Assembly: GCF_056746865.1 (NCBI RefSeq)
Contig: NZ_CM163382.1
DNA: 64,000 nucleotides
Reading direction: 5' to 3' (one strand)
Shown here: in pieces, positions 1 through 64,000 of the stretch
Numbering within the stretch: the stretch's first letter is position 1
How the letters are laid out: each line of letters opens with the position of its first letter
The notes under the pieces: generated by a model
Seen by the model: the letters and a program-made list of their open reading frames with translations, nothing else
The model's database searches: none
What the model was told of the DNA's origin: nothing
Translations under genes and position numbers: made by a program

Positions 1-1411
1 CGGGACGCAATTATCTGCAAATTACACCGCCTTTTTGTTAGGGTTGGGGCGCAACCTCGGGAACTGGGGCGCAGTGTCGCTGGATGTAACGCATGCGCGC
101 AGTCAGTTAGCCGACGACAGTCGTCATGAGGGGGATTCCATTCGCTTCCTCTATGCGAAATCAATGAACACTTTCGGCACCAATTTTCAGTTAATGGGTT
201 ACCGCTATTCGACACAAGGTTTTTATACCCTTGATGATGTTGCGTATCGTCGAATGGAGGGGTACGAATATGATTACGATTATGACGGTGAGCATCGCGA
301 TGAACCGATAATCGTGAATTACCACAATTTACGCTTTAGCCGTAAAGACCGTTTGCAGTTAAATATTTCACAATCACTTAATGACTTTGGCTCGCTTTAT
401 ATTTCTGGTACCCATCAAAAATACTGGAATACTTCGGATTCAGATACGTGGTATCAGGTGGGGTATACCAGCAGCTGGGTTGGCATCAGTTATTCGCTCT
501 CATTTTCGTGGAATGAATCTGTAGGGATTCCCGATAACGAACGTATTGTCGGACTTAATGTTTCAGTGCCTTTCAATGTTTTGACCAAACGTCGCTACAC
601 CCGGGAAAATGCGCTCGACCGCGCTTATGCCTCCTTTAACGCCAACCGTAACAGCAACGGGCAAAATAGCTGGCTGGCAGGTGTAGGTGGGACCTTACTG
701 GAAGGCCACAACCTGAGTTATCACGTAAGCCAGGGCGATACCTCGAATAATGGGTATACGGGTAGCGCTACGGCAAACTGGCAGGCCACTTACGGTACGC
801 TGGGGGTCGGGTATAACTACGACCGCGATCAACATGACGTTAACTGGCAGCTGTCTGGCGGTGTGGTCGGGCATGAAAATGGTATAACGCTGAGCCAGCC
901 TTTAGGGGATACCAATGTTTTGATTAAAGCGCCTGGCGCAGGCGGTGTACGCATTGAAAATCAAACTGGCATTTTAACCGACTGGCGCGGCTATGCGGTG
1001 ATGCCGTATGCCACGGTTTATCGGTATAACCGTATCGCGCTTGATACCAATACGATGGGGAATTCCATCGATGTTGAAAAAAATATTAGCAGCGTTGTGC
1101 CGACGCAAGGCGCGTTGGTTCGTGCCAATTTTGATACCCGCATAGGCGTGCGGGCGCTCATTACCGTTACCCAGGGCGGAAAACCGGTGCCGTTTGGATC
1201 ACTGGTACGGGAAAACAGTACCGGAATAACCAGTATGGTGGGTGATGACGGGCAAGTTTATTTAAGCGGTGCGCCATTGTCTGGTGAATTACTGGTTCAG
1301 TGGGGAGACGGTGCAAACTCACGCTGCATTGCGCACTATGTATTGCCGAAGCAAAGCTTACAGCAAGCCGTCACTGTTATTTCGGCAGTTTGCACACATC
1401 CTGGCTCATAA
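1..1411 (+). CDS. sfmD: fimbrial outer-membrane usher, C-terminal part (5' end lies outside the window)
   Basis: Frame open from window start to stop at 1409-1411; usher-like C-terminal sequence; followed by sfmH, sfmF and convergent fimZ as in the E. coli sfm operon. Confidence 0.8.
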
Positions 1412-1423
1412 AGGAAATTATCA

Positions 1424-2431
1424 ATGAAGATAATCTGCAGATTATTATTGGCAATGGCATGTTTGTGTCTGGCAAACATATCCTGGGCTACTGTTTGTGC
1501 AAATAGTACTGGCGTAGCAGAAGATGAACACTATGATCTCTCAAATGTCTTTAATAGCACCAATAACCAGCCAGGCCAGATTGTTGTTTTACCGGAAAAA
1601 TCCGGCTGGGTAGGTGTGTCAGCAATTTGTCCACCCGGCACGCTGGTGAATTATACATACCGTAGTTATGTCACTAACTTTATTGTTCAGGAAACTATCG
1701 ATAATTATAAATATATGCAATTAAATGATTATCTATTAGGTGCGATGAGTCTGGTTGATAGCGTGATGGATATTCAATTCCCTCCGCAAAATTATATTCG
1801 TATGGGAACAGATCCTAACGTTTCGCAAAACCTTCCGTTCGGGGTGATGGATTCTCGTTTGATATTTCGTTTAAAGGTTATTCGTCCCTTTATTAACATG
1901 GTGGAGATCCCCAGACAGGTGATGTTTACCGTGTATGTGACATCAACGCCTAACGATCCGTTGGTTACACCTGTTTATACCATTAGTTTTGGTGGCCGGG
2001 TTGAAGTACCGCAAAACTGCGAATTAAATGCCGGGCAAATTGTTGAATTTGATTTTGGTGATATCGGCGCATCGTTATTTAGTGCGGCAGGGCCGGGGAA
2101 TCGACCAGCTGGTGTCATGCCGCAAACCAAGAGCATTGCGATCAAATGTACGAATGTTGCTGCGCAGGCTTATTTAACAATGCGTCTGGAAGCCAGTGCC
2201 GTTTCTGGTCAGGCGATGGTGTCGGACAATCAGGATTTAGGTTTTATTGTGGCCGATCAGAACGATACGCCGATCACGCCTAACGATCTCAATAGCGTTA
2301 TTCCTTTCCGTCTGGATGCAGCTGCGGCAGCCAATGTCACACTTCGCGCCTGGCCTATCAGTATTACCGGTCAAAAACCGACCGAAGGGCCGTTTAGCGC
2401 GCTGGGGTATTTACGCGTCGATTATCAATGA
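1424..2431 (+). CDS. sfmH: fimbrial adhesin-like subunit
   Basis: 335-aa ORF with N-terminal signal peptide, position after the usher gene. Confidence 0.8.
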   Translation: MKIICRLLLAMACLCLANISWATVCANSTGVAEDEHYDLSNVFNSTNNQPGQIVVLPEKSGWVGVSAICPPGTLVNYTYRSYVTNFIVQETIDNYKYMQLNDYLLGAMSLVDSVMDIQFPPQNYIRMGTDPNVSQNLPFGVMDSRLIFRLKVIRPFINMVEIPRQVMFTVYVTSTPNDPLVTPVYTISFGGRVEVPQNCELNAGQIVEFDFGDIGASLFSAAGPGNRPAGVMPQTKSIAIKCTNVAAQAYLTMRLEASAVSGQAMVSDNQDLGFIVADQNDTPITPNDLNSVIPFRLDAAAAANVTLRAWPISITGQKPTEGPFSALGYLRVDYQ

Positions 2432-2441
2432 GGTACGGAGA

Positions 2442-2957
2442 ATGAGAAGAGTGCTCTTTAGCTGTTTCTGCGGGCTACTGTGGAGTTCCAGTGGATGGGC
2501 AGTTGACCCTTTAGGAACGATTAATATCAATTTGCACGGTAACGTTGTTGATTTCTCCTGTACCGTAAACACAGCGGATATTGATAAGACGGTAGATTTA
2601 GGCAGATGGCCTACGACACAACTACTGACCGCTGGCGATACCACGGCACTCGTCCCTTTTAGCCTGCGGCTGGAGGGATGTCCTCCGGGTTCAGTCGCGA
2701 TTTTATTTACGGGAACGCCGGCATCCGATACCAATCTGCTGGCTCTGGATGATCCCGCAATGGCACAAACCGTCGCCATCGAATTACGTAATAGCGATCG
2801 CTCCCGGCTCGCACTGGGGGAGGCGAGCCCGACTGAGGAAGTAGATGCAAATGGCAATGTCACACTAAACTTTTTTGCCAATTATCGAGCGTTAGCCAGC
2901 GGTGTTCAGCCAGGTGTGGCGAAAGCGGATGCGATATTTATGATCAATTATAATTAA
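2442..2957 (+). CDS. sfmF: minor fimbrial subunit
   Basis: ATG at 2442 preceded by GGAG; 171-aa product with signal peptide; longer ORF 2247-2957 rejected as upstream extension. Confidence 0.8.
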   Translation: MRRVLFSCFCGLLWSSSGWAVDPLGTININLHGNVVDFSCTVNTADIDKTVDLGRWPTTQLLTAGDTTALVPFSLRLEGCPPGSVAILFTGTPASDTNLLALDDPAMAQTVAIELRNSDRSRLALGEASPTEEVDANGNVTLNFFANYRALASGVQPGVAKADAIFMINYN

Positions 2958-2959
2958 TA

Positions 2960-3592
2960 TTATATTAATTCATATAATTTGGCGTAGTCGATAAGCTCTA
3001 CAATTGAATGCAATCCTAGCTTGCCATAAATATTAGATTTATGCGCACTAACTGTTTTATTGCTAAGTAATAACTTATCGGCAATTTCTTTATTAGATAA
3101 TCCGCTGACCAGATAACGTAATATCGTCACTTCACGATTAGATAGCACAGTGATCGTTGAACTATTCGTGCTACATTTATTGCTTTTTATATAGTTGAGC
3201 GTTTCGCTGGGAAAAAAAGTGTATCCGGAGAGGATCATCTGAACGGCATGAAAAATATCATTCTGATCATTGCATTTACTGACAAAACCGTTAGCACCAG
3301 CTTGTATCGCTCTGCCAGCATAAAAGCATTCTGATTTCGATGATAAAAATAATACTTTCACTGTGCTCTGGATTTGTTTGATCCTTTTCAGGAAGGTAAA
3401 ACCGTCTGTTCCGGGCAAGTCTATATCCATAATGATTAAATCAACAGGACGGGTTCGGAGATAATCGATGGTTATGCGATAATCATCCGTTTTCAGGACA
3501 ATTTGCAATTCACTGTTTTTTTGCAACAGAACTTCAATAGACATTCTGATGATAGGATGAGTATCCATAATGATCACCGACGTTGGTTTCAT
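2960..3592 (-). CDS. fimZ: LuxR-family two-component response regulator
   Basis: Start taken at MKPTSVIIMD (receiver domain with DLIIMDIDLPGTDG) and C-terminal LuxR HTH; ORF track gives a longer upstream extension. Confidence 0.85.
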   Translation of the reverse strand: MKPTSVIIMDTHPIIRMSIEVLLQKNSELQIVLKTDDYRITIDYLRTRPVDLIIMDIDLPGTDGFTFLKRIKQIQSTVKVLFLSSKSECFYAGRAIQAGANGFVSKCNDQNDIFHAVQMILSGYTFFPSETLNYIKSNKCSTNSSTITVLSNREVTILRYLVSGLSNKEIADKLLLSNKTVSAHKSNIYGKLGLHSIVELIDYAKLYELI

Positions 3593-3834
3593 AGTTACCA
3601 GTCTCATAGGATCGGACAATTTTCCGTTAGGGCGGGAAATTGTACTTTGATACATGAAAATACGGGTTTTCTTGATTCAGACGCGCAGCGGTGTACGTTT
3701 GTTTGCCGCTATAGCGAAATAAATCAGAAAATCAGACGCGGTCGTTCACTTGTTCAGCAACCAGATCAAAAGCCATTGACTCAGCAAGGGTTGACCGTAT
3801 AATTCACGCGATTACACCGCATTGCGGTATCAAC

Positions 3835-3911
3835 GCGCCCTTAGCTCAGTTGGATAGAGCAACGACCTTCTAAGTCGTGGGCCGCAGGTTCGAATCCTGC
3901 AGGGCGCGCCA
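3835..3911 (+). tRNA. argU: tRNA-Arg (anticodon UCU)
   Basis: 77-nt cloverleaf GCGCCCTTAGCTCAGTTGGATAGAGC...TTCGAATCCTGCAGGGCGCGCCA with UCU anticodon; 3' 45 nt repeated at 50407-50451. Confidence 0.95.
3867..3911 (+). repeat. attL core (3' part of argU)
   Basis: 45-bp sequence cttctaagtcgtgggccgcaggttcgaatcctgcagggcgcgcca repeated at 50407-50451; integrase gene adjacent. Confidence 0.85.
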
Positions 3912-3926
3912 TTACAATTCAATCAG

Positions 3927-5090
3927 TTACGCCTTCTTTATATCCTCCATAATTCCAGAGTGGGACATATTTGGGACATTATCACCAAAAATGTCGTCTA
4001 TTTTCCTCGCATGCTCTGTCAAATGATTAGGCGCAAGGTGAGCATACCTACGAACCATTTCTATGGACTCCCATCCGCCCATTTCCTGAAGCACTGATAA
4101 TGGGACGCCTGACTGAATCAGCCAGCTTGCCCAGGTGTGTCTGAGGTCATGGAAACGGAAATCTTCAATTCCTGCACGACGACAAGCTGATAGCCATGAT
4201 GTCTTGCTGTCGATGCGCATCTTCCTGACCGCAGGCGTTGATGTTCCATCTGCTCGCTTAGCCGCCTTGGTATGTACAAACACCCATTTGTGATGCTTGC
4301 CTATTTGATCACGCAACACTTTACAGGCGGTATCGTTCAGCGCCACACCAATGGCGCGGTTTGATTTGCTCTCTTCTGGATTCACCCAGGCAACTCGTCG
4401 CTGCATGTCGATTTGTTGCCATTCCAGATTTATGATGTTCGACTTTCTCAGACCAGTTGCCAGCGCAAACTTGACGACAGATTTCAGTGGTTCGGGGCAC
4501 TCATCAATAAGGCGTTTTGCTTCCTCCTTTTCCAGCCATCTGACTCGCTTGTTTCTGACCGCTGGTATCTTGATGACAGGCGCTTTTTCCAGCCACTTCC
4601 AGTCGCGTTCTGCAGCACGGAGAATGGCCTTTATCATGGCAAGATGCTTTGCCTTTGTCTGAGTTGATACTGGCTTTGGTTCATAAACAGGCAGTTCTTT
4701 ACCTTTCCTGATGGCGGCCTGAACTTTCTGTTTCCATATTTCTTTCGTCTTTCTGTTATGCATTCTGCTTACAGCAGAGTAAATCTTTGCCTCCGAGATA
4801 TCTTTAAGCCTTATACCCTCAAAATGTTCAAGCCAGAACTCAATCCGGCTTTTATCTGAATCGAGAGATTTTTTATCAGCTTTTTCCTCAAGCCATCTTA
4901 GGCAGGCCTCTTCAAAAGTGACATCAGGTAAATCCCCTAGCTTTTCTACTCGCCAGAGTTCTGCTTTTCGCTTGTCGTGCAACTCCTGAGCTTGCCGCTT
5001 GTCCTTTGTGCCAAGAGATTCCTTAATTCGTTTCCCGCCCGGGAGCGAATACGAGGCATACCATATTTCATTTCTGCGGAAGAGTGACAT
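3927..5090 (-). CDS. intD: tyrosine recombinase / prophage integrase (argU-site type)
   Basis: 387-aa ORF with C-terminal catalytic region (HDLRHTWAS...RYAH) immediately next to tRNA attL. Confidence 0.9.
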
Positions 5091-5317
5091 TTTCTTTCCT
5101 CTGTTATGCCATCACCCGCGCTCACCTGGACAGTATGCAGCGGAGACTGAAGCGCCGCAATGCAGGCTTGCCGTGTTGTGAGGTAAGGAGATTTTGGCTT
5201 GGTTGGATCTTTACGTGTTGCCTGTAGGCGGCCTGTTCGTATCCAGTTGGTGGCGGTTGGTCTGGATATCTTAAGAAACTGACAGGCCTCATCGAGTGTG
5301 AGGCTGTATGATTCCAT
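4946..5317 (-). CDS. xis: excisionase / AlpA-like HTH DNA-binding protein
   Basis: HTH segment [26 protein letters not shown]; overlaps int start; exact start and extent uncertain. Confidence 0.5.
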
Positions 5318-5567
5318 GGTTACCTCTGCTTTTTGAACGCATGTCACGTAACTTCTTAATGTGTTCTGCCGTTTCGATCTCTTCTGCTATCCGATCTGCA
5401 TCAGCTTTATTCACAGGTTCAAAGTCATGATTAAAGCGGAACATGCTGGCGATACATGTTCTGCCTTTTCGGATGTAGTGAACTTTGTTGTGGGTAGAAC
5501 GCAGGATTTTGCAGGGAGTGCCGTGGTGGTCGACGTACCAGGTGTTAGGAAAAATGATTCTGAACAT
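5289..5567 (-). CDS. hypothetical early protein
   Basis: ORF in leftward early operon between xis and exo; boundaries uncertain. Confidence 0.35.
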   Translation of the reverse strand: MFRIIFPNTWYVDHHGTPCKILRSTHNKVHYIRKGRTCIASMFRFNHDFEPVNKADADRIAEEIETAEHIKKLRDMRSKSRGNHGIIQPHTR

Positions 5568-5614
5568 TTTTACACCTCAGTTGGACGATGTTGAAATTTG
5601 CTGCTTTGAGGCCA

Positions 5615-5833
5615 TCATAGTCCCCATTGTTTGTTCTTAAGTTCGATCTCCTCCTGGCAACTTGCACAAGTCCGACAACCCTGAACAGCCAGGCGTCTTC
5701 GCTCATCTATCGGATCGCCACACTCACAACAATGAGTTGCGGATACAGTCTGGTAGTTCAGACGACGCATTTTTATTGCTGTATTGCGCTGTAATTCTTC
5801 GATTTCTGATGCTGAATCAATGATGTCTGCCAT
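5615..5833 (-). CDS. TraR/DksA-family C4 zinc-finger protein
   Basis: 72-aa product with CxxC-x17-CxxC (CCECGD...CRTCASC) typical of phage TraR-like proteins. Confidence 0.7.
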   Translation of the reverse strand: MADIIDSASEIEELQRNTAIKMRRLNYQTVSATHCCECGDPIDERRRLAVQGCRTCASCQEEIELKNKQWGL

Positions 5834-5925
5834 CTTCCATTAATCCCTGAATTGTTGGTTAATACGCTTGAGGATGAATGCGAACAATAAAAAAGGAGCC
5901 TGTAGCTCCCTGATGATTTTGCTTT

Positions 5926-6147
5926 TCATGTTAACCGTTCCTTAAAGACGCCGTTTAACATGCCGATCGCCAGGCTTAAATGAGTCGGTGTGAATCCCAT
6001 CAGCGTTACCGTTTCACGGTGCTTCTTCAGTACGCTACGGCAAATGTCATCGACGTTTTTATCCGGAAACTGCTGTCTGGCTTTTTTGATTTCAGAATTA
6101 GCCTGACGGGCAATGCTGCGAAGGGCGTTTTCCTGCTGAGGTGTCAT
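5926..6147 (-). CDS. hypothetical early protein
   Basis: ORF in early-left operon; start chosen at internal Met (MTPQQENAL); ORF track extends to 6243. Confidence 0.4.
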   Translation of the reverse strand: MTPQQENALRSIARQANSEIKKARQQFPDKNVDDICRSVLKKHRETVTLMGFTPTHLSLAIGMLNGVFKERLT

Positions 6148-6223
6148 TGAACAAGTCCCATGTCGGCAAGCATAAGCACACAGAATATGAAGCCCGCTGC
6201 CAGAAAAATGCATTCCGTGGCTG

Positions 6224-6415
6224 TCATACCGGGTCTCTCTCATCTGCTTCTGCTTTCGCCACCATCATTTCCAGCTTTTGTGAAAGGGATGCGGCTAACG
6301 TATGAAATTCTTCGTCTGTTTCTACTGGTATTGGCACAAACCTGACTCCAATTTGAGCAAGGCTATGTGCCATCTCAATACTCGTTCTTAACTCAACAGG
6401 AGATGCTTTGTGCAT
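6224..6415 (-). CDS. hypothetical early protein
   Basis: 63-aa ORF directly downstream of exo on same strand. Confidence 0.4.
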   Translation of the reverse strand: MHKASPVELRTSIEMAHSLAQIGVRFVPIPVETDEEFHTLAASLSQKLEMMVAKAEADERDPV

Positions 6416-6566
6416 ACCGCCTCCCGTTTATTATTTATCTTCTCAGCCAGCCGCTGTGCTTTCAGGGGATTTCTGATAACAGAAAGGCCGGGAAATACCC
6501 AGCCTCGCTTTGTAATGGAGTAGACGAAAGTGATCGCGCCTACCCGGATATTATCGTGAGGATGCG

Positions 6567-7247
6567 TCATCGCCATTGCTCCCCAAATACAAAACCAATT
6601 TCAGCCAGTGCCTCGTCCATTTTTTCGATGAACTCCGGCACCATCTCGTCAAAACTCGCCATGTAATTTTCATCCCGCTCAACCACGACATAATGCAGGC
6701 CTTCACGCTTCATTCGTGGGTCATAGTTGGCAAAGTACCAGGCATCTTTTCGCGTCACCCACATGCTGTACTGCACCTGGGCCATGTAAGCCGACTTTAT
6801 GGCCTCGAAACCACCGAGCCGGAATTTCATGAAATCCCGGGAGGTAAACGGGCATTTCAGTTCAAGGCCGTTGCCGTCACTGCATAAACCATCGGGAGAG
6901 CAGGCGGTGCGCATACTTTCGTCGCGATAGATGATCGGGGATTCAGTAACATTCACGCCGGAAGTAAACTCAAACAGGGCTCTGGCGTCGTTCTCGTACT
7001 GTTTTCCCCAGGCCAGCGCCTTAGCATTAACTTCCGGAGCCACACCGGTGCAAACCTCAGCCAGCAGGGTGTGGAAGTAGGACATTTTCATGTCAGGCCA
7101 CTTCTTTCCTGAGCGGGGCTTTGCTATCACGTTGTGAACTTCTGAAGCGGTGATGACGCCGAGCCGTAATTTGTGCCATGCATCATCCCCCTGTTCGACA
7201 GCTCTCACGTCGATCCCGGTACGCTGCAGGATAATGTCCGGTGTCAT
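6567..7247 (-). CDS. exo: lambda-type exonuclease (Red alpha)
   Basis: 226-aa product recognised as near-identical to lambda Exo ([25 protein letters not shown]...). Confidence 0.95.
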
Positions 7248-8029
7248 GCTGCCACCTTCTGCTCAGTGGCTTTCTGTTTCAGGAATCCAAGAGCTTTCAC
7301 TGCTTCGGCCTGTGTCAGTTCTGACGATGCGCGAATGTCGCGGCGAAATATCTGGGAACAGAGCGGCAATAAGTCGTCATCCCATGTTTTATCCAGGGCG
7401 ATCAGCAGAGTGTTAATCTCCTGCATGGTTTCATCGTTAACCGGAGTGATGTCGCGTTCCGGCTGACGTTCTGCAGTGTATGCGGTATTTTCGACAATGC
7501 GCTCGGCTTCATCCTTGTCATAGATACCAGCAAATCCGAAGGCCAGACGGGCACACTGAATCATGGCTTTATGACGTAACATCCGTTTGGGATGCGACTG
7601 CCACGGTCCGGTGATTTCTCTGCCTTCGCGGGTTTTGAATGGTTCGCGGCGGCATTCATCCATCCACTCGGTAACGCAGATCGGATGATTGCGGTCCTTG
7701 CGGTAAATCCGGCATGTGCAGGATTCATTGTCCTGCTCAAAGTCCATACCATCAAACTGCTGGTTTTCATTGATGATGCGGGACCAGCCATCAACGCCCA
7801 CCACCGGAACGATGCCATTCTGCTTATCAGGAAAGGCGTAAATTTCTTTCGTCCATGGATTAAGGCCGTACTGGTTGGCAACGATCAGTAATGCGATGAA
7901 CTGCGCATCGCTGGCATCACCTTTAAATGCCGTCTGGCGAAGAGTGGTGATCAGTTCCTGTGGGTCGACAGAATCCATGCCGACACGTTCAGCCAGCTTC
8001 CCTGCCAGCGTTGCGAGTGCTGTACTCAT
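7244..8029 (-). CDS. bet: recombination protein Bet (Red beta)
   Basis: 261-aa product recognised as lambda Bet; 4-bp overlap with exo. Confidence 0.95.
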
Positions 8030-8034
8030 CCGTT

Positions 8035-8331
8035 TTATACCTCTGAATCAATATCAACCTGGTGGTGAGCAATGGTTTCAACCATGTACCGGATGTGTTC
8101 TGCCATGCGCTCCTGAAACTCAACATCGTCATCAAACGCACGGGTAATGGCTTTTTTGCTGGCCCCGTGGCGTTGCAAATGATCGATGCATAGCGATTCA
8201 AACAGGTGCTGGGGCAGGCCTTTTTCCATGTCGTCTGCCAGTTCTGCCTCTTTCTCTTCACGGGCGATCTGCTGGTAGTGACGCGCCCAGCTCTGAGCCT
8301 CAAGACGATCCTGAATGTAATAAGCGTTCAT
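8035..8331 (-). CDS. gam: RecBCD inhibitor Gam (98-aa short form)
   Basis: [21 protein letters not shown]... matches lambda GamS. Confidence 0.9.
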
Positions 8332-8406
8332 GGCTGAACTCCTGAAAATGGCTGTGAAAAAATCGCCCGCGGAATGCCAGGCTGATTCGGAAAACAGGAA
8401 AGGGGA

Positions 8407-8697
8407 TTAGTGATTCAGACCGTTGCCGCGTCCGTCGAGAAAAACTTCCACGAGCAAGTCACGGGTATAAGTGCGCTCAATGCCGCGATGCAGATAAAGT
8501 CGTCCGCGTAAATTAGCTGATGCAGTCCAGGTACCATCTTTGCGTTTGACCAGCATTCCTGGCATGACCGCACCGCGATTAACGGTCTGCGTTCCGTAAT
8601 GTTGATGAACCATAAAAACTCCTGCCCGTAAGCTGGGCTGCTGAACATATAAAGACTTCTGCGCGTATTCAGGCGGTGGATGGCCGCCGGTTGTCAT
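8407..8697 (-). CDS. hypothetical protein, first gene of leftward early operon
   Basis: 96-aa ORF directly downstream of the putative pL/OL region; an alternative 77-aa frame (8415-8648) overlaps. Confidence 0.35.
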   Translation of the reverse strand: MTTGGHPPPEYAQKSLYVQQPSLRAGVFMVHQHYGTQTVNRGAVMPGMLVKRKDGTWTASANLRGRLYLHRGIERTYTRDLLVEVFLDGRGNGLNH

Positions 8698-8879
8698 AAC
8701 TAAGCCGCCTCGTTGAAGCGACTAAGGTATGAAATGTTGAGTTGATTTCAGCTGGTCACACCGACGTTCACGCGTCCGTTTCATCCCTCGCACTCCCCGA
8801 AGCCTGCTGAAATTCAAGCTGCGGATCTAAGCGGTCATCGCAACGGTGAATCAGGTAGTTGCCGTATCGTTGTGTTGTT

Positions 8880-8960
8880 GCGATGAACTTATTTAAAACT
8901 ATAGTTGTTTTATCGTCAACAACAAAAGTTGTTTTATTGGTTGTTTTAGATATAACTGGT
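8880..8960 (-). promoter_or_regulatory. leftward early promoter/operator region (pL/OL analogue)
   Basis: Palindromes GTTGTTTTATCGTCAACAAC and AACAACAAAAGTTGTT overlapping a minus-strand TTGACG-17-TTAAAT promoter-like sequence. Confidence 0.55.
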
Positions 8961-9054
8961 TGTATTTAGGATGGATTTATTTTGTGACTTGAATCGCATA
9001 GCGATAACTGAAGCGAGGTTATGGTGGTTTTTTTAACGGTGTGTGTGATGAGGG

Positions 9055-9087
9055 GAGGGCAAAAGAAAACCCGGCACGGTGGCCGGG
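9055..9087 (-). terminator. rho-independent terminator closing the repressor operon
   Basis: Minus-strand stem CCCGGC-CACCGT-GCCGGG followed by TTTTCTTTT, 9 bp past the stop of the 310-aa gene. Confidence 0.7.
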
Positions 9088-9095
9088 TAGCATCA

Positions 9096-10028
9096 CTATT
9101 CGATTTTTTTAACCATGTAGTTACGTCGTGATGTTCCTAATCTTTCATTGTGAATCTCAGAAACGCTTACTACGAGCGATATTCGTTCACCAACTTTATA
9201 TTTACTTTGAATTTCTCCTAACATATCAATCGGATAAGAAGCCTTTATTTTTCCAAGCTCGCTTGCAATCTCCAATTTCCCGTACATGGATAAAATAGCA
9301 AGTTCGCCTGATATATGCTCATCCGGTAGCTGAATGACCTTCGTTAAAGCTAAGCGAGCATTCAGTTTTTTTATATCTTCTGAAGAAATTGACACTTGTC
9401 TGGTACCATCACTTAAAGGTCCAATCCAAGTAAGATCAAAGTTAAGACTATATTTTTCGCACTCATTTATGATGTTTTTTAGGTTAGCTGTTGATTGCGA
9501 ACCAATTTCGGCAATTTTAGCCGTGAATGTTTCTTCATCAATGGATGAGAGTAGTGCAAAAATCTCCTTAACAGCATGACTGGATACTGTTTCGATGAGC
9601 TCGCAAGAACCAGTAGAAAAAGTAACACCTAACTTCGTCGAACCTGGACGCAAGTCTGCCAATCTCATGTCTAATGATTTTTTAACATCAATCGGCACAC
9701 GACTAGAATCTTTCCCAGATCCAAGTCGGTAAACTGCTTTCTGTACAAGGGATGCGAGATTACCTGAAATTACAGATAGAATATCTAACGGAATAGACCC
9801 GAAATCGACCAAAACACCTTTTAATCTCAACTCCATGAAATCACGTAAAGGATGTTGGTTATCGATTGCACGTTGTCTCTCTCGGAGATCGCTCAGATGG
9901 GAGTCAAGTGATCTAAATATAATGTCATCAGCAAATGATCTCCCCTTATTTTGAGCAAGCAGATCCACATCGCGTTGAATGAACGCAATTCGCTCCTTGA
10001 GGGAGTTGAATGTTTTTTCTTCGCTCAT
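9096..10028 (-). CDS. hypothetical 310-aa protein, second gene of repressor-linked cargo operon
   Basis: AT-rich ORF, start overlaps upstream gene stop by 4 bp; no recognisable motif; occupies the rexAB-equivalent position. Confidence 0.7.
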   Translation of the reverse strand: MSEEKTFNSLKERIAFIQRDVDLLAQNKGRSFADDIIFRSLDSHLSDLRERQRAIDNQHPLRDFMELRLKGVLVDFGSIPLDILSVISGNLASLVQKAVYRLGSGKDSSRVPIDVKKSLDMRLADLRPGSTKLGVTFSTGSCELIETVSSHAVKEIFALLSSIDEETFTAKIAEIGSQSTANLKNIINECEKYSLNFDLTWIGPLSDGTRQVSISSEDIKKLNARLALTKVIQLPDEHISGELAILSMYGKLEIASELGKIKASYPIDMLGEIQSKYKVGERISLVVSVSEIHNERLGTSRRNYMVKKIE

Positions 10029-10498
10029 AACATTACCCTCACGAGGCCTTTAGGATTCTCCTTCCGATCAAAACCAAACCACCCTCTCCAGTAACTTCGC
10101 CTTTCACTATAATCGATTTCTGGATGATTTTCAGGCAGCAAAAGAACGTCAATGCTGTAGTTTTCTTTAATAAAATCTCTATTTAACAATGAGCTGACCA
10201 ATGGCATCAGCGTGTTTGGCAAAGAGTTTAGGGCCAAATAATCGACGACCACGAGTATATCTATGTCATCAGGTTCAGGTTTCTCTGTAGTGAATGAACC
10301 ATCGATCCACACTTCAGAGAAACATAGACACTGCTGATTAACAAGTTTAAATTGCTCAATAAGCTGTATAAAATTACAGTATAGCATACTTCTTCTAACG
10401 GATTTTGGGAAGGTGTCGACACAAAGAGACTTGATGCCATCACTATCCATATCATGAAATCCTGCTGTAAGAAGAGGTGGGAAGCTAGGCTTTTCCAT
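10025..10498 (-). CDS. nucleotidyltransferase-fold (minimal NTase-like) protein, first gene of cargo operon
   Basis: Motif WIDGSFTTEKPEPDDIDILVVVD fits the G-S...D-x-D signature of Pol-beta-type NTases; 82 bp downstream of cI on same strand. Confidence 0.65.
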   Translation of the reverse strand: MEKPSFPPLLTAGFHDMDSDGIKSLCVDTFPKSVRRSMLYCNFIQLIEQFKLVNQQCLCFSEVWIDGSFTTEKPEPDDIDILVVVDYLALNSLPNTLMPLVSSLLNRDFIKENYSIDVLLLPENHPEIDYSERRSYWRGWFGFDRKENPKGLVRVML

Positions 10499-10579
10499 CC
10501 TAAGTCCTTGTTTATGCCATATAGTGTTCTATTTAATATTCTTGAAAAGAGTGTGCCTTAAAAAGCTACAGGCTAATTA

Positions 10580-11269
10580 TTAACCATGCTTCCTGTACGT
10601 CTGCGGCATGCTCCCAATAACCTTACCGAAGATGAACACCCGGTTCATCTCGTCTTTCTCGATCGGGTCCCACGGTGAGTAGCTTTTGTTATCAGAGATG
10701 ACCAGCAGCTTATCCTTCATCATTTGCAGGCGCTTTACATGGGCTGTGTCGTCGTACAGAAACGCATAGATACCATCACCGTCGAAAGATTTAACTGTGA
10801 TATCAACGAACAGCAGATCACCTGGTTCGATCGTTCCTGACATGCTGTCACCACGCACGTTAATGATGCGGATATTTTCCGCCTTCCTACCATCGAACAT
10901 GTGACGAGCATCGTCAAACGAGTACTCAACCGAGCGTAGAACTTCTACAAACTCACGGTTGATGACTCCCGGCCCAGCACTGACTTCTATATCAAGAACG
11001 TCAATCTTGAAGTATTTGGAATGGCTGACAGTTGATTGTATTGGTTGCACTGTACTGTCTGACATATTTCCAACGCCAGAAGATAACCATTCTGCGCGCA
11101 CACCCAAAGCGTTCGCGATCTCCACGATTTTAGTTGTTTGATTAGCTTTCCCTGTTTCGATTTTCTGAATAGCAGCCTGGCTAACCCCGACCAAATCCCC
11201 AAGCGCCTTTTGTGTAAGGCCTCGCGCTAATCTGGCTTCTTTAAGTCTTTCTGAGAGTGTTGTTTTCAT
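10580..11269 (-). CDS. CI-type prophage repressor (HTH_XRE plus S24 LexA-like peptidase domain)
   Basis: Start at MKTTLSERLKEARLARGLTQKALG; C-terminal GDSMSGTIEPGDLLFVD...KRL autocleavage-domain pattern; divergent from cro-like gene. Confidence 0.85.
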   Translation of the reverse strand: MKTTLSERLKEARLARGLTQKALGDLVGVSQAAIQKIETGKANQTTKIVEIANALGVRAEWLSSGVGNMSDSTVQPIQSTVSHSKYFKIDVLDIEVSAGPGVINREFVEVLRSVEYSFDDARHMFDGRKAENIRIINVRGDSMSGTIEPGDLLFVDITVKSFDGDGIYAFLYDDTAHVKRLQMMKDKLLVISDNKSYSPWDPIEKDEMNRVFIFGKVIGSMPQTYRKHG

Positions 11270-11373
11270 AGTCCAAATGTACAACCAAGGTTTTATTCCA
11301 TCAAACGAAAATGGTTGTTGACTAAAAACAACCATAGTTTTAATCTTGATTCAAATTAACCACGGAGGTTGTT
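11270..11373. promoter_or_regulatory. OR-like operator/promoter region between repressor and cro-like gene
   Basis: Palindrome ATGGTTGTTGACTAAAAACAACCAT overlapping a rightward TTGACT -35; GGAGG RBS before cro-like ATG. Confidence 0.6.
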
Positions 11374-11604
11374 ATGAACCCAGCTATCAAAACAGCGATC
11401 AATATCGTTGGTTCACAAAAGAAACTGGGCGCTGCTTGCGAAGTTTCACAGCAGGCCGTCTATAAGTGGCTTCACAACAAAGCAAAGGTATCCCCTGAAC
11501 ATGTCGGCAGCATTGTTACGGCTACTGGTGGAGTAGTGAAGGCATACCAGATTCGCCCGGATCTTCCGAAGTTGTTTCCACACACCGAAAAGAACGCAGC
11601 TTAA
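11374..11604 (+). CDS. Cro/YdaS-like small DNA-binding regulator
   Basis: 76-aa product, divergently transcribed from repressor; resembles Rac YdaS-type cro analogues. Confidence 0.65.
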   Translation: MNPAIKTAINIVGSQKKLGAACEVSQQAVYKWLHNKAKVSPEHVGSIVTATGGVVKAYQIRPDLPKLFPHTEKNAA

Positions 11605-11673
11605 ATTTCCATTTCACGCTCTTTAACAATAAGCAATCAACTTAACAGTCAATTCAAACTAAAGGAGTCAATT

Positions 11674-12213
11674 ATGCAACCACTTCCATACCAACAGACT
11701 AGCGGATTTAGCCCGACTGCGGTGATAAATCGTTCTCAAACAAAACAGGTGCCAGGCCACGAAAAAATCCGTGATGCCGTCCGCGCCTGGTCGGCTGTAG
11801 ATAATCAGGATGTCGTTGCCACACTCATTGTGAATGAGTATCGGGAGCAGGGCGGCGGCACCATCGATTTCCCTGATGATGTCAGCCGTGCACGCCAGAA
11901 GCTGTTCCGCTTCCTCGATAACAAATTCGATTCTGAAAAATACCGAAATAACGTGCGTGAACTGACCCCGGCAATTCTGGCGGTACTACCGCTGGAATAT
12001 CGCGGTTACCTGGTTGAGCAGGATAGCTTCATGGCTAGGTTGGCTGAAATGGAAAAGGAACTCAGTGAGGCAAAACAGGCTGTCATTCTCAACGCACCAC
12101 GCCACCAGAAACTGAAGGAAATTAGTGAAGGTATTGTATCGATGTTTCGTGTGGACCCAGATCTGGCTGGTCCATTGATGGCGATGGTTACTACCATGCT
12201 GGGGGCGATATGA
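11674..12213 (+). CDS. YdaT-like protein (CII position)
   Basis: 179-aa ORF after cro-like gene; sequence pattern reminiscent of Rac YdaT family. Confidence 0.45.
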   Translation: MQPLPYQQTSGFSPTAVINRSQTKQVPGHEKIRDAVRAWSAVDNQDVVATLIVNEYREQGGGTIDFPDDVSRARQKLFRFLDNKFDSEKYRNNVRELTPAILAVLPLEYRGYLVEQDSFMARLAEMEKELSEAKQAVILNAPRHQKLKEISEGIVSMFRVDPDLAGPLMAMVTTMLGAI

Positions 12214-12300
12214 CAGGTTCAGAAATGGCGAAAGCCGGTCTGCTGGAACAGAACCGACTTTCAGGTGCAAATCGTAACACACTCATTGCGGGAGGAATTA

Positions 12301-13229
12301 TGGCAAACACTGCTGAGATATTCAATTTTCCAGTGCCGGATGCGGCACAAAAGGAGCCGCGCGTGGCAGATCTCGATGATGGTTATACGCGCATTGCAAA
12401 TGAGTTGCTGGAAGCTGTGATGCTGGCCGGATTAACACAGCACCAGCTTCTGGTCTTCCTGGCTGTCATGCGCAAAACATATGGCTTTAATAAAAAACTG
12501 GATTGGGTGAGCAACGAGCAACTTTCCGAATTGACCGGGATATTGCCGCACAAGTGTTCTGCTGCAAAAAGCGTTCTGGTAAAGCGTGGGATTCTTATTC
12601 AGAGCGGGCGGAATATCGGCATTAATAATGTGGTCAGTGAATGGTCAACATTACCCGAATCAGGTAAGAAAAATAAAGTTTACCTGAAAGAGGTAAATTT
12701 ACCTGAATCAGGTAAGAAAAGTTTACCCAAATCAGGTAAAGGCGTTTACCCGAATCAGGTAAACACAAAAGACAAACTAACAAAAGACAATATAAAACCT
12801 TTTTCGTCCGAGAATTCTGGCGAATCCTCTGACCAGCCAGAAAACGATCTTCCTGTGGTGAAACCGGATGCTGCAATTCAGAGCGGCAGCAAGTGGGGGA
12901 CAGCAGAAGACCTGACCGCCGCAGAGTGGATGTTTGACATGGTGAAGACTATCGCACCATCAGCCAGAAAACCGAATTTTGCTGGGTGGGCTAACGATAT
13001 CCGCCTGATGCGTGAACGTGACGGACGTAACCACCGCGACATGTGCGTGCTGTTCCGCTGGGCCTGCCAGGACAACTTCTGGTCCGGTAACGTGCTGAGT
13101 CCGGCCAAACTCCGCGACAAGTGGACCCAGCTCGAAATCAACCGGAACAAGCAACAGGCTGGCGTGACAGTCGGCAAACCAAAACTCGACCTGACAAACA
13201 CTGACTGGATTTACGGGGTGGATCTATGA
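12301..13229 (+). CDS. O: replication initiator O (divergent N-terminal DNA-binding domain, lambda-like C-terminal domain)
   Basis: Start at MANTAEIFNF preceded by GGGAGG; C-terminal half recognised as lambda O; contains iterons. Confidence 0.85.
12651..12763. repeat. ori iterons (5 copies of an 18-bp TTACC-N8-GGTAA repeat) inside O
   Basis: ttacccgaatcaggtaag, ttacctgaaagaggtaaa, ttacctgaatcaggtaag, ttacccaaatcaggtaaa, ttacccgaatcaggtaaa, followed by an A-rich stretch. Confidence 0.8.
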
Positions 13230-13927
13230 AAAACATCGCCGCACAGATGGTTAACTTTGACCGTGAGCAGATGCGTCGGATCGCCAACAACATGCCGGAA
13301 CAGTATGACGAAAAGCCACAGGTACAGCAGGTAGCGCAGATCATCAACGGTGTGTTCAGCCAGTTACTGGCAACTTTCCCGGCGAGCCTGGCTAATCGTG
13401 AGCAGAACGAACTGAACGAAATCCGCCGCCAGTGGGTTCTGGCTTTCCGGGAAAACGGGATCACCACGATGGAACAGGTTAACGCAGGAATGCGCGTAGC
13501 CCGTCGGCAGAATCGACCATTCCTGCCATCCCCCGGACAGTTTGTAGCCTGGTGCCGGGAAGAAGCATCCGTTATTGCCGGACTACCAAACACCAGCGAG
13601 CTGGTTGATATGGTTTACGAGTATTGCCGGAAGCGTGGCCTGTATCCGGATGCAGAGTCTTATCCGTGGAAATCAAACGCGCACTACTGGCTGGTTACCA
13701 ACCTGTATCAGAACATGCGGGCCAATGCGCTTACTGATGCGGAATTACGGCGCAAGGCTGCCGATGAACTGACTTGTATGACCGCGCGAATTAACCGTGG
13801 TGAGGCGATACCTGAACCAGTAAAACAACTTCCTGTCATGGGCGGTAGACCTCTAAATCGTGCACAGGCTCTGGCGAAGATCGCAGAAATCAAAGCGAAG
13901 TTCGGACTGAAAGGAGCAACTGTATGA
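13226..13927 (+). CDS. P: replication protein P (DnaB helicase loader)
   Basis: 233-aa product recognised as near-identical to lambda P. Confidence 0.95.
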   Translation: MKNIAAQMVNFDREQMRRIANNMPEQYDEKPQVQQVAQIINGVFSQLLATFPASLANREQNELNEIRRQWVLAFRENGITTMEQVNAGMRVARRQNRPFLPSPGQFVAWCREEASVIAGLPNTSELVDMVYEYCRKRGLYPDAESYPWKSNAHYWLVTNLYQNMRANALTDAELRRKAADELTCMTARINRGEAIPEPVKQLPVMGGRPLNRAQALAKIAEIKAKFGLKGATV

Positions 13928-14226
13928 CGGGCAAAGAGGCAATTATTCATTACCTGGGGACGCATAAGAGCTTCTGTGCGCAGGACGTTGCTGCGGTAAC
14001 AGGCGCAACAGTAACCAGTATAAATCAGGCTGCGGCTAAAATGGCACGGGCAGGAATCTTGGTCGTTGATGGTAAGGTCTGGCGAACGGTGTATTACCGG
14101 TTCGCTACCAGGGAAGAACGGGAAGGAAAGGTGAGCACGAATCTGATTTTCAAGGAGTGTCGCCAGAGTGCCGCGATGAAACGAGTGTTGGCAGTGTATG
14201 GAGATATGAACTTAAACTTGCTGTGA
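13924..14226 (+). CDS. ren: Ren exclusion protein
   Basis: MTGKEAIIHYLGTH... matches lambda Ren. Confidence 0.85.
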   Translation: MTGKEAIIHYLGTHKSFCAQDVAAVTGATVTSINQAAAKMARAGILVVDGKVWRTVYYRFATREEREGKVSTNLIFKECRQSAAMKRVLAVYGDMNLNLL

Positions 14227-14474
14227 CGGTTTTCATCGGTAACACACCATGTAATCTAGCAGTCAGCTTAGAAATAGGAGCGGCAGTTAAAGATTTTTCA
14301 GTTAGTAGAAAATTACTGTTATTGCAGGGATCTAATCACCGGAGAGTCGTTCCATTTGTCTTATGATTACCTGAAGTCCGTTAGTTCGTTGGTAATCACC
14401 GTTTTTGTTAGAGAAGTAAGCATCGCTGACAAAATATTCTCAACGATGCCTGCTTTATTGCTACTACAAATTAA

Positions 14475-15977
14475 TTAAATTGCATCTGCAAACTCTGGGG
14501 TTTTTCGCTCAGGTATAATTGATGAGTTGCTGTTGTCACTTTTTTTATTTTCATGATTACGAATAGCCAATGACTCATTAAAGTCTTTTGCGACTGCTGT
14601 CTCAATAAATTCAATTTCTGAATCAGAGTGTTTTTTAACAGCTTCTTTGATCTCATCCAGAGTAACATAGAAAAACTCTTTTCTACGATTTACAAGATTG
14701 ACTCTCTTTTTATCGAAGACATCATGTAGTTTTTTTTCTAATGATGGAGCGTCCTCCGAATAAATCATGGCATGTACATCAAAAATAAAAGGAACAGATG
14801 CATCACCGAGCTCATTTACACGGTCTTGCGGATCAAGACGTCGTGTCATGCCTATTTTATAAACATTCTCCCCAAAAGAACCTATGTTCGAAATAATATA
14901 AACATGACCTTGTTTGGTTTGTTGTGCCATGGATAATGCTCTTTGATGCTTTGATTCAGCCTGCGACAAACTCTGTTCTAGTTCGGCAATGCGATTTTCG
15001 AGGCGCTGCTTCATGTCACCAGTAACTTTTTCCATTTCCTTTCTTGCAGCTTCAATTGCTTTTTTATAACGGCGCTCTTCTGCCTCTGCGTCTTGCATGG
15101 CCTTTTCTATTTCTCGTTGTGCACGCTCCTCCTCTCTCATTTGTGCCCTTATTTCTGCCTGTTCTTCTTTTTCTTTCTGTTTTTGCTCACGATATTCATG
15201 GGTAAGCCACAATTCCTCAAGTTTTTTATTGAGGTATTTAGTGTTTATATATATGTGATTTTGCTCGTTTAGTTTATTTATGGCCTCAAATGCCTTTGTG
15301 ATGCGTTCTTCCATTTTAGTGATGTTTTTCCACGTGCAATTGCTAATTGCAGCATCACATTCATTATTAAATGCTCTAGTAGTTAGCCTGATATTTCTGT
15401 CTGTCATTTTTTTACCCTCTGCTCGAGAGCCTTCAACAGTCCATTGGGTTGTACAATATACTGCGCCAGAGTGGGTTTTATCCCGCAGCATTAATTTCTG
15501 TTCATCCCTGATGGATTTTATTTTGTTTTTAAATTGCTCTGAATCTTCAAAATTAAAATGAGGTTCGTAAAATCCTAGTTCGGCTAGCTCAACATCTTCT
15601 GAATAAATAGAAATTTGCCTTACTAGTTTATCATATATTTCTTTCTTCTCTTTATAAGTTCTTCTTAGCTCTTGGATTTGTTTATTGATACCATCCATTT
15701 TTTCAATGGTGTTTGTTAGTTCATTATTGGCATTTTCTTTTACTTTTAGGGATTCTTCTTTTATTATGGAGCATTCTTGCTCTGTTTTCTCAATAAGCTT
15801 CTTACATTCTTCTTCTACATTAAAATAATCTGCAAAGCGAGATTTGTATTCTTCATTTTTTTGATTGCTATCACTTAATTCTAATTGTATTTTTTTGATG
15901 CGTTTGATTGCAGCTATATAAAGAACAAGAACAACCAATAAAAATATGATTGCAAGTAATAGAGGAGTTTGAGTCAT
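14475..15977 (-). CDS. membrane-anchored coiled-coil protein with C-terminal T5orf172/GIY-YIG-like domain (candidate defence/exclusion gene)
   Basis: N-terminal hydrophobic helix, long K/E-rich coiled coil, C-terminal GHVYIISN...YKIGMTRRLDPQDRVNEL...VPF motif; very AT-rich; opposite strand to surrounding early genes. Confidence 0.75.
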   Translation of the reverse strand: MTQTPLLLAIIFLLVVLVLYIAAIKRIKKIQLELSDSNQKNEEYKSRFADYFNVEEECKKLIEKTEQECSIIKEESLKVKENANNELTNTIEKMDGINKQIQELRRTYKEKKEIYDKLVRQISIYSEDVELAELGFYEPHFNFEDSEQFKNKIKSIRDEQKLMLRDKTHSGAVYCTTQWTVEGSRAEGKKMTDRNIRLTTRAFNNECDAAISNCTWKNITKMEERITKAFEAINKLNEQNHIYINTKYLNKKLEELWLTHEYREQKQKEKEEQAEIRAQMREEERAQREIEKAMQDAEAEERRYKKAIEAARKEMEKVTGDMKQRLENRIAELEQSLSQAESKHQRALSMAQQTKQGHVYIISNIGSFGENVYKIGMTRRLDPQDRVNELGDASVPFIFDVHAMIYSEDAPSLEKKLHDVFDKKRVNLVNRRKEFFYVTLDEIKEAVKKHSDSEIEFIETAVAKDFNESLAIRNHENKKSDNSNSSIIPERKTPEFADAI

Positions 15978-16286
15978 TCGTGCTATTCCTTACGGACAAT
16001 TTAAGACGTTTTGTATTAAATCCTGTTCAATGTGTATGCGGGTGATTGCTACCGCTTACAATCTTCATAATTATCAGTTAGATAGACTCGCTAGTAAATA
16101 ATTTCATTTTTTGCAATATTCTTATTGAATATTTCAATTTATGAAATGAACTCTTTATCCTTTCAAGGTGAAAGGTTTCTTCTTCGGAAATATTTGCTCT
16201 CGTGTGACGTATAAAGACCTTTGATTTTCAAAAATCAGTAGGGAATAATATAGTTACTGTCGGCCTGAACACCCGGTGGTGGGGTT

Positions 16287-16370
16287 GCGCTAAACGGGGA
16301 CGTTTATGCGCACACACAATCCAAACTCTCATCTCCATTCACAGATGCAGAAATGCACCTACGATTTTTT
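16287..16370 (+). repeat. 84-bp direct repeat, copy 1
   Basis: gcgctaaacggggacgtttatgcgcaca...cgatttttt, about 93 percent identical to 18221-18304; begins with a hairpin and ends with a T-run. Confidence 0.85.
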
Positions 16371-16789
16371 ACATTCGGTGTTTTACTTCGACAGCCAGAA
16401 TTGGGAGTCTCTATTCGTCTGGCGGCTAAAGGTGATATGGAAATCGTTATGTTTTGGCCTGAGGTAGTTGTAACTGTTGTAGCAGCTATGGATGTGATCA
16501 TCATGGTGTCCATTTACTGGGGTTGACGACATGATTTATCCGGCGCTATATTCTGTGCGTTGCCGCAAAATCGGCACACGGGATTGGCGTCCCGGGATAC
16601 TACTCAACGCATACCGCGTTAAGCGGTTTTTTTGTGCGCTAAGCACGGCTATGCCCAAATTATGGTGGGCTGTGTGAGGGCTTCTTCGGAAGCGCCGGGT
16701 TTGAGTAGCCGGTTACGCCAACCTTACACAGTTCACCACCAGTCGATTGGCGTCGTTGGTGGTGATGGTTAACCTGATGAGGTGATACT

Positions 16790-17398
16790 ATGACTACTCA
16801 ATTAGCATTCCACAAAACGACGTTTACCCCGATTTGCCACAATAACAGAATTTGGCTTACTGCCACTGAAGTTGGTTTAGCACTGGAATATGCGGACGAT
16901 AAAGCAGTTCAGCGCATTTACTCTCGGCACTCAGATGAATTCACAGATATGATGACAAGGGTGGTCAAAGTGACCACCCCTCGTGGAATGCAGGAGTCTC
17001 GAGTATTTAGCCTTCGCGGAGCCCATTTGATCGCCATGTTTGCTCGTACTCCTGTGGCCAAAGAATTCCGCCGCTGGGTTCTGGATATTCTCGATCGAGA
17101 AGTTCAACAATCCCCAATCACAAAACAATTCACTGATAACGAACTTTGCACACTCGCCTGGTTATGGCGAGCAAGTGATACGATGTTAACCGCCTGCCAG
17201 AACGTTACGCCCCTTCTTCAGGTCGCAGAGCATCGCGAAGCAGGTAGATTCACTTCAATCGAACAAGAATATCCTCGGATACTCAACAGGGCGCGAGAAA
17301 TCCTTGCCAGAGAAACGGCGCATGTAAAATTCCAACCGTGGCAGGATGATAAGTGGAGTCGTGTGTTACCATATTTCCGTCAGAATCTGTTGCAATAA
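16790..17398 (+). CDS. Bro-N/antirepressor-like protein
   Basis: N-terminal pattern ...RIWLTATEVGLALEY...RWVLDIL resembles Bro-N/Ant-type phage domains. Confidence 0.55.
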   Translation: MTTQLAFHKTTFTPICHNNRIWLTATEVGLALEYADDKAVQRIYSRHSDEFTDMMTRVVKVTTPRGMQESRVFSLRGAHLIAMFARTPVAKEFRRWVLDILDREVQQSPITKQFTDNELCTLAWLWRASDTMLTACQNVTPLLQVAEHREAGRFTSIEQEYPRILNRAREILARETAHVKFQPWQDDKWSRVLPYFRQNLLQ

Positions 17399-17633
17399 AG
17401 TCACTAGTTAGAAATACTGCCAGCATTCTGCGATGACGGAAGTGCTGGCATTTTTTTTGGTAATGTGCGAGTCCATTTCATAAAATACGGGTACTGGAAC
17501 TGGACGATATAATCTAAAAGATACCATTATCAGTAGCATTAAAATCGCTATGTGCCGATACGGATATAAATTATATTGATTGTTCACATACCTTATTGGA
17601 TATTACTGAGGGGTGTTTATATAAGGTGTAACG

Positions 17634-18143
17634 ATGATGTGGAACTTTGACAGTGCCGACTTAAGTGCAATAGCAGCAGGCATTTCTGCGTTTGGCACAT
17701 TAGCCGCAGCGGGGTCGGCGCTTGCAAGTTGGTGCACGTCAAAAAAAGCGCTGCAGCTACAAAATAGAGTTTACCTTTATGAGTCTTTAAAGGCTTGCGC
17801 TGAGAGAGCCAATTCATCAGCTAAAGATAAGCGCGGATCTGAATGGAGCGTTAATGATGCAGCGGATATCATCAGGTGCCTAGTACGGGCGATGGAGCTC
17901 ATCAAGCAGGATAGCCAGCAGAAAGAAGGTAATCAGGCATTAATGTTGAAACAGTACTTTGTTAATCTGCTAATAATGGAACTGTACGAGGAAGTTCATA
18001 ACGGTGATGCGGCTGATTCTGTTTTTAAAAGTACGGAACCTACACAAGTACTTGATAACTTATGGAGCAAATGGCAGGAGGCTATAGCTTTTTTTGATAT
18101 TTGGAATTACCCAGTTGCGACTGAGGAAGACTTGGCAGACTAA
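17634..18143 (+). CDS. hypothetical protein with N-terminal hydrophobic segment
   Basis: 169-aa ORF within the repeat-flanked module. Confidence 0.5.
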   Translation: MMWNFDSADLSAIAAGISAFGTLAAAGSALASWCTSKKALQLQNRVYLYESLKACAERANSSAKDKRGSEWSVNDAADIIRCLVRAMELIKQDSQQKEGNQALMLKQYFVNLLIMELYEEVHNGDAADSVFKSTEPTQVLDNLWSKWQEAIAFFDIWNYPVATEEDLAD

Positions 18144-18220
18144 TTTTCAGCACATTTGATTTCCAATAATCAACCAGCCATAATCATGCCATTGGAGCTT
18201 GAACAACTCCGGTGACTTCT

Positions 18221-18304
18221 GCGCTAAACGGGGACGTTTATGCGCACATACAATCCAAACTCTCTTCTCCCTTCACAGATGCAGAGATGCACCTGCGATT
18301 TTTT
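18221..18304 (+). repeat. 84-bp direct repeat, copy 2
   Basis: Second copy of the repeat at 16287-16370, immediately upstream of ybcN. Confidence 0.85.
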
Positions 18305-18337
18305 GCATCCAGCGTTTGACCTCTGCGGAGGTGAAGC

Positions 18338-18793
18338 GTGAACCTCCCACAAGACGGCATCAAATTGCATCGTGGTAACTTCACCGCTATCGGCCAGCAG
18401 ATCCAGCCTTATCTGGAGGAAGGCAAATGCTTTCGCATGGTGCTTAAACCGTGGCGTGAGAAACGCAGTCTTTCCCAGAATGCACTCAGCCACATGTGGT
18501 ACAGCGAAATCAGTGAATACCTCATCAGCAGGGGTAAAACGTTCGCCACTCCAGCTTGGGTAAAAGATGCTCTCAAACACACATATCTCGGTTATGAAAC
18601 CAAAGACCTGGTTGATGTCGTAACCGGTGAGATCACCACTATCCAGTCGTTACGCCATACCTCCGATCTTGATACCGGAGAGATGTATATCTTCCTGTGT
18701 AAGGTTGAAGCCTGGGCGGTGAATATTGGCTGCCACCTGACTATTCCGCAGAGCTGCGAGTTCCAGCTGCTGCGCGACAAGCAGGAGGCGTAA
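18338..18793 (+). CDS. ybcN: YbcN-family nin-region protein
   Basis: GTG start after GGAGG; 151-aa product recognised as DLP12 YbcN. Confidence 0.85.
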
Positions 18794-18963
18794 TGGCTAC
18801 ACCGCTTATTCGTGTCATGAACGGACACATCTACAGAGTACCAAATCGTCGTAAGCGTAAACCTGAGCTGAAGCCATCCGAAATACCAACACTGCTCGGA
18901 TATACCGCCAGCTTGGTTGATAAAAAATGGTTGCGACTGGCAGCAAGGAGGAATCATGGCTGA
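18793..18963 (+). CDS. ninE: NinE-family protein
   Basis: 56-aa [19 protein letters not shown]..., below the ORF-track cutoff; start overlaps ybcN stop. Confidence 0.7.
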   Translation: MATPLIRVMNGHIYRVPNRRKRKPELKPSEIPTLLGYTASLVDKKWLRLAARRNHG

Positions 18964-19246
18964 TTTGAGAAAAGCAGCGCGTGGTCGGGAATGCCAGGTA
19001 AGAATCCCTGGCGTATGTAATGGCAATTCTGAGACGTCTGTACTGGCACATATCCGGCTGGCTGGATTGTGCGGTACCGGTATCAAACCGCCAGACCTGA
19101 TTGCCACCATTGCATGTTCTGCCTGCCACGACGAAATCGACCGCCGCACGCATTTTGTTGACGCTGGATATGCAAAAGAATGCGCGCTGGAAGGTATGGC
19201 GAGAACGCAGGTTATCTGGCTGAAAGAGAGGGTAATTAAGGCGTGA
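18956..19246 (+). CDS. ybcO: YbcO-family nin-region protein
   Basis: Start at [14 protein letters not shown]; Cys-rich product recognised as DLP12 YbcO. Confidence 0.8.
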
Positions 19247-19605
19247 ATACTTACCACATCACACTACCCTGGCCTCCGAGCAATAATCGCTATTACCGCC
19301 ATAATCGCGGGCGCACGCACGTCAGCGCAGAGGGGCAGGCATACCGCGATAACGTCGCCCGAATCATTAAAAACGCAATGCTGGATATCGGCCTGGCTAT
19401 GCCTGTGAAAATCCGCATTGAGTGCCACATGCCGGATCGCCGTCGCCGTGACCTGGATAATCTGCAAAAAGCCGCTTTTGACGCACTCACTAAAGCAGGT
19501 TTCTGGCTGGATGATGCTCAGGTCGTTGATTACCGCGTTGTGAAGATGCCTGTTACCAAAGGTGGGAGGCTGGAACTGACCATCACCGAAATGGGGAATG
19601 AATGA
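19243..19605 (+). CDS. rusA: Holliday-junction resolvase RusA
   Basis: 120-aa product recognised as RusA. Confidence 0.95.
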
Positions 19606-19742
19606 TGTTTGAGTTTAATATGGCAGAACTTCTTCGCCACCGCTGGGGGCGTCTGCGCTTATATCGTTTCCCCGGCTCTGTTTTGACCGATTACCGAATA
19701 CTGAAGAATTACGCCAAAACACTGACAGGAGCAGGAGTATGA
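19602..19742 (+). CDS. ylcG: YlcG-family small protein
   Basis: 46-aa [21 protein letters not shown]... overlapping rusA stop. Confidence 0.6.
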
Positions 19743-19827
19743 AGTCAGAGATAACAATCAACTAATACTGTTTTGTTGATTTTTGCTTGTAATTGGCGTT
19801 CTGGTCTGAGTTTTGTGGAGTAAGTTG

Positions 19828-20211
19828 ATGCGTGATATTCAGATGGTTCTTGAGCGTTGGGGAGCGTGGGCGGCTAATAATCATGAAGATGTGACCTGGT
19901 CGTCCATTGCCGCCGGTTTTAAGGGATTAATTCCTTCAAAAGTAAAATCTCGCCCGCAATGTTGTGACGATGACGCGATGATCATTTGCGGGTGCATGGC
20001 CCGTCTGAAAAAGAACAACAGCGATTTGCACGATTTATTAGTAGATTATTATGTAGTCGGTATGACATTCATGTCACTGGCAGGTAAGCATTGCTGCTCT
20101 GATGGTTATATCGGGAAAAGGTTACAAAAGGCTGAGGGCATAATTGAAGGGATGTTAATGGCATTAGATATCCGGTTAGAGATGGATATCGTTGTTAATA
20201 ACTCTAATTAA
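19828..20211 (+). CDS. quuD: late-gene antiterminator Q
   Basis: Start at [18 protein letters not shown]; recognised as DLP12-type Q; followed by hairpin-rich qut/terminator region. Confidence 0.85.
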
Positions 20212-20227
20212 TATGCCAATTGTTTAC

Positions 20228-20263
20228 TAAAAATTATTAAAAATGGGGCGTTGAGACGCCCCC
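20228..20263 (-). terminator. candidate rho-independent terminator (minus strand)
   Basis: Stem GGGGCGT-loop-ACGCCCC with a T-rich tract on the minus strand. Confidence 0.35.
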
Positions 20264-20350
20264 AAAAATAAAGGGTAATATATAACAGAAGGTTTATATA
20301 GTTAGAAGCAAGGTTGTGCTTCTAAAGGAAGTGGCTTGAGGGAGCCACTT

Positions 20351-20390
20351 ATATGTTGGGGAGGCAACGCCTCCCGCAACATATCTTTTT
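20351..20390 (+). terminator. tR'-like terminator downstream of Q/pR' (possibly bidirectional with the porin gene)
   Basis: Near-perfect palindrome ATATGTTGGGGAGGCAACGCCTCCCGCAACATAT followed by CTTTTT. Confidence 0.55.
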
Positions 20391-20400
20391 CGTAATCAGA

Positions 20401-21483
20401 TTAGAACTGGTAAACCAGACCTACAGCAACGATGTCATCAGTATCAATACCAGCTGTTTTGGTAAACTTACTATCGTCAATTAAGTTGATTTTGTAATCA
20501 ACAAAAGTGGACATGTTTTTATTAAAGTAGTAAGTAGCACCGACATCGACATACTTGACTAAGTCTCGGTCACCATGAACACCAAGGTCTTTACCTTTTG
20601 ACTGAAGGTAAGCAACAGATGGGCGCAGACCGAAGTCAAACTGATATTGTGCTACTGCTTCAAAGTTTTGTGCTTTGTTTGCAATATGGTTATTACCAAA
20701 AACGGTCATATTCTGAGTTTCAGAATATGTGGTAGCCAGATAGATATTGTTCGCATCATATTTCAGGCCTGCAGCCCATACTTCCGCATTTTTGCCGGAG
20801 GCATTGAATTTGCTCTTACCATAGGCGACCTGACCGTCAGTGCGATCTGATTTAGCATAGGTTGCACCCACGCCGAATCCTTCATACTCATAAGTAGTGG
20901 AGAAACCGAAACCATCACCATTGGCTTCAGTTACGTCAGTGCGGTCATTTTTACCCTGATACTGAGCAGCAAAGTTCAGGCCATCGACCAGACCAAAGAA
21001 GTCGTTGTTACGATAAGTTGCAACACCAGTAGTGCGACCAGTCATGAACACATCTGTTTGGGTCCAGGTATCACCACCGAATTCTGGCAGGACGTCAGTC
21101 CACGCACCGATGTCGTATGCTACACCGTAGTTACGGCCGTAATCGATTGAGCCGTAATCACCAAATTTCAGGCCTGCAAATGCAAGACGGGTTTTGTCTT
21201 TGGAAGAACCTTGAGATTCAGCGCGGTTGCCTTTGAATTCATATTCCCACTGACCGAAACCAGTCAGTTGATCGTTGATTTGGGTTTCACCTTTGAAGCC
21301 AAGACGGGCATAAGTAGTATCACCATCATCTGCATCATTAGAGGAGAAGTAGTGCTTAGCATTAACTTTCCCGTACAGATCCAGCTTGTTACTGTCTTTA
21401 TTATAAATTTCAGCTGCCTGAGCAGACATCGCCATCAGTACTGATGCAGCTACAGCAGAAATTGCCACTGTTAATTTTTTCAT
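20401..21483 (-). CDS. nmpC: general outer-membrane porin (NmpC/OmpD-like), prophage cargo
   Basis: 360-aa product with signal peptide and C-terminal ...VGLVYQF porin ending; located between Q and lysis genes on opposite strand. Confidence 0.85.
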
Positions 21484-22056
21484 CGTGAGCCCTTTTTTTT
21501 GAACTATTATTAAAAAATGATGTCACTGCGCGATAAATATTCATCTAATCAATGTGATTATTTCAAGATGTAAGTTTTGGTTTCTCGTTTAATTTGTGAA
21601 GTAGATCTCTATTTTTATCTGAACTTTTTTCTATCGAATCCTATTCATGGCTCTTGGCTGAATAAAAATAAATCTATTAGCCAATTTATATTAATGGCTG
21701 TTATTTATAAGTGCTCTATAATTTGAAGGTTCAATTTAAATTGGCTAAAAATAACGCTGGAAATTATTTGTTGGTTATTTGTTGAGATTTGCTTATGTAT
21801 TTGTAGTGGTGTTTTCAATACTCGGTAGCATTCTCGCAAATATCATTTAGTGGTTTACGTACGTAAAAAATTGGTTATGCTGTTAAGAGTGGTTACTTCG
21901 TCACACAGCTTAAACCCGCCGTCGAGCGGGTTTTTCCATTTTTTGAGTCTCGATATTAGCTGATAACCCAATACCTGAGTTATTCACTGACTCCGAGTCT
22001 GTTACGTTTCGTAGTATTCCCTCAATTTACACCCGCTTTGTCTGCGAGGTGGGGTT

Positions 22057-22272
22057 ATGAAATCCATGGATAAGTTAACAACGGGTGTCGCCTATGGCAC
22101 CTCAGCAGGTAGTGCCGGGTACTGGTTTTTACAGCTGCTCGATAAAGTCACGCCCTCACAGTGGGCAGCAATAGGTGTGCTGGGTAGCCTGGTATTTGGC
22201 CTGCTGACGTACCTGACAAACCTTTATTTCAAGATTAAAGAAGATAAGCGCAAGGCTGCGAGAGGTGAATAA
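22057..22272 (+). CDS. essD: pinholin (phage 21 S-type)
   Basis: 71-aa two-TM product recognised as S21/EssD. Confidence 0.85.
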
Positions 22273-22769
22273 TGCCTCCATCATTACGAAAAGCTGTTGC
22301 TGCTGCTATTGGTGGCGGGGCTATTGCTATAGCATCTGTGTTAATCACTGGCCCAAGTGGTAACGATGGTCTGGAAGGTGTGAGACATAATCCTTACAAA
22401 GACATAGTTGGTGTATGGACTGTATGTTACGGGCATACAGGAAAAGACATCATTCCCGGTAAAACGTATACCGAAGCAGAGTGCAAAGCCCTCCTGAATA
22501 AAGACCTTGCCACTGTCGCCAGACAAATTAACCGGTACATCAAAGTCGATATACCGGAAACAACGCGCGGCGCTCTTTACTCGTTCGTCTACAACGTGGG
22601 TGCTGGCAATTTCAGAACATCGACGCTTCTTCGCAAAATAAACCAGGGTGATATTAAAGGCGCATGTGATCAGCTACGGCGCTGGACATACGCTGGCGGT
22701 AATCAATGGAAAGGACTGATGACTCGCCGTGAGATTGAGCGTGAAGTCTGTTTGTGGGGGAAACAATGA
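22272..22769 (+). CDS. rrrD: SAR endolysin (lysozyme)
   Basis: 165-aa product with N-terminal signal-anchor-release segment; recognised as R21/RrrD. Confidence 0.9.
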
Positions 22770-23233
22770 GCAGAGTAACCGCGATTATCTCCGCTCTGGT
22801 TATCTGCATCATCGTCTGCCTGTCATGGGCTGTTAATCATTACCGTGATAATGCAATCGCCTACAAAGAACAGCGCGATAACAAGGCCAGTGAACTGGAG
22901 AAGGCGAACGCCACCATTACTGACATGCAGCAGCGCCAGCGTGATGCTGATGCACTCGATGATAAATACACGAAGGAGTTAGCTGATGCGAAAGCTGAAA
23001 ATGATGCTCTTCGGCGCAAGCTTGATAATGGTGGTCGGGTGCTCGTCAAAGGAAAATGCCCTGTGCCATCCTCAGCCGAAACCTCCAGCGCCTCCGGCAT
23101 GGGCAATGATGCCACCGTCGAACTCTCTCCAGTTGCTGGACGAAACGTTCTCGGTATCCGGGACGGAATTATCCGCGACCAAACAGCATTGAGAACGCTT
23201 CAGGAATACATCAGGACGCAATGCCTTCGATGA
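22766..23233 (+). CDS. rzpD: spanin inner-membrane subunit Rz
   Basis: Start at [18 protein letters not shown]-terminal TM then coiled coil. Confidence 0.8.
22986..23192 (+). CDS. rzoD: spanin outer-membrane lipoprotein Rz1, embedded in Rz in +1 frame
   Basis: ORF inside Rz with lipobox-like VVGC and Pro-rich segment [11 protein letters not shown]. Confidence 0.65.
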
Positions 23234-23724
23234 TAGCGATAATTTTACTCATCATCCTTCACATCTGGCTCTGTAGACAGGGTGGTGCTCACTTCTGGAG
23301 TGAATCCAGATTAAACATCTCATTGCTGATGCTTGATATTGAGCATTTTGCGCGCGGTAAGGGGCTGCGTTGAGATAAGAGCCAGTCATTACAAATACCA
23401 GGATTTAGCCTCGCATTCGCGGGGCTTTTTATTGCCATTACAAAAGCCACTTCCTACAGAGTGGCTTTGATAATGGCTTATACCCTACACGGGATAACTT
23501 AACTGATATCCCTTTTAAAGGATAAAGGTATTCAAGCCTGACACATCATGCGCTGTATCGTCGCCGTATTCCCGTATTAACAGAGACCGTAGCCCGACGG
23601 GGAACTCCTTCTGCGCGAGTGTGCGGGAATAATCAATAACGATGCACACCGGGGTTACCGGGTACACATATTTCATCATGCCAGCGAGTCCGGTTCTGGC
23701 ACGGAAGAAACCGGACGTTATGAT

Positions 23725-24135
23725 TTAGTGCGGAAATATTTGTGTAGTGTTCTGAATGTTCTCAGTAAAGAGTAATGAATTATCAAAGGTATAGTAATAC
23801 CTTTTGTTTTCGTGGATATTTGTAATCCATCTGAAAACCCCTGCTGTAGCAAGATTTTTCCTGTATTCGTAAAATGATAACTCTCCTGATTTGAATCCTT
23901 TTAAGGTGGCTTCTATAAGGCATTTATTTTTTGAAAATCTTACATTTACAACCTTACTCTGTCCTTTTATTAAAACCGTATTATCGTTTTCAAGAACAAG
24001 ATGAATATTCTCTGTGGCTAAATAGTAAATGTAATGTGAGACATTGTGACGTTTTAGTTCAGAATAAAACCAGTGATAGTTTAAATTATTTCGCACTTTA
24101 TCGAATATTTGTTTAAAAATGGCAACCTGAGCCAT
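23725..24135 (-). CDS. ybcV: YbcV-family protein
   Basis: Start at [14 protein letters not shown]; recognised as DLP12 YbcV. Confidence 0.75.
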
Positions 24136-24192
24136 TGTAGTACCTTCCATGTGATATGAAGGTACCTAGTCTGCACGATTATCTAAATTGCT

Positions 24193-24426
24193 TCAATCTG
24201 GTCTGACCTGCTTTCTGAGCAATTCAGTAATGTCACTCTTTTCTTTGTTTGCTTCAGGCGAAACTCTTTTTTCTGAGCACAGTCTTCGGCGGCAGGCTTC
24301 AATGACCCAGGCTGAGAAATTCCCGGACCCTTTTTGATCAAGAGCAATGTTAATTTGTTCAATCATTTGGTTAGGAAAGCGGATGTTGCGGGTTGTTGTT
24401 CTGCGGGTTCTGTTCTTCGTTGACAT
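24193..24426 (-). CDS. small basic protein, possible ribbon-helix-helix DNA-binding protein
   Basis: 77-aa ORF with Arg-rich N-terminus. Confidence 0.4.
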   Translation of the reverse strand: MSTKNRTRRTTTRNIRFPNQMIEQINIALDQKGSGNFSAWVIEACRRRLCSEKRVSPEANKEKSDITELLRKQVRPD

Positions 24427-24589
24427 GAGGTTGTCCCGTATTCAGTGTCGCTGATTTGTATTGTCTGAAGTTGTTTTTACGTTAAGTTGATGCAGATCAA
24501 TTAATATGATACCTGCGTCATAATTGATTATTTGACGTGGTTTGATGGCGTAGATGCACGTTGTGACATGCAGATGATAATTATTATCA

Positions 24590-24810
24590 TTTTGCGGGTC
24601 CTTTCCGGCGATCCGACAGGTTACGGGGCGGCGACCTCGCGGGTTTTCGCTATTTATGAAAATTTTCCGGTTTAAGGCGTTTCCGTTCTTCTTCGTCGTA
24701 ACTTAATGTTTTTATTTAAAATACCCCCTGAAAAGAAAGGAAACGACAGGTGCTGAAAACGAACTTTTGGGCCTCTGTCGTTTCCTTTCTCTGTTTTTGG
24801 CCGTGGAATG
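24590..24810 (+). other. cos site (cosQ-cosN-cosB); 12-nt cohesive end GGGCGGCGACCT at 24626-24637
   Basis: Sequence ...ttacg|GGGCGGCGACCTCGCGGGTTTTCGCTATTTATGAAAATTTTCCGG... recognised as the lambda cohesive-end region immediately upstream of Nu1. Confidence 0.9.
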
Positions 24811-24814
24811 AACA

Positions 24815-25334
24815 ATGGAAGTCAACAAAAAGCAGCTGGCTGACATTTTCGGTGCGAGTATCCGTACCATTCAGAACTGGCAGGAACAGGGAATGCCCGT
24901 TCTGCGAGGCGGTGGCAAGGGTAATGAGGTGCTTTATGACTCTGCCGCCGTTATAAGATGGTATGCCGAAAGGGATGCTGAAATTGAGAACGAAAAGCTG
25001 CGCCGGGAAGTTGAAGAACTGCGGCAGGCCAGCGAGACAGATCTCCAGCCAGGGACTATTGAGTACGAACGCCATCGACTTACGCGTGCGCAGGCCGACG
25101 CACAGGAGCTGAAAAATGCCAGAGACTCCGCTGAAGTGGTGGAAACCGCATTCTGTACTTTCGTGCTGTCGCGGATCGCAGGTGAAATTGCCAGTATTCT
25201 CGACGGGATCCCCCTGTCGGTGCAGCGGCGTTTTCCGGAACTGGAAAACCGACATGTTGATTTCCTGAAACGGGATATCATCAAAGCCATGAACAAAGCA
25301 GCCGCGCTGGATGAACTGATACCGGGGTTGCTGA

Positions 25335-25360
<26 letters not shown>
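24815..25360 (+). CDS. Nu1: terminase small subunit
   Basis: 181-aa product recognised as lambda Nu1. Confidence 0.95.
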
Positions 25361-29041
<3,681 letters not shown>

Positions 29042-29061
<20 letters not shown>

Positions 29062-30373
29062 TCTCCCGCATATTGCCAGCATGGCCTTTAATGAGCCGCT
29101 GATGCTTGAACCCGCCTATGCGCGGGTTTTCTTTTGTGCGCTTGCAGGCCAGCTTGGGATCAGCCGCCTGACGGATGCAGTATCCGGCGACAGCCTGACT
29201 GCCGGAGAGGCACCCGCGGCGCTGGCGTTATCCGGTGATGATGACGGACCACGACAGGCCCGCAGTTATCAGGTCATGAACGGCATCGCCGTGCTGCCGG
29301 TGTCCGGTACGCTGGTCAGCCGGACGCGGGCGCTGCAGCCGTATTCGGGAATGACCGGTTACAATGGCATTATCGCCCGTCTGCAACAGGCTGCCAGCGA
29401 TCCGATGGTGGACGGCATTCTGCTCGATATGGACACACCGGGCGGGATGGTGGCGGGAGCATTTGACTGTGCTGACATCATCGCCCGTGTGCGAGACATA
29501 AAACCGGTATGGGCGCTGGCCAACGACATGAACTGCAGTGCAGGTCAGCTGCTTGCCAGCGCCGCCTCCCGGCGTCTGGTCACGCAGACTGCCCGGACAG
29601 GCTCCATCGGCGTCATGATGGCTCACAGTAATTACGGTGCTGCCCTGGAGAAACAGGGCGTGGAAATCACGCTGATTTACAGCGGCAGCCATAAGGTGGA
29701 TGGCAATCCCTACAGCCATCTTCCGGATGACGTCCGGGAGACACTGCAGTCCCGGATGGACGCAACCCGCCAGATGTTTGCGCAGAAGGTGTCGGCATAT
29801 ACCGGCCTGTCTGTGCAGGCTGTGCTGGATACCGAGGCTGCAGTGTACAGCGGTCAGGAGGCCATTGATGCCGGACTGGCTGATGAACTTGTTAACAGCA
29901 CCGATGCGATCACCGTCATGCGTGATGCACTGGATGCACGTAAATCCCGTCTCTCAGGAGGGCGAATGACCAAAGAGACTCAATCAACAACTGTTTCAGC
30001 CACTGCTTCGCAGGCTGACATCACCACCGTGGAGCCTGCGAAGGAGGGCGAAAACGCCAGCGCGGCGCAGCCGGATGTGAACGCACAGATCACCGCAGCG
30101 GTTGCGGCAGAAAACAGCCGCATTATGGGGATCCTCAACTGTGAGGAGGCTCACGGACGCGAAGAACAGGCGCGCGTTCTGGCAGAAACCCCCGGAATGA
30201 CCGTGGAAACGGCCCGCCGCATTCTGGCCGCAGCACCACAGAGTGCACAGGCGCGCAGTGACACTGCGCTGGATCGTCTGATGCAGGGTGCACCGGCACC
30301 GCTGGCTGCAGGTAACCTGGCATCTGATACCAATAAAGAATTACTTAATACACCTGAAGCTTTACCGGTATAA
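29042..30373 (+). CDS. C: head maturation protease C (scaffold Nu3 nested in frame in 3' part)
   Basis: GTG start at 29042 gives VTAELRNLPHIASMAFNEP... matching lambda gpC; ORF track start 28928 is an upstream extension. Confidence 0.9.
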
Positions 30374-30382
30374 GAGGCAGTT

Positions 30383-30715
30383 ATGGCGACAAAAGAAGAG
30401 TTTAACCATTACCAGCCGCTGGGTAACAGTGATCCGGCTCATACAGCAATTGCGCCTGGCGGATTGAGTGCGAAAACGCCTGCAATGACCCCACTGATGC
30501 TGGATGGCACTACCCGTAAGCTGGTTGTGTGGGATGGCACCACCGACGGTGCAGCCGTTGGCATTCTGGCGGTTGCTGCTGACCAGACCAGCACCACACT
30601 GACGTTCTACAAGTCCGGCTCGTTCCGTTATGAGGATGTGCTCTGGCCGGAGGCTGCCAGCGACGAGACGAAAAAACGGACCGCGTTTGCCGGAACGGCA
30701 ATCAGCATCGTTTAA
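30383..30715 (+). CDS. D: head decoration protein D
   Basis: 110-aa product recognised as lambda gpD. Confidence 0.95.
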
Positions 30716-30770
30716 TCTTCCCCTTCATCAACAAAGGCCGCCTGTGCGGCTTTTTTTATGGAAATAATTT

Positions 30771-31796
30771 ATGTCTGTATATACAACTGCAGAATTACTG
30801 GCATCGACCCAGCATCACTTTAAGTTCGATCCGCTGTTTCTGCGCCTGTTTTTCCGTGAAACCTATCCTTTCACCACGGAGAAAGTCTATCTCTCACAAA
30901 TTCCGGGACTGGTAAACATGGCGCTGTACGTTTCGCCGATTGTTTCCGGTGAGGTTATCCGATCCCGTGGCGGCTCCACCTCTGAATTTACGCCGGGTTA
31001 TGTCAAACCCAAGCATGAGGTGAATCCGCAGATGACCCTGCGTCGCCTGCCGGATGAAGAACCGCAGAACCTGGCTGACCCGGCTTACCGTCGTCGCCGT
31101 ATTATTCGGCAGAATATGCTGGATGAAAATCTGGCGATTGCCCAGGTCGAAGAGATGCAGGCAGTTTCTGCCGTGCTTAAGGGCAAATACACCATGACCG
31201 GTGAAGCCTTCGATCCGGTTGAGGTGGATATGGGCCGCAGTGAGGCGAATAACATCACGCAGTCCGGCGGCACGGAGTGGAGCAAGCGTGACAAGTCCAC
31301 GTATGATCCGACCGACGATATCGAAGCCTACGCGCTGAACGCCAGCGGAGTGGTGAATATCATCGTGTTTGATCCGAAAGGCTGGGCGCTGTTCCGTTCC
31401 TTCAAAGCCGTCAGGGAGAAGCTGGATACTCGTCGCGGCTCTCATTCCGAGCTGGAGACAGCGGTGAAAGACCTGGGCAAAGCGGTGTCCTACAAGGGGA
31501 TGTATGGCGATGTGGCCATCGTCGTGTATTCCGGACAGTACGTGGAAAACGGCGTCAAAAAGAACTTCCTGCCGGACAACACGATGGTGCTGGGGAACAC
31601 TCAGGCACGCGGTCTGCGCACCTATGGCTGCATTCAGGATGCGGACGCACAGCGCGAAGGCATTAACTCCTCTGCCCGTTACCCGAAAAACTGGGTGACC
31701 ACCGGCGATCCGGCGCGTGAGTTCACCATGATTCAGTCAGCACCGCTGATGCTGCTGGCTGACCCTGATGAGTTCGTGTCCGTACAACTGGCGTAA
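30771..31796 (+). CDS. E: major capsid protein E
   Basis: 341-aa product recognised as lambda gpE. Confidence 0.95.
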   Translation: MSVYTTAELLASTQHHFKFDPLFLRLFFRETYPFTTEKVYLSQIPGLVNMALYVSPIVSGEVIRSRGGSTSEFTPGYVKPKHEVNPQMTLRRLPDEEPQNLADPAYRRRRIIRQNMLDENLAIAQVEEMQAVSAVLKGKYTMTGEAFDPVEVDMGRSEANNITQSGGTEWSKRDKSTYDPTDDIEAYALNASGVVNIIVFDPKGWALFRSFKAVREKLDTRRGSHSELETAVKDLGKAVSYKGMYGDVAIVVYSGQYVENGVKKNFLPDNTMVLGNTQARGLRTYGCIQDADAQREGINSSARYPKNWVTTGDPAREFTMIQSAPLMLLADPDEFVSVQLA

Positions 31797-31837
31797 TCGT
31801 GGCCCTTCGGGGCCATTTTCTCTATGTGGAGGAGTCC

Positions 31838-32233
31838 ATGACGAAAGGTGAACTGATTGTCCGTCTCCGGTCGCTGGGTGAGCAACTGAACCGTGATGTC
31901 AGCCTGACGGGGACGAAAGAAGAACTGGCGCTCCGTGTGGCAGAGCTGGAAGAGGAGCTTGATGACACGGATGACGCTGCCGGTCAGGATACCCCTCTCA
32001 GACCGGAAAATGCGCTGACCGGACATGAAAATGAGGTGGTATCAGCGCAGCCGGATACCATGATTGATACGGCTGCTCTGGTCACGGTCGTGGCACTGGT
32101 GACGCTGCATACTGATGCACTTCACGCCACGCGGGATGAACCTGTGGCATTTGTGCTGCCGGGAACGGCGTTTCGTGTCTCTGCCGGTGTGGCAGCCGAA
32201 ATGACAGAACGTGGCCTGGCCAGAATGCAATAA
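31838..32233 (+). CDS. FI: DNA-packaging protein FI
   Basis: Start at MTKGELIVRLRSLGEQ; recognised as lambda FI. Confidence 0.9.
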   Translation: MTKGELIVRLRSLGEQLNRDVSLTGTKEELALRVAELEEELDDTDDAAGQDTPLRPENALTGHENEVVSAQPDTMIDTAALVTVVALVTLHTDALHATRDEPVAFVLPGTAFRVSAGVAAEMTERGLARMQ

Positions 32234-32244
32234 CGGGAGGCGCT

Positions 32245-32598
32245 GTGGCTGATTTCGATAACCTGTTCGATGCTGCCATTGCCCGCGCCGATGAAACGAT
32301 ACGCGGGTACATGGGAACGTCAGCCACCATGACATCCGGTGAGCAGTCCGGCGCAGTAATACGTGGTGTTTTTGATGACCCTGAAAATATCAGCTATGCC
32401 GGACAGGGCGTACGCGTTGAAGGCTCCAGCCCGTCCCTGTTTGTCCGGACTGATGATGTGCGGCAGCTGCGGCGCGGCGACACGCTGACCATCGGTGAGG
32501 AAAACTTCTGGATAGACCGGATTTCGCCGGATGATGGTGGAAGCTGTCATCTCTGGCTTGGGCGGGGCGTACCGCCTGCCGTTAACCGTCGCCGCTGA
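32245..32598 (+). CDS. FII: head completion protein FII
   Basis: 117-aa product recognised as lambda FII. Confidence 0.95.
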   Translation: MADFDNLFDAAIARADETIRGYMGTSATMTSGEQSGAVIRGVFDDPENISYAGQGVRVEGSSPSLFVRTDDVRQLRRGDTLTIGEENFWIDRISPDDGGSCHLWLGRGVPPAVNRRR

Positions 32599-32609
32599 AA
32601 GGGGGATGT

Positions 32610-33188
32610 ATGGCCATAAAAGGTCTTGAGCAGGCCGTTGAAAACCTCAGCCGTATCAGCAAAACGGCGGTGCCTGGTGCCGCCGCAATGGCCATTAACC
32701 GCGTTGCTTCATCCGCGATATCGCAGTCGGCGTCACAGGTTGCCCGTGAGACAATGGTACGCCGGAAACTGGTAAAGGAAAGGGCCAGGCTGAAAAGGGC
32801 CACGGTCAAAAATCCGCAGGCCAGAATCAGGGTTAACCGGGGGGATTTGCCCGTAATAAAGCTGGGTAACGCGCGGATTGTCCTGTCCCGACGCAGGCGT
32901 CGTAAAAAGGGGCAGCGTTCAGCCCTGAAAGGTGGCGGCAGCGTGCTTGTGGTGGGAAACCGTCGTATTCCCGGCGCGTTTATTCAGCAACTGAAAAATG
33001 GCCGGTGGCATGTCATGCAGCGTGTGGCCGGGAAAAACCGTTACCCCATTGATGTGGTGAAAATCCCGATGGCGGTGCCGCTTACCACGGCGTTTAAACA
33101 GAATATTGAACGGATACGGCGTGAACGTCTTCCGAAAGAGCTGGGCTATGCGCTGCAGCATCAACTGAGAATGGTAATAAAGCGATGA
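32610..33188 (+). CDS. Z: tail completion protein Z
   Basis: 192-aa product recognised as lambda gpZ. Confidence 0.95.
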   Translation: MAIKGLEQAVENLSRISKTAVPGAAAMAINRVASSAISQSASQVARETMVRRKLVKERARLKRATVKNPQARIRVNRGDLPVIKLGNARIVLSRRRRRKKGQRSALKGGGSVLVVGNRRIPGAFIQQLKNGRWHVMQRVAGKNRYPIDVVKIPMAVPLTTAFKQNIERIRRERLPKELGYALQHQLRMVIKR

Positions 33189-33580
33189 AACATACTGAAC
33201 TCCGTGCAGCCGTACTGGATGCACTGGAGAAGCATGACACCGGGGCGACGCTTTTTGATGGTCGCCCCGCTGTTTTTGATGAGGCGGATTTTCCGGCAAT
33301 TGCCGTTTATCTCATCGGCGCTGAATACACAGGCGAAGAGCTGGACAGTGATACCTGGCAGGCGGAGCTGCATATTGAAGTTTTCCTGCCTGCTCAGGTG
33401 CCGGATTCAGAGCTGGATTCGTGGATGGAGTCCCGGATTTATCCGGTGATGAGCGATGTCCCGGCACTGTCAGATTTGATCACCAGTATGGTGGCCAGTG
33501 GCTATGACTACCGGCGCGACGATGATGCGGGCCTGTGGAGTTCAGCCGATCTGACTTATGTCATTACCTATGAAATGTGA
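33185..33580 (+). CDS. U: tail terminator protein U
   Basis: 131-aa product recognised as lambda gpU. Confidence 0.95.
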
Positions 33581-33587
33581 GGACGAT

Positions 33588-34328
33588 ATGCCTGTACCAA
33601 ATCCAGTAATGCCGGTGAAAGGGGCCGGGACCACACTGTGGGTTTATAAGGGGAGCGGTGACCCTTATGCGAACCCGCTTTCAGACGTTGACTGGTCGCG
33701 TCTGGCAAAAGTTAAAGACCTGACGCCCGGCGAACTGACCGCTGAGTCCTATGACGACAGCTATCTCGATGATGAAGATGCAGACTGGACTGCGACCGGG
33801 CAGGGGCAGAAATCTGCCGGAGATACCAGCTTCACGCTGGCTTGGATGCCCGGAGAGCAGGGGCAGCAGGCGCTGCTGGCGTGGTTTAATGAAGGTGATA
33901 CCCGTGCCTATAAAATCCGCTTCCCGAACGGCACGGTCGATGTGTTCCGTGGCTGGGTCAGCAGTATCGGTAAGGCGGTGACGGCGAAGGAAGTGATTAC
34001 CCGCACGGTGAAGGTCACCAATGTGGGACGTCCGTCGATGGCAGAAGATCGCAGCACGGTGACGGCGGCCACCGGCATGACGGTAACGCCAGCCAGTGCT
34101 TCCGTAGTGAAAGGGCAGAGCACCACGCTGACCGTGGCCTTCCAGCCGGAAGGGGCAACCGACAAGAGCTTCCGTGCGGTGTCTTCGGATAAAACAAAAG
34201 CCACCGTGTCGGTCAGTGGTATGACCATCACCGTGAACGGCGTTGCTGCAGGCAAGGTCAACATTCCGGTTGTATCTGGTAATGGTGAGTTTGCTGCGGT
34301 TGCAGAAATCACCGTCACCGCCAGTTAA
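33588..34328 (+). CDS. V: major tail tube protein V
   Basis: Start at [15 protein letters not shown]; recognised as lambda gpV. Confidence 0.95.
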
Positions 34329-34343
34329 TCCGGAGAGTCAGCG

Positions 34344-34766
34344 ATGTTCCTGAAAACAGAATCATTTGAACATAACGGTGTGACCGTCACGCTTTCTGAA
34401 CTGTCAGCCCTGCAGCGTATTGAGCATCTCGCCCTGATGAAACGGCAGGCAGAACAGGCGGAGTCAGACAGCAACCGGAAGTTTACTGTGGAAGACGCCA
34501 TCAGAACCGGCGCGTTTCTGGTGGCGATGTCCCTGTGGCATAACCATCCGCAGAAGACAAAGCTGCCTTCCATGAATGAAGCCGTTAAACAGATTGAGCA
34601 GGAAGTGCTTACCACCTGGCCCACAGAGGCAATTTCTCATGCTGAAAACGTGGTGTACCGGCTGTCCGGTATGTCTGAGTTTGTGGTGAATGATGCTCCT
34701 GAACAGGCAGAGGACGCCGGGCCTGCAGAGCCTGTTTCTGCGGGAAAGTGTTCGACGGTGAGCTGA
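34344..34766 (+). CDS. G: tail assembly chaperone G
   Basis: 140-aa product recognised as lambda gpG; slippery GGGAAAG at 34742-34748. Confidence 0.95.
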   Translation: MFLKTESFEHNGVTVTLSELSALQRIEHLALMKRQAEQAESDSNRKFTVEDAIRTGAFLVAMSLWHNHPQKTKLPSMNEAVKQIEQEVLTTWPTEAISHAENVVYRLSGMSEFVVNDAPEQAEDAGPAEPVSAGKCSTVS

Positions 34767-35182
34767 GTTTTGCCCTGAAACTGGCGCGTGAGATGGGGCG
34801 ACCCGACTGGCGCGCCATGCTTGCCGGGATGTCATCCACGGAGTATGCCGACTGGCACCGCTTTTACAGTACCCATTATTTTCATGATGTTCTGCTGGAT
34901 ATGCACTTTTCCGGGCTGACGTACACCGTGCTCAGCCTGTTTTTCAGCGATCCGGAGATGCATCCGCTGGATTTCAGTCTGCTGAACCGGCGCGAGGCTG
35001 ACGAAGAGCCTGAAGATGATGTGCTGATGCAGAAAGCGGCAGGGCTTGCCGGAGGCGTTCGTTTTGGCCTGGACGGGAATGAAGTTATCCCCGCTTCCCC
35101 GGATGTGGCGGACATGACGGAGGATGACGTAATGCTGATGACAGTATCAGAAGGGATCGCAGGAGGAGTCCGGTATGGCTGA
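34748..35182 (+). CDS. T: tail assembly protein T (made as G-T fusion by -1 frameshift)
   Basis: -1 frame ORF overlapping 3' end of G, recognised as lambda gpT. Confidence 0.85.
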   Translation: MFDGELSFALKLAREMGRPDWRAMLAGMSSTEYADWHRFYSTHYFHDVLLDMHFSGLTYTVLSLFFSDPEMHPLDFSLLNRREADEEPEDDVLMQKAAGLAGGVRFGLDGNEVIPASPDVADMTEDDVMLMTVSEGIAGGVRYG

Positions 35183-37730
35183 ACCGGTAGGCGATCTGGT
35201 CGTTGATTTAAGTCTGGATGCGGCCAGATTTGACGAGCAGATGGCCAGAGTCAGGCGTCATTTTTCCGGTACGGAAAGTGATGCGAAAAAAACAGCGGCA
35301 GTCGTTGAACAGTCGATGAACCGGCAGGCGCTGGCTGCACAGAAAGCGGGAATTTCCGTCGGGCAGTATAAAGCCGCCATGCGTATGCTGCCTGCGCAGT
35401 TCACTGACGTGGCCACGCAGCTTGCAGGCGGGCAAAGTCCGTGGCTGATCCTGCTGCAACAGGGGGGGCAGGTGAAGGACTCCTTCGGCGGGATGATCCC
35501 CATGTTCCGGGGGCTTGCCGGTGCGATCACCCTGCCGATGGTGGGGGCCACCTCGCTGGCGGTGGCGACCGGAGCGCTGGCGTATGCCTGGTATCAGGGC
35601 AACTCAACCCTGTCCGATTTCAACAAAACGCTGGTCCTTTCCGGCAATCAGGCGGGACTGACGGCAGATCGTATGCTGGTCCTGTCCAGAGCCGGGCAGG
35701 CGGCAGGGCTGACGTTTAACCAGACCAGCGAGTCACTCAGCGCACTGGTTAAGGCGGGGGTAAGCGGTGAGGCTCAGATTGCGTCCATCAGCCAGAGTGT
35801 GGCGCGTTTCTCCTCTGCATCCGGCGTGGAGGTGGACAAGGTCGCTGAAGCCTTCGGGAAGCTGACCACAGACCCGACGTCGGGGCTGACGGCGATGGCA
35901 CGCCAGTTCCATAACGTGACGGCGGAGCAGATTGCGTATGTTGCTCAGTTGCAGCGTTCCGGCGATGAAGCCGGGGCATTGCAGGCGGCGAACGAGGCCG
36001 CAACGAAAGGGTTTGATGACCAGACCCGACGCCTGAAAGAGAACATGGGCACGCTGGAAACCTGGGCAGACAGGACAGCACGGGCATTCAAATCCATGTG
36101 GGATGCGGTGCTGGATATTGGTCGTCCTGATACCGCTCAGGAGATGCTGATTAAGGCAGAGGCTGCGTTTAAGAAAGCAGACGACATCTGGAATCTGCGC
36201 AAGGATGATTATTTTGTTAACGATGAAGCGCGGGCACGTTACTGGGATGATCGTGAAAAGGCCCGTCTTGCGCTTGAAGCCGCCCGAAAGAAGGCTGAGC
36301 AGCAGAGTCAACAGGACAAAAATGCGCAGCAGCAGAGCGATACCGAAGCGTCACGGCTGAAATATACCGAAGAGGCGCAGAAGGCTTACGAACGGCTGCA
36401 GACGCCGCTGGAGAAATATACCGCCCGTCAGGAAGAACTGAACAAGGCACTGAAGGACGGGAAAATTCTGCAGGCAGATTACAACACGCTGATGGCGGCG
36501 GCGAAAAAGGACTATGAAGCGACGCTGAAAAAGCCGAAAGGCGTGAAGGTGTCTGCGGGCGATCGTCAGGAAGACAGTGCTCATGCTGCCCTGCTGACGC
36601 TTCAGGCAGAACTCCGGACGCTGGAGAAGCATGCCGGAGCGAATGAGAAAATCAGCCAGCAGCGCCGGGATTTGTGGAAGGCAGAAAGTCAGTTCGCGGT
36701 ACTGGAGGAGGCGGCACAACGTCGCCAGCTGTCCGCACAGGAGAAATCCCTGCTGGCGCATAAAGACGAGACGCTGGAGTACAAACGCCAGCTGGCTGTA
36801 CTTGGCGACAAGGTCACCTATCAGGAGCACCTGAACGCGCTGGCGCAGCAGGCGGATAAGTTCGCACAGCAACAACGGGCAAAACGGGCCGCCATTGATG
36901 CAAAAAAACGGGGGCTGACTGACCGGCAGGCAGCGCGGGAAGCCACGGAACAGCGCCTGAAGGAACAGTATGGCGATAATCCGCTGGCGCTGAATAACGT
37001 CATGTCAGAGCAGAAAAAGACCTGGGCGGCTGAAGACCAGCTTCGCGGGAGCTGGATGGCAGGCCTGAAGTCCGGCTGGAGTGAGTGGGAAGAGAGCGCC
37101 ACGGACAGTATGTCGCAGGTTAAAAGTGCTGCCACGCAGACCTTTGATGGTATTGCACAGAATATGGCGGCGATGCTGACCGGCAGTGAGCAGAACTGGC
37201 GCAGCTTCACCCGTTCCGTGCTGTCCATGATGACAGAAATTCTGCTTAAGCAGGCAATGGTGGGGATTGTCGGGAGTATCGGCAGCGCCATTGGCGGGGC
37301 TGTTGGTGGCGGCGCGTCCGCGTCAGGCGGTACAGCCATTCAGGCCGCTGCGGCGAAATTCCATTTTGCAACCGGAGGATTTACGGGAACCGGCGGCAAA
37401 TATGAGCCAGCGGGGATTGTTCACCGCGGTGAATTTGTCTTCACGAAGGAGGCAACCAGCCGGATTGGCGTGGGGAATCTCTACCGGCTGATGCGCGGCT
37501 ATGCCACCGGTGGTTATGTCGGTACACCGGGCAGCATGGCGGACAGCCGGTCGCAGGCGTCCGGGAAGTTTGAGCAGAATAACCATGTGGTGATTAACAA
37601 CGACGGCACGAACGGTCAGATAGGGCCACAGGCGCTGAAGGCGGTTTATGACGTAGCCCGTAAGGCGGCAATGGATGTTGTGACCGGGCAGATGCGTGAT
37701 GGTGGTCTGTTCTCCGGAGGTGGACGATGA
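35175..37730 (+). CDS. H: tail tape-measure protein H
   Basis: 851-aa product recognised as lambda gpH. Confidence 0.95.
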   Translation: MAEPVGDLVVDLSLDAARFDEQMARVRRHFSGTESDAKKTAAVVEQSMNRQALAAQKAGISVGQYKAAMRMLPAQFTDVATQLAGGQSPWLILLQQGGQVKDSFGGMIPMFRGLAGAITLPMVGATSLAVATGALAYAWYQGNSTLSDFNKTLVLSGNQAGLTADRMLVLSRAGQAAGLTFNQTSESLSALVKAGVSGEAQIASISQSVARFSSASGVEVDKVAEAFGKLTTDPTSGLTAMARQFHNVTAEQIAYVAQLQRSGDEAGALQAANEAATKGFDDQTRRLKENMGTLETWADRTARAFKSMWDAVLDIGRPDTAQEMLIKAEAAFKKADDIWNLRKDDYFVNDEARARYWDDREKARLALEAARKKAEQQSQQDKNAQQQSDTEASRLKYTEEAQKAYERLQTPLEKYTARQEELNKALKDGKILQADYNTLMAAAKKDYEATLKKPKGVKVSAGDRQEDSAHAALLTLQAELRTLEKHAGANEKISQQRRDLWKAESQFAVLEEAAQRRQLSAQEKSLLAHKDETLEYKRQLAVLGDKVTYQEHLNALAQQADKFAQQQRAKRAAIDAKKRGLTDRQAAREATEQRLKEQYGDNPLALNNVMSEQKKTWAAEDQLRGSWMAGLKSGWSEWEESATDSMSQVKSAATQTFDGIAQNMAAMLTGSEQNWRSFTRSVLSMMTEILLKQAMVGIVGSIGSAIGGAVGGGASASGGTAIQAAAAKFHFATGGFTGTGGKYEPAGIVHRGEFVFTKEATSRIGVGNLYRLMRGYATGGYVGTPGSMADSRSQASGKFEQNNHVVINNDGTNGQIGPQALKAVYDVARKAAMDVVTGQMRDGGLFSGGGR

Positions 37731-38056
37731 AAACCTTCCGCTGGAAAGTGAAACCGGGTATGGATGTGGCTTCGACTCCTTCCGTCAGGGAGGTGCGCTT
37801 TGGTGATGGTTACTCCCAGCGCGCGCCTGCCGGGCTGAATGCCAACCTGAAAACGTACAGCGTGACGCTTTCTGTCCCCCGTTGGGAGGCCACGGCGCTG
37901 GAATCGTTTCTGGCAGAGCACGGAGGCTGGAAAGCCTTTCTGTGGACGCCGCCTTATGACTGGCGGCAGATAAAGGTGATCTGCGCAAAATGGACGTCGC
38001 GGGTCAGTATGCTGCGTGTTGAGTTCAGCGCAGAGTTTAAACAGGTGGTGAACTGA
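37727..38056 (+). CDS. M: tail tip protein M
   Basis: 109-aa product recognised as lambda gpM. Confidence 0.95.
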   Translation: MKTFRWKVKPGMDVASTPSVREVRFGDGYSQRAPAGLNANLKTYSVTLSVPRWEATALESFLAEHGGWKAFLWTPPYDWRQIKVICAKWTSRVSMLRVEFSAEFKQVVN

Positions 38057-38754
38057 TGCAGGATATCCGGCAGGAAACACTGAATGAATGCACCCGTGCG
38101 GAGCAGTCGGCCAGCGTGGTGCTCTGGGAAATCGATCTGACAGAGGTCGGTGGTGAACGTTATTTTTTCTGTAATGAGCAGAACGAAAAAGGTGAGCCGG
38201 TTACCTGGCAGGGGCGGCAGTATCTGGCGTATCCCATTCAGGGGAGTGGTTTTGAACTGAATGGCAAAGGCACCAGTACGCGCCCCACGCTGGCAGTCTC
38301 TAACCTGTACGGTATGGTCACCGGGATGGCGGAAGATCTGCAGAGTCTGGTCGGCGGAACGGTGGTCAGGCGTAAGGTTTACGCCCGTTTTCTGGATGCG
38401 GTGAACTTCGTCAACGGAAACAGTGACGCCGATCCGGAGCAGGAGGTGATCAGCCGCTGGCGCATCGAGCAGTGCAGCGAACTGAGCGCGGTCAGTGCCT
38501 CCTTTGTGTTGTCCACACCAACGGAAACGGATGGTGCTGTTTTTCCGGGGCGCATCATGCTGGCCAACACCTGCACCTGGACCTATCGCGGTGATGAGTG
38601 CGGTTATAACGGTCCGGCTGTCGCGGATGAATATGACCAGCCGACGTCCGATATCACGAAGGATAAATGCAGCAAATGCCTGAGCGGCTGTAAGTTTCGC
38701 AATAACGTCGGCAACTTTGGCGGCTTCCTTTCCATTAACAAACTTTCGCAGTAA
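38056..38754 (+). CDS. L: tail tip protein L
   Basis: 232-aa product recognised as lambda gpL. Confidence 0.95.
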   Translation: MQDIRQETLNECTRAEQSASVVLWEIDLTEVGGERYFFCNEQNEKGEPVTWQGRQYLAYPIQGSGFELNGKGTSTRPTLAVSNLYGMVTGMAEDLQSLVGGTVVRRKVYARFLDAVNFVNGNSDADPEQEVISRWRIEQCSELSAVSASFVLSTPTETDGAVFPGRIMLANTCTWTYRGDECGYNGPAVADEYDQPTSDITKDKCSKCLSGCKFRNNVGNFGGFLSINKLSQ

Positions 38755-38759
38755 ATCCC

Positions 38760-39503
38760 ATGACACAGACAGAATCAGCGATTCTGGCGCACGCCCGGCG
38801 ATGTGCGCCAGCGGAGTCGTGCGGCTTCGTGGTAAGCACGCCGGAGGGGGAAAGATATTTTCCCTGCGTGAATATCTCCGGTGAGCCGGAGGCGTATTTC
38901 CGTATGTCGCCGGAAGACTGGCTGCAGGCAGAAATGCAGGGTGAGATTGTGGCGCTGGTCCACAGCCACCCCGGTGGTCTGCCCTGGCTGAGTGAGGCCG
39001 ACCGGCGGCTGCAGGTGCAGAGTGATTTGCCGTGGTGGCTGGTCTGCCGGGGGACGATTCATAAGTTCCGCTGTGTGCCGCATCTCACCGGGCGGCGCTT
39101 TGAGCACGGTGTGACGGACTGTTACACACTGTTCCGGGATGCTTATCATCTGGCGGGGATTGAGATGCCGGACTTTTATCGTGAGGATGACTGGTGGCGT
39201 AACGGCCAGAATCTCTATCTGGATAATCTGGAGGCGACGGGGCTGTATCAGGTGCCGTTGTCAGCGGCACAGCCGGGCGATGTGCTGCTGTGCTGTTTTG
39301 GTTCATCAGTGCCGAATCACGCCGCAATTTACTGCGGCGACGGCGAGCTGCTGCACCATATTCCTGAACAACTGAGCAAACGAGAGAGGTACACCGACAA
39401 ATGGCAGCGACGCACACACTCCCTCTGGCGTCACCGGGCATGGCGCGCATCTGCCTTTACGGGGATTTACAACGATTTGGTCGCCGCATCGACCTTCGTG
39501 TGA
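38760..39503 (+). CDS. K: tail tip assembly protein K
   Basis: Product recognised as lambda gpK (MTQTESAILAHARRCAPAESCGF...). Confidence 0.9.
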   Translation: MTQTESAILAHARRCAPAESCGFVVSTPEGERYFPCVNISGEPEAYFRMSPEDWLQAEMQGEIVALVHSHPGGLPWLSEADRRLQVQSDLPWWLVCRGTIHKFRCVPHLTGRRFEHGVTDCYTLFRDAYHLAGIEMPDFYREDDWWRNGQNLYLDNLEATGLYQVPLSAAQPGDVLLCCFGSSVPNHAAIYCGDGELLHHIPEQLSKRERYTDKWQRRTHSLWRHRAWRASAFTGIYNDLVAASTFV

Positions 39504-40072
39504 AAACGGGGGCTGAAGCCATCCGGGCACTGGCCACACAGCTCCCGGCGTTTCGTCAGAAACTGAGCGACGGCTGGTATCAGGTACGGATTGCCGGGCG
39601 GGACGTCAGCACGTCCGGGTTAACGGCGCAGTTACATGAGACTCTGCCTGATGGCGCTGTGATTCATATTGTTCCCAGAGTCGCCGGGGCCAAGTCAGGT
39701 GGCGTATTCCAGATTGTCCTGGGGGCTGCCGCCATTGCCGGATCATTCTTTACCGCCGGAGCCACCCTTGCAGCATGGGGGGCAGCCATTGGGGCCGGTG
39801 GTATGACCGGCATCCTGTTTTCTCTCGGTGCCAGTATGGTGCTCGGTGGTGTGGCGCAGATGCTGGCACCGAAAGCCAGAACTCCCCGTACACAGACAAC
39901 GGATAACGGTAAGCAGAACACCTATTTCTCCTCACTGGATAACATGGTTGCCCAGGGCAATGTTCTGCCGGTTCTGTACGGTGAAATGCGCGTGGGGTCG
40001 CGGGTGGTCTCTCAGGAGATCAGCACGGCAGACGAAGGGGATGGTGGTCAGGTTGTGGTGATTGGTCGCTGA
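39401..40072 (+). CDS. I: tail tip assembly protein I
   Basis: 223-aa product recognised as lambda gpI; overlaps K 3' end. Confidence 0.95.
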   Translation: MAATHTLPLASPGMARICLYGDLQRFGRRIDLRVKTGAEAIRALATQLPAFRQKLSDGWYQVRIAGRDVSTSGLTAQLHETLPDGAVIHIVPRVAGAKSGGVFQIVLGAAAIAGSFFTAGATLAAWGAAIGAGGMTGILFSLGASMVLGGVAQMLAPKARTPRTQTTDNGKQNTYFSSLDNMVAQGNVLPVLYGEMRVGSRVVSQEISTADEGDGGQVVVIGR

Positions 40073-40131
40073 TGAAAAACGTTTATGTGAAACCGCCTCC
40101 GGGCGGTTTTGTCGTTTATGGAGCGTGAGGA

Positions 40132-43100
40132 ATGGGTAAAGGCAGCAGTAAGGGGCATACTCCGCGCGAAGCGAAGGACAACCTGAAGTCCACGCAGTTG
40201 CTGAGTGTGATCGATGCCATCAGCGAAGGGCCGGTTGAAGGTCCGGTGGATGGATTAAAAAGCGTGCTGCTGAACAGTACGCCAGTGCTGGACAGTGAGG
40301 GGAATACCAATATCTCCGGCGTCACGGTGGTGTTCCGGGCCGGTGAGCAGGAGCAGACACCGCCGGAGGGATTTGAATCCTCCGGCTCCGAGACGGTGCT
40401 GGGTACGGAAGTGAAATACGACACGCCGATCACCCGGACCATCACGTCGGCAAACATTGACCGACTGCGTTTTACCTTCGGCGTGCAGGCACTGGTGGAA
40501 ACCACCTCAAAGGGGGACAGGAATCCGTCGGAAGTCCGCCTGCTGGTTCAGATCCAGCGTAATGGTGGCTGGGTGACGGAAAAAGACATCACCATTAAGG
40601 GCAAAACCACCTCGCAGTATCTGGCCTCGGTGGTGGTGGGTAACCTGCCGCCGCGCCCGTTCAATATCCGGATGCGCAGGATGACGCCGGACAGCACCAC
40701 AGACCAGCTGCAGAACAAAACGCTCTGGTCGTCATACACCGAAATCATCGATGTGAAACAGGGCTACCCGAACACGGCACTGGTCGGCGTGCAGGTGGAT
40801 TCGGAGCAGTTCGGCAGCCAGCAGGTGAGCCGTAATTATCATCTGCGCGGGCGCATTCTGCAGGTGCCGTCGAACTATAACCCGCAGACGCGGCAATACA
40901 GCGGTATCTGGGACGGAACGTTTAAACCGGCATACAGCAACAACATGGCCTGGTGTCTGTGGGATATGCTGACCCATCCGCGCTACGGCATGGGGAAACG
41001 TCTTGGTGCGGCGGATGTGGATAAATGGGCGCTGTATGTCATCGGCCAGTACTGCGACCAGTCAGTGCCGGACGGCTTTGGCGGCACGGAGCCGCGCATC
41101 ACCTGTAATGCGTACCTGACCACACAGCGCAAGGCGTGGGATGTGCTCAGTGATTTCTGCTCGGCGATGCGCTGTATGCCGGTATGGAACGGGCAGACGC
41201 TGACGTTCGTGCAGGACCGACCATCAGATAAGGTGTGGACCTATAACCGCAGTAATGTGGTGATGCCGGATGATGGCGCGCCGTTCCGCTACAGCTTCAG
41301 CGCCCTGAAGGACCGCCATAATGCCGTTGAGGTGAACTGGATTGACCCGAATAACGGCTGGGAGACGGCGACAGAGCTTGTGGAGGACACGCAGGCCATT
41401 GCCCGTTACGGTCGTAACGTCACGAAGATGGATGCCTTTGGCTGTACCAGCCGGGGGCAGGCACATCGCGCCGGGCTGTGGCTGATTAAAACAGAACTGC
41501 TGGAAACGCAGACCGTGGACTTCAGCGTGGGCGCAGAAGGGCTTCGCCATGTGCCGGGCGATGTCATTGAAATCTGTGATGATGACTATGCCGGTATCAG
41601 CATCGGCGGGCGCGTGCTGGCGGTAAACAGCCAGACCCGGACGCTGACGCTCGACCGTGAAATCACGCTGCCATCCTCCGGTACCACGCTGATAAGCCTG
41701 GTTGACGGAAGTGGCAATCCGGTCAGCGTGGAGGTTCAGTCCGTCACCGACGGCGTGAAGGTGAAAGTGAGCCGTGTTCCTGACGGCGTTGCTGAATACA
41801 GCGTGTGGGGGCTGAAGCTGCCGACGCTGCGCCAGCGCCTGTTCCGCTGCGTGAGTATCCGTGAGAACGACGACGGCACGTATGCCATCACCGCCGTGCA
41901 GCATGTACCGGAAAAAGAAGCCATCGTGGATAACGGGGCGCACTTTGACGGCGACCAGAGCGGCACGGTGAATGGTGTCACGCCGCCAGCGGTGCAGCAC
42001 CTGACTGCCGAAGTCACCGCAGACAGCGGGGAATATCAGGTGCTGGCGCGCTGGGACACGCCGAAGGTGGTGAAGGGTGTGAGCTTTATGCTTCGCCTGA
42101 CCGTAACAGCGGATGACGGCAGTGAGCGGCTGGTCAGCACGGCCCGGACGATGGAAACCACTTACCGCTTCACACAACTGGCGCTGGGGAACTACAGGCT
42201 GACAGTCCGGGCAGTAAATGCGTGGGGGCAGCAGGGCGATCCGGCGTCGGTATCGTTCCGGATTGCCGCACCGGCAGCGCCGTCGCGGATTGAGCTGACG
42301 CCGGGCTATTTTCAGATAACCGCCACGCCGCATCTTGCGGTTTATGATCCGACGGTACAGTTTGAGTTCTGGTTCTCGGAAAAGCGGATTGCGGATATCA
42401 GGCAGGTTGAAACCACAGCACGCTATCTTGGCACGGCGCTGTACTGGATAGCCGCCAGTATCAATATCAAACCGGGCCATGATTATTACTTTTATATCCG
42501 CAGTGTGAACACCGTTGGCAAATCGGCATTCGTGGAGGCTGTCGGTCAGCCGAGTGATGATGCATCAGGCTATCTGGATTTTTTCAAAGGAGAAATCGGG
42601 AAAACACATCTGGCCCAGGAGCTGTGGACGCAGATTGATAACGGTCAGCTTGCGCCTGACCTGGCTGAAATCAGGACGTCCATTACGGATGTCAGCAATG
42701 AAATCACACAGACCGTCAATAAGAAACTGGAAGACCAGAGTGCAGCGATCCAGCAGATACAGAAAGTTCAGGTTGATACAAATAATAACCTGAACAGCAT
42801 GTGGGCTGTGAAGCTGCAGCAGATGCAGGACGGACGCCTTTATATTGCGGGTATCGGTGCCGGTATTGAGAACACCCCTGACGGCATGCAGAGTCAGGTG
42901 CTGCTGGCGGCAGACAGGATTGCGATGATTAATCCTGCGAATGGCAACACAAAACCGATGTTTGTTGGTCAGGGCGATCAGATATTCATGAACGACGTGT
43001 TCCTGAAACGCCTGACGGCCCCCACCATTACCAGCGGTGGAAATCCACCGGCATTTTCCCTGACACCGGACGGAAAGCTGACCGCTAAAAATGCGGATAT

Positions 43101-43629
43101 CAGTGGCAGTGTGAATGCGAACGCCGGGACGCTCAACAATGTCACGGTAAATGAAAACTGTACGATTAAGGGCATGCTGGAGGCGACTCAGGTCAGAGGT
43201 GACTTCGTTAAAGCTGTATCCAAATCATTCCCGAAACAGGCTGGTACGTGGGGTAATACGGAAACACCAAACGGGACGGTTACAGTCACCATCAGCGATG
43301 ATCATAACTTTGACCGTCAAATCATTATTCCGCCCATTATCTTTAACGGAATAGCGTATAGCGATCCGGGAAGTGGTAATAACCCGGGAGGTACAAGATA
43401 CACGGGTTATGGTTTTGAAGTTCGCAAAAACGGTGTATTAATCGCATCCAGAGAAACTAAAGGGGCCATTCCCGGTAGCTACAGTGCGGTTATTGATATG
43501 CCGAGTGGCAGGGGAAGCGTCACTCTGGAGTTTAAGATTTTCCAGAAAGGCAATCAGGGCGCAGGTAACATCACAGACTGTACGGTGATTGTGACCAAAA
43601 AAGCTGCTTCCGGTATCAGTATCCGTTGA
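40132..43629 (+). CDS. J: central tail fibre / host-specificity protein J
   Basis: 1165-aa product recognised as lambda gpJ-like over most of its length; C-terminal about 150 aa appears divergent. Confidence 0.9.
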
Positions 43630-43689
43630 AATATTTATAACCCCAATACGGGCGCCAGAAATGGCGCCTTTTTTATTTGTGGAGTGAGT

Positions 43690-52331: not shown

Positions 52332-55304
52332 TTACCAGTGCACTCCAATGGTGAGAAACGCGTTGTTGCGCTCTCCGTTACGTTGATTAATCGCCTTAAA
52401 GGTATGTTGATATTCGACGCCGAGACTGACTTTGTGCGGCCAGGCGTCGTAGTGCGTCTCGCCGGTCCAGATATTCCAGCGGACCCCGACACCGCCAAGC
52501 TGCGCGCCCTGAGTGCCTTTATCACGATAACCGTTGTCCTGAACGTGAGCGTAAGGCTCAATAGTCTGCCCGTTCGCCACCTTCTGATGCCAGCTGACGC
52601 GATAATCTGCCGTCCACGCCTGAATATCCTGACGGACATATTGCGCCGCATCGAGGTACAGGTTTTGGGCAAACCAGCCTGAACCGTTCGGGTGCCATTC
52701 GTCGCTGTATTTGCCGCCATTAAAGAATGAGGCGCTGGCGCGCAGCATGGTATCGGATGCGCCATTTTGCCCGTTCAGCGGCAACTGCTGTTCGACGGCG
52801 AGGAAAAAGATCTGATCGCGCAGCGGCTTCCAGCGCAGACCGGTGCCGGACATCGGATTTTTCACCGGCATCATCACCCCGTTTTCTCCGGTATCGGCAA
52901 AGACGCGGCTATAAACTGAGAGCAGGTCGCCTTCCAGCAGCATATTGCGTCCGATGCGGTACTCGGCTTCCAGTTGCCCATAGCTACGATAGCTTTTCCC
53001 TGGCGCTGCGCCGCCGACATTATTGTTAGCGGTACTCATTGCGCCGGAACGCAAGCCGATAGAAGAATCGAAACTGAACGTCCAGCGGCGACCGACCTCC
53101 TCATGCAGACGGCGGAAATTGAAGCGTTGCTGATTTTGCTCTGGGGTCAGTGGGGTTATCAGCGCCTGATTATCAATGTCATCAATCACCAGCCGGGCGT
53201 AGTGCTGCGTCGCAGGCATGTCATCCAGACGCTGGTTCACGTAGGCCAGTTGTCGGATAAGTGCCGGATCGTCCGGTAGCCCTTTATGCGCCTGTTCGAG
53301 CATTTCCCGCGACTGTGCGATATCACCGCTATCCCACAAGGCGTAACCAAGCGCTGCCTGGGTGTTGCTATTATTCGGTTCCAGTTCCAGCGCGGCGCGC
53401 AAATCACTCACCGCCGCCGGGACATTATGACGTTGGCGATAAATTGTCGCCCGCGCAACGTAAGCGTTGGCAGAAGGCGCAATATTGATTGAGCGCGTGA
53501 GATCGTTCAGTGCGAGTTCCGGCTGACCAGGAATGTAACGTTGCGCATGCAGCCACCAGTAGAGGGCATTGTTTCCCAGCCCACGTTGTTCTGCCTGCTG
53601 AAGCCAGCGATCGCGAGCCGCACCATTTCCTGCCGCCTGGGCGGTATTGGCAGCAGCAAGCAGATCCTCATTGCTCATGTCGTGAAGACTGATTTTCTGC
53701 CAGGCCGCCAGTGCGGTGGCGTAGTCCTCAACCTGATACGCCTGATAGGCTACCGCACGATGTTGCCAGGCGTTCGGTTGTCGTTGTTCGGCCTGAAGCC
53801 ATGCATACAACGCCACACCGGGTAGCGTGTCCCGATAACACTTTGCCAGACGGTTCCAGGCGGCAGCATCGTAGGAAGGCGACATATCGCCCAGCAAGCG
53901 AACTATTGCCGGGCAATTATCTGCAATACCCGGCAACTGACTTTGCCACTGACGTTGCTCCGCCAGCGGTAAGGGTTTCGATAAAATCGCCACCTTCGCC
54001 GGAGTTGCCAGGTAAGGATGACTTTCCAGCAGAGACGCCAGTCGCGCCATTAACGTCTGGCTGACACGCGCATCGCCCTGGAAAGGATAGCGTTGCAGCA
54101 ATAAATCGGCAGCTTCGCGTGACTGCTCGTTCTGCATCAGTTGCCAGGTCAGTTGATCCAGGCGGGTAAGATTTGCCGGTTCTTGCTGATACAGCAATCG
54201 TGCCAGACGCAGAGCTTCAGCCTTGTTACGGGTCGCCACGCTAACGGTATAACGCTCCTCAAGCATTTCATTGGCGGGGAGGGTGGCGAGCAGTTTTTGC
54301 GCTGCGTCGTACTGACCTTCTTTTAACAGCACCGGTAGCGTCGCGCCAACAACATACTGGCGGTTATCGGCAAACTGTACCGTATAATTCGCCAACGCCA
54401 GAACGGGGTTGGCGCTGTATTTAGATAACAGATAGAGCCAACTTTTCTCTTGTGCATCCGTGGTAAACAGCGGCTTATTTTCAATGAGATAACGCTGGAG
54501 GCGTGCTTTTTCGTCACGATAAGCCAGCGCGGTCGCGTAAGTAATATATGACTGCGGATCGGTGAAGATCCCCTGTGATTGCAGCGCCAGGATCCGATCG
54601 TCCAGCTGCCCGGCAAGAAGCACATCAAACCACTGGCGGCGTTCTGCCGCGCTTAATGTGTTCTGCTGGCGTGCTTCATTGTATAGCGTATCTGCCTGGG
54701 ACCATTGCTTCAGGTAGATTGCCCGTTGCAGCAGATCGGTTCGCAGCGTTTTTCCTTCCGGCGATGCAGCAAACGTCGCATCGTTCAGTTGCGCTCTGGC
54801 GACAGGTAATTGTGCCAGCCGCAGGGCATTCTGCCCAACTTCACTGCGACAACGCAGGGTCGGCGCAGCATCGCACGCTTTTTGCTGGGCAAGCAGTTCT
54901 TCAACAGTCGTAACGCTTTTCACTTCAACTGGAATAGCCGCCAGACTGCGCTCAAGTCGGGCATCTCCTGGGTGACGTTTCAGTTGATCCTCAAGCAACA
55001 GCCGCGCCCGGTCATCATGACCAAAATGGCGATAGGCTTCCGCAAGGTATAAAGTTAGCGGAATATTATCCGGCACCTGCTGGTGTATATATTCAAATTC
55101 GCGGATGGCGGTTGCTTCGTCGTTATTTTTCTGTGCCTTCAGCGCCTTGTCGAGACGGGGATAAATAACAAAATGGCGATAATCGCTCAGCCCCAGCTCT
55201 TCTGCGCTGGTGCCGATATTGTCTGCGAGTGCGCTGGTACTCAATAAAGACGTCAGCAGTAAACCAGACCATCCGATGACGCGATTAAGGTTATTCTCCT
55301 TCAT
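52332..55304 (-). CDS. nfrA: phage N4 adsorption outer-membrane protein A (TPR-rich)
   Basis: Start at MKENNLNRVIGWSGLLLTSLLS; about 990 aa; recognised as NfrA. Confidence 0.9.
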   Translation of the reverse strand: MKENNLNRVIGWSGLLLTSLLSTSALADNIGTSAEELGLSDYRHFVIYPRLDKALKAQKNNDEATAIREFEYIHQQVPDNIPLTLYLAEAYRHFGHDDRARLLLEDQLKRHPGDARLERSLAAIPVEVKSVTTVEELLAQQKACDAAPTLRCRSEVGQNALRLAQLPVARAQLNDATFAASPEGKTLRTDLLQRAIYLKQWSQADTLYNEARQQNTLSAAERRQWFDVLLAGQLDDRILALQSQGIFTDPQSYITYATALAYRDEKARLQRYLIENKPLFTTDAQEKSWLYLLSKYSANPVLALANYTVQFADNRQYVVGATLPVLLKEGQYDAAQKLLATLPANEMLEERYTVSVATRNKAEALRLARLLYQQEPANLTRLDQLTWQLMQNEQSREAADLLLQRYPFQGDARVSQTLMARLASLLESHPYLATPAKVAILSKPLPLAEQRQWQSQLPGIADNCPAIVRLLGDMSPSYDAAAWNRLAKCYRDTLPGVALYAWLQAEQRQPNAWQHRAVAYQAYQVEDYATALAAWQKISLHDMSNEDLLAAANTAQAAGNGAARDRWLQQAEQRGLGNNALYWWLHAQRYIPGQPELALNDLTRSINIAPSANAYVARATIYRQRHNVPAAVSDLRAALELEPNNSNTQAALGYALWDSGDIAQSREMLEQAHKGLPDDPALIRQLAYVNQRLDDMPATQHYARLVIDDIDNQALITPLTPEQNQQRFNFRRLHEEVGRRWTFSFDSSIGLRSGAMSTANNNVGGAAPGKSYRSYGQLEAEYRIGRNMLLEGDLLSVYSRVFADTGENGVMMPVKNPMSGTGLRWKPLRDQIFFLAVEQQLPLNGQNGASDTMLRASASFFNGGKYSDEWHPNGSGWFAQNLYLDAAQYVRQDIQAWTADYRVSWHQKVANGQTIEPYAHVQDNGYRDKGTQGAQLGGVGVRWNIWTGETHYDAWPHKVSLGVEYQHTFKAINQRNGERNNAFLTIGVHW

Positions 55305-57528
55305 TTTCGGACTCCAGTTGCGCAACCTGTTCTGTGTTTAAACCTGCTTTGAGTAATAGTGATTGCATCGAAACTTGTAATTCGCGTTGAATTGTCAGGA
55401 CGCGATCCAACGTTTCCTGGCTGATAACGCCTTCGGTGACCAAAAACTTGCCGAGCGGCAGAGAACTGCGTTCATGGCGCAATAACAACACGTTAATTGC
55501 TGAACGATTAATATGACCGAGCGTGGTCAGTATTTCGGCGAACAGGAACTGATGCGGCACATATTGCCGCCAGATTTCACCGGCCTGCTGTTCCGTGAGC
55601 CACTGATGCTGAACCGCATTGTACAACATTGCCCGCGGATCGTGACCGCGTCGGCGCGCATACCAGTGGCGTAACCCCGTGACAATTTGTCCCCGCAGAA
55701 CAATGACGTAACGCACTTTGCGTCCGACTTTACGCGTCAGGGCCGCCAGCGAAACCGGGTCAATACCATCTTCACTGCCGACAATTAACTCATCATTTTC
55801 CAGACGCAGCGGCAGCACTGCATAATGCAGCGCCACGGAGGCCGGCATTTCGGCAATCAGTGATGAAGGGATCTGCCAGGCGTCGATCGACTCCCACGCC
55901 ACGCCGTTTTGCTCTGCCAGCGCCTGTGCCAGCTGTTCGGCGCTAATCAGCCCCTGCATCAGCATTGAACCGCCCAGGCGTAGACCTTCGACGCGATTAC
56001 GCAGTGCTGTATCGAGTTGTTCTTCAGTGATGACCTGATTTTCCAGCAGGATTTGACCTAACGGACGCAACGAGCGGGTATCGCCAGTCACGCTGGGGAA
56101 GTCATGCGTTGTTTTATCCCACGCGACACGACGTGGATCGCCGTGTTGAAGTACCTGTTTTAACGCGCGCCAGTTGGCCATGAAGTTAATCAGGTTGCCC
56201 CAGAAAAGACGCAGGACAGATAGCAGCCCCTGCGTCAGGCCGTAGTAGCCAGTAACGAAAATCACCCGCTGCACGATGCGGTTAATCATCAAGCCAAAGT
56301 TTAGCCACAGCAGAGTCATTAACCATGCGCTGCCGCTGAAAATAGAAAGGAAATGCCAGGCATCGGGCCACAAACTTTCATACGCCAGCAACAGCAAAAG
56401 CTGGATCATCACCAGCATCGCGAGGAAGCTGACAAAGTTACTGATTGCCCCTTTGCGGTCGCGCCAGAGAAAGTAGTTCAGCGTCAGACTGGAGGTCCAT
56501 TTGTGGGTTTTAAAGCCCTGGAAAACAATGCCGATGATCCAGCGAGATTTTTGTCGAACCGCAGTCGAAAAGGTATCGGGGAAATATTCGCGCACGCAGA
56601 TCATGTTTGACGTCCGCGCGTGCTGTAAAAATTTACGCTGCTCGCGTTCTTTGGCTTCGTCCACCACCGGAAAACGGACAAAAATTTCCGTCATACCTTT
56701 TTCTTTCAGGCGGAAACCAATGTCGTAATCTTCAGTAAGACTCTGCACGTCGAAAGCAATACCATCACCGTCAGCTAACAGTGCGGTCACGGCGCGGCGG
56801 CTGAAACAAGTACCGACGCCTGCGCTGGGCACCTGTCCGGCGAGGGCTTCACGCACCGGAACATCTATGCCATGCAGTTCTGAAAACTCATCAATGTAAG
56901 TCATGCTGGTGAAGTGCGTCCATTCGCGTTCGAATGGGTATACCGGGATCTGAATCAGATCTTTACGCTCGACCAGATAGTTGAACAGACGCAATTCCAT
57001 CGGTGAAATTACGTCTTCGGCGTCATGCAGAATAAAACCAGCAAAAGCGAAATTGGCGCTACGCTCAAACTGGGTGATGGCGTCCAGCACGTTGTTCAGG
57101 CAGTCGGCTTTGCTGGTGGGGCCAGGACGCGCGCAGACTACCTTATGCACGTTTGGGAAGCGAGCGCACACTTCGTCAACATCACGCTGAGTATCGGGGT
57201 CGTTGGGGTAGGTGCCAACAAAGATATGATAGTTTTCATAGTCGAGCGTGGTCGCCGCCAGCTCGGCCATATTGCCGATGACGCCCGTTTCATTCCACGC
57301 CGGAACCATAATCGCTAACGGTTTTTCATCTGGTTTATACAGTTCGCGGTAACTCATTCGCGGGTAGCGGCGATAAACACTCAACTTGCGTTTAATGCGG
57401 CGTACCCAGTAGACGACATCAATAAAAAAATCGTCCAGCCCGCTGATGAACATGATGACCGCTAACGTTATCGCGATTACTTTTAAGCCGTAGAGCCAGG
57501 TAGCAAAAACATCAAGAAGCCAGTCCAC
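55291..57528 (-). CDS. nfrB: phage N4 adsorption inner-membrane glycosyltransferase-like protein B
   Basis: 745-aa product recognised as NfrB. Confidence 0.9.
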   Translation of the reverse strand: MDWLLDVFATWLYGLKVIAITLAVIMFISGLDDFFIDVVYWVRRIKRKLSVYRRYPRMSYRELYKPDEKPLAIMVPAWNETGVIGNMAELAATTLDYENYHIFVGTYPNDPDTQRDVDEVCARFPNVHKVVCARPGPTSKADCLNNVLDAITQFERSANFAFAGFILHDAEDVISPMELRLFNYLVERKDLIQIPVYPFEREWTHFTSMTYIDEFSELHGIDVPVREALAGQVPSAGVGTCFSRRAVTALLADGDGIAFDVQSLTEDYDIGFRLKEKGMTEIFVRFPVVDEAKEREQRKFLQHARTSNMICVREYFPDTFSTAVRQKSRWIIGIVFQGFKTHKWTSSLTLNYFLWRDRKGAISNFVSFLAMLVMIQLLLLLAYESLWPDAWHFLSIFSGSAWLMTLLWLNFGLMINRIVQRVIFVTGYYGLTQGLLSVLRLFWGNLINFMANWRALKQVLQHGDPRRVAWDKTTHDFPSVTGDTRSLRPLGQILLENQVITEEQLDTALRNRVEGLRLGGSMLMQGLISAEQLAQALAEQNGVAWESIDAWQIPSSLIAEMPASVALHYAVLPLRLENDELIVGSEDGIDPVSLAALTRKVGRKVRYVIVLRGQIVTGLRHWYARRRGHDPRAMLYNAVQHQWLTEQQAGEIWRQYVPHQFLFAEILTTLGHINRSAINVLLLRHERSSLPLGKFLVTEGVISQETLDRVLTIQRELQVSMQSLLLKAGLNTEQVAQLESENEGE

Positions 57529-57864
57529 ACAAAAACCTTACATTAACGCTGGTTATGTTTAGGGTGGCGTATATTAAGGTTTTTTATGAATTGTGACAGC
57601 TTTTTACCATTAATAGGTATGACTATTGCGGCACGTTATTTTTACACTGGTTATAAAAGTTGCCGTTTGCGTAGAATGTAGACAAAAGCGTGGTGTCAAG
57701 GAGGGGCGGTAAACGTCATAGTGAAGAGGAGTGGTGGCACCGATCAGGTCATCATGTAGTGTAAGCGTCTGGAGGAGGTGAGCAGGGGAGATCATTTTCC
57801 CCGTGCTGAACAAAAAGACGGCGTTGCTGTGGGTACAGGAAGGCTAACTTCATTTCTCTTTAGA

Positions 57865-58401
57865 TTATTTAAGTTTAATATTCAACCAGGAAATAAAGAA
57901 CGTTAAAATAACAAAGGAAAAAACAATCAAAGAGACATTCCTGAAAAATACGTGCTCATAAAAAAGATAAAAAACGTACAAAATTGGGCACGCAACTTTC
58001 AGGACGTTTATATGTTTAGAATTCTCTTTATCTTTAAAGTTAAAATTACATAAAAATATAAAGAAATATGAAAGCATGGCTGAAAACATCATTGATAAGG
58101 CGCGATATGGCAGTCCTGAATTAAAGGTTTCGACTCCTAATAATATTGTCGATAGCGTTGCAATTATAATTGCCACTTTTTTACTAGAGGTGAAAGTAAC
58201 GACAAAAAATATCAATGATATAAATAAGAAAGAAAAAAATATGTAAATATTTGTTGATATATGTACTTTATGAGGAACTGTAAAATAGGTATAACTGATT
58301 GTAATTATGATGGTAATTATTCTGTATAGCATGCATGCTAACAGGCCAATCAGTAGTTTGTTCGCAAATTTATAAGGGGATTCGCTATTGGTTGATTGCA
58401 T
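57865..58401 (-). CDS. hypothetical polytopic membrane protein (AT-rich islet)
   Basis: 178-aa very hydrophobic ORF in low-GC DNA. Confidence 0.5.
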   Translation of the reverse strand: MQSTNSESPYKFANKLLIGLLACMLYRIITIIITISYTYFTVPHKVHISTNIYIFFSFLFISLIFFVVTFTSSKKVAIIIATLSTILLGVETFNSGLPYRALSMMFSAMLSYFFIFLCNFNFKDKENSKHINVLKVACPILYVFYLFYEHVFFRNVSLIVFSFVILTFFISWLNIKLK

Positions 58402-58465
58402 GGTTATTATGCTCTTGAATTGTGTATTTTATTGGAATGTTTCTTGGTTAACTAAAACAATGCAT

Positions 58466-58894
58466 TTAATAGGTGGTGGTGTAAATATCAATGTCATACT
58501 CATTATCACAGACTACTATTACTCTACGAGTTATGTCAAAAAATAACGTTAAATCATAGGTTCCCTGTTCTCTGAAAATACTCTGCGCAAATGACGTGAA
58601 ATTATTCCCATTTATAACTATTTTTACTTTACCTTCATAGATAAGCCAGCAACGAAAACATTCAGCTGTACCAGATAATGTCACTATCTGACTGATTAGA
58701 AGATTTATATTTACCGGATGAGGTAAAAAAAGTCTGTCGTTGAGGCAATCAATATTATGTGTTTGATGAAACTCTTTTCTCATTAATGAAGAGTTATCAT
58801 ATAGCAGGGTTATACTAAACGAGTCAATTCCGTCAAGCTTTTGCATAAATTTGTTTGCTTTATAAATAAGCAACTTTGCTTGTGTTTTTGTCAT
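58466..58894 (-). CDS. hypothetical protein, possible orphan immunity protein
   Basis: 142-aa ORF in AT-rich array next to H-repeat/Rhs remnants. Confidence 0.4.
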   Translation of the reverse strand: MTKTQAKLLIYKANKFMQKLDGIDSFSITLLYDNSSLMRKEFHQTHNIDCLNDRLFLPHPVNINLLISQIVTLSGTAECFRCWLIYEGKVKIVINGNNFTSFAQSIFREQGTYDLTLFFDITRRVIVVCDNEYDIDIYTTTY

Positions 58895-58921
58895 GATGGT
58901 GATCTTTTATGCAAGGGGGAA

Positions 58922-59368
58922 TTATTGGAATTCAAATGTTTTATATTCCTCTGTAATCATCTTTAAACTTAACATAGCCATGTCTCGGGTATCTTCATCA
59001 TCAGATTGTAGAGAAATATTTAATCCTTTAATTAAGGTGTTATCGGGAAAAGCCATTGCCAATAATGTACACCAACATCGGACACTTTTTATTGTCAGAG
59101 GATTTTCCAGTATGTTGGCGATATTTGAAGCTATAATGTTTTTATCACACTTGTACAAAAAATCTTCGACCAACTGATATACACCGAAGCCATCACCTTC
59201 CCCAAACGATTGTAAAAATAACGGTATGGCTTCTTCAGCAGGATTTGCAGAAAAATAAAGCCTTACATTGTTATATTTATTGATAAGTTCCTGAGTGATG
59301 TCATAATCATTTGGCATAGGTTGGTTTAGAGCAAGGAATGCTAATGCTTCTTTTTTAGTCATATTCAT
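58922..59368 (-). CDS. hypothetical protein, possible orphan immunity protein
   Basis: 148-aa ORF in AT-rich array next to H-repeat/Rhs remnants. Confidence 0.4.
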   Translation of the reverse strand: MNMTKKEALAFLALNQPMPNDYDITQELINKYNNVRLYFSANPAEEAIPLFLQSFGEGDGFGVYQLVEDFLYKCDKNIIASNIANILENPLTIKSVRCWCTLLAMAFPDNTLIKGLNISLQSDDEDTRDMAMLSLKMITEEYKTFEFQ

Positions 59369-60179
59369 AATGGTTAATATTGCTTGCTGGAAGAATTAAG
59401 GTAAAAATGGTTCATAGACAGAATTAAATAGGAAGTCTTGTTTCCAGATAACTTTATCATGAAAAAGAGATTTGGCTTGATGCGTATAAAGATTATGAGG
59501 ATAAATAGTTTCTCCACCATAAATGATGTTCTTTCCCGTTACACCGGAGAATTCATTGGCTATAATCTGTCGTTTAAGCCAGTGAATGACTTTACATAAG
59601 CATATTAATTTATCCTTAGAATCAGTTGTGTTAATTTCAGTAAGTTGTAAAATCTTTTCCCCATTATACTCAACTAAATGCCCCGGCTTTATTTCAATTC
59701 AACCACAATAACGATCAATGCTACTAAACTTTATTCTTCTATTGTTAGGTTTAATGCTGGGCATAAGATAAATTCGATGTGCTACGGCAGGGATCTTTTC
59801 TGTTAAGACATTTAATTGCTTAGAGTATTCATCTTGTAGTGTAAACCAAATTGAATGTAATTTGTATTTTGAGGCTACAATCGCGAGCCAATTAGACAGT
59901 TCCTCGTTCGTGCAAAAAACATTTATCCTGGCAGTTGCCATTCGTAATCCTTTTTATATAAGATTGTGTGAATGTCACCGAAACAACTTGATATGAATAA
60001 AATAGCTAAAGCGAAATGGATGACGTGTTACTAAAAAACCATTCTGAAAAGGAAGCCTGAATAAACGCGATGACGAAACTTCCACTCTCCATGTTTCATC
60101 AGAAAAATAACTAAATTCGATGTGGTTTTCATATAATCTCATTTCACGTAAGGTTCCGCTACCATAAGGGACCGCAATC

Positions 60180-61470
60180 AGGGAAAGATTACGAAAGCCC
60201 GCTCCCAGCAAGGACTGACGCCAGATAGTTTCTGTCCATGGCTGCTTTTCGCATCTTACGTCTTAACCCTGCCTTGAATACCTTATCATTCGTCAAAATA
60301 TTAATAGCGATGTGCCGTATCCCTGAAAATAATTCTGCGGCGTTTCCTCTTCTTATTTTGCAGTCGTCTTCATTCATTACCACGTCCAGACGCCAGTGCA
60401 GCTTATTCTCCACGTGCCAGCGGTTTCGGATTGCTGTGGCGAACTTCTCTGCGGTTAAATCAGCAGAACTGATATAATATCTGACCGTCATTTCTGGCTC
60501 TTTCTTTTGTTCTGCTATTATTGACCGAAAGGAGACTGCCACGCATAATTTCTTCAGACCTTTCCATTCAAACGTGAAATCAATAAGTTCATCAGGGACA
60601 TCGCAAACAATGTGAAGACGGATTTCTTCTCTGCCGTGACTCTTTTCACTAATTGCGTAACTGTCATGCTCTGGATTATTTAATTCTTTCAGTGGGAATT
60701 TTTCCTCAAAGGCTTTATTAAGCCGCCCCTGATTTCCTTTTACAGCGAATAAATAATCACCGCCCTGTTTTTGTATCTTCTCTGCAATATCTTTCTGGCA
60801 ACCCATCGCATCAGTTGTGATGATTTTTCCTTTAATATCCAGCATGTTAAGAAGTTCAGGGATAGCTGTAATCTCATTTGATTTCTCATCCGTCCTGATC
60901 TGTCCGATGACCAGACTGTGCATTGTTGAGAACGCACTAATGACATGAATCGCTCCCTTGCGGCGACTCTTGTCATAAGAATGCCGGAGTGTTTTTCCAT
61001 CAATTGCGATGACGTCTTTATCATCTGAAGAATGGCAGTCACGCATCCAGTTAATAAAGCACTCGTGAAATTTTGCAGGACTGATACAGGATACAACTCT
61101 GGCAATAGTATCGTGAACAGGAATACCATTATCAAAATCACCATATTGCTTCAAAAAATCGAGATGTGTTTCCCCAAAATCCTCTATATCTTCCCAGCCT
61201 TCTGCACCCGAAATAACGGCACAAATAGTCAACAGTAGAATATCCGATAATTTATGTTCCACTTTCCAGGCTTGTCTGTAATCGGGGATAATAGAAATAT
61301 GTTCCATCAATTTTTTAAGTTCCATTTTGTTCTCCTTAATTATGTAAGGAGTATTTGATCATGTATAAGCAATAAAAAACAGCTTCAGGTAATGAGGAAT
61401 ATCTCAATTTGTAAACATAAAATGCGAATTATTTAGTACAAAAAGTGTACTTCTGATGATCTTTCCCTGG
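60180..61470 (-). mobile_element. H-repeat (Rhs-associated ISAs1-family) element, copy 1
   Basis: About 1.29 kb repeated at 62331-63620 with high identity; contains intact 378-aa transposase ORF. Confidence 0.8.
60189..61325 (-). CDS. H-repeat-associated ISAs1-family transposase
   Basis: 378-aa product recognised as YhhI/YdcC/YbfD-type H-rpt protein. Confidence 0.85.
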
Positions 61471-61673
61471 GAGGTGATACTGACCGTCTGCCCGAATTCG
61501 TCATAGAGGAAAAACGTCGCGCCGCCCTCCGGGTCAATTTCACACACCGGAAGCCGGTCTTCACTGAAGCGGATAATGGTGGTATGCCCCAGCGAATCAG
61601 TCATCTCCAGCTCATGGCAGAAATCATTCCATACAAAGTGGTAGTCGTAGTACCCGCCGTCGCCCAACAGCAA
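61404..61673 (-). pseudogene. Rhs repeat fragment
   Basis: 89-aa ORF with YD-repeat-like segments (FFLYDEFGQTVSI; IIRFSEDRLPVCEIDPEGG). Confidence 0.45.
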
Positions 61674-61690
61674 TCAATCATCGAATCAAA

Positions 61691-62152
61691 TTAACTTGAC
61701 AAGGTTTTTATTTTTTCGTGTTCGAAAAATAAATGTAGCATAGCGTCATTAATATTACCGCCTATAATACAAAAATAGTTATCAAAACCACCATAAAGAG
61801 CACCATCATCTGAAATAAAATATGTCATATGCTCAGAAAAACCAACACCAACAGGACATAAACGCTTATTGACCAATGGTTCATAGACTTCAGTTATCCA
61901 TTTAGAGTCTATCCAACCAGCAGCTTTTATTGGATCAAAATCGGATTTATCATACTCATTAGGATCTGAATAAGATTCATGCCGTACTATCAACCCTCCA
62001 AACTCTGATAAAAAATCACAAATAATTTCATTAACAAAATATTTCTTAATGGATAAACACTTTATATATTTATCTATGTTTTCTTTTCTGCCATAGTGCC
62101 ATCCATTTTGCAACAGGACACTCATCACTTGTTTATTCGTTATATGATTCAT
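61691..62152 (-). CDS. hypothetical protein, possible SUKH/Smi1-like immunity protein
   Basis: 153-aa AT-rich ORF between H-rpt copies next to an Rhs fragment; family assignment tentative. Confidence 0.4.
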   Translation of the reverse strand: MNHITNKQVMSVLLQNGWHYGRKENIDKYIKCLSIKKYFVNEIICDFLSEFGGLIVRHESYSDPNEYDKSDFDPIKAAGWIDSKWITEVYEPLVNKRLCPVGVGFSEHMTYFISDDGALYGGFDNYFCIIGGNINDAMLHLFFEHEKIKTLSS

Positions 62153-62339
62153 AATTACCCCGTTAATACATTAATTCCTAAATATTTGAAAATTTCCTGA
62201 CAGTTTCTACAGTTCGGAAAAGCACTTCCATCACCAGTATGAACTGTAGCCATTTCCAAATCATGCAACGATGAATTATCTTTGAGAGCTTTATTCACCG
62301 CATCTATTTCAGCACAATTATTAACAGCCCAAGGCAAGA

Positions 62340-63476
62340 TTACGAAAGCCCGCACCCCGCAAGGACTGCCGCCAGGTAGTTTCTGTCCATGGCTGCTTTT
62401 CGCATCTTACGTCTTAACCCTGCCTTGAATACCTTATCATTCGTTAAAATATTAATAGCGATGTGCCGTATCCCTGAAAATAATTCTGCGGCGTTTCCTC
62501 TTCTTATTTTGCAGTCGTCTTCATTCATTACCACGTCCAGACGCCAGTGCAGCTTATTCTCCACGTGCCAGTGGTTTCGGATTGCTGTGGCGAACTTCTC
62601 TGCGGTTAAATCAGCAGAACTGATATAATATCTGACCGTCATTTCTGGCTCTTTCTTTTGTTCTGCTATTATTGACCGAAAGGAGACTGCCACGCATAAT
62701 TTCTTCAGACCTTTCCATTCAAACGTGAAATCAATAAGTTCATCAGGGACATCGCAAACAATGTGAAGACGGATTTCTTCTCTGCCGTGACTCTTTTCAC
62801 TCATTGCGTAACTGTTATGCTCTGGATTATTTAATTCTTTCAGTGGGAATTTTTCCTCGAAGGCTTTATTTAGCCGCCCCTGGTTTCTTTTTACAGCGAA
62901 TAAATAATCACCGCCCTGTTTTTGTATCTTCTCTGCAATATCTTTCTGGCAACCCATCGTATCAGTTGTGATGATTTTTCCTTTAATATCCAGCATGTTA
63001 AGAAGTTATGGGATAGCTGTAATCTCATTAGATTTCTCATCCGTCTTGATCTGTCCGATGACCAGACTGTGCATTGTTGAGAACGCACTAATGACATGAA
63101 TCGCTCCCCTGCGGCGACTCTTGTCATAATAGTGCCGGAGCGTTTTTCCATCAATTGCGATGACGTCTTTATCATCTGAAGTATGGCAATCTCGCATCCA
63201 GTTAATAAAGCACTCGTGAAATTTTGCAGGACTGATACAGGATACAACTCTGGCAATGGTATCGTGGACAGGCATACCATTTTCAAAATCACCATATTGC
63301 TTCAAAAAATCGATATGTGTTTCACCAAAATCCTCTATATCTTCCCAACCTTCTGCACCCGAAATAACGGCACAAATAGTCAACAGTAGAATATCCGATA
63401 ATTTATGTTCCACTTTCCAGGCTTGTCTGTAATCGGGGGTAATAGAAATATGTTCCATCAATTTTTTAAGTTCCAT
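62340..63476 (-). pseudogene. H-repeat transposase, copy 2, interrupted by an in-frame stop
   Basis: Two ORFs (63006-63476 and 62340-62996) together colinear with the intact copy; stop where copy 1 reads ELLN. Confidence 0.8.
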
Positions 63477-63715
63477 TTTTTTCTCCTTAATTATGTAAGG
63501 AGTATTTGATCATGTATAAGCAATAAAAAACAGCTTCAGGTAATGAGGAATATCTCAATTTTTAAACATAAAATGCGAATTATTTAGTACAAAAAAGCAG
63601 CGTTACGTGATCTTTCCCTGACAGCAAACTGAATACAGAAACATATTGGTTGGAAATGCTATTTGACAGCAGATCCCGGTGGGCCTGCCACCATCTCTTC
63701 ACAAGCTTATGCTTA

Positions 63716-64000: not shown

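Follow-up and report, generated by a model that had tools for sequence, protein, structure and literature searches.

The modular evolution of lambdoid phages, with its mosaic junctions and 'morons', is well established. The sequence at the entrance to the ybcN/ninB-to-Q block has been recorded in single copy as a promoter and a small gene, both in the orf33-orf151 region of phage 82, whose record (X92588) annotates an inverted repeat, a 'possible regulator-binding site' (hairpin A below), a ribosome-binding site and orf33, and in the ylcH-ybcN region of the E. coli K-12 prophage DLP12, where it is carried as a 33-codon CDS overlapping ybcN. At the same position, the ren-ninB gap directly before the NinB-family gene at the start of nin, lambda carries the intrinsic terminator tR2, a single strong hairpin (-15.7 kcal/mol) without a promoter, an upstream ORF or a hairpin over the Shine-Dalgarno (SD) sequence. 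In orf45-anrP of Gifsy-1, a short ORF ends at or beside the downstream start, whose SD sits in a stable hairpin; PhrS/pqsR is another case of an upstream ORF unlocking a buried ribosome-binding site (as cited in PMC4825925). The immI locus of P1/P7 (c4 RNA - icd - ant) and isrK - orf45 - anrP of Gifsy-1, the antisense-RNA control of which has been described (PMC4825925), combine duplicated short target sites, a small ORF and a Bro-N-type Ant.

The 64,000 nucleotides of contig NZ_CM163382.1 analyzed here (the window) contain the phage 82 and K-12 element in duplicate, around a cassette. Whereas the annotation of phage 82 and K-12 shows a promoter and a small gene, the comparative data reveal four RNA hairpins that covary and a peptide that is not under selection. 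Judging from homology, covariation, Rfam and Pfam memberships and mosaic patterns, we consider it probable (about 70%) that a leader of ~190 nt stands at the head of the ybcN/ninB-to-Q block in many lambdoid phages, gates ybcN, and was duplicated here together with a C4-controlled ant cassette imported by recombination. The leader RNA seems to be undescribed in the literature: searches for ylcH, for ybcN/ninB with small RNA and for the literal sequences returned nothing on its function, and its sequence was not printed in any paper found.

A preliminary description of this DNA had reported two copies of an 84-bp repeat, each with an internal hairpin and a T-run. The repeat is real, with 5 mismatches (~94% identity) between 16287-16370 and 18221-18304 in a pairwise alignment, and repeat finding gave one family of two 104-nt direct copies at 16286-16389 and 18220-18323 (89% identical, 1,934 nt apart), a match far beyond chance of a sequence that recurs in thousands of genomes. 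Both copies contain the hairpin GCGCTAAACG-GGGA-CGTTTATGCGC and the T-run (ACGATTTTTT / GCGATTTTTT). The element is larger than the 84-nt limits: weaker homology extends upstream to 16220 and 18155 (~80% identical to phage 82), a part in which BLAST and inspection located a promoter-like site and another hairpin. The conserved promoter, hairpin A and the hairpin D that covers the SD had all been overlooked. The start of ybcN at 18338 lies 15 nt past the repeat end. Whole-element covariance-model (CM) matches were obtained at 16251-16375 (left, 75.3 bits) and 18185-18309 (right, 90.2 bits), and no further leader copy was found in the 64-kb window, CM scan included. The features of the two leaders are as follows.

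16221..16249, + strand: left promoter-like site, sigma-70-type (TTGATT, 17 nt, AATAAT), from promoter scan and recurring hexamers
16254..16282, + strand: left hairpin A, 10 pairs, several of them G-U, loop CCUGAACAC (anchor-based pairing table; CM alignment)
16286..16389, + strand: direct repeat copy 1, 104-nt core, its homology to copy 2 stopping in the 5' arm of the copy-2 hairpin D
16287..16311, + strand: left hairpin B, GGGA loop, small-ORF ATG (16306) in the 3' arm; folds at -13.8 kcal/mol
16339..16370, + strand: left hairpin C, GAAA loop, with T-run, weakened by CUG to CUA at the stem base; folds at -4.4 kcal/mol
18156..18184, + strand: right promoter-like site (TTGATT, 17 nt, CATAAT) with the inverted repeat TTGAT-N8-ATCAA, from promoter scan and recurring hexamers
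18188..18216, + strand: right hairpin A, loop CUUGAACAA (pairing table, folding, CM alignment)
18220..18323, + strand: direct repeat copy 2, 104-nt core (repeat finding, pairwise alignment)
18221..18245, + strand: right hairpin B, GGGGA (possible SD) in the loop and ATG 18240 in the 3' arm (pairing table, folding, CM alignment)
18240..18341, + strand: 33-codon ORF, equivalent of ylcH / phage 82 orf33, its TGA stop overlapping the GTG start of ybcN (ORF annotations)
18273..18304, + strand: right hairpin C, GAGA loop, two conserved A.C mismatches, with T-run, terminator-like (folds at -9.3 kcal/mol; scan; CM)
18312..18339, + strand: hairpin D, anti-SD/SD, burying GGAGG (18327-18331) and the first bases of the ybcN GTG; folds at -16.8 kcal/mol
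18338..18793, + strand: ybcN, NinB/Orf family, first gene of the conserved ybcN-ninE-ybcO-rusA-ylcG-Q block (phrog_72, E 1.3e-52; annotations)

The leader occurs once upstream of ybcN/ninB in 2,891 of 5,426 complete E. coli genomes, K-12 DLP12 among them, and a single leader lies directly upstream of ybcN/ninB in phages 82, phi80, HK639, HK225 and CobraSix and in Enterobacter and Klebsiella phages. The earlier suggestion that the repeat is the 5' regulatory region of ybcN, duplicated alongside the inserted module, was right. Copy 2 is 90.7% identical to positions 49-294 of X92588. No lambda record was matched by BLAST, and in contrast to the lone hairpin of tR2 the leader comprises ~190 nt and four hairpins. 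Of 120 loci obtained by scanning viral contigs with a degenerate pattern, 49 were chance matches without leader similarity.

On the evidence of the alignments, the leader is a conserved structured RNA whose base pairs are held by compensatory substitutions. In the CM alignment of 78 distinct sequences, which is fitted to the same structure that the covariation test measures, double changes occurred at 23 of the 29 pairs of the three leader hairpins, 96.0% of cells were paired (74.3% in shuffles and 24-33% with slid partners), and the covariation score was 0.512 versus 0.143 for shuffles, none of the 500 shuffles scoring as high. Compensatory changes involved 9 of the 10 pairs of hairpin A (helix 1) and all 10 of hairpin B (helix 2). 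Anchor-based tables yielded 41, 7 and 14 pairing-preserving arm variants for hairpins A, B and C, respectively, and hairpin B takes seven different stems around an invariant GGGA loop. The G-U pairs of the leader hairpins are valid on the + strand only. RNAalifold independently recovered hairpin C and the outer part of hairpin D, the outer helix of which covaries, but missed hairpin B because MAFFT had misplaced its register; the CM was built from one sequence type and the sequences were realigned. Hairpin D is present in the right copy only, and the ybcN SD is paired by it in 89/89 leaders, in three sequence types (mean -16.3 kcal/mol versus -8.7 kcal/mol for shuffles). The covarying hairpins, together with the lack of purifying selection on the overlapping ORF described below, agree with the proposal that the repeat is an RNA element rather than a protein. 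An alternative pairing of the T-run with GAUGCAGAAA, present in the RNAfold minimum-energy structure of copy 2 and phi80, was rejected; it is broken in the Klebsiella type, whereas hairpin C is compensated. Rfam 15 gave no match at E <= 1 over 16220-16390 or 18155-18340, and none at gathering score for the leader in 8 related loci. The stem and loop geometry of hairpin A does not seem to fit that of the lambda and P22 boxB sites.

A conserved sigma-70-type promoter, predicted from its sequence to be active, precedes these hairpins. The -35 hexamer is TTGATT in 50 of 73 distinct upstream regions, with a fixed 17-nt spacing to NATAAT; the spacer sequence and the DNA upstream vary while the hexamer spacing stays constant. 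Both leader copies are flagged by the promoter scan, and identical hexamers are annotated as putative -35/-10 in the phage 82 record (X92588). ylcH RNA was detected in K-12 (PMC8910356). A Cappable-seq supplement contained no start site at the coordinates expected for the leader promoter.

In our preferred explanation, the unit would be ordered as promoter, hairpin A, hairpin B, a C/U-rich linker, hairpin C with its T-run, and hairpin D. Hairpin B would bury the start codon of the 31-33-codon upstream ORF and limit its initiation, and hairpin D would block direct initiation at ybcN as the second part of a double lock. ybcN would then be translated mainly by ribosomes that arrive from the upstream ORF, cross hairpins C and D and terminate on the ybcN start. 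This coupling, as predicted from the sequence, differs from orf45-anrP and PhrS/pqsR in that a hairpin also locks the initiation site of the upstream ORF. The left leader, without hairpin D, would be a truncated version carried by the cassette and placed before the resident leader; it is followed by a 29-codon ORF, the isrK and C4 RNAs, ant and a DUF4760-like gene.

Hairpins A and/or C are candidate terminators that may stop part of the transcription, because they are located where lambda carries tR2. Hairpin C is flagged by the terminator scan in copy 2, not in copy 1, and is weak in both (-9.3 and -4.4 kcal/mol, respectively, versus -15.7 for tR2); its T-run is degenerate in K-12 and in two related loci, L019 and L037. 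Term-seq of K-12 DLP12 placed an RNA 3' end 5-6 nt past hairpin A (PMC7815308 supplement), the stem of which is trailed by UUCU only, and showed no end at hairpin C, though the K-12 T-run is degenerate. The K-12 end, the sole experimental RNA end found, fits a terminator of upstream transcription better than a 5' stabilizer of a transcript started at the leader promoter. Constitutive promoter activity upstream of Q would endanger a lysogen if termination were inefficient, and this counts against our preferred explanation.

The conserved promoter and the terminator-like hairpin C with T-run of copy 2 would also suit a trans-acting sRNA gene of ~110 nt expressed in lysogens, in which hairpins A and B would precede a C/U-rich seed and hairpin C would be the terminator, with the duplication providing two alleles. 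The C/U-rich linker is single-stranded and its sequence complements purine-rich ribosome-binding sites, and the K-12 ylcH RNA was reported without ybcN (PMC8910356). We nevertheless regard such an sRNA as distinctly unlikely, given the absence of an Rfam match and of the sequence from any paper found, the Term-seq end that falls after hairpin A rather than at hairpin C, and the low stability of hairpin C beside tR2. Since in every genome the leader is in tight physical linkage with hairpin D and the start of ybcN, a role in cis is favored.

It is slightly less probable still that the repeat is only coding sequence, with ylcH/orf33 encoding a conserved small protein in the right copy and the left copy being a pseudogene truncated by cassette insertion. 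A 33-codon CDS is annotated here in phage 82, K-12, HK225 and Klebsiella phages, the left copy appears in the PGAP annotation as a truncated ylcH/orf33 pseudogene (incomplete hypothetical protein), and the ATG/GTG start codon and frame are kept in 89/89 leaders, the stop overlapping the ninB start in 88. However, another reading frame is as open as that of the upstream ORF, so that its integrity is weak evidence of translation. The substitution test on the leaders detected no purifying selection on the peptide: 34 synonymous stand against 111 non-synonymous substitutions (synonymous fraction 0.23 versus a neutral 0.21-0.24), and variable sites are spread 39:47:41 over the three codon positions. 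Where the peptide differs between the E. coli and Klebsiella types (QMQKCTC versus PMAKATG), the replaced residues correspond exactly to compensatory changes in the stem of hairpin C. None of the 5 differences between the window copies is synonymous in this frame, and conservation continues well past the ORF on its upstream side, through hairpin A and the promoter. The earlier suggestion of an RNA element rather than coding sequence is incomplete in that the repeat overlaps the annotated ylcH/orf33 CDS. Two - strand ORFs that end in the repeat (69 and 48 aa) were also dismissed; 4 of the 5 copy differences fall on their third codon positions, yet the wider alignment shows RNA covariation. The second of them (48 aa) runs antisense across the ybcN start.

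Between the two leaders lies a cassette with the following features, the two larger ORFs (202 and 169 aa) lying where the preliminary description had placed them.

16437..16526, + strand: 29-codon hydrophobic ORF (MEIVMFWPEVVVTVVAAMDVIIMVSIYWG), with AAAGGTGAT upstream (ORF list; phrog_4612, E 5.9e-17)
16523..16552, + strand: isrK/C4 promoter-like site (TTGACG, 18 nt, TATATT; 10/12 matches), from promoter scan
16561..16633, + strand: isrK-type sRNA with intrinsic terminator at 16613-16633 (Rfam RF01394, 58.7 bits versus gathering 50; terminator scan)
16658..16743, + strand: C4-type antisense RNA (Rfam RF01695, 74.8 bits versus gathering 45, full length 1-87)
16790..17398, + strand: antirepressor gene (Bro-N + P22_AR_C), followed by a hairpin and T-run at ~17406-17456 (Pfam; PHROG Ant families)
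17634..18143, + strand: DUF4760-like membrane protein of 169 aa, N-terminal hydrophobic helix and helical domain (phrog_1779; 14 homologues)

The Bro-N/antirepressor-like character of the 202-aa product is confirmed by Pfam (Bro-N, E 7.6e-10; P22_AR_C, E 6.2e-17). In the annotation it is named a Rha / P22AR C-terminal domain protein. While this gene had been recognized, the isrK and C4 antisense RNAs beside it had not. RF01695 belongs to clan CL00128, the P1 immI type, and PisrK of Gifsy-1 has the same position relative to isrK as the promoter-like site of the cassette (PMC4825925). An ORF of 36-46 codons (16632/16661-16772), which resembles orf45/STnc1160 of Gifsy-1, overlaps C4 and ends 17 nt before ant. 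The C4 loops UGAGUAG and CGCCAA are complementary to CUACUCA (16794-16800) and UUGGCG (16748-16753) at the ant start, and a second complementary pair lies upstream (UUGGCG at 16585-16590 and, by eye, CUACUCA at 16600-16606 in isrK). As in P1 immI and Gifsy-1, the C4 RNA would pair with the two short sites at the ant start and hold the antirepressor untranslated, and we infer both this control of ant and the function of Ant. The organization differs from P1 and Gifsy-1 in that the cassette is preceded by a ninB leader copy and the 29-codon ORF, and in that the c4-a1b1 target model (RF03163), whose match at 16546-16598 overlaps isrK, scores 39.6 bits, below its gathering score of 46.7. The isrK locus of Gifsy-1 lies after antQ, whereas the cassette sits before the ybcN-to-Q block. 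isrK and C4 were both found in the four two-copy relatives scanned (L005, L071, L082 and L216), and neither in the two single-copy, ant-free loci scanned (L037 and L215). The 29-codon ORF is also conserved in L005 and L082, where it again follows the left leader.

The 169-aa protein had no Pfam match even at E <= 10, no PADLOC match and no significant PDB match. Its AF2 model (pLDDT 70.7) matched DUF4760-annotated proteins in Foldseek with E 1e-9 and 4e-7 and TM 0.78-0.81, the match at E 1e-9 having TM 0.81. Reading it as a HEPN toxin, on a weak Foldseek similarity (probability 0.2-0.35), was dropped because no Rx4-6H motif was visible in the alignment. Its slot is variable, with a HEPN gene and a hypothetical gene in other strains.

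A comparison with isolates lacking the module had been proposed. Four loci (L019, L027, L037 and L041) share the PD-Lambda-1 flank of the window (97-98.7% identical) and have one leader, ybcN and no cassette, and four others (L014, L054, L071 and L076) have the cassette in common from exactly 16286 on (up to 99.5%), behind a different upstream allele of promoter and hairpin A. Among 79 ybcN loci, homology breaks at the -35 hexamer in 58 and inside the leader in 8 more, with at least 19 unrelated contexts upstream; the slot holds PD-Lambda-1, EmrE, an alpha/beta hydrolase, a HEPN pair or DNA polymerase III theta. As at the mosaic junctions and 'morons' of other lambdoid phages, a short conserved sequence borders a conserved block and a hypervariable accessory slot, and breakpoints cluster there; unlike an ordinary junction, this one is a functional-looking regulatory RNA and occurs twice in one genome. 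Since there are cassette-free relatives with one leader, and mosaic breakpoints occur within this sequence, the leader probably served as the homology by which recombination brought in the cassette, with one of the crossovers located in it; the cassette could be lost by the same route. The duplicated leader with its cassette is phage mosaicism of an ordinary sort.

The same isrK/C4-ant cassette family lies between the copies at every two-copy locus examined, which points to one ancestral duplication later spread by recombination. The idea that the repeats are general cassette-exchange sites is therefore not supported. An apparent second case, the alpha/beta-hydrolase gene of Lambda_4C10-type phages bracketed by two leaders, was discarded, as direct BLAST showed one leader and a 77%-identical ant remnant. 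Although direct repeats around an accessory segment and 'empty site' relatives would suit att-like or attC-like sites or a target duplication, with the 1.9-kb segment moving by site-specific recombination or transposition, we give this hardly any credence, as 13000-22000 contains no recombinase or transposase gene, a target duplication or core att would be far shorter and more sharply bounded than 104-170 nt of graded identity, the sequence is a resident regulatory element present once each in thousands of genomes, breakpoints differ between loci (-35 hexamer, hairpin A/B junction, within hairpin B or the linker), and the left copies have diverged about as much as the accompanying cassette (roughly 91%).

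An extension of our preferred reading, that of a gated leader, is more speculative. In it the leader would be a widespread regulatory RNA unit with its own promoter, a possible operator (TTGAT-N8-ATCAA), hairpins resembling terminators and an ORF-operated gate, controlling entry to ybcN...rusA...Q independently of pR/N. Together with isrK/C4-Ant, a second gate in front of it would act as an autonomous switch coupling Q expression and prophage induction to an environmental or RNA signal. In Gifsy-1, the AnrP-induced antQ operon starts 1.6 kb upstream of antQ, and the distance from leader promoter to Q is about equal here. We consider this extension unlikely as a whole.

About half of the complete E. 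coli genomes carry the leader, annotated merely as a 33-codon hypothetical gene and assigned to no RNA family. It is also the exact border of a hypervariable slot (PD-Lambda-1, HEPN pairs, EmrE, hydrolases) and a landmark for mining defence and accessory cargo, and its duplication here illustrates how a functional regulatory sequence can double as homology for the entry of a cassette into a prophage. A direct experimental system is available in phage PhiR26_1, which has 99.9% identity and can be grown on MG1655. If the leader gates the genes leading to Q, it would be part of the late-expression decision in many lambdoid prophages, including relatives of the Stx phages.

The repeat-bracketed segment lies in a lambdoid prophage whose + strand carries O, P, and ren in this order (according to the open reading frame list and the annotation of phage PhiR26_1, which is 99.9% identical to the window prophage and was the annotation source for gene order), followed by a 500-aa gene on the - strand, the segment itself, and then ybcN, ninE, ybcO, rusA, ylcG, and Q. 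The preliminary description had reported a pair of 84-nt repeats with a hairpin and a T-run, and two open reading frames between them; all of these are present as described. The 84-nt core stands, with 5 mismatches between the copies in a pairwise alignment, and its limits are too narrow: the full repeat is a single strong family of greater length, and weaker homology, detected with both copies aligned to phage 82, reaches about 65 nt further upstream, to 16220 and 18155. The 64-kb window holds no third copy. The putative promoter and hairpins A, B, C, and D upstream of ybcN/ninB are called here the leader, of which there is a left and a right copy, and the segment between the copies is called the cassette. 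The features are as follows.

16286-16389 and 18220-18323, + strand: direct repeat, 104 nt, 89% identical (repeat search of the window)
16156-16184 region and 18156-18173: inverted repeat TTGAT-N8-ATCAA, also present in related loci
16437-16526, + strand: very hydrophobic 29-codon open reading frame (phrog_4612), after the left leader and ahead of the promoter-like site of isrK
16523-16552, + strand: strong promoter-like site (promoter scan)
16546-16598: sub-threshold match to the c4-a1b1 target (Rfam)
16561-16633, + strand: isrK small RNA (Rfam, 58.7 bits; gathering score 50)
16613-16633, + strand: isrK terminator (terminator scan)
16658-16743, + strand: C4 antisense RNA (Rfam, 74.8 bits; gathering score 45)

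The 500-aa gene (14475-15977, - strand), directly upstream of the left leader, is the anti-phage defence gene PD-Lambda-1 (PADLOC, E 1.9e-198; same annotation in PhiR26_1) and fills a slot, bounded by ren and the leader, that is hypervariable. An OmpC/NmpC-type porin gene (20401-21483, - strand; annotated as OmpD in PhiR26_1) adjoins Q as in DLP12, and an STnc100 small RNA match (Rfam, 143 bits) lies downstream of Q in the related phage PhiR5_1 (L004 6764-6969).

Searching with copy 2, as the preliminary description had proposed for lambdoid prophages, we found that the element occurs once, immediately before the NinB-family gene, in phages 82, phi80, HK639, and HK225 and in Enterobacter phages, and over its 3' half only, at the same position, in Klebsiella phages. 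The leader is present in 2,891 of the 5,426 complete Escherichia coli genomes, including DLP12 of K-12; the entire two-copy arrangement occurs in only 111 of them. Among 80 viral contigs collected via YbcN, the majority have one copy and 11 have two. Parts of the leader had been annotated before: its hairpin is labeled "IR4" in phi80, and the phage 82 record X92588 already marks a putative -35/-10, an inverted repeat, a ribosome-binding site, and "orf33" there. The same 33-codon coding sequence (ylcH in K-12), overlapping ybcN by 4 nt, is annotated in K-12 and by PGAP.

The leader is a widespread, strongly covarying cis-regulatory RNA that is apparently undescribed; in the window and the related loci scanned, it matched no Rfam family. 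Hairpin A occurs with 41 different arm pairs, each still forming 8-12 pairs (anchor-based table), around a conserved CYUGARCAM loop, and several versions, both window copies included, contain G-U pairs, which can form only in the + strand RNA. Hairpin B presents an invariant GGGA loop on seven unrelated stems (e.g., TAAACG/CGTTTA, TTTAAG/CTTAAA, CAAGTG/CACATG, and TTGAAG/CTTCAA); with the preceding G the loop reads GGGGA, and an ATG or GTG follows 5-6 nt on, within the 3' arm. In hairpin C the loop is of the GNRA type and two A.C mismatches are conserved; a T-run follows this hairpin, which shows compensatory changes from UGCA/UGCA to UGGC/GCCA and from CAG/CUG to CCG/CGG. In hairpin D (-16.8 kcal/mol in the window), GGAGG and some bases of the ybcN start codon are paired. 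The ybcN Shine-Dalgarno sequence is paired by this hairpin in 89/89 leaders of three different sequence types (mean -16.3 vs. -8.7 kcal/mol for shuffles), and RNAalifold detected covariation in its outer helix. In the left copy of phage IdasGreatGrand (L005, about 3001-3030), the hairpin B loop is GTGA, still GNRA, and the small-ORF ATG is now ATA; the RNA shape is retained there and the ORF start is lost.

Searches with a covariance model derived from a single sequence type recovered the right (90.2 bits) and left (75.3 bits) window copies, plus 97 further instances. In the alignment of 78 distinct sequences, which is fitted to the structure model it scores, standard pairs occupy 96.0% of pair cells (vs. 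74.3% in column shuffles and 24-33% with partners slid), double changes occur at 23 of the 29 pairs, and the covariation score is 0.512 (vs. 0.143 for shuffles). For hairpins A, C, and D, agreement came from the anchor-based tables and from RNAalifold on a plain MAFFT alignment. The earlier proposal that the repeat is an RNA element of the ybcN 5' region, duplicated together with the module, is supported.

The leader was collected in 90 distinct versions. Across 73 distinct upstream regions, the -35 hexamer of the putative promoter reads TTGATT in 50 (TTGCTT, TTGCAA, or TTGATA in others) and stands exactly 17 nt from a -10 of CATAAT, GATAAT, AATAAT, TATAAT, or CATACT; the spacer and all DNA further upstream are variable. 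The promoter scan picked out both window copies. The inverted repeat TTGAT-N8-ATCAA spans the -35 hexamer and the spacer in most E. coli and Enterobacter versions and may be an operator. A few of its variants read TGATAATCATT, which is Fur-box-like.

In lambda, the terminator tR2 lies in the same ren-ninB gap as the leader. Published Term-seq data for K-12 MG1655 include a low-count RNA 3' end, seen reproducibly at 572349/572350 under two conditions, which was classed as "orphan" and left uninterpreted (PMC7815308 supplement). Because this end (L215, the DLP12 locus, about 2554), 19 nt before the ylcH ATG, lies 5-6 nt past the DLP12 copy of hairpin A, some RNA appears to be ended or protected in vivo by this hairpin. 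Hairpin C of copy 2 with its T-run was flagged as terminator-like by the scan, but its fold is weak, and the T-run is degenerate in K-12 and in the related loci L019 and L037. The terminator or antitermination activity raised in the preliminary description is a candidate role only. The ylcH RNA is reportedly expressed in K-12 (PMC8910356), and published K-12 Cappable-seq data show no start site at the coordinates expected for the leader promoter. The leader unit may stop upstream transcription, start its own, or do both.

We also tested whether the repeat is part of a conserved protein-coding gene. The 31-33-codon ORF is intact in 89/89 leaders; in 88 of them, the stop codon of this ORF overlaps the ninB start. 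The peptide itself is under no selection, because a second reading frame is as open, the variable sites are spread 39:47:41 over codon positions 1, 2, and 3, the synonymous fraction (34 of 145 distinct substitutions, 0.23) equals the neutral expectation of 0.21-0.24, and the amino-acid differences between leader types are the stem compensations of hairpin C. If the small ORF matters, translation itself would count, not the peptide. Since hairpin D would lock the ybcN ribosome-binding site and the small ORF ends on the ybcN start, we infer that the best-supported mechanism is translational coupling, in which ybcN would be translated through the small ORF with hairpin B as the gate. The same coupling logic was demonstrated for orf45-anrP in Gifsy-1 (PMC4825925).

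The cassette has the layout of P1 immI and of Gifsy-1 isrK-orf45-anrP, whose antirepressor induces the prophage (PMC4825925). The preliminary description was right about the Bro-N/antirepressor-like gene and missed the isrK and C4 antisense RNAs that define the module; Rfam identified both RNAs in the window and in each of the four relatives scanned. CUACUCA and UUGGCG inside isrK are complementary to the C4 loops UGAGUAG and CGCCAA, and so are CUACUCA (16794-16800) and UUGGCG (16748-16753) on the ant start. An ORF of 36-46 codons overlaps C4 and ends 17 nt before ant. The 202-aa product of ant contains a Bro-N and a P22_AR_C domain and has matches among the PHROG Ant families. More than 200 phage records, the majority from Stx1 and Stx2 phages, carry the isrK/C4 core (16519-16773) with about 69-72% identity; there it adjoins ninE, with no leader copy in front. 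The 29-codon ORF has a good ribosome-binding site, is kept in L005 and in the related locus L082 with mixed synonymous and non-synonymous changes, and could encode a small membrane peptide or toxin. The ant gene is followed by a long perfect hairpin with T8 behind it (17406-17464), probably the cassette terminator; the only Rfam match there, to a miRNA, was dismissed as chance (E 0.5).

The 169-aa protein belongs to phrog_1779, with 14 homologues, and has no match in Pfam or PADLOC; its AlphaFold model (pLDDT 70.7) resembles DUF4760 proteins. Other genes fill its slot in strains 06_3235 and 08_3418 and in L005, L071, and L082, for example, a HEPN gene with a hypothetical gene. In 06_3235 (L216 3923-4719) and 08_3418 (L217 4443-5239), the HEPN-domain gene overlaps a 133-aa hypothetical gene, which looks like a toxin-antitoxin or defence pair; the post-ant slot is therefore a second variable cargo position.

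As for the origin of the duplication, an att core or target duplication was rejected, as the repeat is too long and its identity too graded, and no recombinase or transposase was found in or around the segment. The idea that such repeats mediate general cassette exchange was not borne out: all seven two-copy sources searched by the covariance model (the window, L005, L014, L054, L071, L082, and L216) hold this cassette family. The left leader appears to have belonged stably to the cassette lineage for a long time, rather than to stem from a recent local duplication, because the left copies of the window, L005, and L082 (about 90% identical) continue into the same post-leader sequence and have diverged about as much as the cassette. 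It has no hairpin D; homology to the right copy ends in the hairpin D 5' arm, just before the ybcN Shine-Dalgarno sequence. Comparison with isolates lacking the module, as proposed earlier, proved informative: L019, L027, L037, and L041 have the PD-Lambda-1 flank of the window (97-98.7% identical), then a single leader whose promoter and hairpin A are of the same allele as in the left copy of the window, and then ybcN. L014, L054, L071, and L076 match the window at up to 99.5% identity starting exactly at 16286, and upstream of this point they carry a different promoter and hairpin A allele. On these sequences, the simplest history would be that an L037-type prophage gained the cassette from an L014-type donor via homologous recombination in which the left crossover fell between hairpins A and B.

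Of 79 ybcN loci, 58 lose homology at the -35 hexamer and 8 within the leader, and at least 19 unrelated sequences lie upstream of it. The leader is the fixed border of a hypervariable accessory slot. The duplicated arrangement itself is an ordinary product of lambdoid mosaicism, and the leader is the part worth following.

Follow-up and report, generated by a model that had tools for sequence, protein, structure and literature searches.

An intact NmpC/Lc-type porin gene between Q and the lysis genes of a lambdoid prophage at argU, with a probable late promoter between the porin and holin genes

Background

Prophage porins of the NmpC/Lc type have been known since the 1970s-80s, and Lc of the lambdoid phage PA-2, NmpC of the prophage DLP12 and the small RNA IpeX are a textbook instance of lysogenic conversion of the outer membrane. 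Lc was first found as a protein produced by PA-2 lysogens. Another kind of phage cargo, the stx genes of Stx phages, consists of morons lying inside the late operon. According to work cited in PMC8544407 and PMC11677980, NmpC conducts as a channel and makes the cell more sensitive to phages and colicins. K-12, the usual laboratory model, is without NmpC function. IpeX is described in PMC12197685, PMC5069750 and PMC8065619 as a 167-nt RNA of DLP12 and PA-2 processed from the porin transcript; it represses ompC and ompF and lowers OmpC and OmpF, according to PMC5069750 and PMC12197685, and is also treated in PMC3333887.

Here we analyze a porin gene in a stretch of 64,000 nucleotides (contig NZ_CM163382.1 of RefSeq assembly GCF_056746865.1), hereafter the window. 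Judged from its sequence, this gene belongs to a lambdoid prophage of the PA-2/DLP12 type that sits at argU, and it encodes, as an intact allele, the lysogenic-conversion porin NmpC/Lc. The porin type, its position between Q and the lysis genes and its 3' small RNA IpeX are already known and ordinary, and the porin is probably functional. Two points that may not have been spelled out before are the probable location of the porin cassette between Q and the late promoter, and a possible independent exchange of the distal part of the allele.

Results

The porin gene is a single uninterrupted reading frame with an ATG start and a TAA stop, whose limits (Table 1) coincide exactly with the full-length porin that the initial annotation had placed on the opposite strand between Q and the holin gene. 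In profile searches, the product matched the whole of the Pfam model Porin_1 (PF00267; positions 1-337 of 337, E 1.9e-151) and scored 521 bits against the NCBIfam OmpC subfamily (cut-off 484), while falling under the equivalog cut-offs of PhoE and OmpF. Residues 24-360, that is the whole mature chain, aligned with the solved structures of OmpC, OmpK36 and OmpF (best E 5.8e-137), the motif PEFGG of the L3 constriction loop occupies residues 133-137, and the chain ends in GLVYQF with the C-terminal aromatic residue. The alignment with OmpC structures predicts a 16-stranded beta-barrel trimer with pore activity. By the Porin_1 match, the OmpC-subfamily score and the full-length alignment, the porin shares family and fold with the E. 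coli proteins OmpC, OmpF and PhoE and with Salmonella OmpD. "Porin OmpC", its label in RefSeq, and "OmpD", its label in phage records, are names at the level of the family. Unlike chromosomal OmpC, the porin is prophage-encoded, away from the ompC locus, and its loop L4 is shorter by 11 residues than that of the OmpC structure 2xe2. A PADLOC search gave no defence-system match for the porin.

The gene lies within a complete lambdoid prophage of about 43 kb, equipped with head and tail genes, at the tRNA-Arg gene argU, which is the DLP12 site; intD adjoins argU in the near-identical strain 118UI as well as in K-12. The lambdoid gene set extends from argU/intD to appY/ompT without a break, which rules out a chromosomal ompC paralogue mislabelled as cargo. 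Pfam matches to Q on one side and to a P21-type holin, a lysozyme and Rz on the other uphold the earlier view that the porin is cargo of the prophage, placed between Q and the lysis genes. The lysis cassette consists of the holin gene essD (22057-22272, P21 holin S), the endolysin gene (22272-22769) and an Rz reading frame opening at 22754, with Rz homology up to 23233. As a separate observation, bearing on the idea of self-exclusion by a prophage whose tail might use OmpC in the way that the PA-2 tail does, the J C-terminus of the prophage (42829-43626) groups with those of phages cdtI, Ayreon and ev099 and of Stx2c phages, a J type for which we know of no receptor assignment.

Table 1. Features of the porin region and its prophage, in window coordinates
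Feature	Position	Strand	Basis or remark
tRNA-Arg(TCT) argU, prophage integration site	3835..3911	+	ARAGORN and Rfam
Q antiterminator gene quuD	19828..20211 (also open from TTG at 19813)	+	Pfam Phage_antitermQ, E 9.7e-54; RefSeq quuD
Intrinsic terminator of the porin/IpeX transcript	20239..20262 (hairpin 20262-20245)	-	GGGGCGUCUCAACGCCCC then AUUUUU; terminator scan; -13.9 kcal/mol, z -4.0
IpeX sRNA region, 3' UTR of porin mRNA, four stem-loops	20239..20405	-	Putative ends, from the published 167 nt and the terminator position
Hairpin beside the porin stop codon, then CUUUUU	20351..20392 (stem 20351-20384)	+	15 bp, -21.3 kcal/mol, z -5.4
Porin gene (nmpC/lc allele)	20401..21483	-	Intact, 360 codons; product identical to RefSeq WP_000737271.1
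Mosaic part of porin gene, about the last 230 codons	20401..21100	-	Sliding identity
Signal peptide	21415..21483	-	23 codons, cleavage after AQA (Ala-X-Ala); alignments to crystallised mature OmpC chains begin at residue 24
PnmpC, porin promoter region (-1 to -199)	21484..21682	-	2 differences from K-12; PA-2-like in A8 run
SigmaE-like promoter GAACTA-N16-TCACT, toward lysis genes	21501..21532	+	Motif read from the sequence; putative +1 at ~21532
CRP site of PA-2 lc record J02580.1	21592..21612	-	Identical in window
Late promoter pR' homologue	21854..21888	+	-35 TTTACG 21854-59, -10 TATGCT 21876-81; putative start at A21888
Second CRP-like site of PA-2 record J02580.1	21888..21908	-	Identical in window; overlaps the putative late-transcript start
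tR'-like terminator hairpin with T-runs	21912..21944	+	Terminator scan; fold -12 kcal/mol; homologous to the first VT2-Sakai terminator after pR'
Lysis cassette	22057..23233	+	Pfam Phage_holin_2_1, Phage_lysozyme, Phage_lysis; RefSeq annotation

Comparison with DLP12 of K-12 showed the same argU site and the same gene order (ybcN-ninE-ybcO-rusA-ylcG-quuD-nmpC-essD-rrrD-rzpD). DLP12, however, is a 21-kb remnant, set against a full-length prophage in the window, and its nmpC (b0553) is interrupted by an IS5 element 58 nt short of the stop codon, whereas the window copy is intact. With IS5 removed, 331 of the 360 residues are identical (92%), and the first ~400 nt of the porin gene as well as both flanks match K-12 at 98-100%. 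Lc of PA-2 (gene lc, J02580.1) has the same position and orientation beside the R/Rz lysis genes; at the protein level, identity is 90.7% (365 aa in PA-2, 360 in the window), and the 23-codon signal peptide is annotated in the PA-2 record as well. The 3' flank of PA-2 is 100% identical for ~227 nt, starting at the stop codon and reaching into Q at its 3' end, its upstream region is ~97% identical, and both annotated CRP sites are unchanged.

The exact protein is also found in isolated coliphages. Phages ev207, ev017, 2G7b and Perceval and the PhiR11_1/PhiR49_1/PhiR57_1 group encode a 100% identical porin in the same position between Q and the holin gene, annotated variously as OmpD, NmpC or porin. 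In contrast to the protein, the Q gene, spacer and upstream flanks of these phages are 4-7% diverged from the window, the AT-rich spacer differs by up to 19%, and in some of them the endolysin region is different. The layout as such, Q-porin-holin with the porin on the opposite strand, recurs in about 40 phage records. At the DNA level, the sequence recurs with 100% identity in many genomes of E. coli. Of 5426 complete genomes, 3333 had a match, and 2464 matched the Q-porin-holin region over at least 80% of its length, 295 of these with the K-12 IS5 junction. An uninterrupted region would thus appear to be present in about 40% of complete E. coli genomes, a figure to be taken as an estimate because coverage does not prove an intact reading frame.

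Sliding-window comparison revealed that the porin gene is a mosaic. Over about its last 230 codons, the identity with K-12 and PA-2 drops to 71-88% at the nucleotide level (71-86% over the last ~700 nt for PA-2 alone), except near the stop codon, where 67 aligned nucleotides match K-12 at 96%. Against phage Perceval, the same part shows 96% identity in 20400-20499 and 99-100% from 20500, while the Perceval flanks differ by 4-7%. Differences between the proteins are grouped into five short clusters that probably correspond to loops L4-L8, an assignment based in part on where the OmpC alignment has indels; since the differences from PA-2 Lc match those of the K-12 comparison, they too probably lie in L4-L8. 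Selection on the surface loops, whether by antibody, colicins or porin-binding phages, would be expected to produce such an exchange of alleles. We put forward tentatively, as a possible reading that we hold with less than even confidence, that the distal two-thirds of the gene (probably L4-L8) may be an allele cassette swapped independently of its flanks, and that the porin cassette as a whole may be set between Q and its cognate late promoter, with a spacer that interleaves three promoters.

Downstream of the porin gene, the 190-nt spacer that separates it from Q folds into four consecutive hairpins (whole-spacer z = -8.9 on the minus strand). The spacer is part of a region 100% identical to K-12 over 20205-20442 and to PA-2 over ~227 nt, and therefore represents the IpeX sRNA region of the literature, which adjoins the porin stop codon on its 3' side. 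Searches of Rfam, at gathering thresholds over the whole window and at E <= 10 over 20150-22100, gave no family match in the 3' hairpin region, so that the assignment rests on this identity and on the reviews. An RNA of 167 nt, with putative ends, would fit between the stop codon (20401-20403) and the T-run of the terminator (~20239). In K-12, IS5 parts most of nmpC from ipeX, whereas in the window, as in PA-2, the two are contiguous; IpeX can therefore come from the porin transcript, the route given in PMC12197685. The complement of the plus-strand hairpin beside the stop codon forms the first (5') stem of IpeX.

Upstream, the porin gene is followed as far as the holin gene by a spacer (21484-22056) with a GC content of 27-30% at 21500-21900, in agreement with the AT-rich upstream region noted initially, and 565 of its 573 positions match K-12. 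The K-12 counterpart of PnmpC drives nmpC transcription from a start site determined by 5' RACE, and is strong enough to drive the IS5 transposase (PMC11677980). The nmpC mRNA was up 16.5-fold at 37 C, among the most induced in that study (PMC8544407), and down at pH 4.4 (PMC10746267). On the plus strand, the spacer harbors a putative sigmaE-like promoter directed toward the lysis genes. The primers used for the DLP12 lysis promoter ("-121 to +650", PMC7918800 supplement) map to 21411 and ~22161-22181 in the window and delimit a 771-bp amplicon.

The window segment 21853-21935 is homologous to the pR'-qut-tR' region, with the StxS RNA, of the Sp5/933W type: it is identical to VT2-Sakai/Sp5 at 64 of 83 positions (E 6e-13) and runs collinear with the late promoter, qut and first terminator annotated in that sequence. 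QuuD and the Q protein of the Stx2 phage Sp5 share 79% identity over 126 aa. The pR' start of Sp5 was mapped by dRNA-seq, and the main terminator of that phage is tR', 258 nt downstream, rather than the first hairpin (PMC7547250). The late promoter of the window prophage is thus probably situated between the porin and holin genes, away from Q, and the porin would therefore lie outside the late operon. The hexamers TTTACG and TATGCT are weak by consensus (8/12), and the consensus promoter scan did not flag them. The tR'-like hairpin stands ~25-55 nt past the putative late start and 113 nt before the holin start codon, and Q-dependent read-through past it, from a start at 21888, is predicted from the pR' homology together with the cognate Q. 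Compared with Sp5, where the pR' block abuts Q, the window has 1.7 kb of porin cassette between Q and that block, is without the second terminator, and has the holin gene starting 169 nt after the putative late start. A motif common to the window and Lambda_2E9, ATATAACAG, was dismissed as aligning by chance after the comparison with Sp5 had given the real late-promoter homologue.

The alternative layout, with pR' just after Q and the plus-strand hairpin at 20351-20392 as tR', would make the porin a moron within the late operon, the Q-modified late transcript running antisense through it to the holin gene. Such an order (Q-pR'-tR'-cargo-S) is the usual lambdoid one and is present in VT2-Sakai, and Lambda_2E9 is apparently alike, with a reverse-oriented blc after a terminator near Q; the hairpin itself is real and carries a T-run on the plus strand. 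We nevertheless consider this layout improbable: the consensus promoter scan detected no promoter-like site on the plus strand of the Q-porin spacer, between Q and the hairpin, the homology to Stx phages ends inside the 3' end of Q (~20160) and picks up again only at ~21853, the sole homologue of the mapped pR' of a related Q is the one downstream of the porin, and in DLP12 the regulatory region of the lysis operon was placed, and studied, in the spacer between nmpC and essD (PMC7918800). Hence, of the strong palindromic terminator that the initial annotation had described 3' of the porin on the late-transcript strand, the hairpin is confirmed, but its attribution to the late transcript probably does not hold. 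Because the late-promoter homologue is downstream of the porin, this hairpin most likely ends the delayed-early transcript of Q.

Discussion

We regard it as highly probable, taking the explanation as a whole, that the window carries an intact NmpC/Lc allele in a self-contained cassette outside the late operon, acting in lysogenic conversion together with IpeX. The cassette would span about 1.7 kb (~20161-21850), on the strand opposite to the rightward phage transcripts, and bring a new Q C-terminus, IpeX, the porin and its promoter in between Q and the late promoter, the plus-strand hairpin shielding it from the Q transcript. The proposed course is that (i) a promoter of the porin gene itself, in an AT-rich spacer with the CRP sites known from the PA-2 annotation, would drive its leftward transcription in the lysogen, (ii) the 23-residue signal peptide would direct export of the pre-protein, which would join the outer membrane as a general-diffusion porin with the OmpC/OmpF fold, (iii) IpeX would arise from the 3' UTR, between the stop codon and the terminator (20262-20239), and OmpC and OmpF would be lowered, and (iv) the set of phages and colicins able to use the cell surface would change, and permeability may change as well. 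As IpeX lowers OmpC and OmpF, we propose that the lysogen would partly swap its own major porins for the phage porin. Effects of the kind that the initial annotation had suggested, on phage receptor availability or permeability, are on record for porins of this family. The integrity of the gene, its family, its identity to known alleles and to the IpeX region, the prophage setting and the homology of the late-promoter block come from the present analysis. Pore activity, the action of IpeX and regulation are taken here from the literature on homologues, whereas the RNA ends, the role of the plus-strand hairpin and the exact late start are inferred.

Expression of the intact window copy cannot, on this analysis, be assumed, since the intact nmpC of E. 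coli B has been termed a "quiescent porin gene" (a title cited in PMC3333887). The porin might accordingly be intact but silent cargo, held off by an AT-rich, probably H-NS-bound upstream region and without effect under ordinary conditions, and both the 27-30% GC of the upstream spacer and the tolerance of K-12 for the loss of the gene to IS5 would fit. We find silence unlikely, given that phages with flanks diverged by 4-7% keep a 100% identical protein, that Lc of PA-2 was discovered as a lysogen-made protein (established knowledge; J02580.1 has a mature-peptide annotation), that the K-12 promoter, which departs from that of the window at 2 of 199 nt, yields a mapped transcript and is strong enough for the IS5 transposase (PMC11677980), and that nmpC mRNA ranks among the most strongly induced at 37 C (PMC8544407). 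It might also be that the IpeX RNA is the mainly selected product, down-regulation of OmpC and OmpF being the point and the porin mainly compensating for the lost permeability. The 100% conservation of the IpeX region between the window, K-12 and PA-2, next to a coding region at 71-88%, speaks in favor of such a priority, as does the repression of ompC and ompF described in PMC5069750; we hold it to be rather doubtful, the porin reading frame being intact and its protein conserved across phages, and the roles of IpeX and of the porin are in any case not exclusive.

As a discovery the porin matters little, the exact protein being already present in RefSeq and in several isolated phages. The expressed, IpeX-linked conversion cassette that we favor would nonetheless mean that strains with an uninterrupted region may show an extra, allele-variable porin together with reduced OmpC and OmpF, which bears on phage host range (including phage therapy), on colicin sensitivity and possibly on antibiotic permeability. 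Within the 570-bp AT-rich spacer, PnmpC would point leftwards and the sigmaE-type promoter and pR' rightwards, an interleaving that, if true, could couple envelope stress, porin supply and leaky expression of the lysis genes. The corrected placement of the late promoter should be useful for annotating DLP12-type prophages.

A porin gene between the Q antiterminator and holin genes

A single unbroken 360-codon ORF was read at 20401-21483 (-), and it is matched over its whole length by the Pfam Gram-negative porin model PF00267 (E 1.9e-151). Its product exceeded the NCBIfam cut-off for the OmpC subfamily and did not reach the PhoE and OmpF equivalog cut-offs. Residues 1-23 form a typical signal peptide ending in AQA, while residue 24 to the C-terminus aligns with crystallised OmpC, OmpK36, PhoE and OmpF chains (E down to 5.8e-137); PEFGG is found in L3, and the chain ends in YQF. 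The protein is very probably a porin of the NmpC/Lc type. The initial annotation had described a full-length porin gene lying between Q and the holin gene, on the opposite strand to both, with an AT-rich upstream region; the ORF, the PF00267 match, the structural alignment from residue 24, the two neighbours (Table) and the 27-30% GC of the 573-bp upstream spacer confirm each point and the observation as a whole.

Table. Features of the prophage in the window
Feature	Position	Strand	Basis or remark
tRNA-Arg(TCT)	3835-3911		prophage integration site argU; intD next
isrK	16561-16633	+	
C4 antisense RNA	16658-16743	+	
Bro-N/P22_AR_C antirepressor gene	16790-17398	+	
Q antiterminator	19813/19828-20211	+	profile search
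Late promoter -35 TTTACG	21854-21859	+	inferred
Late promoter -10 TATGCT	21876-21881	+	inferred
Late start	about 21888	+	predicted
Terminator-like hairpin	21912-21933, T-runs to 21944	+	terminator scan, folding
Phage-21-type holin	22057-22272	+	profile search; lysozyme, then Rz next

The surrounding DNA is E. coli chromosome, in which intD is followed by a complete lambdoid gene set (early, replication, nin, lysis, head and tail) ending at ~47.4 kb, ahead of appY and ompT. DLP12 of K-12 occupies the same argU site and shares the local order quuD-nmpC-essD, but is a 21-kb remnant whose nmpC is interrupted by IS5, 58 nt ahead of the stop codon, whereas the copy studied here is uninterrupted. The tail-tip gene J is intact (40132-43629 (+), 1165 codons), so the prophage may be fully functional; RefSeq marks J as frameshifted in the 99%-identical strain 118UI. 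To our knowledge, the J C-terminus of this prophage belongs to a class without a known receptor.

Occurrence and mosaic structure

The porin feature has been described before. Copies 100% identical over the 1860 nt from Q to holin recur in many complete E. coli genomes, and some version of the region is found in 3333 of 5426. Strain 118UI carries an identical gene (RefSeq annotation WP_000737271.1, 'porin OmpC'), and the protein is 100% identical in the isolated lambdoid phages ev207, ev017, 2G7b, Perceval, PhiR11_1 and others. Identity falls to 90.7% with Lc of phage PA-2 (J02580.1), to 331/360 residues with K-12 NmpC once IS5 is taken out and the halves rejoined, and to 81% with NmpC of phage P7. 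Only 295 of the 5426 genomes have the K-12 IS5 junction, against 2464 with at least 80% of the Q-porin-holin region, a coverage that does not by itself prove an intact reading frame; outside K-12 lineages, uninterrupted copies thus appear to be the usual state.

The flanks share 98-100% identity with K-12 and PA-2, the last ~700 nt of the gene only 71-88%; compared with phage Perceval the pattern is reversed, with the coding region 99-100% identical from 20500 and the flanks 93-96%. Residue differences from K-12 NmpC fall in five short clusters, which we take, from the general OmpF/OmpC fold, to be external loops L4-L8; in three of them (L4, L5 and L7 regions) the alignment to OmpC structures has indels. 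Since mosaic porin genes with variable loops are familiar, the mosaicism is a detail here and not a discovery.

Probable placement of the late promoter

Between porin and holin, 21853-21935 matches the Stx2 phage VT2-Sakai (Sp5) at 64/83 positions (E 6e-13), and the match is collinear with the late promoter, Q-utilisation site and first terminator annotated there. By dRNA-seq, pR' of Sp5 starts 258 nt ahead of tR' (PMC7547250), a spacing that agrees with the promoter annotated in the Sp5 record. QuuD and Sp5 Q share 79% identity over 126 residues, the Sp5 protein being longer by 18, and DNA homology to Stx-phage Q genes ends at ~20160 and restarts at ~21853. This gap, together with the Sp5-like pR' block, suggests that ~20161-21850 is probably an inserted 1.7-kb cassette separating Q from its late promoter; by homology, we read its contents as a new Q C-terminus, the sRNA IpeX, the porin gene and the porin's promoter. 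On this homology the late promoter probably lies between the porin and holin genes, which would leave the porin gene outside the late operon.

The DLP12 lysis-promoter literature is consistent with this placement. The regulatory region cloned as '-121 to +650' (PMC7918800 and supplement) has primers mapping to 21411 to about 22181 (771 bp), which sets its +1 near 21532 (+), just after a sigmaE-like motif, GAACTA-N16-TCACT (21501-21532 (+)), aimed at the lysis genes. Relative to the porin gene, which runs the other way, the motif is 18-44 nt ahead of the start codon, within the porin leader/promoter region. The 573-bp spacer would accordingly hold the porin promoter PnmpC directed leftwards and, directed rightwards, a sigmaE-type promoter plus the pR' homologue.

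The palindromic terminator proposed 3' of the porin gene is recognisable as hairpin 20351-20384 (-21.3 kcal/mol), the stem-loop closest to the porin stop codon, with its T-run CUUUUU on the + strand. The 'late-transcript' label given to that strand probably does not hold, since the pR' homologue lies at 21853-21935 and the promoter scan of the + strand from Q to the porin gene detected nothing promoter-like; the earlier interpretation is otherwise supported. The + strand hairpin 20351-20392 would instead stop the Q (delayed-early) transcript ahead of antisense entry into the porin gene.

IpeX, regulation and proposed mechanism

The 190-nt spacer from porin stop codon to Q is 100% identical to K-12 and PA-2 and holds four consecutive stem-loops (fold z = -8.9 on the porin strand), the last of which on that strand (20262-20245), followed by a T-run, scores as an intrinsic terminator by terminator scan and folding. 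An Rfam search of this hairpin region gave no match. PMC12197685, PMC5069750, PMC8065619 and PMC3333887 describe IpeX of DLP12/PA-2 as a 167-nt sRNA, part of the porin transcript and then processed, that represses ompC and ompF. The ~165 nt from stop codon to T-run fits this length, the RNA ends here being predicted.

Upstream of the porin gene, the nearest 199 nt differ at two positions from K-12, where the equivalent stretch contains an active sigma-70 promoter with its start mapped by 5'-RACE (PMC11677980). The PA-2 record annotates two CRP sites, and the window has the same sequence at both (21592-21612 and 21888-21908). A shift to 37 C raises K-12 nmpC mRNA 16.5-fold (PMC8544407), and the level falls at pH 4.4 (PMC10746267); nmpC is a RybB target (PMC3333887), and an intact nmpC of E. 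coli B is termed 'quiescent' in a title cited in the same source. Channel conductance, a contribution to heat resistance of strain AW1.7 and raised sensitivity to colicins and phages are attributed to NmpC in work cited in PMC8544407 and PMC11677980. The experimental checks proposed with the initial annotation have thus largely been done already, on homologues.

Most likely, a lysogen would transcribe the cassette from PnmpC and would export and insert the general porin, while IpeX from the same transcript would lower OmpC/OmpF; the outcome would be a partial exchange of surface porins, altering phage and colicin receptor availability. We hold each functional step less firmly than the identity of the gene.

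Other cargo and related loci

The prophage carries a second cargo gene, a 500-aa ORF at 14475-15977 (-) situated between ren and the antirepressor module; its product matches PD-Lambda-1, an anti-phage defence protein (PADLOC E 1.9e-198; Pfam DUF4041 + T5orf172/MUG113). Two co-oriented ORFs at 9096-10498 (-), of 310 aa and 157 aa (the latter with DUF6932), occupy the lambda rexAB position immediately after the S24-type repressor gene (10580-11335); they match the two components of PDC-M63, a PADLOC candidate system (E 4e-42 and 7e-43). The segment 16561-17398 (+) is a P1/P7-type c4-ant immunity module within the nin region. Outside the prophage, beyond nfrAB, two ISEc1 (ISAs1-family) copies at 60179-63620 surround small ORFs, one encoding a SUKH-3 immunity-type protein.

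In the phage Lambda_2E9 record, 3394-4074 shows a related Q gene, then a short promoter/terminator-like stretch, then blc, a lipocalin gene in reverse orientation. This too is outer-membrane cargo placed between Q and the lysis genes, in a layout unlike that of the porin cassette. The record of phage 434 isolate 434B labels 4408-7999 'region of 434 nonhomology'; that stretch is the K-12 DLP12 segment quuD-nmpC::IS5-essD, and the laboratory phage evidently acquired the Q-porin-lysis region of the cryptic prophage by recombination.

Follow-up and report, generated by a model that had tools for sequence, protein, structure and literature searches.

The region from position 22057 to 23233 on the plus strand of the window (the whole 64,000-nucleotide stretch of DNA that was analysed) holds four intact and overlapping lysis genes, S, R, Rz and Rz1, and very probably forms the lysis cassette within the late genes of a complete lambdoid prophage inserted at argU, one that would act by the phage 21 pathway of pinholin, SAR endolysin and spanins. 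The cassette type is already known, being the conventional and well-studied lambda-like prophage lysis kit of E. coli, and this textbook set of pinholin, SAR endolysin and spanin genes, borne by a common E. coli prophage, has little significance beyond its correct annotation. The cassette is itself evidently mosaic, with a recombination breakpoint near 23013 inside Rz: S is exactly that of DLP12 and R is of the 21/DLP12 type, and the C-terminus of Rz together with its cognate Rz1 is of the HK620/PS119 type. It is a clean natural case of recombination within Rz in which the Rz C-terminus and its interaction partner Rz1 have stayed together.

Gene layout and the identity of S and R

The four genes are arranged as follows.

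22057 to 22272, plus strand: S, 71 aa, class II pinholin/antipinholin gene (PF04971, E 2e-35)
22272 to 22769, plus strand: R, 165 aa, SAR endolysin, a T4-lysozyme-type muramidase (PF00959 Phage_lysozyme, E 2.3e-48)
22766 to 23233, plus strand: Rz, 155 aa counted from ATG, i-spanin, the inner-membrane subunit (PF03245, E 3.8e-29; phrog_13, E 1.2e-74)
22986 to 23192, plus strand: Rz1, 68 aa, o-spanin lipoprotein encoded inside Rz (PF06085, E 3.8e-21; phrog_3198, E 3.8e-26)

An earlier note on this DNA had placed an S/R/Rz/Rz1 lysis module at these positions, and the four ORFs, their coordinates and their Pfam families all bear this out. Each of the four matches the expected Pfam family far beyond the curated cut-off, and the PHROGs assignments agree with those of Pfam. 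The genes are joined by overlaps suited to translational coupling, in which TAATG is common to the stop of S and the start of R, and ATGA to the stop of R and the start of Rz. This four-gene pattern is not one of chance ORFs. For the start of Rz, the ATG at 22766 was preferred to a GTG at 22754, which was rejected on the strength of homology to the Rz proteins of lambda, HK620 and PS119 and of the RefSeq annotation. The gene anatomy, the motifs described below and the near-identity to experimentally characterised proteins are what the analysis shows directly; the reference loci used for comparison were those of phage 21 (OL657228), lambda, K-12 DLP12 and 434B (OL657227).

The S protein is 100% identical to EssD of DLP12 and to S of 434B, and shares 61 of 71 residues (86%, E 2e-47) with S of phage 21 (S21). 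Its match to the family 'Bacteriophage P21 holin S' (PF04971) scores 121 bits against a cut-off of 26. The N-terminus, MKSMDK, is the same as in S21 and contains both Met codons of the dual-start motif, so that Met1 is predicted to start a 71-aa antiholin (S71) and Met4, at 22066, a 68-aa pinholin (S68). Dual-start products are annotated for the homologous gene in the phage 21 and 434 records, which label the homologous genes of the cassette as antiholin, class II holin, SAR endolysin, i-spanin and o-spanin. Of the two TMDs, the first is weakly hydrophobic and SAR-like (KD 0.38, 60% G/A/S/T) and the second is hydrophobic (KD 1.5); they are followed by a basic C-terminal tail of 13 residues. 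Family membership, a length of about 70 aa with two TMDs, a weak TMD1, a charged tail and a dual start are the features by which a phage 21-type pinholin is recognised, and S, which has all of them, can be assigned to this type. By its likeness to phage 21 S, it would be expected to form small holes that do not allow the passage of a folded cytoplasmic endolysin.

The R protein is 92.7% identical to R21 (PDB 3HDE/3HDF; E 2.7e-103 to 3HDE) and 93.9% identical to RrrD (PDB 4ZPU; E 3.8e-104), and its residues 1 to 37 are identical to those of both. The N-terminus consists of MPPSLRK followed by a 20-residue Gly/Ala-rich SAR segment (65% G/A/S/T), and the lysozyme triad is present as E35-X8-D44-X5-T50, which has the form of the SAR endolysin motif E-X8-D/C-X5-T (PMC9239132). 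With a T4-lysozyme-type domain and its triad, a basic N-terminus and a weakly hydrophobic TMD, R can be classed as a SAR endolysin. Sec export, inactive tethering to the membrane and release upon depolarisation are established for R21, according to work cited in PMC9239132, and at 93% identity to R21 the same is probable for R. Twelve positions differ between R and R21, and three of these (38 to 40, SYI to RHN) lie between the catalytic residues E35 and D44; the same R is nonetheless widespread.

The assignment of S to the phage 21/DLP12-type pinholins and of R to the SAR endolysins of that type, both proposed in the earlier note, is upheld by these comparisons, as is its exclusion of lambda S and R. 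BLASTP gave no alignment at all between S and lambda S, and the best match of R to lambda R reached only E = 0.77, so that a lambda-type S/R pair was rejected. Lambda S (107 aa), a class I holin that forms large holes, and lambda R, a cytoplasmic transglycosylase, thus have no sequence relation to their counterparts here. What is shared with lambda is the order of the cassette, the embedded Rz1, the N-terminal half of Rz (about 88% DNA identity) and the largely lambda-like character of the prophage.

Spanins and the breakpoint within Rz

The Rz protein carries an N-terminal TMD (a hydrophobic segment with KD 2.36), and its match to phrog_13 spans the full length. The Rz1 gene begins 220 nt into Rz, occupies the interval from 0.47 to 0.91 of its length and stops before the Rz stop; as had been claimed, it is embedded in the +1 frame, (22986-22766) mod 3 being 1. 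A Shine-Dalgarno sequence, AAGGAG, lies 7 nt upstream of its start. The protein has a VVGC lipobox with Cys19, a Ser at +2, which is an outer-membrane sorting residue, and a mature form of 50 aa that includes 8 Pro. Cys98 and Cys153 of Rz align with C99 and C152 of lambda Rz, and Cys27 of Rz1 aligns with C29 of lambda Rz1; periplasmic spanin cysteines are required for intermolecular disulfides (PMC6139136). Together, an Rz-family i-spanin, an embedded lipoprotein o-spanin and the cysteines identify Rz and Rz1 as a probable two-component embedded spanin.

Embedded genes are readily missed by annotation pipelines, which is a known weakness. The RefSeq/PGAP record of strain SCU-313, whose genome is 100% identical, annotates the cassette as essD, rrrD and 'lysis protein' and leaves Rz1 out; the gene is also unannotated in several phage records, namely those of Kati, HK620 and PS119. 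Rz1 deserves to be added to the RefSeq annotation of the identical genomes.

The spanins of lambda, phage 21 and DLP12 are almost alike (Rz of 153 aa, Rz1 of 60 aa), and therefore an embedded Rz1 cannot separate a '21-type' from a 'lambda-type' cassette; its use in the earlier note as a mark that distinguishes phage 21 from lambda fails for this reason. The spanins of the window differ from all three, as Rz has only 61% protein identity to Rz of phage 21, lambda and DLP12, and Rz1 has only 48-50% to Rz1 of phage 21 and about 50% to that of lambda and DLP12. When the distal 77 residues of Rz were searched by tblastn, matches of 94-100% were found in the E. coli phages Kati, Ayreon and HK620 and in the Salmonella P22-like phages PS119, ST104, SE1 and SPN9CC. 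Along Rz1, 66 or 67 of the 68 residues match those of HK620, PS119 and Kati, and spanins of the HK620, PS119 and ST104 type have the same lengths as those found here (Rz of 155 aa, Rz1 of 68 aa). The N-terminal half of Rz is conserved across all alleles compared, and the DNA identity of Rz, given as a fraction, is distributed along the gene as follows.

HK620: first 250 nt, 0.92; the rest (distal 218 nt), 0.98
PS119: first 250 nt, 0.83; the rest (distal 218 nt), 0.95
Lambda: first 250 nt, 0.88; the rest, 0.53

The sliding DNA identity to phage 21 and DLP12 remains at about 0.9 until about 23010 and then falls to about 0.5, and the BLASTN alignments to lambda, phage 21 and DLP12 all end at 23013. 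Given this drop, a purely 21/DLP12-type cassette was rejected for the distal part of Rz and for Rz1, which on these alignments constitute a third allele, of the HK620/PS119 type and neither that of lambda nor that of phage 21. The claim that the whole module is of the 21/DLP12 type accordingly stands for S and R and has to be given up for the C-terminal half of Rz and for Rz1. The o-spanin families of Kongari et al. 2018 place Rz1 in the same way. In their classification the Rz proteins of lambda, phage 21 and the HK620 type all fall in a single i-spanin family, 'Lambda', whereas the o-spanins are split into a 'Lambda' family that includes phage 21 and an 'HK620' family that includes HK620, SE1, ST104 and mEp460 (PMC6139136). 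Rz1 falls outside the o-spanin family 'Lambda', to which the phage 21/lambda/DLP12 allele belongs, and matches the family 'HK620'.

The breakpoint lies just past the start codon of Rz1, and the interacting C-terminal half of Rz and the mature Rz1 would therefore have been exchanged as one unit. In HK620 this allele stands behind lambda-type S and R, and in PS119 it is paired with that phage's own gp13 and gp19. Its position behind a lambda-type S/R in HK620 shows that the spanin module is portable.

Prophage context, transcription and proposed role

The tRNA-Arg(UCU) gene argU, at 3835-3911, is the integration site of DLP12. The 3' half of argU recurs as a 47-bp direct repeat, at 3867-3913 and 50407-50453, which represents attL and attR; the element so delimited is about 46.6 kb long and contains appY (48031-48780) and ompT (49030-49983). 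The gene set of this element is apparently complete, comprising integrase, recombination and replication genes, Q, the genes from terminase to tail fibre/J, and the att repeats. By these features the element is to be regarded as a full-length lambdoid prophage, the counterpart of cryptic DLP12 at the same argU site, and the window thus presents a full-length relative of that remnant. The head and tail block from Nu1 to J (24626-42628) is 96.6% identical to positions 1-18002 of lambda; to phage 21, the identity of the head genes is only 65-69%. This bears out the modular mosaicism ascribed to this phage in the earlier note. The surviving pieces of DLP12 are colinear with the prophage at 95.5-99.6% identity, and identity is lower (83-92%) over the lysis region and just downstream. 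Taken with the breakpoint in Rz, the alignments place the mosaicism of the prophage within the lysis cassette itself.

Other genes of the prophage match models of anti-phage defence. A 500-aa DUF4041/T5orf172 protein encoded at 14475-15977 on the minus strand matches the PD-Lambda-1 model (E 1.9e-198), and its gene, a moron, has ren on one side and the nin region on the other. At 9096-10498, also on the minus strand, a gene pair encoding a 310-aa protein with no Pfam match and a 157-aa DUF6932 protein matches the PADLOC candidate system PDC-M63 B/A (E 4e-42 and 7e-43); the pair adjoins the cI repressor gene, the position held by rexAB in lambda.

The cassette is flanked by the following features.

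19828 to 20211, plus strand: Q-type late antiterminator, a quuD homologue (phrog_79 'anti-termination protein Q-like', E 5.7e-54)
20401 to 21483, minus strand: intact porin gene of the nmpC/lc type, 360 aa, between Q and S (PF00267, E 1.9e-151)
21912 to 21933, plus strand: terminator-like GC hairpin with a T-run, found by consensus scan, 124 nt upstream of S
23407 to 23426, plus strand: terminator-like hairpin, found by consensus scan, downstream of the cassette

With DLP12 (essD-rrrD-rzpD/rzoD) the locus shares the argU site, the order of Q, antisense porin, S, R and Rz/Rz1, the sequence of S and of the region upstream of it, and, at about 88-90% identity, the N-terminal half of Rz; R is the 93.9% identical protein described above. 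The two differ in the C-terminal half of Rz and the Rz1 allele, and whereas DLP12 is a 21-kb remnant with borD downstream and a porin gene disrupted by IS5, the prophage here is complete, has an intact porin and lacks borD. Phage 21, in which the S21-R21-Rz-Rz1 cassette is the paradigm, shares with this locus the dual start of S, the SAR domain and the catalytic triad of R, the overlaps at the gene junctions and an Rz1 embedded in the +1 frame, but the sequence upstream is unrelated, with tRNA genes in place of the porin, and the C-terminal module of the spanins differs. A bor gene, present downstream of the cassette in lambda, phage 21, 434 and DLP12, is absent here. The porin gene is disrupted by IS5 in 434B as in K-12 DLP12, and IS5 is also found at this gene in some genomes that are otherwise identical to the window. 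In the 434B isolate (OL657227) the Q-porin(IS5)-S region, annotated as '434 nonhomology', is identical to that of K-12 DLP12 and was apparently gained by recombination with the cryptic prophage of the host.

The Q gene is annotated as quuD in a 100%-identical genome, and the Q region has 97.8% DNA identity to the nin-Q region of K-12 DLP12. Transcription of the cassette is presumably Q-dependent, by analogy with DLP12 literature cited in PMC7918800, and a path from Q to S past the antisense porin is assumed from DLP12, 434 and PA-2-type phages. The 157 bp upstream of S (21900-22056) are 100% identical to the sequence upstream of essD in DLP12, and the hairpin at 21912-21933 within them is a candidate site of Q antitermination. 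A consensus scan for the late promoter yielded 7 promoter-like hits, fewer than the 11.5 found on average in shuffled sequence, and could not place it; a Q-dependent terminator was likewise not located with confidence. The record of phage epsilon34 lists a hairpin homologous to that at 23407-23426 as a rho-independent terminator. A search of 19000-25500 and 23150-23750 against Rfam found no family at the gathering score, and the best matches (STnc560 at 19.9 bits against 55, and mir-458) were weak and chance-like.

The mechanism of lysis by pinholins, SAR endolysins and spanins is said to have been addressed in primary work by Sun et al. 2009. By homology, the timing of lysis, pinhole formation, SAR release and spanin action in this cassette would take the following course. 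The 68-aa pinholin started at Met4 of S would build up in the inner membrane until, at a set time, its weakly hydrophobic TMD1 exits the bilayer, and oligomers of TMD2 would then form nanometre-scale pinholes through which the proton-motive force collapses; the 71-aa form, with one extra Lys, would delay this triggering. R would meanwhile be exported by Sec and kept inactive by its N-terminal SAR domain, and depolarisation would free it into the periplasm, where it would refold around E35/D44/T50 and degrade the peptidoglycan as a muramidase. Rz, anchored in the inner membrane, and Rz1, a lipoprotein of the outer membrane, would be joined through their C-terminal regions, with intermolecular disulfides to stabilise the link, and once the wall is degraded the Rz-Rz1 complex would disrupt the outer membrane. 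This mechanism is described in PMC9239132 and PMC6139136, which cite Park et al. 2007 and Xu et al. 2004 among the primary work.

The window is part of an E. coli chromosome and has 100% matches in many complete genomes; the full cassette with the next 170 bp is present, at a coverage of at least 80%, in over a fifth of complete E. coli genomes (1181 of 5426). It also occurs at 94-96% DNA identity in the isolated phages Kati, Ayreon, PhiR70_1 and vB_EcoS-569R4. That a cassette so common in E. coli is kept mainly for a sub-lytic role of benefit to the host, in peptidoglycan turnover, biofilm formation or the control of outer-membrane vesicles, and not for phage release, is unlikely. Such a role would accord with the complete identity of S and its upstream 157 bp to DLP12, as S-R-Rz/Rz1 of DLP12 is reported to act in cell-wall maintenance, biofilm and OMV production and to be controlled by Q, RpoE and Hha, according to PMC7918800 and papers that it cites. 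The cassette lies, however, in an apparently complete prophage with both att repeats, which makes phage release the simplest primary role; any role for the host would come on top of phage release and not in its place.

It is highly improbable that the cassette has fallen silent or into decay and no longer brings about lysis, as its location at the site of a cryptic prophage and the lack of a PGAP annotation for Rz1 might suggest: all four ORFs are of full length, every diagnostic motif is intact, free-living phages carry the same cassette, and the missing annotation reflects the pipeline weakness noted above. The idea that the breakpoint inside Rz has left spanins from another lineage mismatched to S and R, and so defective or altered in function, can be set aside almost entirely, since the interacting Rz C-terminal half and mature Rz1 were inherited together as in HK620 and PS119, HK620 combines the same allele with lambda-type S/R, all alleles share a conserved N-terminal half of Rz, and spanins act regardless of the type of holin and endolysin (PMC6139136). 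A functional cassette serving phage release is thus the reading preferred here.

A conserved island downstream of Rz

Directly after Rz lies a further element whose membership of the cassette is uncertain.

23221 to 23373, plus strand: 50-aa ORF forming a 153-bp conserved island (phrog_11822, unknown function, E 1.8e-36)

The ORF overlaps the stop of Rz by 13 nt. The island follows Rz directly in 44 phages, HK620 among them. These phages differ in their Rz alleles, and S/R of both the lambda type and the 21 type occur among them. Of the 153 columns of the island 12 are variable, compared with 30 of 60 in the upstream flank and 62 of 80 in the downstream flank. A coding test, of low power as it draws on these 12 columns, gave no codon-position signature (6, 2 and 4 at the three codon positions), and nonsynonymous differences outnumbered synonymous ones; within that low power it gives no support for a 50-aa protein under purifying selection. 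A database search for distant homologues of the ORF returned only close relatives, almost all of them labelled E. coli. Since there is neither a codon-position bias nor a distant homologue, the island may be a DNA or RNA element rather than a gene.

There is a slim chance that the island is a fifth component, so far unrecognised, of the lysis cassettes of lambdoid and P22-like phages. If so, it could be a small membrane protein that modulates lysis, or else an RNA or DNA element, such as a transcript end or a recombination 'boundary', that promotes the exchange of lysis modules. The island corresponds to gene 65 of Sf6 and gene 67 of epsilon34, is unannotated in HK620, and is mislabelled as 'Rz2 o-spanin' in HF4s.

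What the first reader, a model, noticed from the sequence alone, without database searches (positions are those of the whole stretch)
23234..23724. ORF-poor 490-bp gap with a long stem-loop where bor would be expected
No ORF of 60 aa or more lies between Rz and ybcV. The gap contains a short hydrophobic 49-codon ORF starting at 23232 and a long hairpin (GCCATTACAAAAGCCACT-loop-AGTGGCTTTGATAATGGC, about 23436-23479). It may be a bor deletion remnant or a structured RNA.
Basis: seen in the sequence. Interest (0 to 1): 0.25.

Follow-up and report, generated by a model that had tools for sequence, protein, structure and literature searches.

The report
Conserved RNA hairpin after phage lysis genes
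The gap is not a scar of a lost bor gene but a common, gene-poor version of the spot behind the lysis genes where lambda-like phages carry optional genes, and its long hairpin belongs to a conserved, apparently undescribed family of RNA stem-loops that marks the edge of that spot.

Summary
No ORF of 60 aa or more lies in 23234-23724, and the hairpin is at 23434-23477.

The "bor remnant" reading fails. No Bor-like sequence exists in the gap. Lambda and DLP12 carry a different 654-bp module (Rz 3' half plus bor) where this prophage has 23014-23548.

The gap holds four things:
- a 50-codon ORF overlapping the Rz stop (phrog_11822, Sf6 gene 65);
- a canonical intrinsic terminator;
- the 44-nt hairpin with a 49-nt conserved tail;
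- the 3' flank of the ybcV-like gene.

The same sequence occurs in more than 1,400 of 5,426 complete E. coli genomes, so the region is ordinary.

The hairpin is a real structured element. At least six sequence variants (HK97, Sf6, Stx2 phages and others) keep the same design: 7 bp, a CA/GA internal loop, then 9 bp. Ten of 16 pairs covary. G·U outnumbers A·C 83 to 11, which points to the late-operon sense strand. Copies occur only at the edges of the variable gene slot between lysis and packaging genes.

I infer an mRNA processing or 3'-end-stabilising role. That role is untested.

The parts
22766..23233 (+). Rz (i-spanin) gene, with Rz1 embedded at 22986-23192. This is the left flank of the gap. 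A mosaic breakpoint against lambda and DLP12 lies at 23013/23014, inside the gene.
   Evidence: PF03245 at E 4e-29; ORF list with a lipoprotein-like Rz1; alignments to DLP12 and lambda.
23221..23373 (+). 50-codon ORF ('ORF50'). Its ATG overlaps the Rz stop and AGGA lies 5 nt upstream. It has a hydrophobic N-terminus ([15 protein letters not shown]). It is probably a small membrane protein co-translated with the lysis cassette, but coding status is unproven.
   Evidence: phrog_11822 at E 1.8e-36, with no Pfam hit. It is Sf6 gene 65 and PGAP WP_001139678.1. 65 relatives, almost all Escherichia/Shigella (one partial Enterobacter hit), mostly 75% identical or more, with conservative D/E, I/V and Q/K changes. 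Codon-position signal is weak: 10 synonymous, 17 non-synonymous, 2 stops. Nucleotide diversity is very low.
23387..23395 (+). CATTACAAA, a partial copy of the hairpin's left arm and a direct repeat of 23436-23444. In Sf6-type phages a complete hairpin starts at this point after ORF50. Here the rest of that hairpin is replaced by the terminator.
   Evidence: Repeat D2; the two alternative 3' ends of ORF50 share this sequence.
23407..23433 (+). Canonical intrinsic terminator: an 8-bp G+C-rich stem with a 4-nt loop (23407-23426), followed by TTTTTAT.
   Evidence: Terminator scan; fold. It travels with ORF50 in front of many different downstream sequences.
23434..23477 (+). The long hairpin: a 7-bp lower stem (GCCAUUA/UAAUGGC), a 2x2 internal loop (5'-CA / 5'-GA), a 9-bp upper stem and an 8-nt loop. 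It is a member of a conserved sense-strand RNA hairpin family.
   Evidence: structure; 96.2% of cells paired, 10 of 16 pairs changed on both sides, 0 of 500 shuffles reach this; G·U far exceeds A·C; covariance model R1 gives 58.6 bits, E 1e-13, the only family-level hit in the window.
23478..23526 (+). 49-nt tail that always follows the last hairpin of the slot (TTATACCCTACACGGGATAACTTAACTGATATCCCTTTTAAAGGATAAA). It contains a small second stem-loop at 23478-23497. Its function is unknown.
   Evidence: Fold. It is near-identical in about 200 loci and in HK97, Sf6, Stx2 phages and mEp460.
23527..23724 (.). Conserved spacer that forms the 3' flank of the ybcV-like gene. From 23549 it is homologous to lambda 46868 onward and to DLP12. 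It contains a doubtful 54-codon ORF on the minus strand (23515-23679).
   Evidence: homology. The ORF has no Pfam or PHROG hit and is not annotated by PGAP. Its frame is not kept in DLP12 and its N-terminus differs between lineages, with 2 synonymous against 6 non-synonymous changes. There is no significant RNA structure (z = -0.96).
23725..24150 (-). DUF1398 (ybcV / lambdap78-like) gene, the right flank of the gap.
   Evidence: PF07166 at E 6.5e-43; PGAP annotation.

Best explanation
The gap is an ordinary, cargo-free form of the accessory-gene ('moron') slot that lambdoid phages keep between the lysis cassette and the packaging genes. Lambda and DLP12 carry bor in this slot. This prophage carries a different, widespread module instead. 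That module has a small Rz-coupled ORF, its intrinsic terminator, and then a 44-nt hairpin with a 49-nt conserved tail that marks the downstream edge of the slot.

Shown: the hairpin is selected as a structure on the late-operon sense strand. It keeps an invariant design (7 bp, CA/GA internal loop, 9 bp) while the stem sequence changes. It occurs only at the borders of this slot. Recombination joints fall inside it.

Inferred: it acts in the Q-antiterminated late transcript as a processing and/or 3'-end-protecting structure. It could be a barrier to 3'-to-5' exonucleases. It could also be an RNase III-type or protein-recognised site, which would explain the conserved internal loop. Either way it would uncouple the stability of the lysis and cargo mRNA from the downstream RNA. 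In this prophage that downstream RNA is about 1.3 kb of untranslated sequence antisense to ybcV and ynfO before Nu1. The hairpin's conserved sequence also supplies the short homology at which cargo cassettes are exchanged between phages.
For: Structure:
- Six sense-strand variants fold identically at -19 to -24 kcal/mol.
- 96.2% of cells are paired and 10 of 16 pairs change on both sides. No shuffle in 500 reaches this, and slid controls give 28-52% pairing.

Strand:
- G·U outnumbers A·C 83 to 11 in 41 sequences chosen by a flanking anchor only, and 117 to 20 in the wider set.
- Antisense versions of two variants fold at only -10 to -12 kcal/mol.
- Most V3 copies have a C(UACG)G tetraloop.

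Location:
- There is one copy in the 64-kb window.
- HK97 has exactly two copies in its whole genome, both between the post-Rz genes and the HNH/terminase genes.
- The position is the same in Sf6, Stx2 phage, mEp460/Ayreon and Kati.

Slot variability:
- Between 0 and about 3 kb lies between copies.
- Cargo includes gp49/66-family genes, two Rha types and four unknown proteins.
- Different canonical terminators or stop codons directly abut the hairpin.

Not canonical termination:
- The tail is UUAUACCC, and first copies are followed by ACCGGAAU. The scan does not call the hairpin a terminator.

Recombination joints:
- BLAST hits break at 23432/23434.
- Mismatched basal pairs arise from mixed arms.
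- One V3/V1 chimera was found.

Ordinariness:
- 3,461 of 5,426 E. coli genomes match some part, and 1,423 match at least 80%.
Against: - No transcript, 3'-end or cleavage data were available, so the mechanistic step is pure inference.
- The helix is only 18 bp-equivalents, which is short for a classical RNase III substrate.
- In this prophage a strong terminator sits 1 nt upstream. The hairpin is therefore transcribed mainly under Q antitermination and has no cargo gene to protect. It may be a vestigial backbone element here.
- The sequences in the covariation count are related, and part of the set was collected with a scan that required pairing.
- The near-invariant 49-nt tail is not explained by a simple barrier function.
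- Older subscription papers on HK97, HK620 and Sf6 could not be searched, so the hairpin may have been noted before.
Confidence: 0.5

Rival explanations
1. The hairpin is a second, weak Rho-independent terminator. It would form a tandem pair with 23407-23433 and act as the terminator or insulator for genes placed in the slot. It would stop transcription that is not Q-modified from running into the packaging genes, or here into RNA antisense to ybcV.
For: The depositors of phage Ayreon annotated exactly this hairpin as a terminator. Several cargo genes stop at its 5' edge with no other terminator. The tail begins UUAU. Intra-operon terminators of unknown role are common in lambdoid late operons (PMC8022706).
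Against: There is no U-run: only 3 U in the first 8 nt, and the scan does not call it. First copies of the family are followed by ACCGGAAU with no U at all. Termination does not explain a conserved CA/GA internal loop or an 18-nt arm. The hairpin is often preceded by a strong canonical terminator, which would make it redundant.
Confidence: 0.22
2. The element works at the DNA level. It would be a short conserved 'boundary' sequence or palindrome kept because it is the crossover point for cassette exchange, or because it is bound or folded as single-stranded DNA by a recombinase, in the manner of an attC site. On this reading it has no RNA function.
For: Mosaic joints fall at or inside it. The stops of at least six unrelated cargo genes end on its first base (TA|G). 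There is a partial left-arm duplicate at 23387-23395. A variable upper stem over a conserved lower stem resembles attC architecture (established knowledge of integrons).
Against: Compensatory changes with a 7-fold or greater excess of G·U over A·C, and a UACG tetraloop, are expected for RNA and not for duplex DNA. The sequences have no GTTRRRY core. No dedicated recombinase travels with the element: it sits in phages with unrelated packaging and integration modules. Homologous recombination at any conserved sequence gives the same joints.
Confidence: 0.12
3. The gap encodes an independent small regulatory RNA, either one that ends at the 23407-23433 terminator or a unit made of the hairpin and its tail.
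For: A terminator with a preceding conserved sequence could give a 3'-derived sRNA from the Rz/ORF50 mRNA. There is a weak resemblance to STnc560 (19.9 bits). Prophage late regions do encode sRNAs, but at the PR' moron site (PMC4104026).
Against: The STnc560 match has E 0.65 against a gathering score of 55, which is chance level. No promoter-like site lies upstream within the gap on the + strand before 23696. The sRNAs described in PMC4104026 lie at a different locus. No transcript evidence exists.
Confidence: 0.06
4. The gap is a remnant of a deleted bor gene.
For: Position only: bor occupies the Rz-ybcV interval in lambda and DLP12.
Against: There is no Bor-like coding remnant in any frame. 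Between the shared flanks the two alleles align only in one marginal 39-nt stretch inside Rz, far from bor. The window's allele is itself conserved, with its own ORF, terminator and hairpin, in thousands of genomes.
Confidence: 0.01

Closest known systems
Intra-operon terminator-like hairpins of lambdoid late operons (as annotated in HK97 and discussed for phage L, PMC8022706)
   Same: These are stem-loops on the sense strand inside the Q-antiterminated late operon, placed between gene modules. Their role is described as unknown: partial termination or a block to spurious transcription are the suggestions.
   Different: Those are short G+C-rich stems with U-tracts and unrelated sequences. This one is a homologous family with 18-nt arms, a conserved 2x2 internal loop, no U-tract and a fixed genomic position. 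HK97's record does not annotate its two copies.
Phage T7 early-region RNase III sites (such as R1.1) and the lambda sib retroregulator
   Same: All are intercistronic or 3'-of-gene hairpins with an upper stem, an internal loop and a lower stem. In the known cases cleavage leaves or removes a 3' hairpin, which sets upstream mRNA stability. Sib acts only in antiterminated read-through transcripts. These points are established knowledge.
   Different: There is no sequence homology: R1 finds nothing significant at the annotated HK97 sib site. The helix is shorter at 18 bp-equivalents and the internal loop is symmetric. Cleavage is untested.
REP/BIME extragenic palindromes of E. coli
   Same: Both are imperfect palindromes of about 40 nt just after stop codons that can stabilise upstream mRNA.
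   Different: REPs are dispersed in hundreds of copies. This family has one or two copies per phage, at one locus only.
Lambda/DLP12 bor moron
   Same: It occupies the same slot between Rz and the ybcV homologue.
   Different: The sequence is unrelated and the orientation is opposite. The bor-bearing alleles have no copy of the hairpin.
Integron attC sites
   Same: Both are a folded imperfect palindrome directly 3' of cargo ORFs, with a conserved lower stem, unpaired central bases and a variable upper part.
   Different: There is no R''/R' core sequence, no IntI and a symmetric internal loop instead of extrahelical bases. The G·U pattern and UACG loop point to RNA.

Membership tests
bor (lambda Bor lipoprotein gene) or its remnant | Detectable similarity to the Bor coding sequence | tested here: not met
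   tblastn of DLP12 Bor against the window gives no hit in 23234-23724; the best hits lie elsewhere at E > 2. blastn against the lambda and DLP12 bor segments finds nothing.
Rho-independent terminator | G+C-rich stem-loop immediately followed by a U-run | tested here: not met
   For the long hairpin 23434-23477 the tail is UUAUACCC and the scan does not call it. Related first copies have no U. The neighbouring element 23407-23433 does meet the definition.
RNase III processing site | About two helical turns of double-stranded RNA, often interrupted by an internal loop | tested here: inconclusive
   The helix is 7 + 2 + 9 = 18 bp-equivalents with a conserved 2x2 loop. This is at the lower limit, and the published position-specific scores (PMC6212723, supplementary table S4) were not applied.
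RNase III processing site | rnc-dependent cleavage in vivo or in vitro | not testable with these tools
   No RNA-end data are available for this prophage or its relatives.
Conserved structured RNA element (general criterion) | Base pairs maintained by compensatory substitutions across homologues | tested here: met
   10 of 16 pairs change on both sides and 96.2% of cells are paired. No shuffle in 500 reaches this, and slid controls give 28-52%.
Conserved structured RNA element (general criterion) | Strand specificity (G·U tolerated, A·C not) | tested here: met
   83 G·U against 11 A·C in the anchor-selected set. Antisense folds are much weaker.
Any Rfam 15 family | Covariance-model match at or near the gathering score | tested here: not met
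   The only match is STnc560 at 19.9 bits against a gathering score of 55, E 0.65.
REP/BIME | Many dispersed copies per genome | tested here: not met
   Only one locus reaches family-level score in the 64-kb window (23434-23477, 58.6 bits sense-strand and its own 23.9-bit reverse-strand echo; other hits E > 1). HK97 has two copies, both at one locus.
Integron attC | R''/R' core (RYYYAAC ... GTTRRRY) and an associated IntI integrase | tested here: not met
   The arm ends are GCCATTA...TAATGGC or GTTATTG...CAATGGC, which do not fit the core. The element occurs in phages with ordinary lambda-type modules.
Moron / accessory-gene slot (Juhala et al. 2000 sense) | A position where related phages carry different, dispensable genes between conserved backbone genes | tested here: met
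   Between Rz/ORF50 and the last hairpin lie 0 to about 3 kb holding gp49/66-family, Rha or unknown genes, or nothing. Lambda and DLP12 have bor there.
phrog_11822 (ORF50) | Full-length profile match | tested here: met
   E 1.8e-36 over positions 1-50 of 50. The family has no known function.
Hok-type or other Pfam small toxin (ORF50) | Pfam family match | tested here: not met
   No Pfam family at E up to 1.

The most novel reading that the evidence does not exclude
The hairpin family, with its invariant CA/GA internal loop and 49-nt tail, is a dedicated and so far undescribed cis-regulatory RNA of the lambdoid late operon. A specific host or phage factor would read it to set the ratio or timing of lysis-gene and cargo-gene expression against morphogenesis-gene expression. 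The same element would define portable 'gene plus hairpin' cassettes, which would explain why unrelated cargo genes all stop on its first base.
Probability: 0.2. Interest if true: 0.6.

Novelty: new variant of a known kind. Interest (0 to 1): 0.35.

Why it matters
For this window the value is mainly corrective. The gap is an ordinary, very common prophage module, not a deletion scar, and it needs no special annotation beyond a small ORF, a terminator and a hairpin.

The by-product is more interesting. Textbook phages (HK97, Sf6, HK620, Stx2 phages) share a covarying sense-strand RNA hairpin at the border of the post-lysis accessory-gene slot. It is not annotated and not in Rfam. If it controls processing or stability of the late transcript, it bears on two open points: how one 20-plus-kb late mRNA yields different amounts of lysis, cargo and structural proteins, and why cargo genes are swapped at this position.

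Tried and rejected
- Rfam scan of 20000-26000 at E up to 1 gave only chance-level matches: STnc560 at E 0.65 and mir-578 at E 0.61. The latter falls on the cosB inverted repeat.
- Bor remnant: tblastn and blastn were both negative.
- Promoter inside the hairpin or tail: TTGATA/TCGACA in the right arm resembles a -35 hexamer, but no -10 follows at 16-18 nt, and the scan finds no site in 23234-23695 on the + strand.
- Terminator for the minus-strand ybcV transcript: no minus-strand terminator-like site and no significant structure in 23480-23730 on the minus strand.
- ORF54 (minus strand) as a gene: no family, not kept in DLP12, variable N-terminus. I treat it as doubtful.
- Coding test for ORF50: nucleotide diversity is too low and the codon-position signal too weak to decide. 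No relatives outside Enterobacteriaceae (nearly all Escherichia/Shigella) were found.
- Dispersed-repeat (REP-like) and attC-like readings were rejected on copy number and core sequence.
- IHF-site reading of the arms: it does not fit WATCAANNNNTTR in any variant (inspection of the sequences).
- Literature: five searches and five papers read. None describes this hairpin. The EHEC prophage sRNAs (PMC4104026) lie at a different site.
- RNase III scoring with the published matrix was not possible, because the figure and supplementary table were not used.

Full report
**Setting.** The window carries a lambda/DLP12-like prophage. In order, it has:
- quuD;
- an ompC/nmpC-like porin gene on the minus strand (20401-21483);
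- essD (22057-22272), rrrD (22272-22769) and Rz (to 23233), with Rz1 embedded at 22986-23192;
- the gap under study;
- a DUF1398/ybcV-like gene (23725-24150, minus strand) and a DUF3950/ynfO-like gene (24193-24426, minus strand);
- Nu1 (24815-25360) and the large terminase.

The stretch 23200-23760 is 100% identical to E. coli 118UI. Alignment to the right end of lambda places cosN at 24626, reading GGGCGGCGACCT. The + strand is therefore the sense strand of the Q-dependent late operon. That operon runs from the lysis genes across cos into Nu1.

**Checking the observation.** Nothing of 60 aa or more overlaps 23234-23724. The largest ORFs are 50 aa (23221-23373, +) and 54 aa (23515-23679, -). 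The inverted repeat is exactly as quoted but lies at 23434-23477. It has 18-nt arms, 16 of 18 positions complementary and an 8-nt loop. Alone it folds at -23.7 kcal/mol against -6.95 +/- 2.4 for shuffles (z = -6.9).

**Not a bor remnant.** Bor from DLP12 finds nothing in the gap by tblastn. Against lambda and DLP12 the homology is as follows:

| Window | Lambda | Content | Identity |
|---|---|---|---|
| 22766-23013 | 45966-46213 | 5' half of Rz | 89% |
| 23014-23548 | no counterpart (one marginal 39-nt match inside Rz, E 0.006) | ORF50, terminator, hairpin, tail | none |
| 23549-24213 | 46868-47531 | from 116 bp upstream of the bor start through the ybcV homologue | 82% |

The 654 bp that lambda has in between hold the Rz 3' half, bor and its upstream region. 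The window has a different 535 bp there. These are two alternative mosaic modules with breakpoints inside Rz and upstream of the bor promoter region. This is not a deletion. The covariance model of the hairpin finds no copy in the lambda or DLP12 alleles.

**The window's module is common.**
- 157 phage records match it. The best matches are Kati, mEp460, Ayreon and PhiR phages, with partial matches in Sf6, HK620 and CUS-3.
- 3,461 of 5,426 complete E. coli genomes match some part, and 1,423 match at least 80% of the query.
- BLAST hits break reproducibly at 23432/23434, covering either query 1-233 or query 235-561. The terminator belongs to the left module and the hairpin to the right one.

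**The small ORF.** ORF50 starts at an ATG that overlaps the Rz stop, with AGGA 5 nt upstream.
- It is Sf6 gene 65, PGAP protein WP_001139678.1 and phrog_11822 (E 1.8e-36). It has no Pfam family.
- Its 65 relatives are almost all from Escherichia/Shigella (one partial Enterobacter hit) and mostly 75% identical or more.
- The hydrophobic N-terminus is invariant. C-terminal changes are mostly conservative: D/E, I/V, Q/K and H/Y.
- Nucleotide diversity is very low.
- The codon-position signal is weak, with 10 synonymous changes, 17 non-synonymous and 2 stops.

I regard it as a plausible small membrane protein co-translated with the lysis cassette. It is not proven.

**The hairpin family.** I used two ways to collect relatives from IMG/VR. 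One was relatives of ORF50. The other was an exact 30-nt anchor just downstream of the hairpin, which places no requirement on the hairpin itself. This gave about 200 loci.

The hairpin occurs in at least six sequence variants. All share one design:
- a 7-bp lower stem (nnCAUUA/UAAUGnn, or AUUG/CAAU);
- a near-invariant 2x2 internal loop, 5'-CA on the left and 5'-GA on the right;
- a 9-bp upper stem whose sequence differs between variants (AAAGCCACU, GAGACCAUU, AAGCCCAUC, GAAGCCCUU, AAGCGUCUA, GGAUGCAUU);
- a loop of 4, 5 or 8 nt, which in the V3 variant is usually C(UACG)G.

On an alignment of 33 distinct sequences, 96.2% of cells pair and 10 of 16 pairs show changes on both sides. No shuffle in 500 reaches these values. 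Sliding the partner by 1-3 columns drops pairing to 28-52%.

The non-Watson-Crick pairs are strongly one-sided. In the 41 anchor-selected sequences there are 83 G·U against 11 A·C. In the wider set the counts are 117 against 20. All six sense-strand variants fold into the same shape at -19 to -24 kcal/mol. The antisense strands of two variants reach only -10 to -12 kcal/mol. This is the signature of selection on a folded sense-strand RNA.

Two caveats apply. The sequences are related, and part of the set came from a scan that required pairing. The anchor-selected subset gives the same picture.

**Where the hairpin sits.** The covariance model R1 finds a single family-level copy in the 64-kb window, at 58.6 bits and E 1e-13. 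The only other hit with E below 1 is the weak reverse-strand echo of the same palindrome, at 23.9 bits. In the whole HK97 genome it finds exactly two copies, at 38661-38700 and 38856-38896. Both lie between the post-Rz genes and the HNH/terminase genes. Sf6 has two copies that flank gene 66. A Stx2 phage, Ayreon and Kati have one each, at the same relative place.

Across loci the interval from Rz/ORF50 to the last hairpin holds 0 to about 3 kb. The genes found there include a gp49/gp66-family protein, two kinds of Rha regulator and several unknown small proteins. In at least six unrelated genes the stop codon ends on the first base of the hairpin (TA|G). In other loci one of at least four different canonical terminators ends in TTTTTATT directly before it.

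After ORF50 there are two alternatives. One is a full hairpin, as in Sf6. The other is the first 9 nt of its left arm (CATTACAAA) followed by the terminator, as here. This explains the direct repeat at 23387-23395 and 23436-23444.

Mixed basal pairs, such as GCC...GAA, and one V3/V1 chimera show that crossovers occur inside the hairpin.

The last hairpin is always followed by the same 49 nt (23478-23526), which contain a small second stem-loop.

**Interpretation.** The gap is the empty state of the accessory-gene slot behind the lysis cassette. This is the slot that holds bor in lambda. What remains is ORF50, its terminator, the boundary hairpin with its tail, and the 3' flank of the convergent ybcV-like gene.

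The hairpin is unlikely to be a canonical terminator, for four reasons:
- It has no U-run.
- First copies are followed by ACCGGAAU.
- It is often preceded by a strong terminator.
- Termination does not need a conserved internal loop.

I therefore favour a role in the antiterminated late transcript as a processing and/or 3'-end-protecting structure. The closest analogies are the RNase III sites of the phage T7 early region and lambda sib, both matters of established knowledge. The conserved CA/GA loop suggests that a factor recognises it.

In this prophage the late transcript must cross about 1.3 kb of untranslated RNA, antisense to ybcV and ynfO, before it reaches Nu1. A stable hairpin just after the lysis genes would shield those genes from decay that starts in that stretch. 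This step is inference, and no RNA data were available. Phage L authors note that intra-late-operon terminators are common and that 'their roles are not known' (PMC8022706). This places the element in a recognised but unexplained class.

**Rivals.**
- A weak auxiliary terminator or insulator is the main rival. Ayreon's depositors annotated the hairpin that way.
- A purely DNA-level recombination boundary explains the joints but not the G·U asymmetry or the UACG loops.
- An independent sRNA gene has no support: there is no promoter-like site and only a chance-level Rfam match.
- The 54-codon minus-strand ORF is doubtful.

**Novelty and score.** The region itself is ordinary and widely distributed, and the bor idea is wrong. 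The hairpin family is real, well supported by covariation and present in classic phages. It is absent from Rfam and from the annotations I saw, and I found no paper that describes it. The original HK97, HK620 and Sf6 genome papers are not in the searchable library, however. I rate it a new variant of a known kind (phage intercistronic or terminator-like RNA hairpins), with interest 0.35.

Noticed in passing
window 24626-24637 (and 24590-24815): The lambda-type cosN (GGGCGGCGACCT) lies at 24626. Window 24264-24625 is 94% identical to the right end of lambda (48141-48502). The prophage therefore keeps an intact-looking cos between ynfO and Nu1.
   Followed up: partly
window 24731-24793: This long inverted repeat (GAAAGGAAACGACAG...CTGTCGTTTCCTTTC) scored as a chance 'mir-578' match (E 0.61). 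From memory of lambda, it corresponds to the Nu1-binding R sites of cosB, just upstream of Nu1. I did not test this.
   Followed up: no
window 20401-21483 (-): A 360-aa OmpC/NmpC-like porin gene sits between the Q antiterminator gene and the holin gene. This is the PR'-proximal moron site, as in DLP12. PGAP calls it ompC in the identical strain 118UI.
   Followed up: no
L206 (HK97) 1385-1625; the same in many IMG/VR loci (for example L150, L151): In HK97-type phages two hairpins of the family flank a conserved segment of about 150-210 nt. That segment has no annotated gene. It contains a 28-codon ORF (MNLLPYGKKDSLWWRTDGKTSVIAEAIQ) that reads through the left arm of the second hairpin and stops in its loop. 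It could be a small gene or a non-coding RNA.
   Followed up: no
related loci (for example L171, L157, L188, L129, L203); not in the window: The stop codons of at least six unrelated cargo genes end exactly on the first base of the hairpin (TA|G). The junction is more precise than chance placement would give. It suggests either 'gene plus hairpin' cassettes or selection for a hairpin that directly abuts the stop.
   Followed up: partly
window 23013/23014: A mosaic breakpoint against both lambda and DLP12 lies in the middle of Rz, so the 5' and 3' halves of Rz/Rz1 come from different lineages. The Sf6 record marks a 'boundary sequence' (bsq7) inside its Rz gene.
   Followed up: partly
window 23221-23380: The ORF50 segment differs at only about 0.1-1% of positions across many phage backbones, apart from two hot spots near 23280-23289 and 23340-23349. 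It is more uniform than the adjacent Rz 3' end. This fits either a recent spread or a constraint beyond coding.
   Followed up: no

Follow-up and report, generated by a model that had tools for sequence, protein, structure and literature searches.

A predicted lambda-specificity cos site in an apparently intact DLP12-related prophage at argU

The prophage at argU

The stretch of E. coli chromosome analysed here, hereafter the window (64,000 nt, contig NZ_CM163382.1 of RefSeq assembly GCF_056746865.1), includes a prophage integrated at argU, between fimZ and envY. The two ends of the prophage are marked by a direct repeat of 47 bp without mismatch:

3867-3913, + strand: attL core, the 3' part of the tRNA-Arg(TCT) gene argU and the left boundary of the prophage
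50407-50453, + strand: attR core, the second copy of the repeat

No attR was found immediately to the right of the tail-fibre genes (47.0-48.2 kb), and the copy at 50407 lies beyond appY and ompT. The appY (48031-48780, +) and ompT (49030-49983, −) genes are located inside the att repeats as cargo of the right arm, and ompT is found in many other phages. Excision between the 47-bp repeats would yield a 46,540-bp circle, which carries a single cos site and has 96% of the length of lambda.

In BLAST comparisons, positions 3508-49900 of the window were 99.98% identical to strain SCU-313, and the segment from 20000 to 30000 was matched perfectly by many other human isolates. The left flank (1-3520, sfm/fim genes around fimZ) shows an IS1-associated rearrangement relative to SCU-313, where only 1010-3522 aligns, with 6 gaps.

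Genes that match defence systems are also present in the prophage. The ORF at 14475-15977 (−) encodes a 500-aa protein with DUF4041 and T5orf172/GIY-YIG domains, identified by PADLOC as PD-Lambda-1 (E 2e-198), which is SNIPE, a membrane-bound nuclease that cuts incoming phage DNA (PMC13190303). The SCU-313 copy of the SNIPE gene differs by a 1-bp indel close to the 5' end (window position 15856). Directly downstream of the gene for a cI-like repressor, where lambda has rexAB, is a two-gene cassette (9096-10498, −) with matches to PDC-M63, a candidate defence system (E ~1e-42 for each gene): M63A/DUF6932 at 10025-10498 and M63B at 9096-10028. Phage PhiR26_1 has a 'putative lipoprotein' in place of this cassette.

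Between Q and the lysis genes lies an intact phage porin gene (20401-21483, −; Pfam Porin_1), which is named 'OmpC' in RefSeq and OmpD/NmpC elsewhere; the copy in K-12, nmpC, is split by IS5. The lysis cassette (22057-23233) belongs to the phage 21/434 type, not to that of lambda S/R, and consists of genes for a 71-aa holin (essD-like), a 165-aa lysozyme and then Rz/Rz1-type spanins. The lysozyme has an N-terminal hydrophobic stretch, and this and its position match the SAR endolysin gene in the phage 434 record. In the bor/ybcV region (23010-24264), the sequence either has no counterpart in lambda or matches it at only ~83% identity.

Identification of the cos site

The initial annotation had recognised a lambda cos region around 24626-24637. 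The 12-nt sequence GGGCGGCGACCT is present at 24626-24637 on the + strand, and is the sole match within the 64-kb window when up to one mismatch is allowed. With this tolerance 0.24 matches are expected by chance, and 24 of 100 shuffled sequences had at least one; for the exact 12-mer, the expectation is ~0.008 by our own arithmetic. A one-mismatch match to a 12-mer has no significance by itself, and the case is carried by the flanks.

When window positions 24226-25025 were aligned with the right end of lambda joined to its left end, 748 of 802 alignment columns were identical. Local BLAST against lambda gave two HSPs that abut exactly at the virion ends (24625|24626), with 24264-24625 corresponding to lambda 48141-48502 (94.2% identity) and 24626-42628 to lambda 1-18002 (96.6%). 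The joined ends of phage 434 differ from the window by only 6 substitutions in 320 bp and by no indels. Over hundreds of bp, the window is 94-98% identical to the virion ends of lambda and of 434 on both sides, and the exact, unique 12-mer, together with the flank alignments to the joined lambda ends, bears out the proposed position of the lambda cos. That the GC-rich 12-mer arose by chance, or belongs to a regulatory region with no role in packaging in a phage using the headful (pac) mechanism, is extremely improbable. One-mismatch matches are found in shuffled sequence at the frequency given above, but the flanks match the virion ends of both lambda and 434, and the terminase is of the gpA/Nu1 type and not of the pac type. 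A chance origin is already refuted by the alignments to the virion ends.

Subsites of the cos region

The closest characterised phage is 434 (OL657226.1). In its curated record, the cosN overhang is annotated at 1-12, R3 at 50-65, I1 (as an IHF site) at 74-86, the inverted R2 at 108-123, R1 at 151-166, the Nu1 ribosome-binding site at 180-182 and the Nu1 start at 190, with cosQ beginning 30 nt before the right end. As the alignment of the window with 434 includes no indel, these subsite coordinates could be transferred directly:

24596-24602, + strand: cosQ (GGGTCCT), packaging-termination subsite, equal to lambda 48473-48479 and to 434 cosQ at 47964-47970 of 47993
24621-24642 (approximate limits), centred at 24631/24632: cosN, nicking site of ~22 bp, identical to lambda across the junction
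24626-24637, + strand: 12-nt cohesive-end sequence GGGCGGCGACCT, exact and unique in the window
24643-24675, + strand: I2, AT-rich static bend between cosN and cosB, 33/33 identical to lambda bp 18-50 with no indel
24675-24690, + strand: cosB R3, AGGCGTTTCCGTTCTT, predicted binding site for the terminase small subunit, 16/16 identical to lambda (434 50-65)
24699-24711, − strand: cosB I1, AAACATTAAGTTA as read on the minus strand, predicted IHF site, 13/13 identical to lambda and 434
24733-24748, − strand: cosB R2, predicted Nu1 site in the orientation opposite to R3 and R1, 16/16 identical to lambda
24776-24791, + strand: cosB R1, TGTCGTTTCCTTTCTC, predicted accessory Nu1 site, 16/16 identical to lambda (434 151-166)
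24805-24807, + strand: Nu1 ribosome-binding site, coordinates from the 434 record
24815, + strand: Nu1 ATG, coordinates from the 434 record

The interval originally assigned to the site (24590-24810) takes in cosQ through R1. The beginning of cosQ is 30 nt upstream of the predicted top-strand nick, the same as in lambda and in the 434 annotation. In lambda, cosN is ~22 bp with two-fold symmetry, and both the extent (bp 18-50) and the role of I2 have been described (PMC4856287). Nicks are predicted at 24625|24626 in the top strand and at 24637|24638 in the bottom strand. A 238-bp lambda segment (48446-182) that has served as a complete cos in experiments (PMC4856287) corresponds to window 24569-24806.

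The complex architecture of cosB, with R3, I1, inverted R2 and R1, is that described previously (PMC4669245). The R3/R2 and R2/R1 inverted-repeat geometry was independently returned by a repeat finder, and the reverse complement of R2 matches R1 at 15 of 16 positions. A search with the strict IHF consensus WATCARNNNNTTR gave 8 matches in the window as compared with 5.7 expected, none of them in cosB. The miss at I1 is uninformative, since the experimentally defined I1 of lambda, being 13/13 identical, is equally non-consensus. A promoter and terminator scan of 24100-25000 gave counts not above those in shuffled sequences. A sigma-70-like match, GTGACA-16-TATCAT (10/12), was seen at 24563-24590 (+), just upstream of cosQ and directed toward cos.

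Terminase and morphogenesis genes

The genes for the two terminase subunits are located downstream of cosB:

24815-25360, + strand: Nu1 (nohD in RefSeq), terminase small subunit, 178/181 residues identical to lambda Nu1 (98%), Pfam Phage_Nu1 E 2e-101
25335-27260, + strand: gpA, terminase large subunit, ATPase and predicted cosN-nicking endonuclease, 638/641 residues identical to lambda (99.5%)

Nu1 was originally said to follow cos directly. It is indeed the next gene, but its start at 24815 lies 177 bp past the end of the overhang, and this gap is occupied by I2 and cosB, as in lambda. Nu1 does not differ from its lambda counterpart at residues 1-47, which include the DNA-binding wHTH for recognition of the R sites, and Pfam assigns GpA_ATPase and GpA_nuclease to gpA. 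A tblastn search with every lambda morphogenesis protein found W, B, C, D, E, FI, FII, Z, U, V, G, H, M, L, K, I and J at full length, in open reading frames, with 83-100% identity and in the lambda order.

Gram-negative PICIs are described as bearing lambda-like cosQ and cosN with a cosB of their own (PMC6739421, PMC9026076), and the site could belong to, or be exploited by, such a satellite (cos-type PICI/EcCI). However, the site is flanked by the lysis cassette and the Nu1/A genes of a complete 46.5-kb phage genome and has a lambda-identical cosB, and neither a satellite-sized element (~10-15 kb with its own att sites) nor a redirecting gene adjoins 24.6 kb, which leaves this explanation with a negligible probability. 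The satellite and headful-packaging readings were both rejected on gene content.

The subsites identical to those of lambda at lambda spacing, the cognate terminase and the head and tail module thus support the original proposal of a lambda-type cos with predicted cohesive-end packaging, and no sequence evidence contradicting it was encountered. Since all features by which a lambda cos is recognised in sequence are present, cohesive-end packaging would be the expected mechanism. With high confidence, as judged from these features, the site is predicted to be a bona fide cos of lambda specificity, located mid-way in an apparently intact lambdoid prophage that is a full-length relative of DLP12 at argU.

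Conservation of the cos region

The cos region is matched by 95 records in the phage collection. Among the matches listed, the first base of at least 15 phage records is the one equivalent to 24626; these include the records of lambda, 434, ev243, 2G7b, Perceval, O276 and DN1. A scan of IMG/VR with a 24-mer across cosN, a pattern that left cosQ unconstrained, gave at least 120 loci, from which 94 unique −130/+190 flanks were listed. In these, 6 of the 7 cosQ columns are fully invariant (mean conservation 0.997). Sixty-two of the 94 listed flanks are lambda-type through cosB, and in these R3, I1, R2 and R1 are conserved at 97.6-99.8%, as compared with 92% for the spacers. The other 32 retain cosQ-cosN-I2 but diverge abruptly from R3 onward, and I2 is nearly invariant even where cosB differs. 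This split reproduces the known modular picture, in which cosQ and cosN are shared, and cosB and the N-terminus of Nu1 set the specificity (Feiss et al., PMC4669245), and assigns the window to the class with lambda specificity.

A 246-bp cos segment is present at ≥80% coverage in 3970 of 5426 complete E. coli genomes (~73%), at a median of 2 places per genome and up to 8, and is unannotated there. Given this frequency, the site is one that is already known: it is a textbook lambda cos, entirely ordinary in itself and of little import. The cos site is unannotated in RefSeq. Recognising it allows an annotator to mark the predicted virion ends and to label the packaging type as cos with 12-nt 5' overhangs.

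Potential RNA structure of the R2-R1 segment

R2, its spacer and R1 (24734-24790) form an inverted repeat with 26-nt arms. As late mRNA, this segment would fold into a very stable hairpin (−34.9 kcal/mol, z = −4.9) that ends ~14 nt before the Nu1 ribosome-binding site, and all nine R2-R1 spacer haplotypes in IMG/VR fold into a hairpin. Compensatory changes in the hairpin were sought among the nine haplotypes and none was convincing, most being G.U to A-U or loop changes. A Rfam scan of 23200-25200 (E≤1) returned no known family, only sub-threshold miRNA-like matches from the R2/R1 hairpin. It is conceivable, but quite doubtful, that cosB would double as an RNA element in the Q-antiterminated late transcript, tuning Nu1 translation or the stability of late mRNA. 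A more mundane option is that the prophage may be inducible, a 'living DLP12' by which appY, ompT and SNIPE are transferred from strain to strain.

Proposed packaging mechanism

From the mechanism established for lambda (PMC4669245, PMC4856287), a phage with the same or almost the same subsites and terminase, we infer the following for the strain carrying the window. Excision of the prophage would be followed by rolling-circle replication. IHF would bend I1, and a Nu1 dimer would dock on R3 and R2, with R1 as an accessory site, thereby positioning gpA to introduce staggered nicks 12 nt apart, at 24625|24626 (top strand) and 24637|24638 (bottom strand). Strand separation would then expose 12-nt 5' overhangs. 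The terminase would remain on the cosB/Nu1 side and subsequently dock on the portal, with DNA translocated rightwards, from Nu1 towards J, then past att, int and Q, and through the lysis genes to the next cos. There, cosQ and cosN would trigger the terminating cut, cosQ enabling the nicking of the bottom strand. The predicted virion DNA is 46,540 bp, with a left end of 5'-GGGCGGCGACCT and a right end just after ...CAGGTTACG.

State of the prophage

The only serious alternative concerns the use of the site, not its identity. The cos could be a relic, intact in sequence but never used by its own phage, in a prophage that makes no virions, like DLP12 of K-12, and this we consider unlikely. At most, such a site would be cut in situ by the lambda-specificity terminase of a co-resident or superinfecting phage and act as a recombination hot spot, a fate to which a similarly low probability is given.

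The state of the same locus in K-12 argues for a relic. DLP12 of K-12 (NC_000913.3) is integrated at argU with the same appY, ompT and attR flanks as in the window. It is cryptic: cos and nohD remain, but the genes from A up to and including those for the tail are gone. The part corresponding to window 25642-47375, which begins within gene A and extends to the gene for tail-fibre assembly, is missing from K-12, whereas the copy in the window is complete. Excision may also be impaired: for a xis-like HTH ORF (4946-5347, −), which encodes a putative Xis and overlaps the start of int, PGAP annotates only a 66-nt HTH fragment in SCU-313, and xisD of K-12 is a pseudogene. However, the isolated phage PhiR26_1 has an int/xis module with 98% identity to that of the window. 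The number of lambda-type cos copies in E. coli genomes (median 2, up to 8) also favours a relic, as many are presumably in defective prophages, and so does the documented recombination with DLP12, which its cos stimulates (PMC3945230).

On the other side, the ORFs of the morphogenesis module and lysis genes and those for Q, O/P, cI and int are intact in the window, as are both att cores, and the annotation of the locus in SCU-313 includes zero pseudogenes in the att/int, repressor, replication, antitermination, lysis, head and tail modules. Lambda heads accept about 75-105% of 48.5 kb, and the 46,540-bp unit is within this range; hence the cos-to-cos distance is packageable. Close mosaic relatives, PhiR26_1, Kati, PhiR68_2 and ev243, are found in the phage-genome collection. 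Coverage of the early region by PhiR26_1 is 85% (97.4% identity), and that of the late region by PhiR46_1, ev243 and others is 85-89% (95-96%). In the isolated phages Kati and PhiR68_2, the segment with appY and ompT is 99.7-99.9% identical as far as attR. Several of the deposited mosaic relatives have a named propagation host, and at least one of them, PhiR68.2, was used in infection assays. An apparently intact prophage, in which the cos would be used, is preferred over a relic. The prophage then shows the complete form of the cryptic DLP12 of K-12, which is mildly useful as context.

Comparison with known cos sites

In lambda, cosQ, the overhang, I2, R3, I1, R2 and R1 are all 100% identical to those in the window and in the same order, and the cosN-to-R3 spacing and the direction of packaging relative to the genes are also the same. 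A 320-bp comparison with lambda revealed 19 differences, none inside any named subsite. These are 17 substitutions or indels in spacers upstream of the Nu1 start, one in the spacer between R1 and the ribosome-binding site, and one artefact of the alignment end. By our own estimate, which assumes that the annotated subsites make up about a quarter of the interval, the chance that all 17 would miss the subsites is ~0.75^17, or ~0.01. The R2-R1 spacer is 24 nt in the window and 25 nt in lambda; hence Nu1 starts at +190 as compared with +191 in lambda. Phage 434 shares the start at +190, and has T at position 53, in R3, where the window (24678) and lambda have C. The cos of K-12 DLP12, with its 12-mer at 580645, has 11 differences from the window in 330 bp. 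The nu1/cos-proximal region of DLP12 functions once recombined into lambda, and such lambda x DLP12 recombinants are viable (PMC3945230), which supports the reading of the site in the window as a lambda-specificity cos.

The predicted packaging specificity would be common to the prophage in the window, lambda and 434. Shared specificity would permit exchange of genes and cosmids with lambda and 434, and would leave the cos open to cutting by any co-resident lambda-specificity terminase. The cos sites of the phage 21/N15/phi80 type have cosQ, cosN and I2 in common with the window but differ in cosB, where the R sites of the window, like the recognition helix of its Nu1, are the lambda alleles. 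Given these alleles, the specificity is predicted to be that of lambda, and not that of 21 or N15.

Follow-up and report, generated by a model that had tools for sequence, protein, structure and literature searches.

The frameshift that joins the lambda tail genes G and T is reportedly the subject of work by Levin, Hendrix and Casjens in 1993 and by Xu, Hendrix and Duda in 2004, 2013 and 2014, and a conserved class of lambda-type G/GT tail chaperone frameshifts is said to have been described by Xu and colleagues in 2004. As cited in two later papers (PMC5009743, PMC3296357), the lambda G/GT frameshift was shown experimentally by Levin et al. 1993. The same papers, citing Levin 1993 and Xu 2013/2014, describe the fusion product, its frequency, its essentiality and its protein contacts as shown in lambda. 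In lambda, translation continues in the 0 frame in about 96% of passages and slips by -1 at G_GGA_AAG in about 4%, at a rate that depends on the mnm5s2U34 modification of tRNA-Lys(UUU) (PMC3296357). G outnumbers GT 30:1 in molar terms, a ratio on which tail assembly critically depends. The protein H is bound by G, free or within GT, and V by the T portion; neither G nor GT is present in the virion (PMC5009743). The Results text of PMC3296357 prints the lambda heptamer as GGGTTTG (GGT-TTG / GGG-TTT) and Table 1 of the same paper gives GGGAAAG; the former is a misprint.

The lambda site belongs to a wider group of bacterial recoding signals. Two motifs, G_GG.A_AA.G and A_AA.A_AA.G, rank in the top three for -1 efficiency in E. 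coli, and efficient bacterial -1 motifs permit cognate re-pairing in the A site (PMC4066793). The gpG cluster G_GGA_AAG_4 was entered as a true case of -1 programmed ribosomal frameshifting by Sharma et al. 2014 (PMC4066793). E. coli dnaX and the insertion sequences IS911 and IS3 share with G-T the X_XXA_AAG tandem-slippage class, decoded by tRNA-Lys(mnm5s2UUU) (PMC4066793, PMC5009743). Unlike G-T, they carry proven stimulators (an upstream Shine-Dalgarno-like element and/or a 3' hairpin or pseudoknot) and are far more efficient, lambda G-T reaching only about 4% without a proven stimulator. The logic of the products also differs from that of G-T: slippage in dnaX gives a shorter product and slippage in the insertion sequences gives a transposase fusion.

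The G-T locus and its reading frames

The DNA analysed here (the window) is a stretch of 64,000 nucleotides from contig NZ_CM163382.1 of RefSeq assembly GCF_056746865.1. An earlier note on this DNA had placed a conserved, lambda-like -1 frameshift site near the 3' end of G, with the T frame open in -1. The features of the locus are as follows.

33588..34328, + strand: V gene, major tail tube protein, directly 5' of G (Phage_TTP_12, E=1.5e-70, plus Big_2; PGAP)
34344..34766, + strand: G gene, tail assembly chaperone, 0-frame product of 140 aa (ORF list, Pfam, NCBIfam, PGAP)
34703..34766, + strand: G/T overlap of 21 codons with both frames open, between the -1-frame stop at 34700 and the G stop at 34764
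34742..34748, + strand: slippery heptamer G_GGA_AAG, -1 programmed ribosomal frameshift site (sequence, phase, conservation)
34748..35182, + strand: T segment, -1 frame after the slip, 144 codons plus TGA at 35180-35182, predicted to be made solely as the C-terminal portion of GT (open frame, Pfam, TIGR01715)
34344..35182, + strand: predicted GT fusion of 279 aa, join(34344..34748, 34748..35182), constructed from the sequence
35175..37730, + strand: H gene, tape measure protein (TMP_2, E=7.4e-70; Tape_meas_lam_C, E=3.7e-21)

The heptamer GGGAAAG occupies 34742-34748 of the + strand, flanked by CCTGTTTCTGC on the 5' side and TGTTCGACGGTGAGCTGA on the 3' side, within the G/T overlap and close to the 3' end of G. 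In the frame of the ORF beginning at 34344 it reads G_GGA_AAG (GCG at 34740, GGA at 34743, AAG at 34746), which is the X_XXY_YYZ phase that tandem -1 slippage requires. Five codons separate it from the 0-frame stop (TGA, 34764-34766). The open stretch of the -1 frame runs from 34703 to 35182 and leaves 144 codons downstream of the slip point. The position, the placement near the 3' end of G and the open T frame claimed in the earlier note were thus exact, and its names for the two genes were borne out by equivalog-level matches to TIGR01674 and TIGR01715.

The ORF called G matched Pfam PF06894, Phage_TAC_2 (E=4.5e-59), and the NCBIfam equivalog TIGR01674, phage_lambda_G (211.9 bits against a cut-off of 74.45; E=2.7e-63); the PGAP name for the identical gene is 'gpG: phage tail assembly chaperone G'. 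The -1 ORF matched Pfam PF06223, Phage_tail_T (E=2e-14), and, over fusion residues 140-245, the NCBIfam equivalog TIGR01715, phage_lam_T (181.7 bits against a cut-off of 77.35; E=3.7e-54). A search of the PDB by sequence found no relatives of GT. The PGAP coding sequence of V, at 19289-20029 of L004, corresponds to window 33588-34328. At the other side of the pair, the first 8 nt of H, with its ATG start, are also the last 8 nt of T, and a strong Shine-Dalgarno sequence (duplex, -10.3 kcal/mol) precedes this ATG. The synteny is V-G-T-H, with the overlapping G/T pair between the tail tube and tape measure genes.

Comparison with lambda and related phages

The G-T segment matched 143 phage records. 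Aligned over 171 nt with lambda (NC_001416), the junction is identical across 107 nt, from 66 nt upstream to 34 nt downstream of the heptamer. The likeness to lambda asserted in the earlier note therefore extends, at the junction, to base-for-base identity. The heptamer, its phase, the 5-codon distance to the G stop and the V-G-T-H synteny are all shared with lambda. The heptamer itself is the same in lambda, 434 and HK630, as are the length and architecture of GT (in lambda, G of 140 aa, a T part of 144 codons and GT of 279 aa). Outside the junction, the G and T genes of the window differ from those of lambda at a small number of positions (about 98% DNA identity; G protein 96% identical), and the prophage lies at argU and not at attB-lambda. 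The closest sequenced phage is 434 (OL657226, CPT_434_14/15), with 99.4-99.5% identity over G-T and essentially no difference at this locus. Its record joins two pieces into a single GT CDS, named 'GT tape measure protein chaperone frameshift product'.

More distant phages retain the site in other forms. N15 (gp14/gp15), phi80 (gp13/14) and LLS (gp11/12) share homologous G and T genes and the same position of the slip site, which the N15 and LLS records label as a -1 frameshift site. They differ from the window in the heptamer, G_GAA_AAG (P-site codon GAA, a non-canonical XXY), in a shorter T part (113-115 codons) and in G proteins that are 42-47% identical. Phages of the Stx or CP-1639 type (ECs1801 cluster A_AAA_AAG_25) likewise share homologous G and T and the position of the slip site, and differ in having A_AAA_AAG and a G that is about 41-43% identical. 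For that cluster a downstream structure was predicted (Sharma et al. 2014, PMC4066793).

Ten sequences were compared in detail: the window, lambda, 434, HK630, PhiR12_1, CP-1639, Stx1_1380, N15, phi80 and LLS. G protein identity to the window ranged from 41 to 96% across the set (41-47% in the most distant). Despite this range, every one of the ten has a slippery heptamer at exactly the same distance, 5 codons, from the G stop. Three variants were observed, GGGAAAG, GGAAAAG and AAAAAAG, all ending in A_AAG, and the lysine of the slip site was invariant in the G alignment. Cognate re-pairing in the A site explains which variants the relatives tolerate. Conservation of T-frame residues (xFxGELxFxLKLAREMGRPDWRAMLAGM) starts at the first post-slip codon. 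A sample of 80 loci from IMG/VR, 77 of them usable, gave the same picture: GGGAAAG was in register in 76 of the 77 and at the homologous DNA position in every one. The conservation of the site claimed in the earlier note was upheld in both sets. As judged from these alignments, the pattern is the one that a selected recoding site would be expected to leave.

One IMG/VR locus, L070 (IMGVR_UViG_2695420576_000005), was considered as a locus lacking the heptamer and was rejected as such: GGGAAAG is there, and an upstream 4-nt indel truncates G. The indel, with a diverged patch, lies at about 1860-1905, some 35 nt before the heptamer; G ends prematurely as a result, and GGGAAAG and T stay intact. 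The locus could be a pseudogene or an assembly error.

Expectation by chance

GGGAAAG by itself is not rarer than chance. Counting both strands, the window has 14 copies where shuffled sequences have 7.85 +/- 2.67, and the mechanical ORFs of at least 80 aa in the window hold 102 in-phase slippery heptamers of the form X_XXY_YYZ. Given these numbers, mere presence of the heptamer is no evidence, and phase, position and conservation were used instead. When the codons of G were shuffled, any in-phase slippery heptamer appeared within the last 21 codons in just 2.1% of shuffles. In-phase sites followed by at least 100 open -1 codons numbered 12 in the window, and only the G-T site has an annotated gene as its 0-frame ORF; the remaining 11 sit in mechanical ORFs that are off-frame or antisense within terminase, portal, J, the tail fibre gene, H, V, L, bet and int. 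Combined, phase, position and conservation exceed chance.

We conclude, with a probability of about 97%, that the tail assembly chaperone genes G and T carry here a -1 programmed ribosomal frameshift site of the lambda type. On the model of lambda, most ribosomes would read G_GGA_AAG in frame and stop 5 codons later, releasing gpG of 140 aa. A few percent would slip by -1 with tRNA-Gly on GGA in the P site and tRNA-Lys on AAG in the A site; the slipped tRNAs would re-pair with GGG and AAA, and the T frame would be read to 35182, giving gpGT of 279 aa. The G part of both proteins would then coat the tape measure protein H, and the T part of the rare GT would recruit the tube protein V, so that the tube polymerises round the tape measure. 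The ratio of G to GT would be set by the fixed, low rate of slippage.

Prophage setting and integrity

The locus is part of a lambda-like prophage that is complete and occupies the argU/DLP12 site in an E. coli chromosome. The gene order runs from the sfm fimbrial genes through tRNA-Arg(tct) (3835-3911) and intD into the lambdoid prophage, and on to appY-ompT-envY-ybcH-nfrA. Within the prophage the order is exo-bet-gam, repressor, O/P/ren, nin region, Q, lysis genes, terminase through J, and tail fibres. intD is intact, and the prophage adjoins tRNA-Arg(tct) (argU). The first 20 kb of the window are 100% identical to several E. coli chromosomes, and 14300-55200 is collinear with strain 2017C-4173W12 at 99.83% identity.

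Such a setting raises the possibility that the slip site is an inert relic of a defective prophage, retained here through recent descent and not through function. The DLP12 site of E. coli K-12 carries a heavily decayed prophage, and PGAP marks two pseudogenes in the window, a xis-like HTH gene (about 5252-5317) and a tail fibre assembly gene (about 47375-47485). Because of these two, the prophage is possibly non-inducible or does not yield infectious particles; the otherwise complete element may be defective in excision or in its tail fibres. From terminase through J, every head and tail gene is nevertheless an intact ORF in lambda order, and neither G, the heptamer nor T carries a disabling change. 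Many unrelated E. coli strains share the G-T segment at 100% identity, and phage 434, a viable isolated phage, matches it at 99.4%. We therefore regard a relic as unlikely, and the identity of the element would be unaffected even if the prophage were unable to excise.

Several other genes of the prophage were noted. On the - strand at 9096-10498, adjacent genes of 310 and 157 aa (the latter DUF6932) lie beside the S24 repressor, in the position of lambda's rexAB; in PADLOC the pair matched the candidate defence system PDC-M63B (E=4e-42) and PDC-M63A (E=7e-43). A 500-aa DUF4041 protein is encoded at 14475-15977 (- strand), between ren and the antirepressor region, and matched PADLOC PD-Lambda-1 (E=2e-198). 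We take this gene to be a known prophage-borne anti-phage defence gene of the PD-Lambda-1 type. Rfam models for isrK (16561-16633, 58.7 bits) and C4 antisense RNA (16658-16743, 74.8 bits) matched the + strand directly upstream of a P22AR-type antirepressor-like gene (16790-17398), an arrangement that suggests a P1/P7-style antisense immunity module within a lambdoid prophage. A porin gene annotated ompC, in the DLP12 nmpC position, lies on the opposite strand between the Q antiterminator and holin genes (20401-21483, - strand) and looks like a lysogenic-conversion 'moron'. Within the large tail fibre gene (43684-46059), a direct repeat occupies 44221-44659 (about 250 bp, 84% identity, offset 189 bp).

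Initiation of T and other routes to the fusion

T could in principle be an independent gene that starts at the GTG at 34748, with the heptamer incidental. This is how the databases present it: PGAP gives a separate GTG-start CDS, 'phage tail assembly protein T' (L004 20449-20883, equivalent to window 34748-35182), the lambda reference record likewise shows T as a separate GTG-start CDS, and the mechanical ORF list begins the T ORF at the same GTG. The PGAP entry is, however, an annotation convention and not evidence. The GTG consists of the Z base of the heptamer and the two bases that follow, and is a by-product of the lambda-type sequence only: the homologous first post-slip codon is GTC in PhiR12_1, GCC in N15, phi80 and LLS, and GCA in CP-1639 and Stx1_1380; of the 8 relatives tabulated, 5 lack a start codon there. 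A start codon thus follows the slip in lambda-type sequences only, and T lacks a conserved start. In the phages without GTG, the earliest potential start lies 9-23 codons into conserved T sequence. Upstream of the GTG in the window, the best anti-Shine-Dalgarno pairing was -4.3 kcal/mol and was centred a few bases away, as compared with -10.3 for H. Expression of the lambda T reading frame is described solely as part of gpGT (PMC5009743, PMC3296357). Conservation of the T frame starts precisely at the slip point, the start codon is not conserved and the Shine-Dalgarno match is weak; on these grounds independent initiation of T was rejected as highly improbable.

The records differ in how they present T. 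Those of PhiR12_1, CP-1639 and phi80 begin it at a downstream ATG, losing conserved residues. The RefSeq/PGAP and lambda reference entries for T carry no ribosomal-slippage join; those of 434, N15 and LLS give the fusion or the slippery site.

Polymerase slippage is supported by homopolymer runs far longer than AAA. Transcriptional slippage, in which RNA polymerase would add or drop a base in the A-run to create the fusion, is a known alternative route to such fusions in other systems (PMC5009743) and might draw on the longer run of AAAAAAG in CP-1639 and Stx1_1380, but it was rejected as the least probable reading of all, since the run in the window (GGGAAAG) is just 3 nt, the conserved feature is the tRNA re-pairing pattern X_XXA_AAG in fixed phase and not run length, the lambda rate responds to modification of U34 of tRNA-Lys, a translational property (PMC3296357), and lambda GT is explicitly classed as ribosomal frameshifting in review (PMC5009743).

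A candidate downstream hairpin

The sequence around the heptamer was considered as a source of slip efficiency. Direct reading of the 30 nt that precede the heptamer revealed no Shine-Dalgarno-like element. On the downstream side one further feature was recorded.

34756..34826, + strand: candidate hairpin, 7 nt past the heptamer (folding, consensus fold)

Its outer helix pairs 34756-34763 with 34819-34826 and its inner helix pairs 34782-34797 with 34802-34817. The minimum free energy of the 100 nt downstream of the heptamer was -40.6 kcal/mol (z=-1.99 relative to shuffles). In a consensus fold of 8 relatives, 95.5% of cells were paired; 14 of the 22 pairs were invariant, and double-sided changes occurred in only 2. 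Adding 25 distinct sequences left the picture unchanged. One locus, L014, showed many apparent mismatches when the hairpin was checked in fixed register; our guess is an indel or a divergent segment.

Constraint on synonymous positions was measured in 8 sequences. The codons of invariant residues were identical in 6 of 13 cases within the hairpin zone and in 7 of 52 elsewhere (Fisher p=0.016); measured against the rest of T alone, synonymous conservation of the hairpin zone was not significant (p=0.13). The helix falls within the most conserved T peptide (LAREMGRPDWRAML), and coding and RNA constraint are therefore inseparable in these data. The signal for a stimulatory hairpin is thus suggestive only, and may alternatively reflect the conserved T peptide alone.

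Reporter measurements indicate how much context can matter: frameshifting at G_GGA_AAG was 0.28% for the bare motif, 3.8% when the IS911 stimulator was present and 43% when the pseudoknot of IS3 was (PMC4066793 supplement). Set against the rate of about 4% in lambda, the 0.28% of the bare motif makes a contribution of context likely in lambda. Whether this contribution comes from the hairpin at 34756-34826, acting as a 3' stimulator that lifts slippage from about 0.3% to about 4%, is doubtful on present data, and we advance the idea tentatively. A stimulatory hairpin here is also not new. It was already flagged computationally by Sharma et al. 2014, whose Table S4 lists the gpG cluster G_GGA_AAG_4 with a predicted downstream structure, 'N/Y' (PMC4066793).

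Implications

The site is real but ordinary and already described: it is a textbook example, the G-T frameshift of lambda, in a prophage copy that is nearly identical. By analogy with lambda, we infer that GT would be produced upon induction of the window prophage. The immediate consequence is for annotation only, in that RefSeq/PGAP annotation of identical prophages omits GT, the biologically relevant product. If the downstream hairpin does act as a stimulator, the ratio of G to GT would be tunable by RNA structure; the roughly ten-fold rise above the bare motif is a matter for lambda biology generally and is not specific to the window. For the prophage itself, the slip site shows that an intact lambda-type tail assembly module has been retained.

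Follow-up and report, generated by a model that had tools for sequence, protein, structure and literature searches.

The central tail fibre gene J of a lambdoid prophage of E. coli raises the question of which receptor its product recognizes at the cell surface. The gene lies in a stretch of 64,000 nucleotides of contig NZ_CM163382.1 (assembly GCF_056746865.1), here called the window, and the positions given below are those of this stretch. A preliminary description of the sequence proposed that J resembles its phage lambda counterpart over most of its length while its last roughly 150 residues do not match the LamB-binding C-terminus, a divergence that, if real, would imply a different primary receptor.

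The overall identity of the protein is clear. J is a lambda-type tip attachment protein, presenting both the full domain series of this family and the expected gene position. Pfam searches detected FNIII-A_GpJ, Phage-tail_3, Ig_J, Ig_J_second, Phage_Tail_Tip and Ig_GpJ_C, each with a score exceeding its curated threshold; Phage_Tail_Tip covers residues 872–1000, and Ig_GpJ_C covers residues 1029–1164, reaching 90 bits where 26 would suffice. BLASTP aligned J with lambda J (NC_001416, 15505–18903) over the full length at 83% identity. In the ORF list of the window, the tail genes follow the order M, L, K, I, J and side tail fibre, which is likewise annotated in the 99.7% identical prophage of E. 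coli strain 118UI. The reading frame closes on a TGA codon (43627–43629), and its length is shared with phages cdtI and PhiR34_1, J comprising 3498 nt in both. Two small ORFs inside the gene, at 42978–43175 (minus strand) and 43151–43354 (plus strand), were rejected as out-of-frame artefacts.

The surroundings of J are those of a full-length lambdoid prophage adjoining a tRNA-Arg(tct) gene at 3835–3911, with an integrase-sized ORF beside it. The near-identity with 118UI extends over 39827–63629, and the right flank in that strain is annotated as appY-ompT-envY-ybcH-nfrA-nfrB, the site of the cryptic prophage DLP12 in K-12. Beyond the J stop codon, a consensus scan revealed one intrinsic-terminator-like site, against 0.4 expected from shuffled sequences, and the annotations of phages 434 and 21 likewise place a terminator at this point downstream of J. 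The gene that follows is stf-like, with 83% nucleotide identity to the 5′ end of lambda stf, and its true start is likely the ATG at 43690. Phage 434 carries lom between J and stf, whereas the window lacks lom in this interval. The features considered in this work are collected in Table 1.

Table 1. Features of the J region, with positions in the window and amino acid (aa) numbering of J.
Feature	Position	Strand	Basis or remark
Gene J (central tail fibre/tip attachment protein)	40132–43629	+	Intact ORF, 1165 aa
Hub and FNIII body (hub domains, two FNIII/Ig domains; aa 1 to ~803)	40132–42539	+	Lambda/434-like
Divergent shaft (alpha-helical shaft and upper beta-prism; aa ~804–949)	42540–42978	+	
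Shaft insertion of 84 nt (28 aa)	42636–42698 plus 42734–42754	+	
Conserved junction (aa ~950–997)	42979–43122	+	Common to all J variants compared
Receptor-binding domain (RBD) of phage 434 (h434) type, Ig-like beta-sandwich	43123–43626	+	Nucleotide and aa identity, Pfam Ig_GpJ_C, fold
Putative receptor-facing loops of the RBD	aa ~1032–1043, 1073–1087, 1109–1114, 1140–1149		Strand order of the model
Intrinsic-terminator-like hairpin and T-run after the J stop	43650–43679 (hairpin 43650–43669)	+	Consensus scan
Side tail fibre gene (stf-like)	43684–46059	+	Pfam phage_tail_N, aa 3–133, E 2e-67

Global alignment with lambda J bears out the divergence that had been suspected. The first 800 residues are 98.2% identical to lambda, and the difference in length proposed in the preliminary description, 33 residues, is exact (1165 versus 1132 aa). 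At the other end, residues 1021–1165 share only 40% identity (54 of 134 positions, with 17 gap columns) and can still be aligned end to end. A pairwise alignment of this kind had been suggested as a check on the divergence, and the high C-terminal identity to lambda that would contradict it is not seen, the values lying at 38–40%. The boundary had been placed at 43100, a position accurate to within about 30 nt, given that the DNA departs from lambda again at 43123/43136. A mismatch of 1.8% over 800 residues against about 60% over 145 residues is far beyond chance. The extra residues themselves had been loosely linked with the C-terminus, and this was mostly wrong: 28 of the 33 fall in the shaft, and the RBD contributes a net gain of five.

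A second divergent block, not recognized in the earlier reading, occupies residues ~816–960 within the alpha-helical shaft. Identity to lambda in the global alignment is 42% over residues 816–900, where the 28-residue insertion is found, rises to 67% over residues 901–960 and reaches 92% over residues 961–1008. At the nucleotide level, when compared in windows of 100 nt, the hub and FNIII module shares 91–100% identity with lambda and with 434 alike, and its last 107 bp (42433–42539) match lambda exactly. The shaft module shows 49–72% identity to lambda and to 434, whereas these two phages are 96–100% identical to each other in this segment. Base composition changes along the same modules, with GC contents of 59.0% in the hub and FNIII body, 51% in the shaft, 54% in the junction (measured over 42932–43131) and 46.8% in the RBD. 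J is thus a modular mosaic, in which a lambda-identical hub and FNIII body is combined with a longer variant of the shaft and an RBD of the 434 type.

The inserted residues correspond to a point between residues 835 and 840 of lambda J, which, by analogy with the lambda structure (PMC11101478), would fall within the alpha-helical shaft. An insertion of this size would lengthen the helix bundle by four heptads, a change that could modulate the triggering of the fibre or its reach. This shaft is not peculiar to the window, being 96.9% identical in phages cdtI and phi458.

Between the shaft and the RBD lies a segment of about 145 nt that holds exact runs in common with lambda at 42979–43007, 43009–43037 and 43054–43122, the last of 69 bp. 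Its columns are invariant among the 10 J variants aligned. Residue 964 of lambda J has served as the swap point for constructing the functional gpJ chimeras A8 and 1A2, and exchange of the gpJ C-terminus at this residue retargets lambda experimentally from LamB to OmpC (PMC11338833). Since the conserved segment coincides with this swap point, it is likely a natural recombination joint.

The C-terminal domain is a genuine receptor-binding fold of the J family and not a foreign domain. A phmmer search of PDB sequences with the last 209 residues matched 9wca, 9wcb, 8xcj, 8xck and 8iyk over the whole domain, with E values between 1e-54 and 1e-63; the best values were 3e-63 for 9wca ("A8 gpJ 713") and 2e-55 for 8xcj, which makes A8 the best sequence match among the solved structures. 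An AlphaFold2 model, run as a monomer, gave an all-beta RBD with pLDDT of 70–96. Residues 1–67 of the modelled segment, the beta-prism part, stayed below 50, as expected since the native fibre is trimeric, and the RBD part alone was used in what follows. Foldseek returned 8xcj, 8xck, 9wca and 9wcb as top matches of this part (E 5e-19 to 5e-16), with a TM-score of 0.71 normalized to 9wcb_F. These structures include complexes with receptors, 8xcj being that of lambda gpJ with LamB and 9wcb that of A8 gpJ with OmpC.

Comparison with a panel of J C-termini places this domain in the phage 434 allele family. Over 149 residues and without a single gap, the RBD is 94.0% identical to wild-type 434 and 93.3% identical to 434B, and it shares with 434 its length, its pattern of indels and its C-terminal end, differing by nine substitutions. 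The DNA agrees, with 89–92% identity to 434 over 43132–43629 against 48–63% to lambda. Amino acid identity is 38% to lambda, 40% to phage 21 and 46% to Fels-1. For the OmpC binders it amounts to 42% for phi330 and A8 and 41% for the VT1-Sakai/1A2 type, within a class range of 41–44%; the A8 and 1A2 sequences were taken from the supplementary DNA of PMC11338833 and from PDB entry 9wca. These OmpC-binding J proteins have the same Ig_GpJ_C fold and the same conserved junction as J of the window, while their RBDs constitute distinct allele classes, and an assignment to either of them was ruled out. Lambda J (PDB 8xcj, 8xck, 8iyk) likewise belongs to the same family, with the same domain order and fold, and differs by an RBD with five loop indels as well as by its shorter shaft. 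The lambda allele is also set apart at the level of its defining segment, as no high identity to residues ~990–1132 of lambda J was found. From 434 itself the window differs most in the shaft: the J of 434 is 1137 residues long with a shaft of the lambda type.

The combination of the long shaft with a 434-type tip is standard and represents the commonest natural configuration of the 434-type J allele. Essentially the same J gene occurs in cdtI, phi458, ev099, Ayreon, several Stx1a, Stx2a and Stx2c phages and E. coli prophages. Over 42400–43677, a region that includes the long shaft, these relatives are 95.5–96.9% identical to the window, with cdtI and phi458 again at the upper end, and their RBDs are 98–99% identical to that of the window at the amino acid level. 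When the last 149 residues were used as a tblastn query, 74 phage records reached at least 90% identity, the next ones lying below 60% (best 44%). Besides those already named, the matches at this level include PhiR26_1, PhiR34_1, mEp332, phage 2851, phiSTEC1575-Stx2k and many further Stx1a, Stx2a and Stx2c phages. Among 5426 complete E. coli genomes, the 530 nt at 43100–43629 were found with at least 80% coverage in 2089, many copies being 100% identical, whereas the equivalent lambda segment was found in 96, largely DE3 laboratory strains.

Variation within the family has a recombinant character. Among nine members, 15 of the 149 RBD positions vary, and they do so in shuffled combinations. 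For instance, PhiR34_1 and ASU11 carry the loop-1 and loop-2 residues of 434 at positions 1032, 1036, 1037 and 1077 together with the loop-4 residues of the window at 1136, 1138 and 1143, and Stx2c_2409 displays the reverse arrangement. Because of these intermediates, 434 is nested inside the polymorphism of the family. On the basis of strand order in the model, four stretches of the RBD probably face the receptor. They correspond to lambda residues 1004–1013, 1043–1051, 1073–1077 and 1104–1116 and coincide with the four segments that are hypervariable and carry indels when the panel is aligned; they also match the "four bottom loops L1-L4" described for lambda J (PMC11101478). Most of the nine differences between the window and 434 are located in or beside these putative loops. 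Under the initial loop definition, 7 of the 15 variable sites fall within 43 of the 149 residues; after post hoc widening of two loops, the count becomes 10 of 15 (P = 0.007). An enrichment of family polymorphisms in the putative receptor loops is therefore only suggestive, the effect being weak and partly post hoc.

The receptor itself can be approached through phage 434. In work reportedly dating to Hantke in 1978, OmpC (protein Ib) was identified as the receptor of this phage. Later literature also gives OmpC as the target of the 434 central fibre (PMC12502783), and OmpC use by the A8/phi330 and 1A2/VT1-Sakai variants of gpJ has been demonstrated experimentally (PMC12502783, PMC11338833). 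The J genes of lambda and 434 are 96–100% identical up to the last ~500 nt, and the sequenced J of the hybrid lambda h434 imm21 is of lambda type to about nt 2150 and of 434 type afterwards. As substantial differences between the two phages are confined to that final stretch, the classical 434 host-range allele amounts in essence to the RBD segment. Together with the classical genetics of the hybrid, sequence comparison thus suggests that this segment carries the 434 host range. On the same comparative grounds, there is good support for J of the window using a receptor different from LamB, and OmpC is probably its terminal receptor by homology to phage 434. The identity of 93–94% to 434 is strong evidence for OmpC, short of proof. 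K-12 hosts support plaque formation by phages with this RBD allele, as seen for PhiR34_1 with MG1655 and for phi458 with MC1061. No receptor, adsorption or knockout data for exactly this haplotype were found in the literature on cdtI, phi458, mEp332, the PhiR phages of the ECOR collection and the ev/mEp460 recombinants, and a published receptor was likewise not found for ev099, Ayreon and the Stx phages that carry essentially this gene.

Receptor choice is labile among J proteins with this fold, and a given percent identity is not enough to establish the receptor, as phage 21 illustrates: its native receptor is LamB, and its RBD is nevertheless 81% identical to those of the OmpC binders A8 and phi330. 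A single J mutation adds OmpC to the range of this phage and a few more add OmpF (PMC11336670). Such cases give some weight to the idea that the 434-type RBD of the window, through its loop substitutions, is directed at a different trimeric porin such as OmpF, LamB or PhoE, at one of these besides OmpC, or at no more than part of the OmpC alleles. The position of the nine substitutions near the putative loops, the free recombination of polymorphic sites within the family and the high polymorphism of E. coli OmpC, which may entail differences in allele specificity, point in the same direction. However, all nine differences are polymorphisms of other family members, the intermediates described above connect the haplotype of the window to 434, the loops contain no indels, and the identity to 434 lies well above the 81% of the phage 21 example, so that a change of this kind appears unlikely. 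The same modest chance is given to a related proposal, namely that the long-shaft haplotype (S1032/Q1036/A1037, S1077, R1127, I1136/Q1138/G1143) differs from 434 in the set of OmpC alleles that it recognizes, or even recognizes another porin; if this were true, the recombining loop polymorphisms would testify to a continuing arms race with E. coli OmpC, which is itself polymorphic.

Two further explanations fare considerably worse than a 434-like use of OmpC. The divergence might reflect decay in a cryptic prophage with a non-functional J C-terminus, a thought encouraged by the occupied argU site, held in K-12 by the defective prophage DLP12, and by the annotation of the near-identical copy in 118UI as frameshifted. 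Nonetheless, the ORF of the window is intact and equal in length to the J of cdtI and PhiR34_1, its last 530 nt recur unchanged in many genomes, every Pfam domain exceeds its cut-off and the RBD is modelled with confidence, all of which makes decay very improbable. Dependence on FhuA in many lambdoid phages, such as phi80, N15 and HK022, was the reason for considering an unrelated C-terminal domain directed at a non-porin receptor, and nothing was found in its favour. The end-to-end alignment with the RBDs of lambda and A8 (E 1e-55 to 1e-63), the Ig_GpJ_C match and the common fold refute a FhuA-type unrelated domain; moreover, stf starts 55 nt downstream of J, leaving no cor gene or separate receptor-binding protein gene after it. 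This explanation is accordingly the most remote of those weighed here.

With 434-like recognition of OmpC as the preferred reading, a sequence of events can be proposed by analogy. On the model of lambda and of the A8 gpJ–OmpC complex, the fibre tip would present three Ig-like copies of the RBD, whose variable bottom loops would enter a trimeric porin from its extracellular face; following the example of phage 434, this porin would most likely be OmpC and not LamB. Binding would then cause the bases of the RBDs to spread, the beta-prism to twist and the alpha-helical shaft to flip, opening the tail, as described for lambda J (PMC11101478). A conformational trigger of this type may equally operate in J of the window.

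The allele, the modular exchange at the junction and the use of OmpC by 434 are already known, and the variant carried here is very common; current understanding is unchanged by this J. For annotation, its value lies in predicting that the terminal receptor of the prophage is of the OmpC type (434-like) and not LamB. This prediction matters for estimating host range, for making sense of superinfection and of receptor loss, and for selecting gpJ modules when lambda particles are engineered. In E. coli as found in nature, the LamB-binding tip of lambda emerges as the rare allele, and the 434 type belongs to the most frequent ones.

The divergence of J, the tail-tip protein gene of this lambdoid prophage, is not restricted to its C-terminal receptor-binding domain (RBD). 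A second divergent module, encoding an alpha-helical shaft and upper beta-prism, shares only 49-72% identity with lambda and likewise with 434, and a four-heptad insertion of 28 aa within it accounts for most of the 33-aa excess of J over its lambda counterpart. This shaft module is also carried by phages cdtI and phi458.

Downstream of J, lom (an Ail/PagC/OmpX-like gene) is absent: in the interval 43630-43690, a terminator-like hairpin is all that lies ahead of stf, the side tail fibre gene, whereas lambda, 434, phi330, VT1-Sakai, Stx1_699, PhiR49_2, and PhiR5_1 all carry lom directly 3' of J. The middle region of stf is long, highly repetitive, and rich in Ala, Ser, Thr, and Lys, with repeats of the type ...AAKTSETNAK(S/A)SQTAAKTSETNAKASETAAKNSQ... 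and an AT skew that reaches 0.64 at 44000-44750. A weak Laminin_G_3/concanavalin-A-like match in the C-terminal region of stf suggests a glycan-binding tip. Among the three small ORFs that follow, one of 234 aa contains a Peptidase_S74 intramolecular-chaperone domain, its counterpart in E. coli 118UI being annotated as a 'tail fiber domain-containing protein'; another, of 97 aa, encodes a hydrophobic protein, and no family match was found for the remaining 93-aa ORF. Together, they may specify a second short fibre or spike and an accessory membrane protein.

The prophage adjoins tRNA-Arg(tct) (argU; 3835-3911), a site occupied in K-12 by DLP12 and here, instead, by an apparently complete lambdoid prophage of ~44 kb. 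Immediately after the last phage ORFs and ahead of appY, GC content falls sharply to 25-28% (47450-47900), a drop that likely coincides, exactly or nearly so, with the right-hand end of the prophage. On the chromosomal side, each of the two ISAs1-like (ISEc1) copies shares about 97% identity with the other's 118UI counterpart.

Features of the prophage and its flanks (window positions)
Feature	Position	Strand	Remark
Integrase-sized ORF	3927-5090	(-)	adjoins tRNA-Arg(tct)
J shaft module	42540-42978		second divergent module
Insertion in shaft module	42636-42698 and 42734-42754		28 aa
stf	43684-46059		side tail fibre, 791 aa
Three small ORFs	46056-47355		3' of stf
appY, ompT, envY, ybcH, nfrA, nfrB	48031-57528		right flank; names via 99.7% identity to 118UI
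ISAs1-like (ISEc1) transposase region, two copies	60189-61325 and 62330-63620		chromosomal side

The window J is an intact 1165-aa ORF, in contrast to the near-identical gpJ of 118UI (L002, 17034-20530), which is annotated as frameshifted (pseudogene). Phage 434B is a laboratory clear-plaque derivative of 434. Relative to wild-type 434 J (L012), the RBD of its J (L010) carries two substitutions, D to N and R to W, at positions equivalent to aa 1078 and 1143 of the window J; both fall within loops 2 and 4, which are putatively receptor-facing. Stx2c_2409 is a natural carrier of the Trp variant. The changes in 434B could reflect host-range adaptation during laboratory passage.
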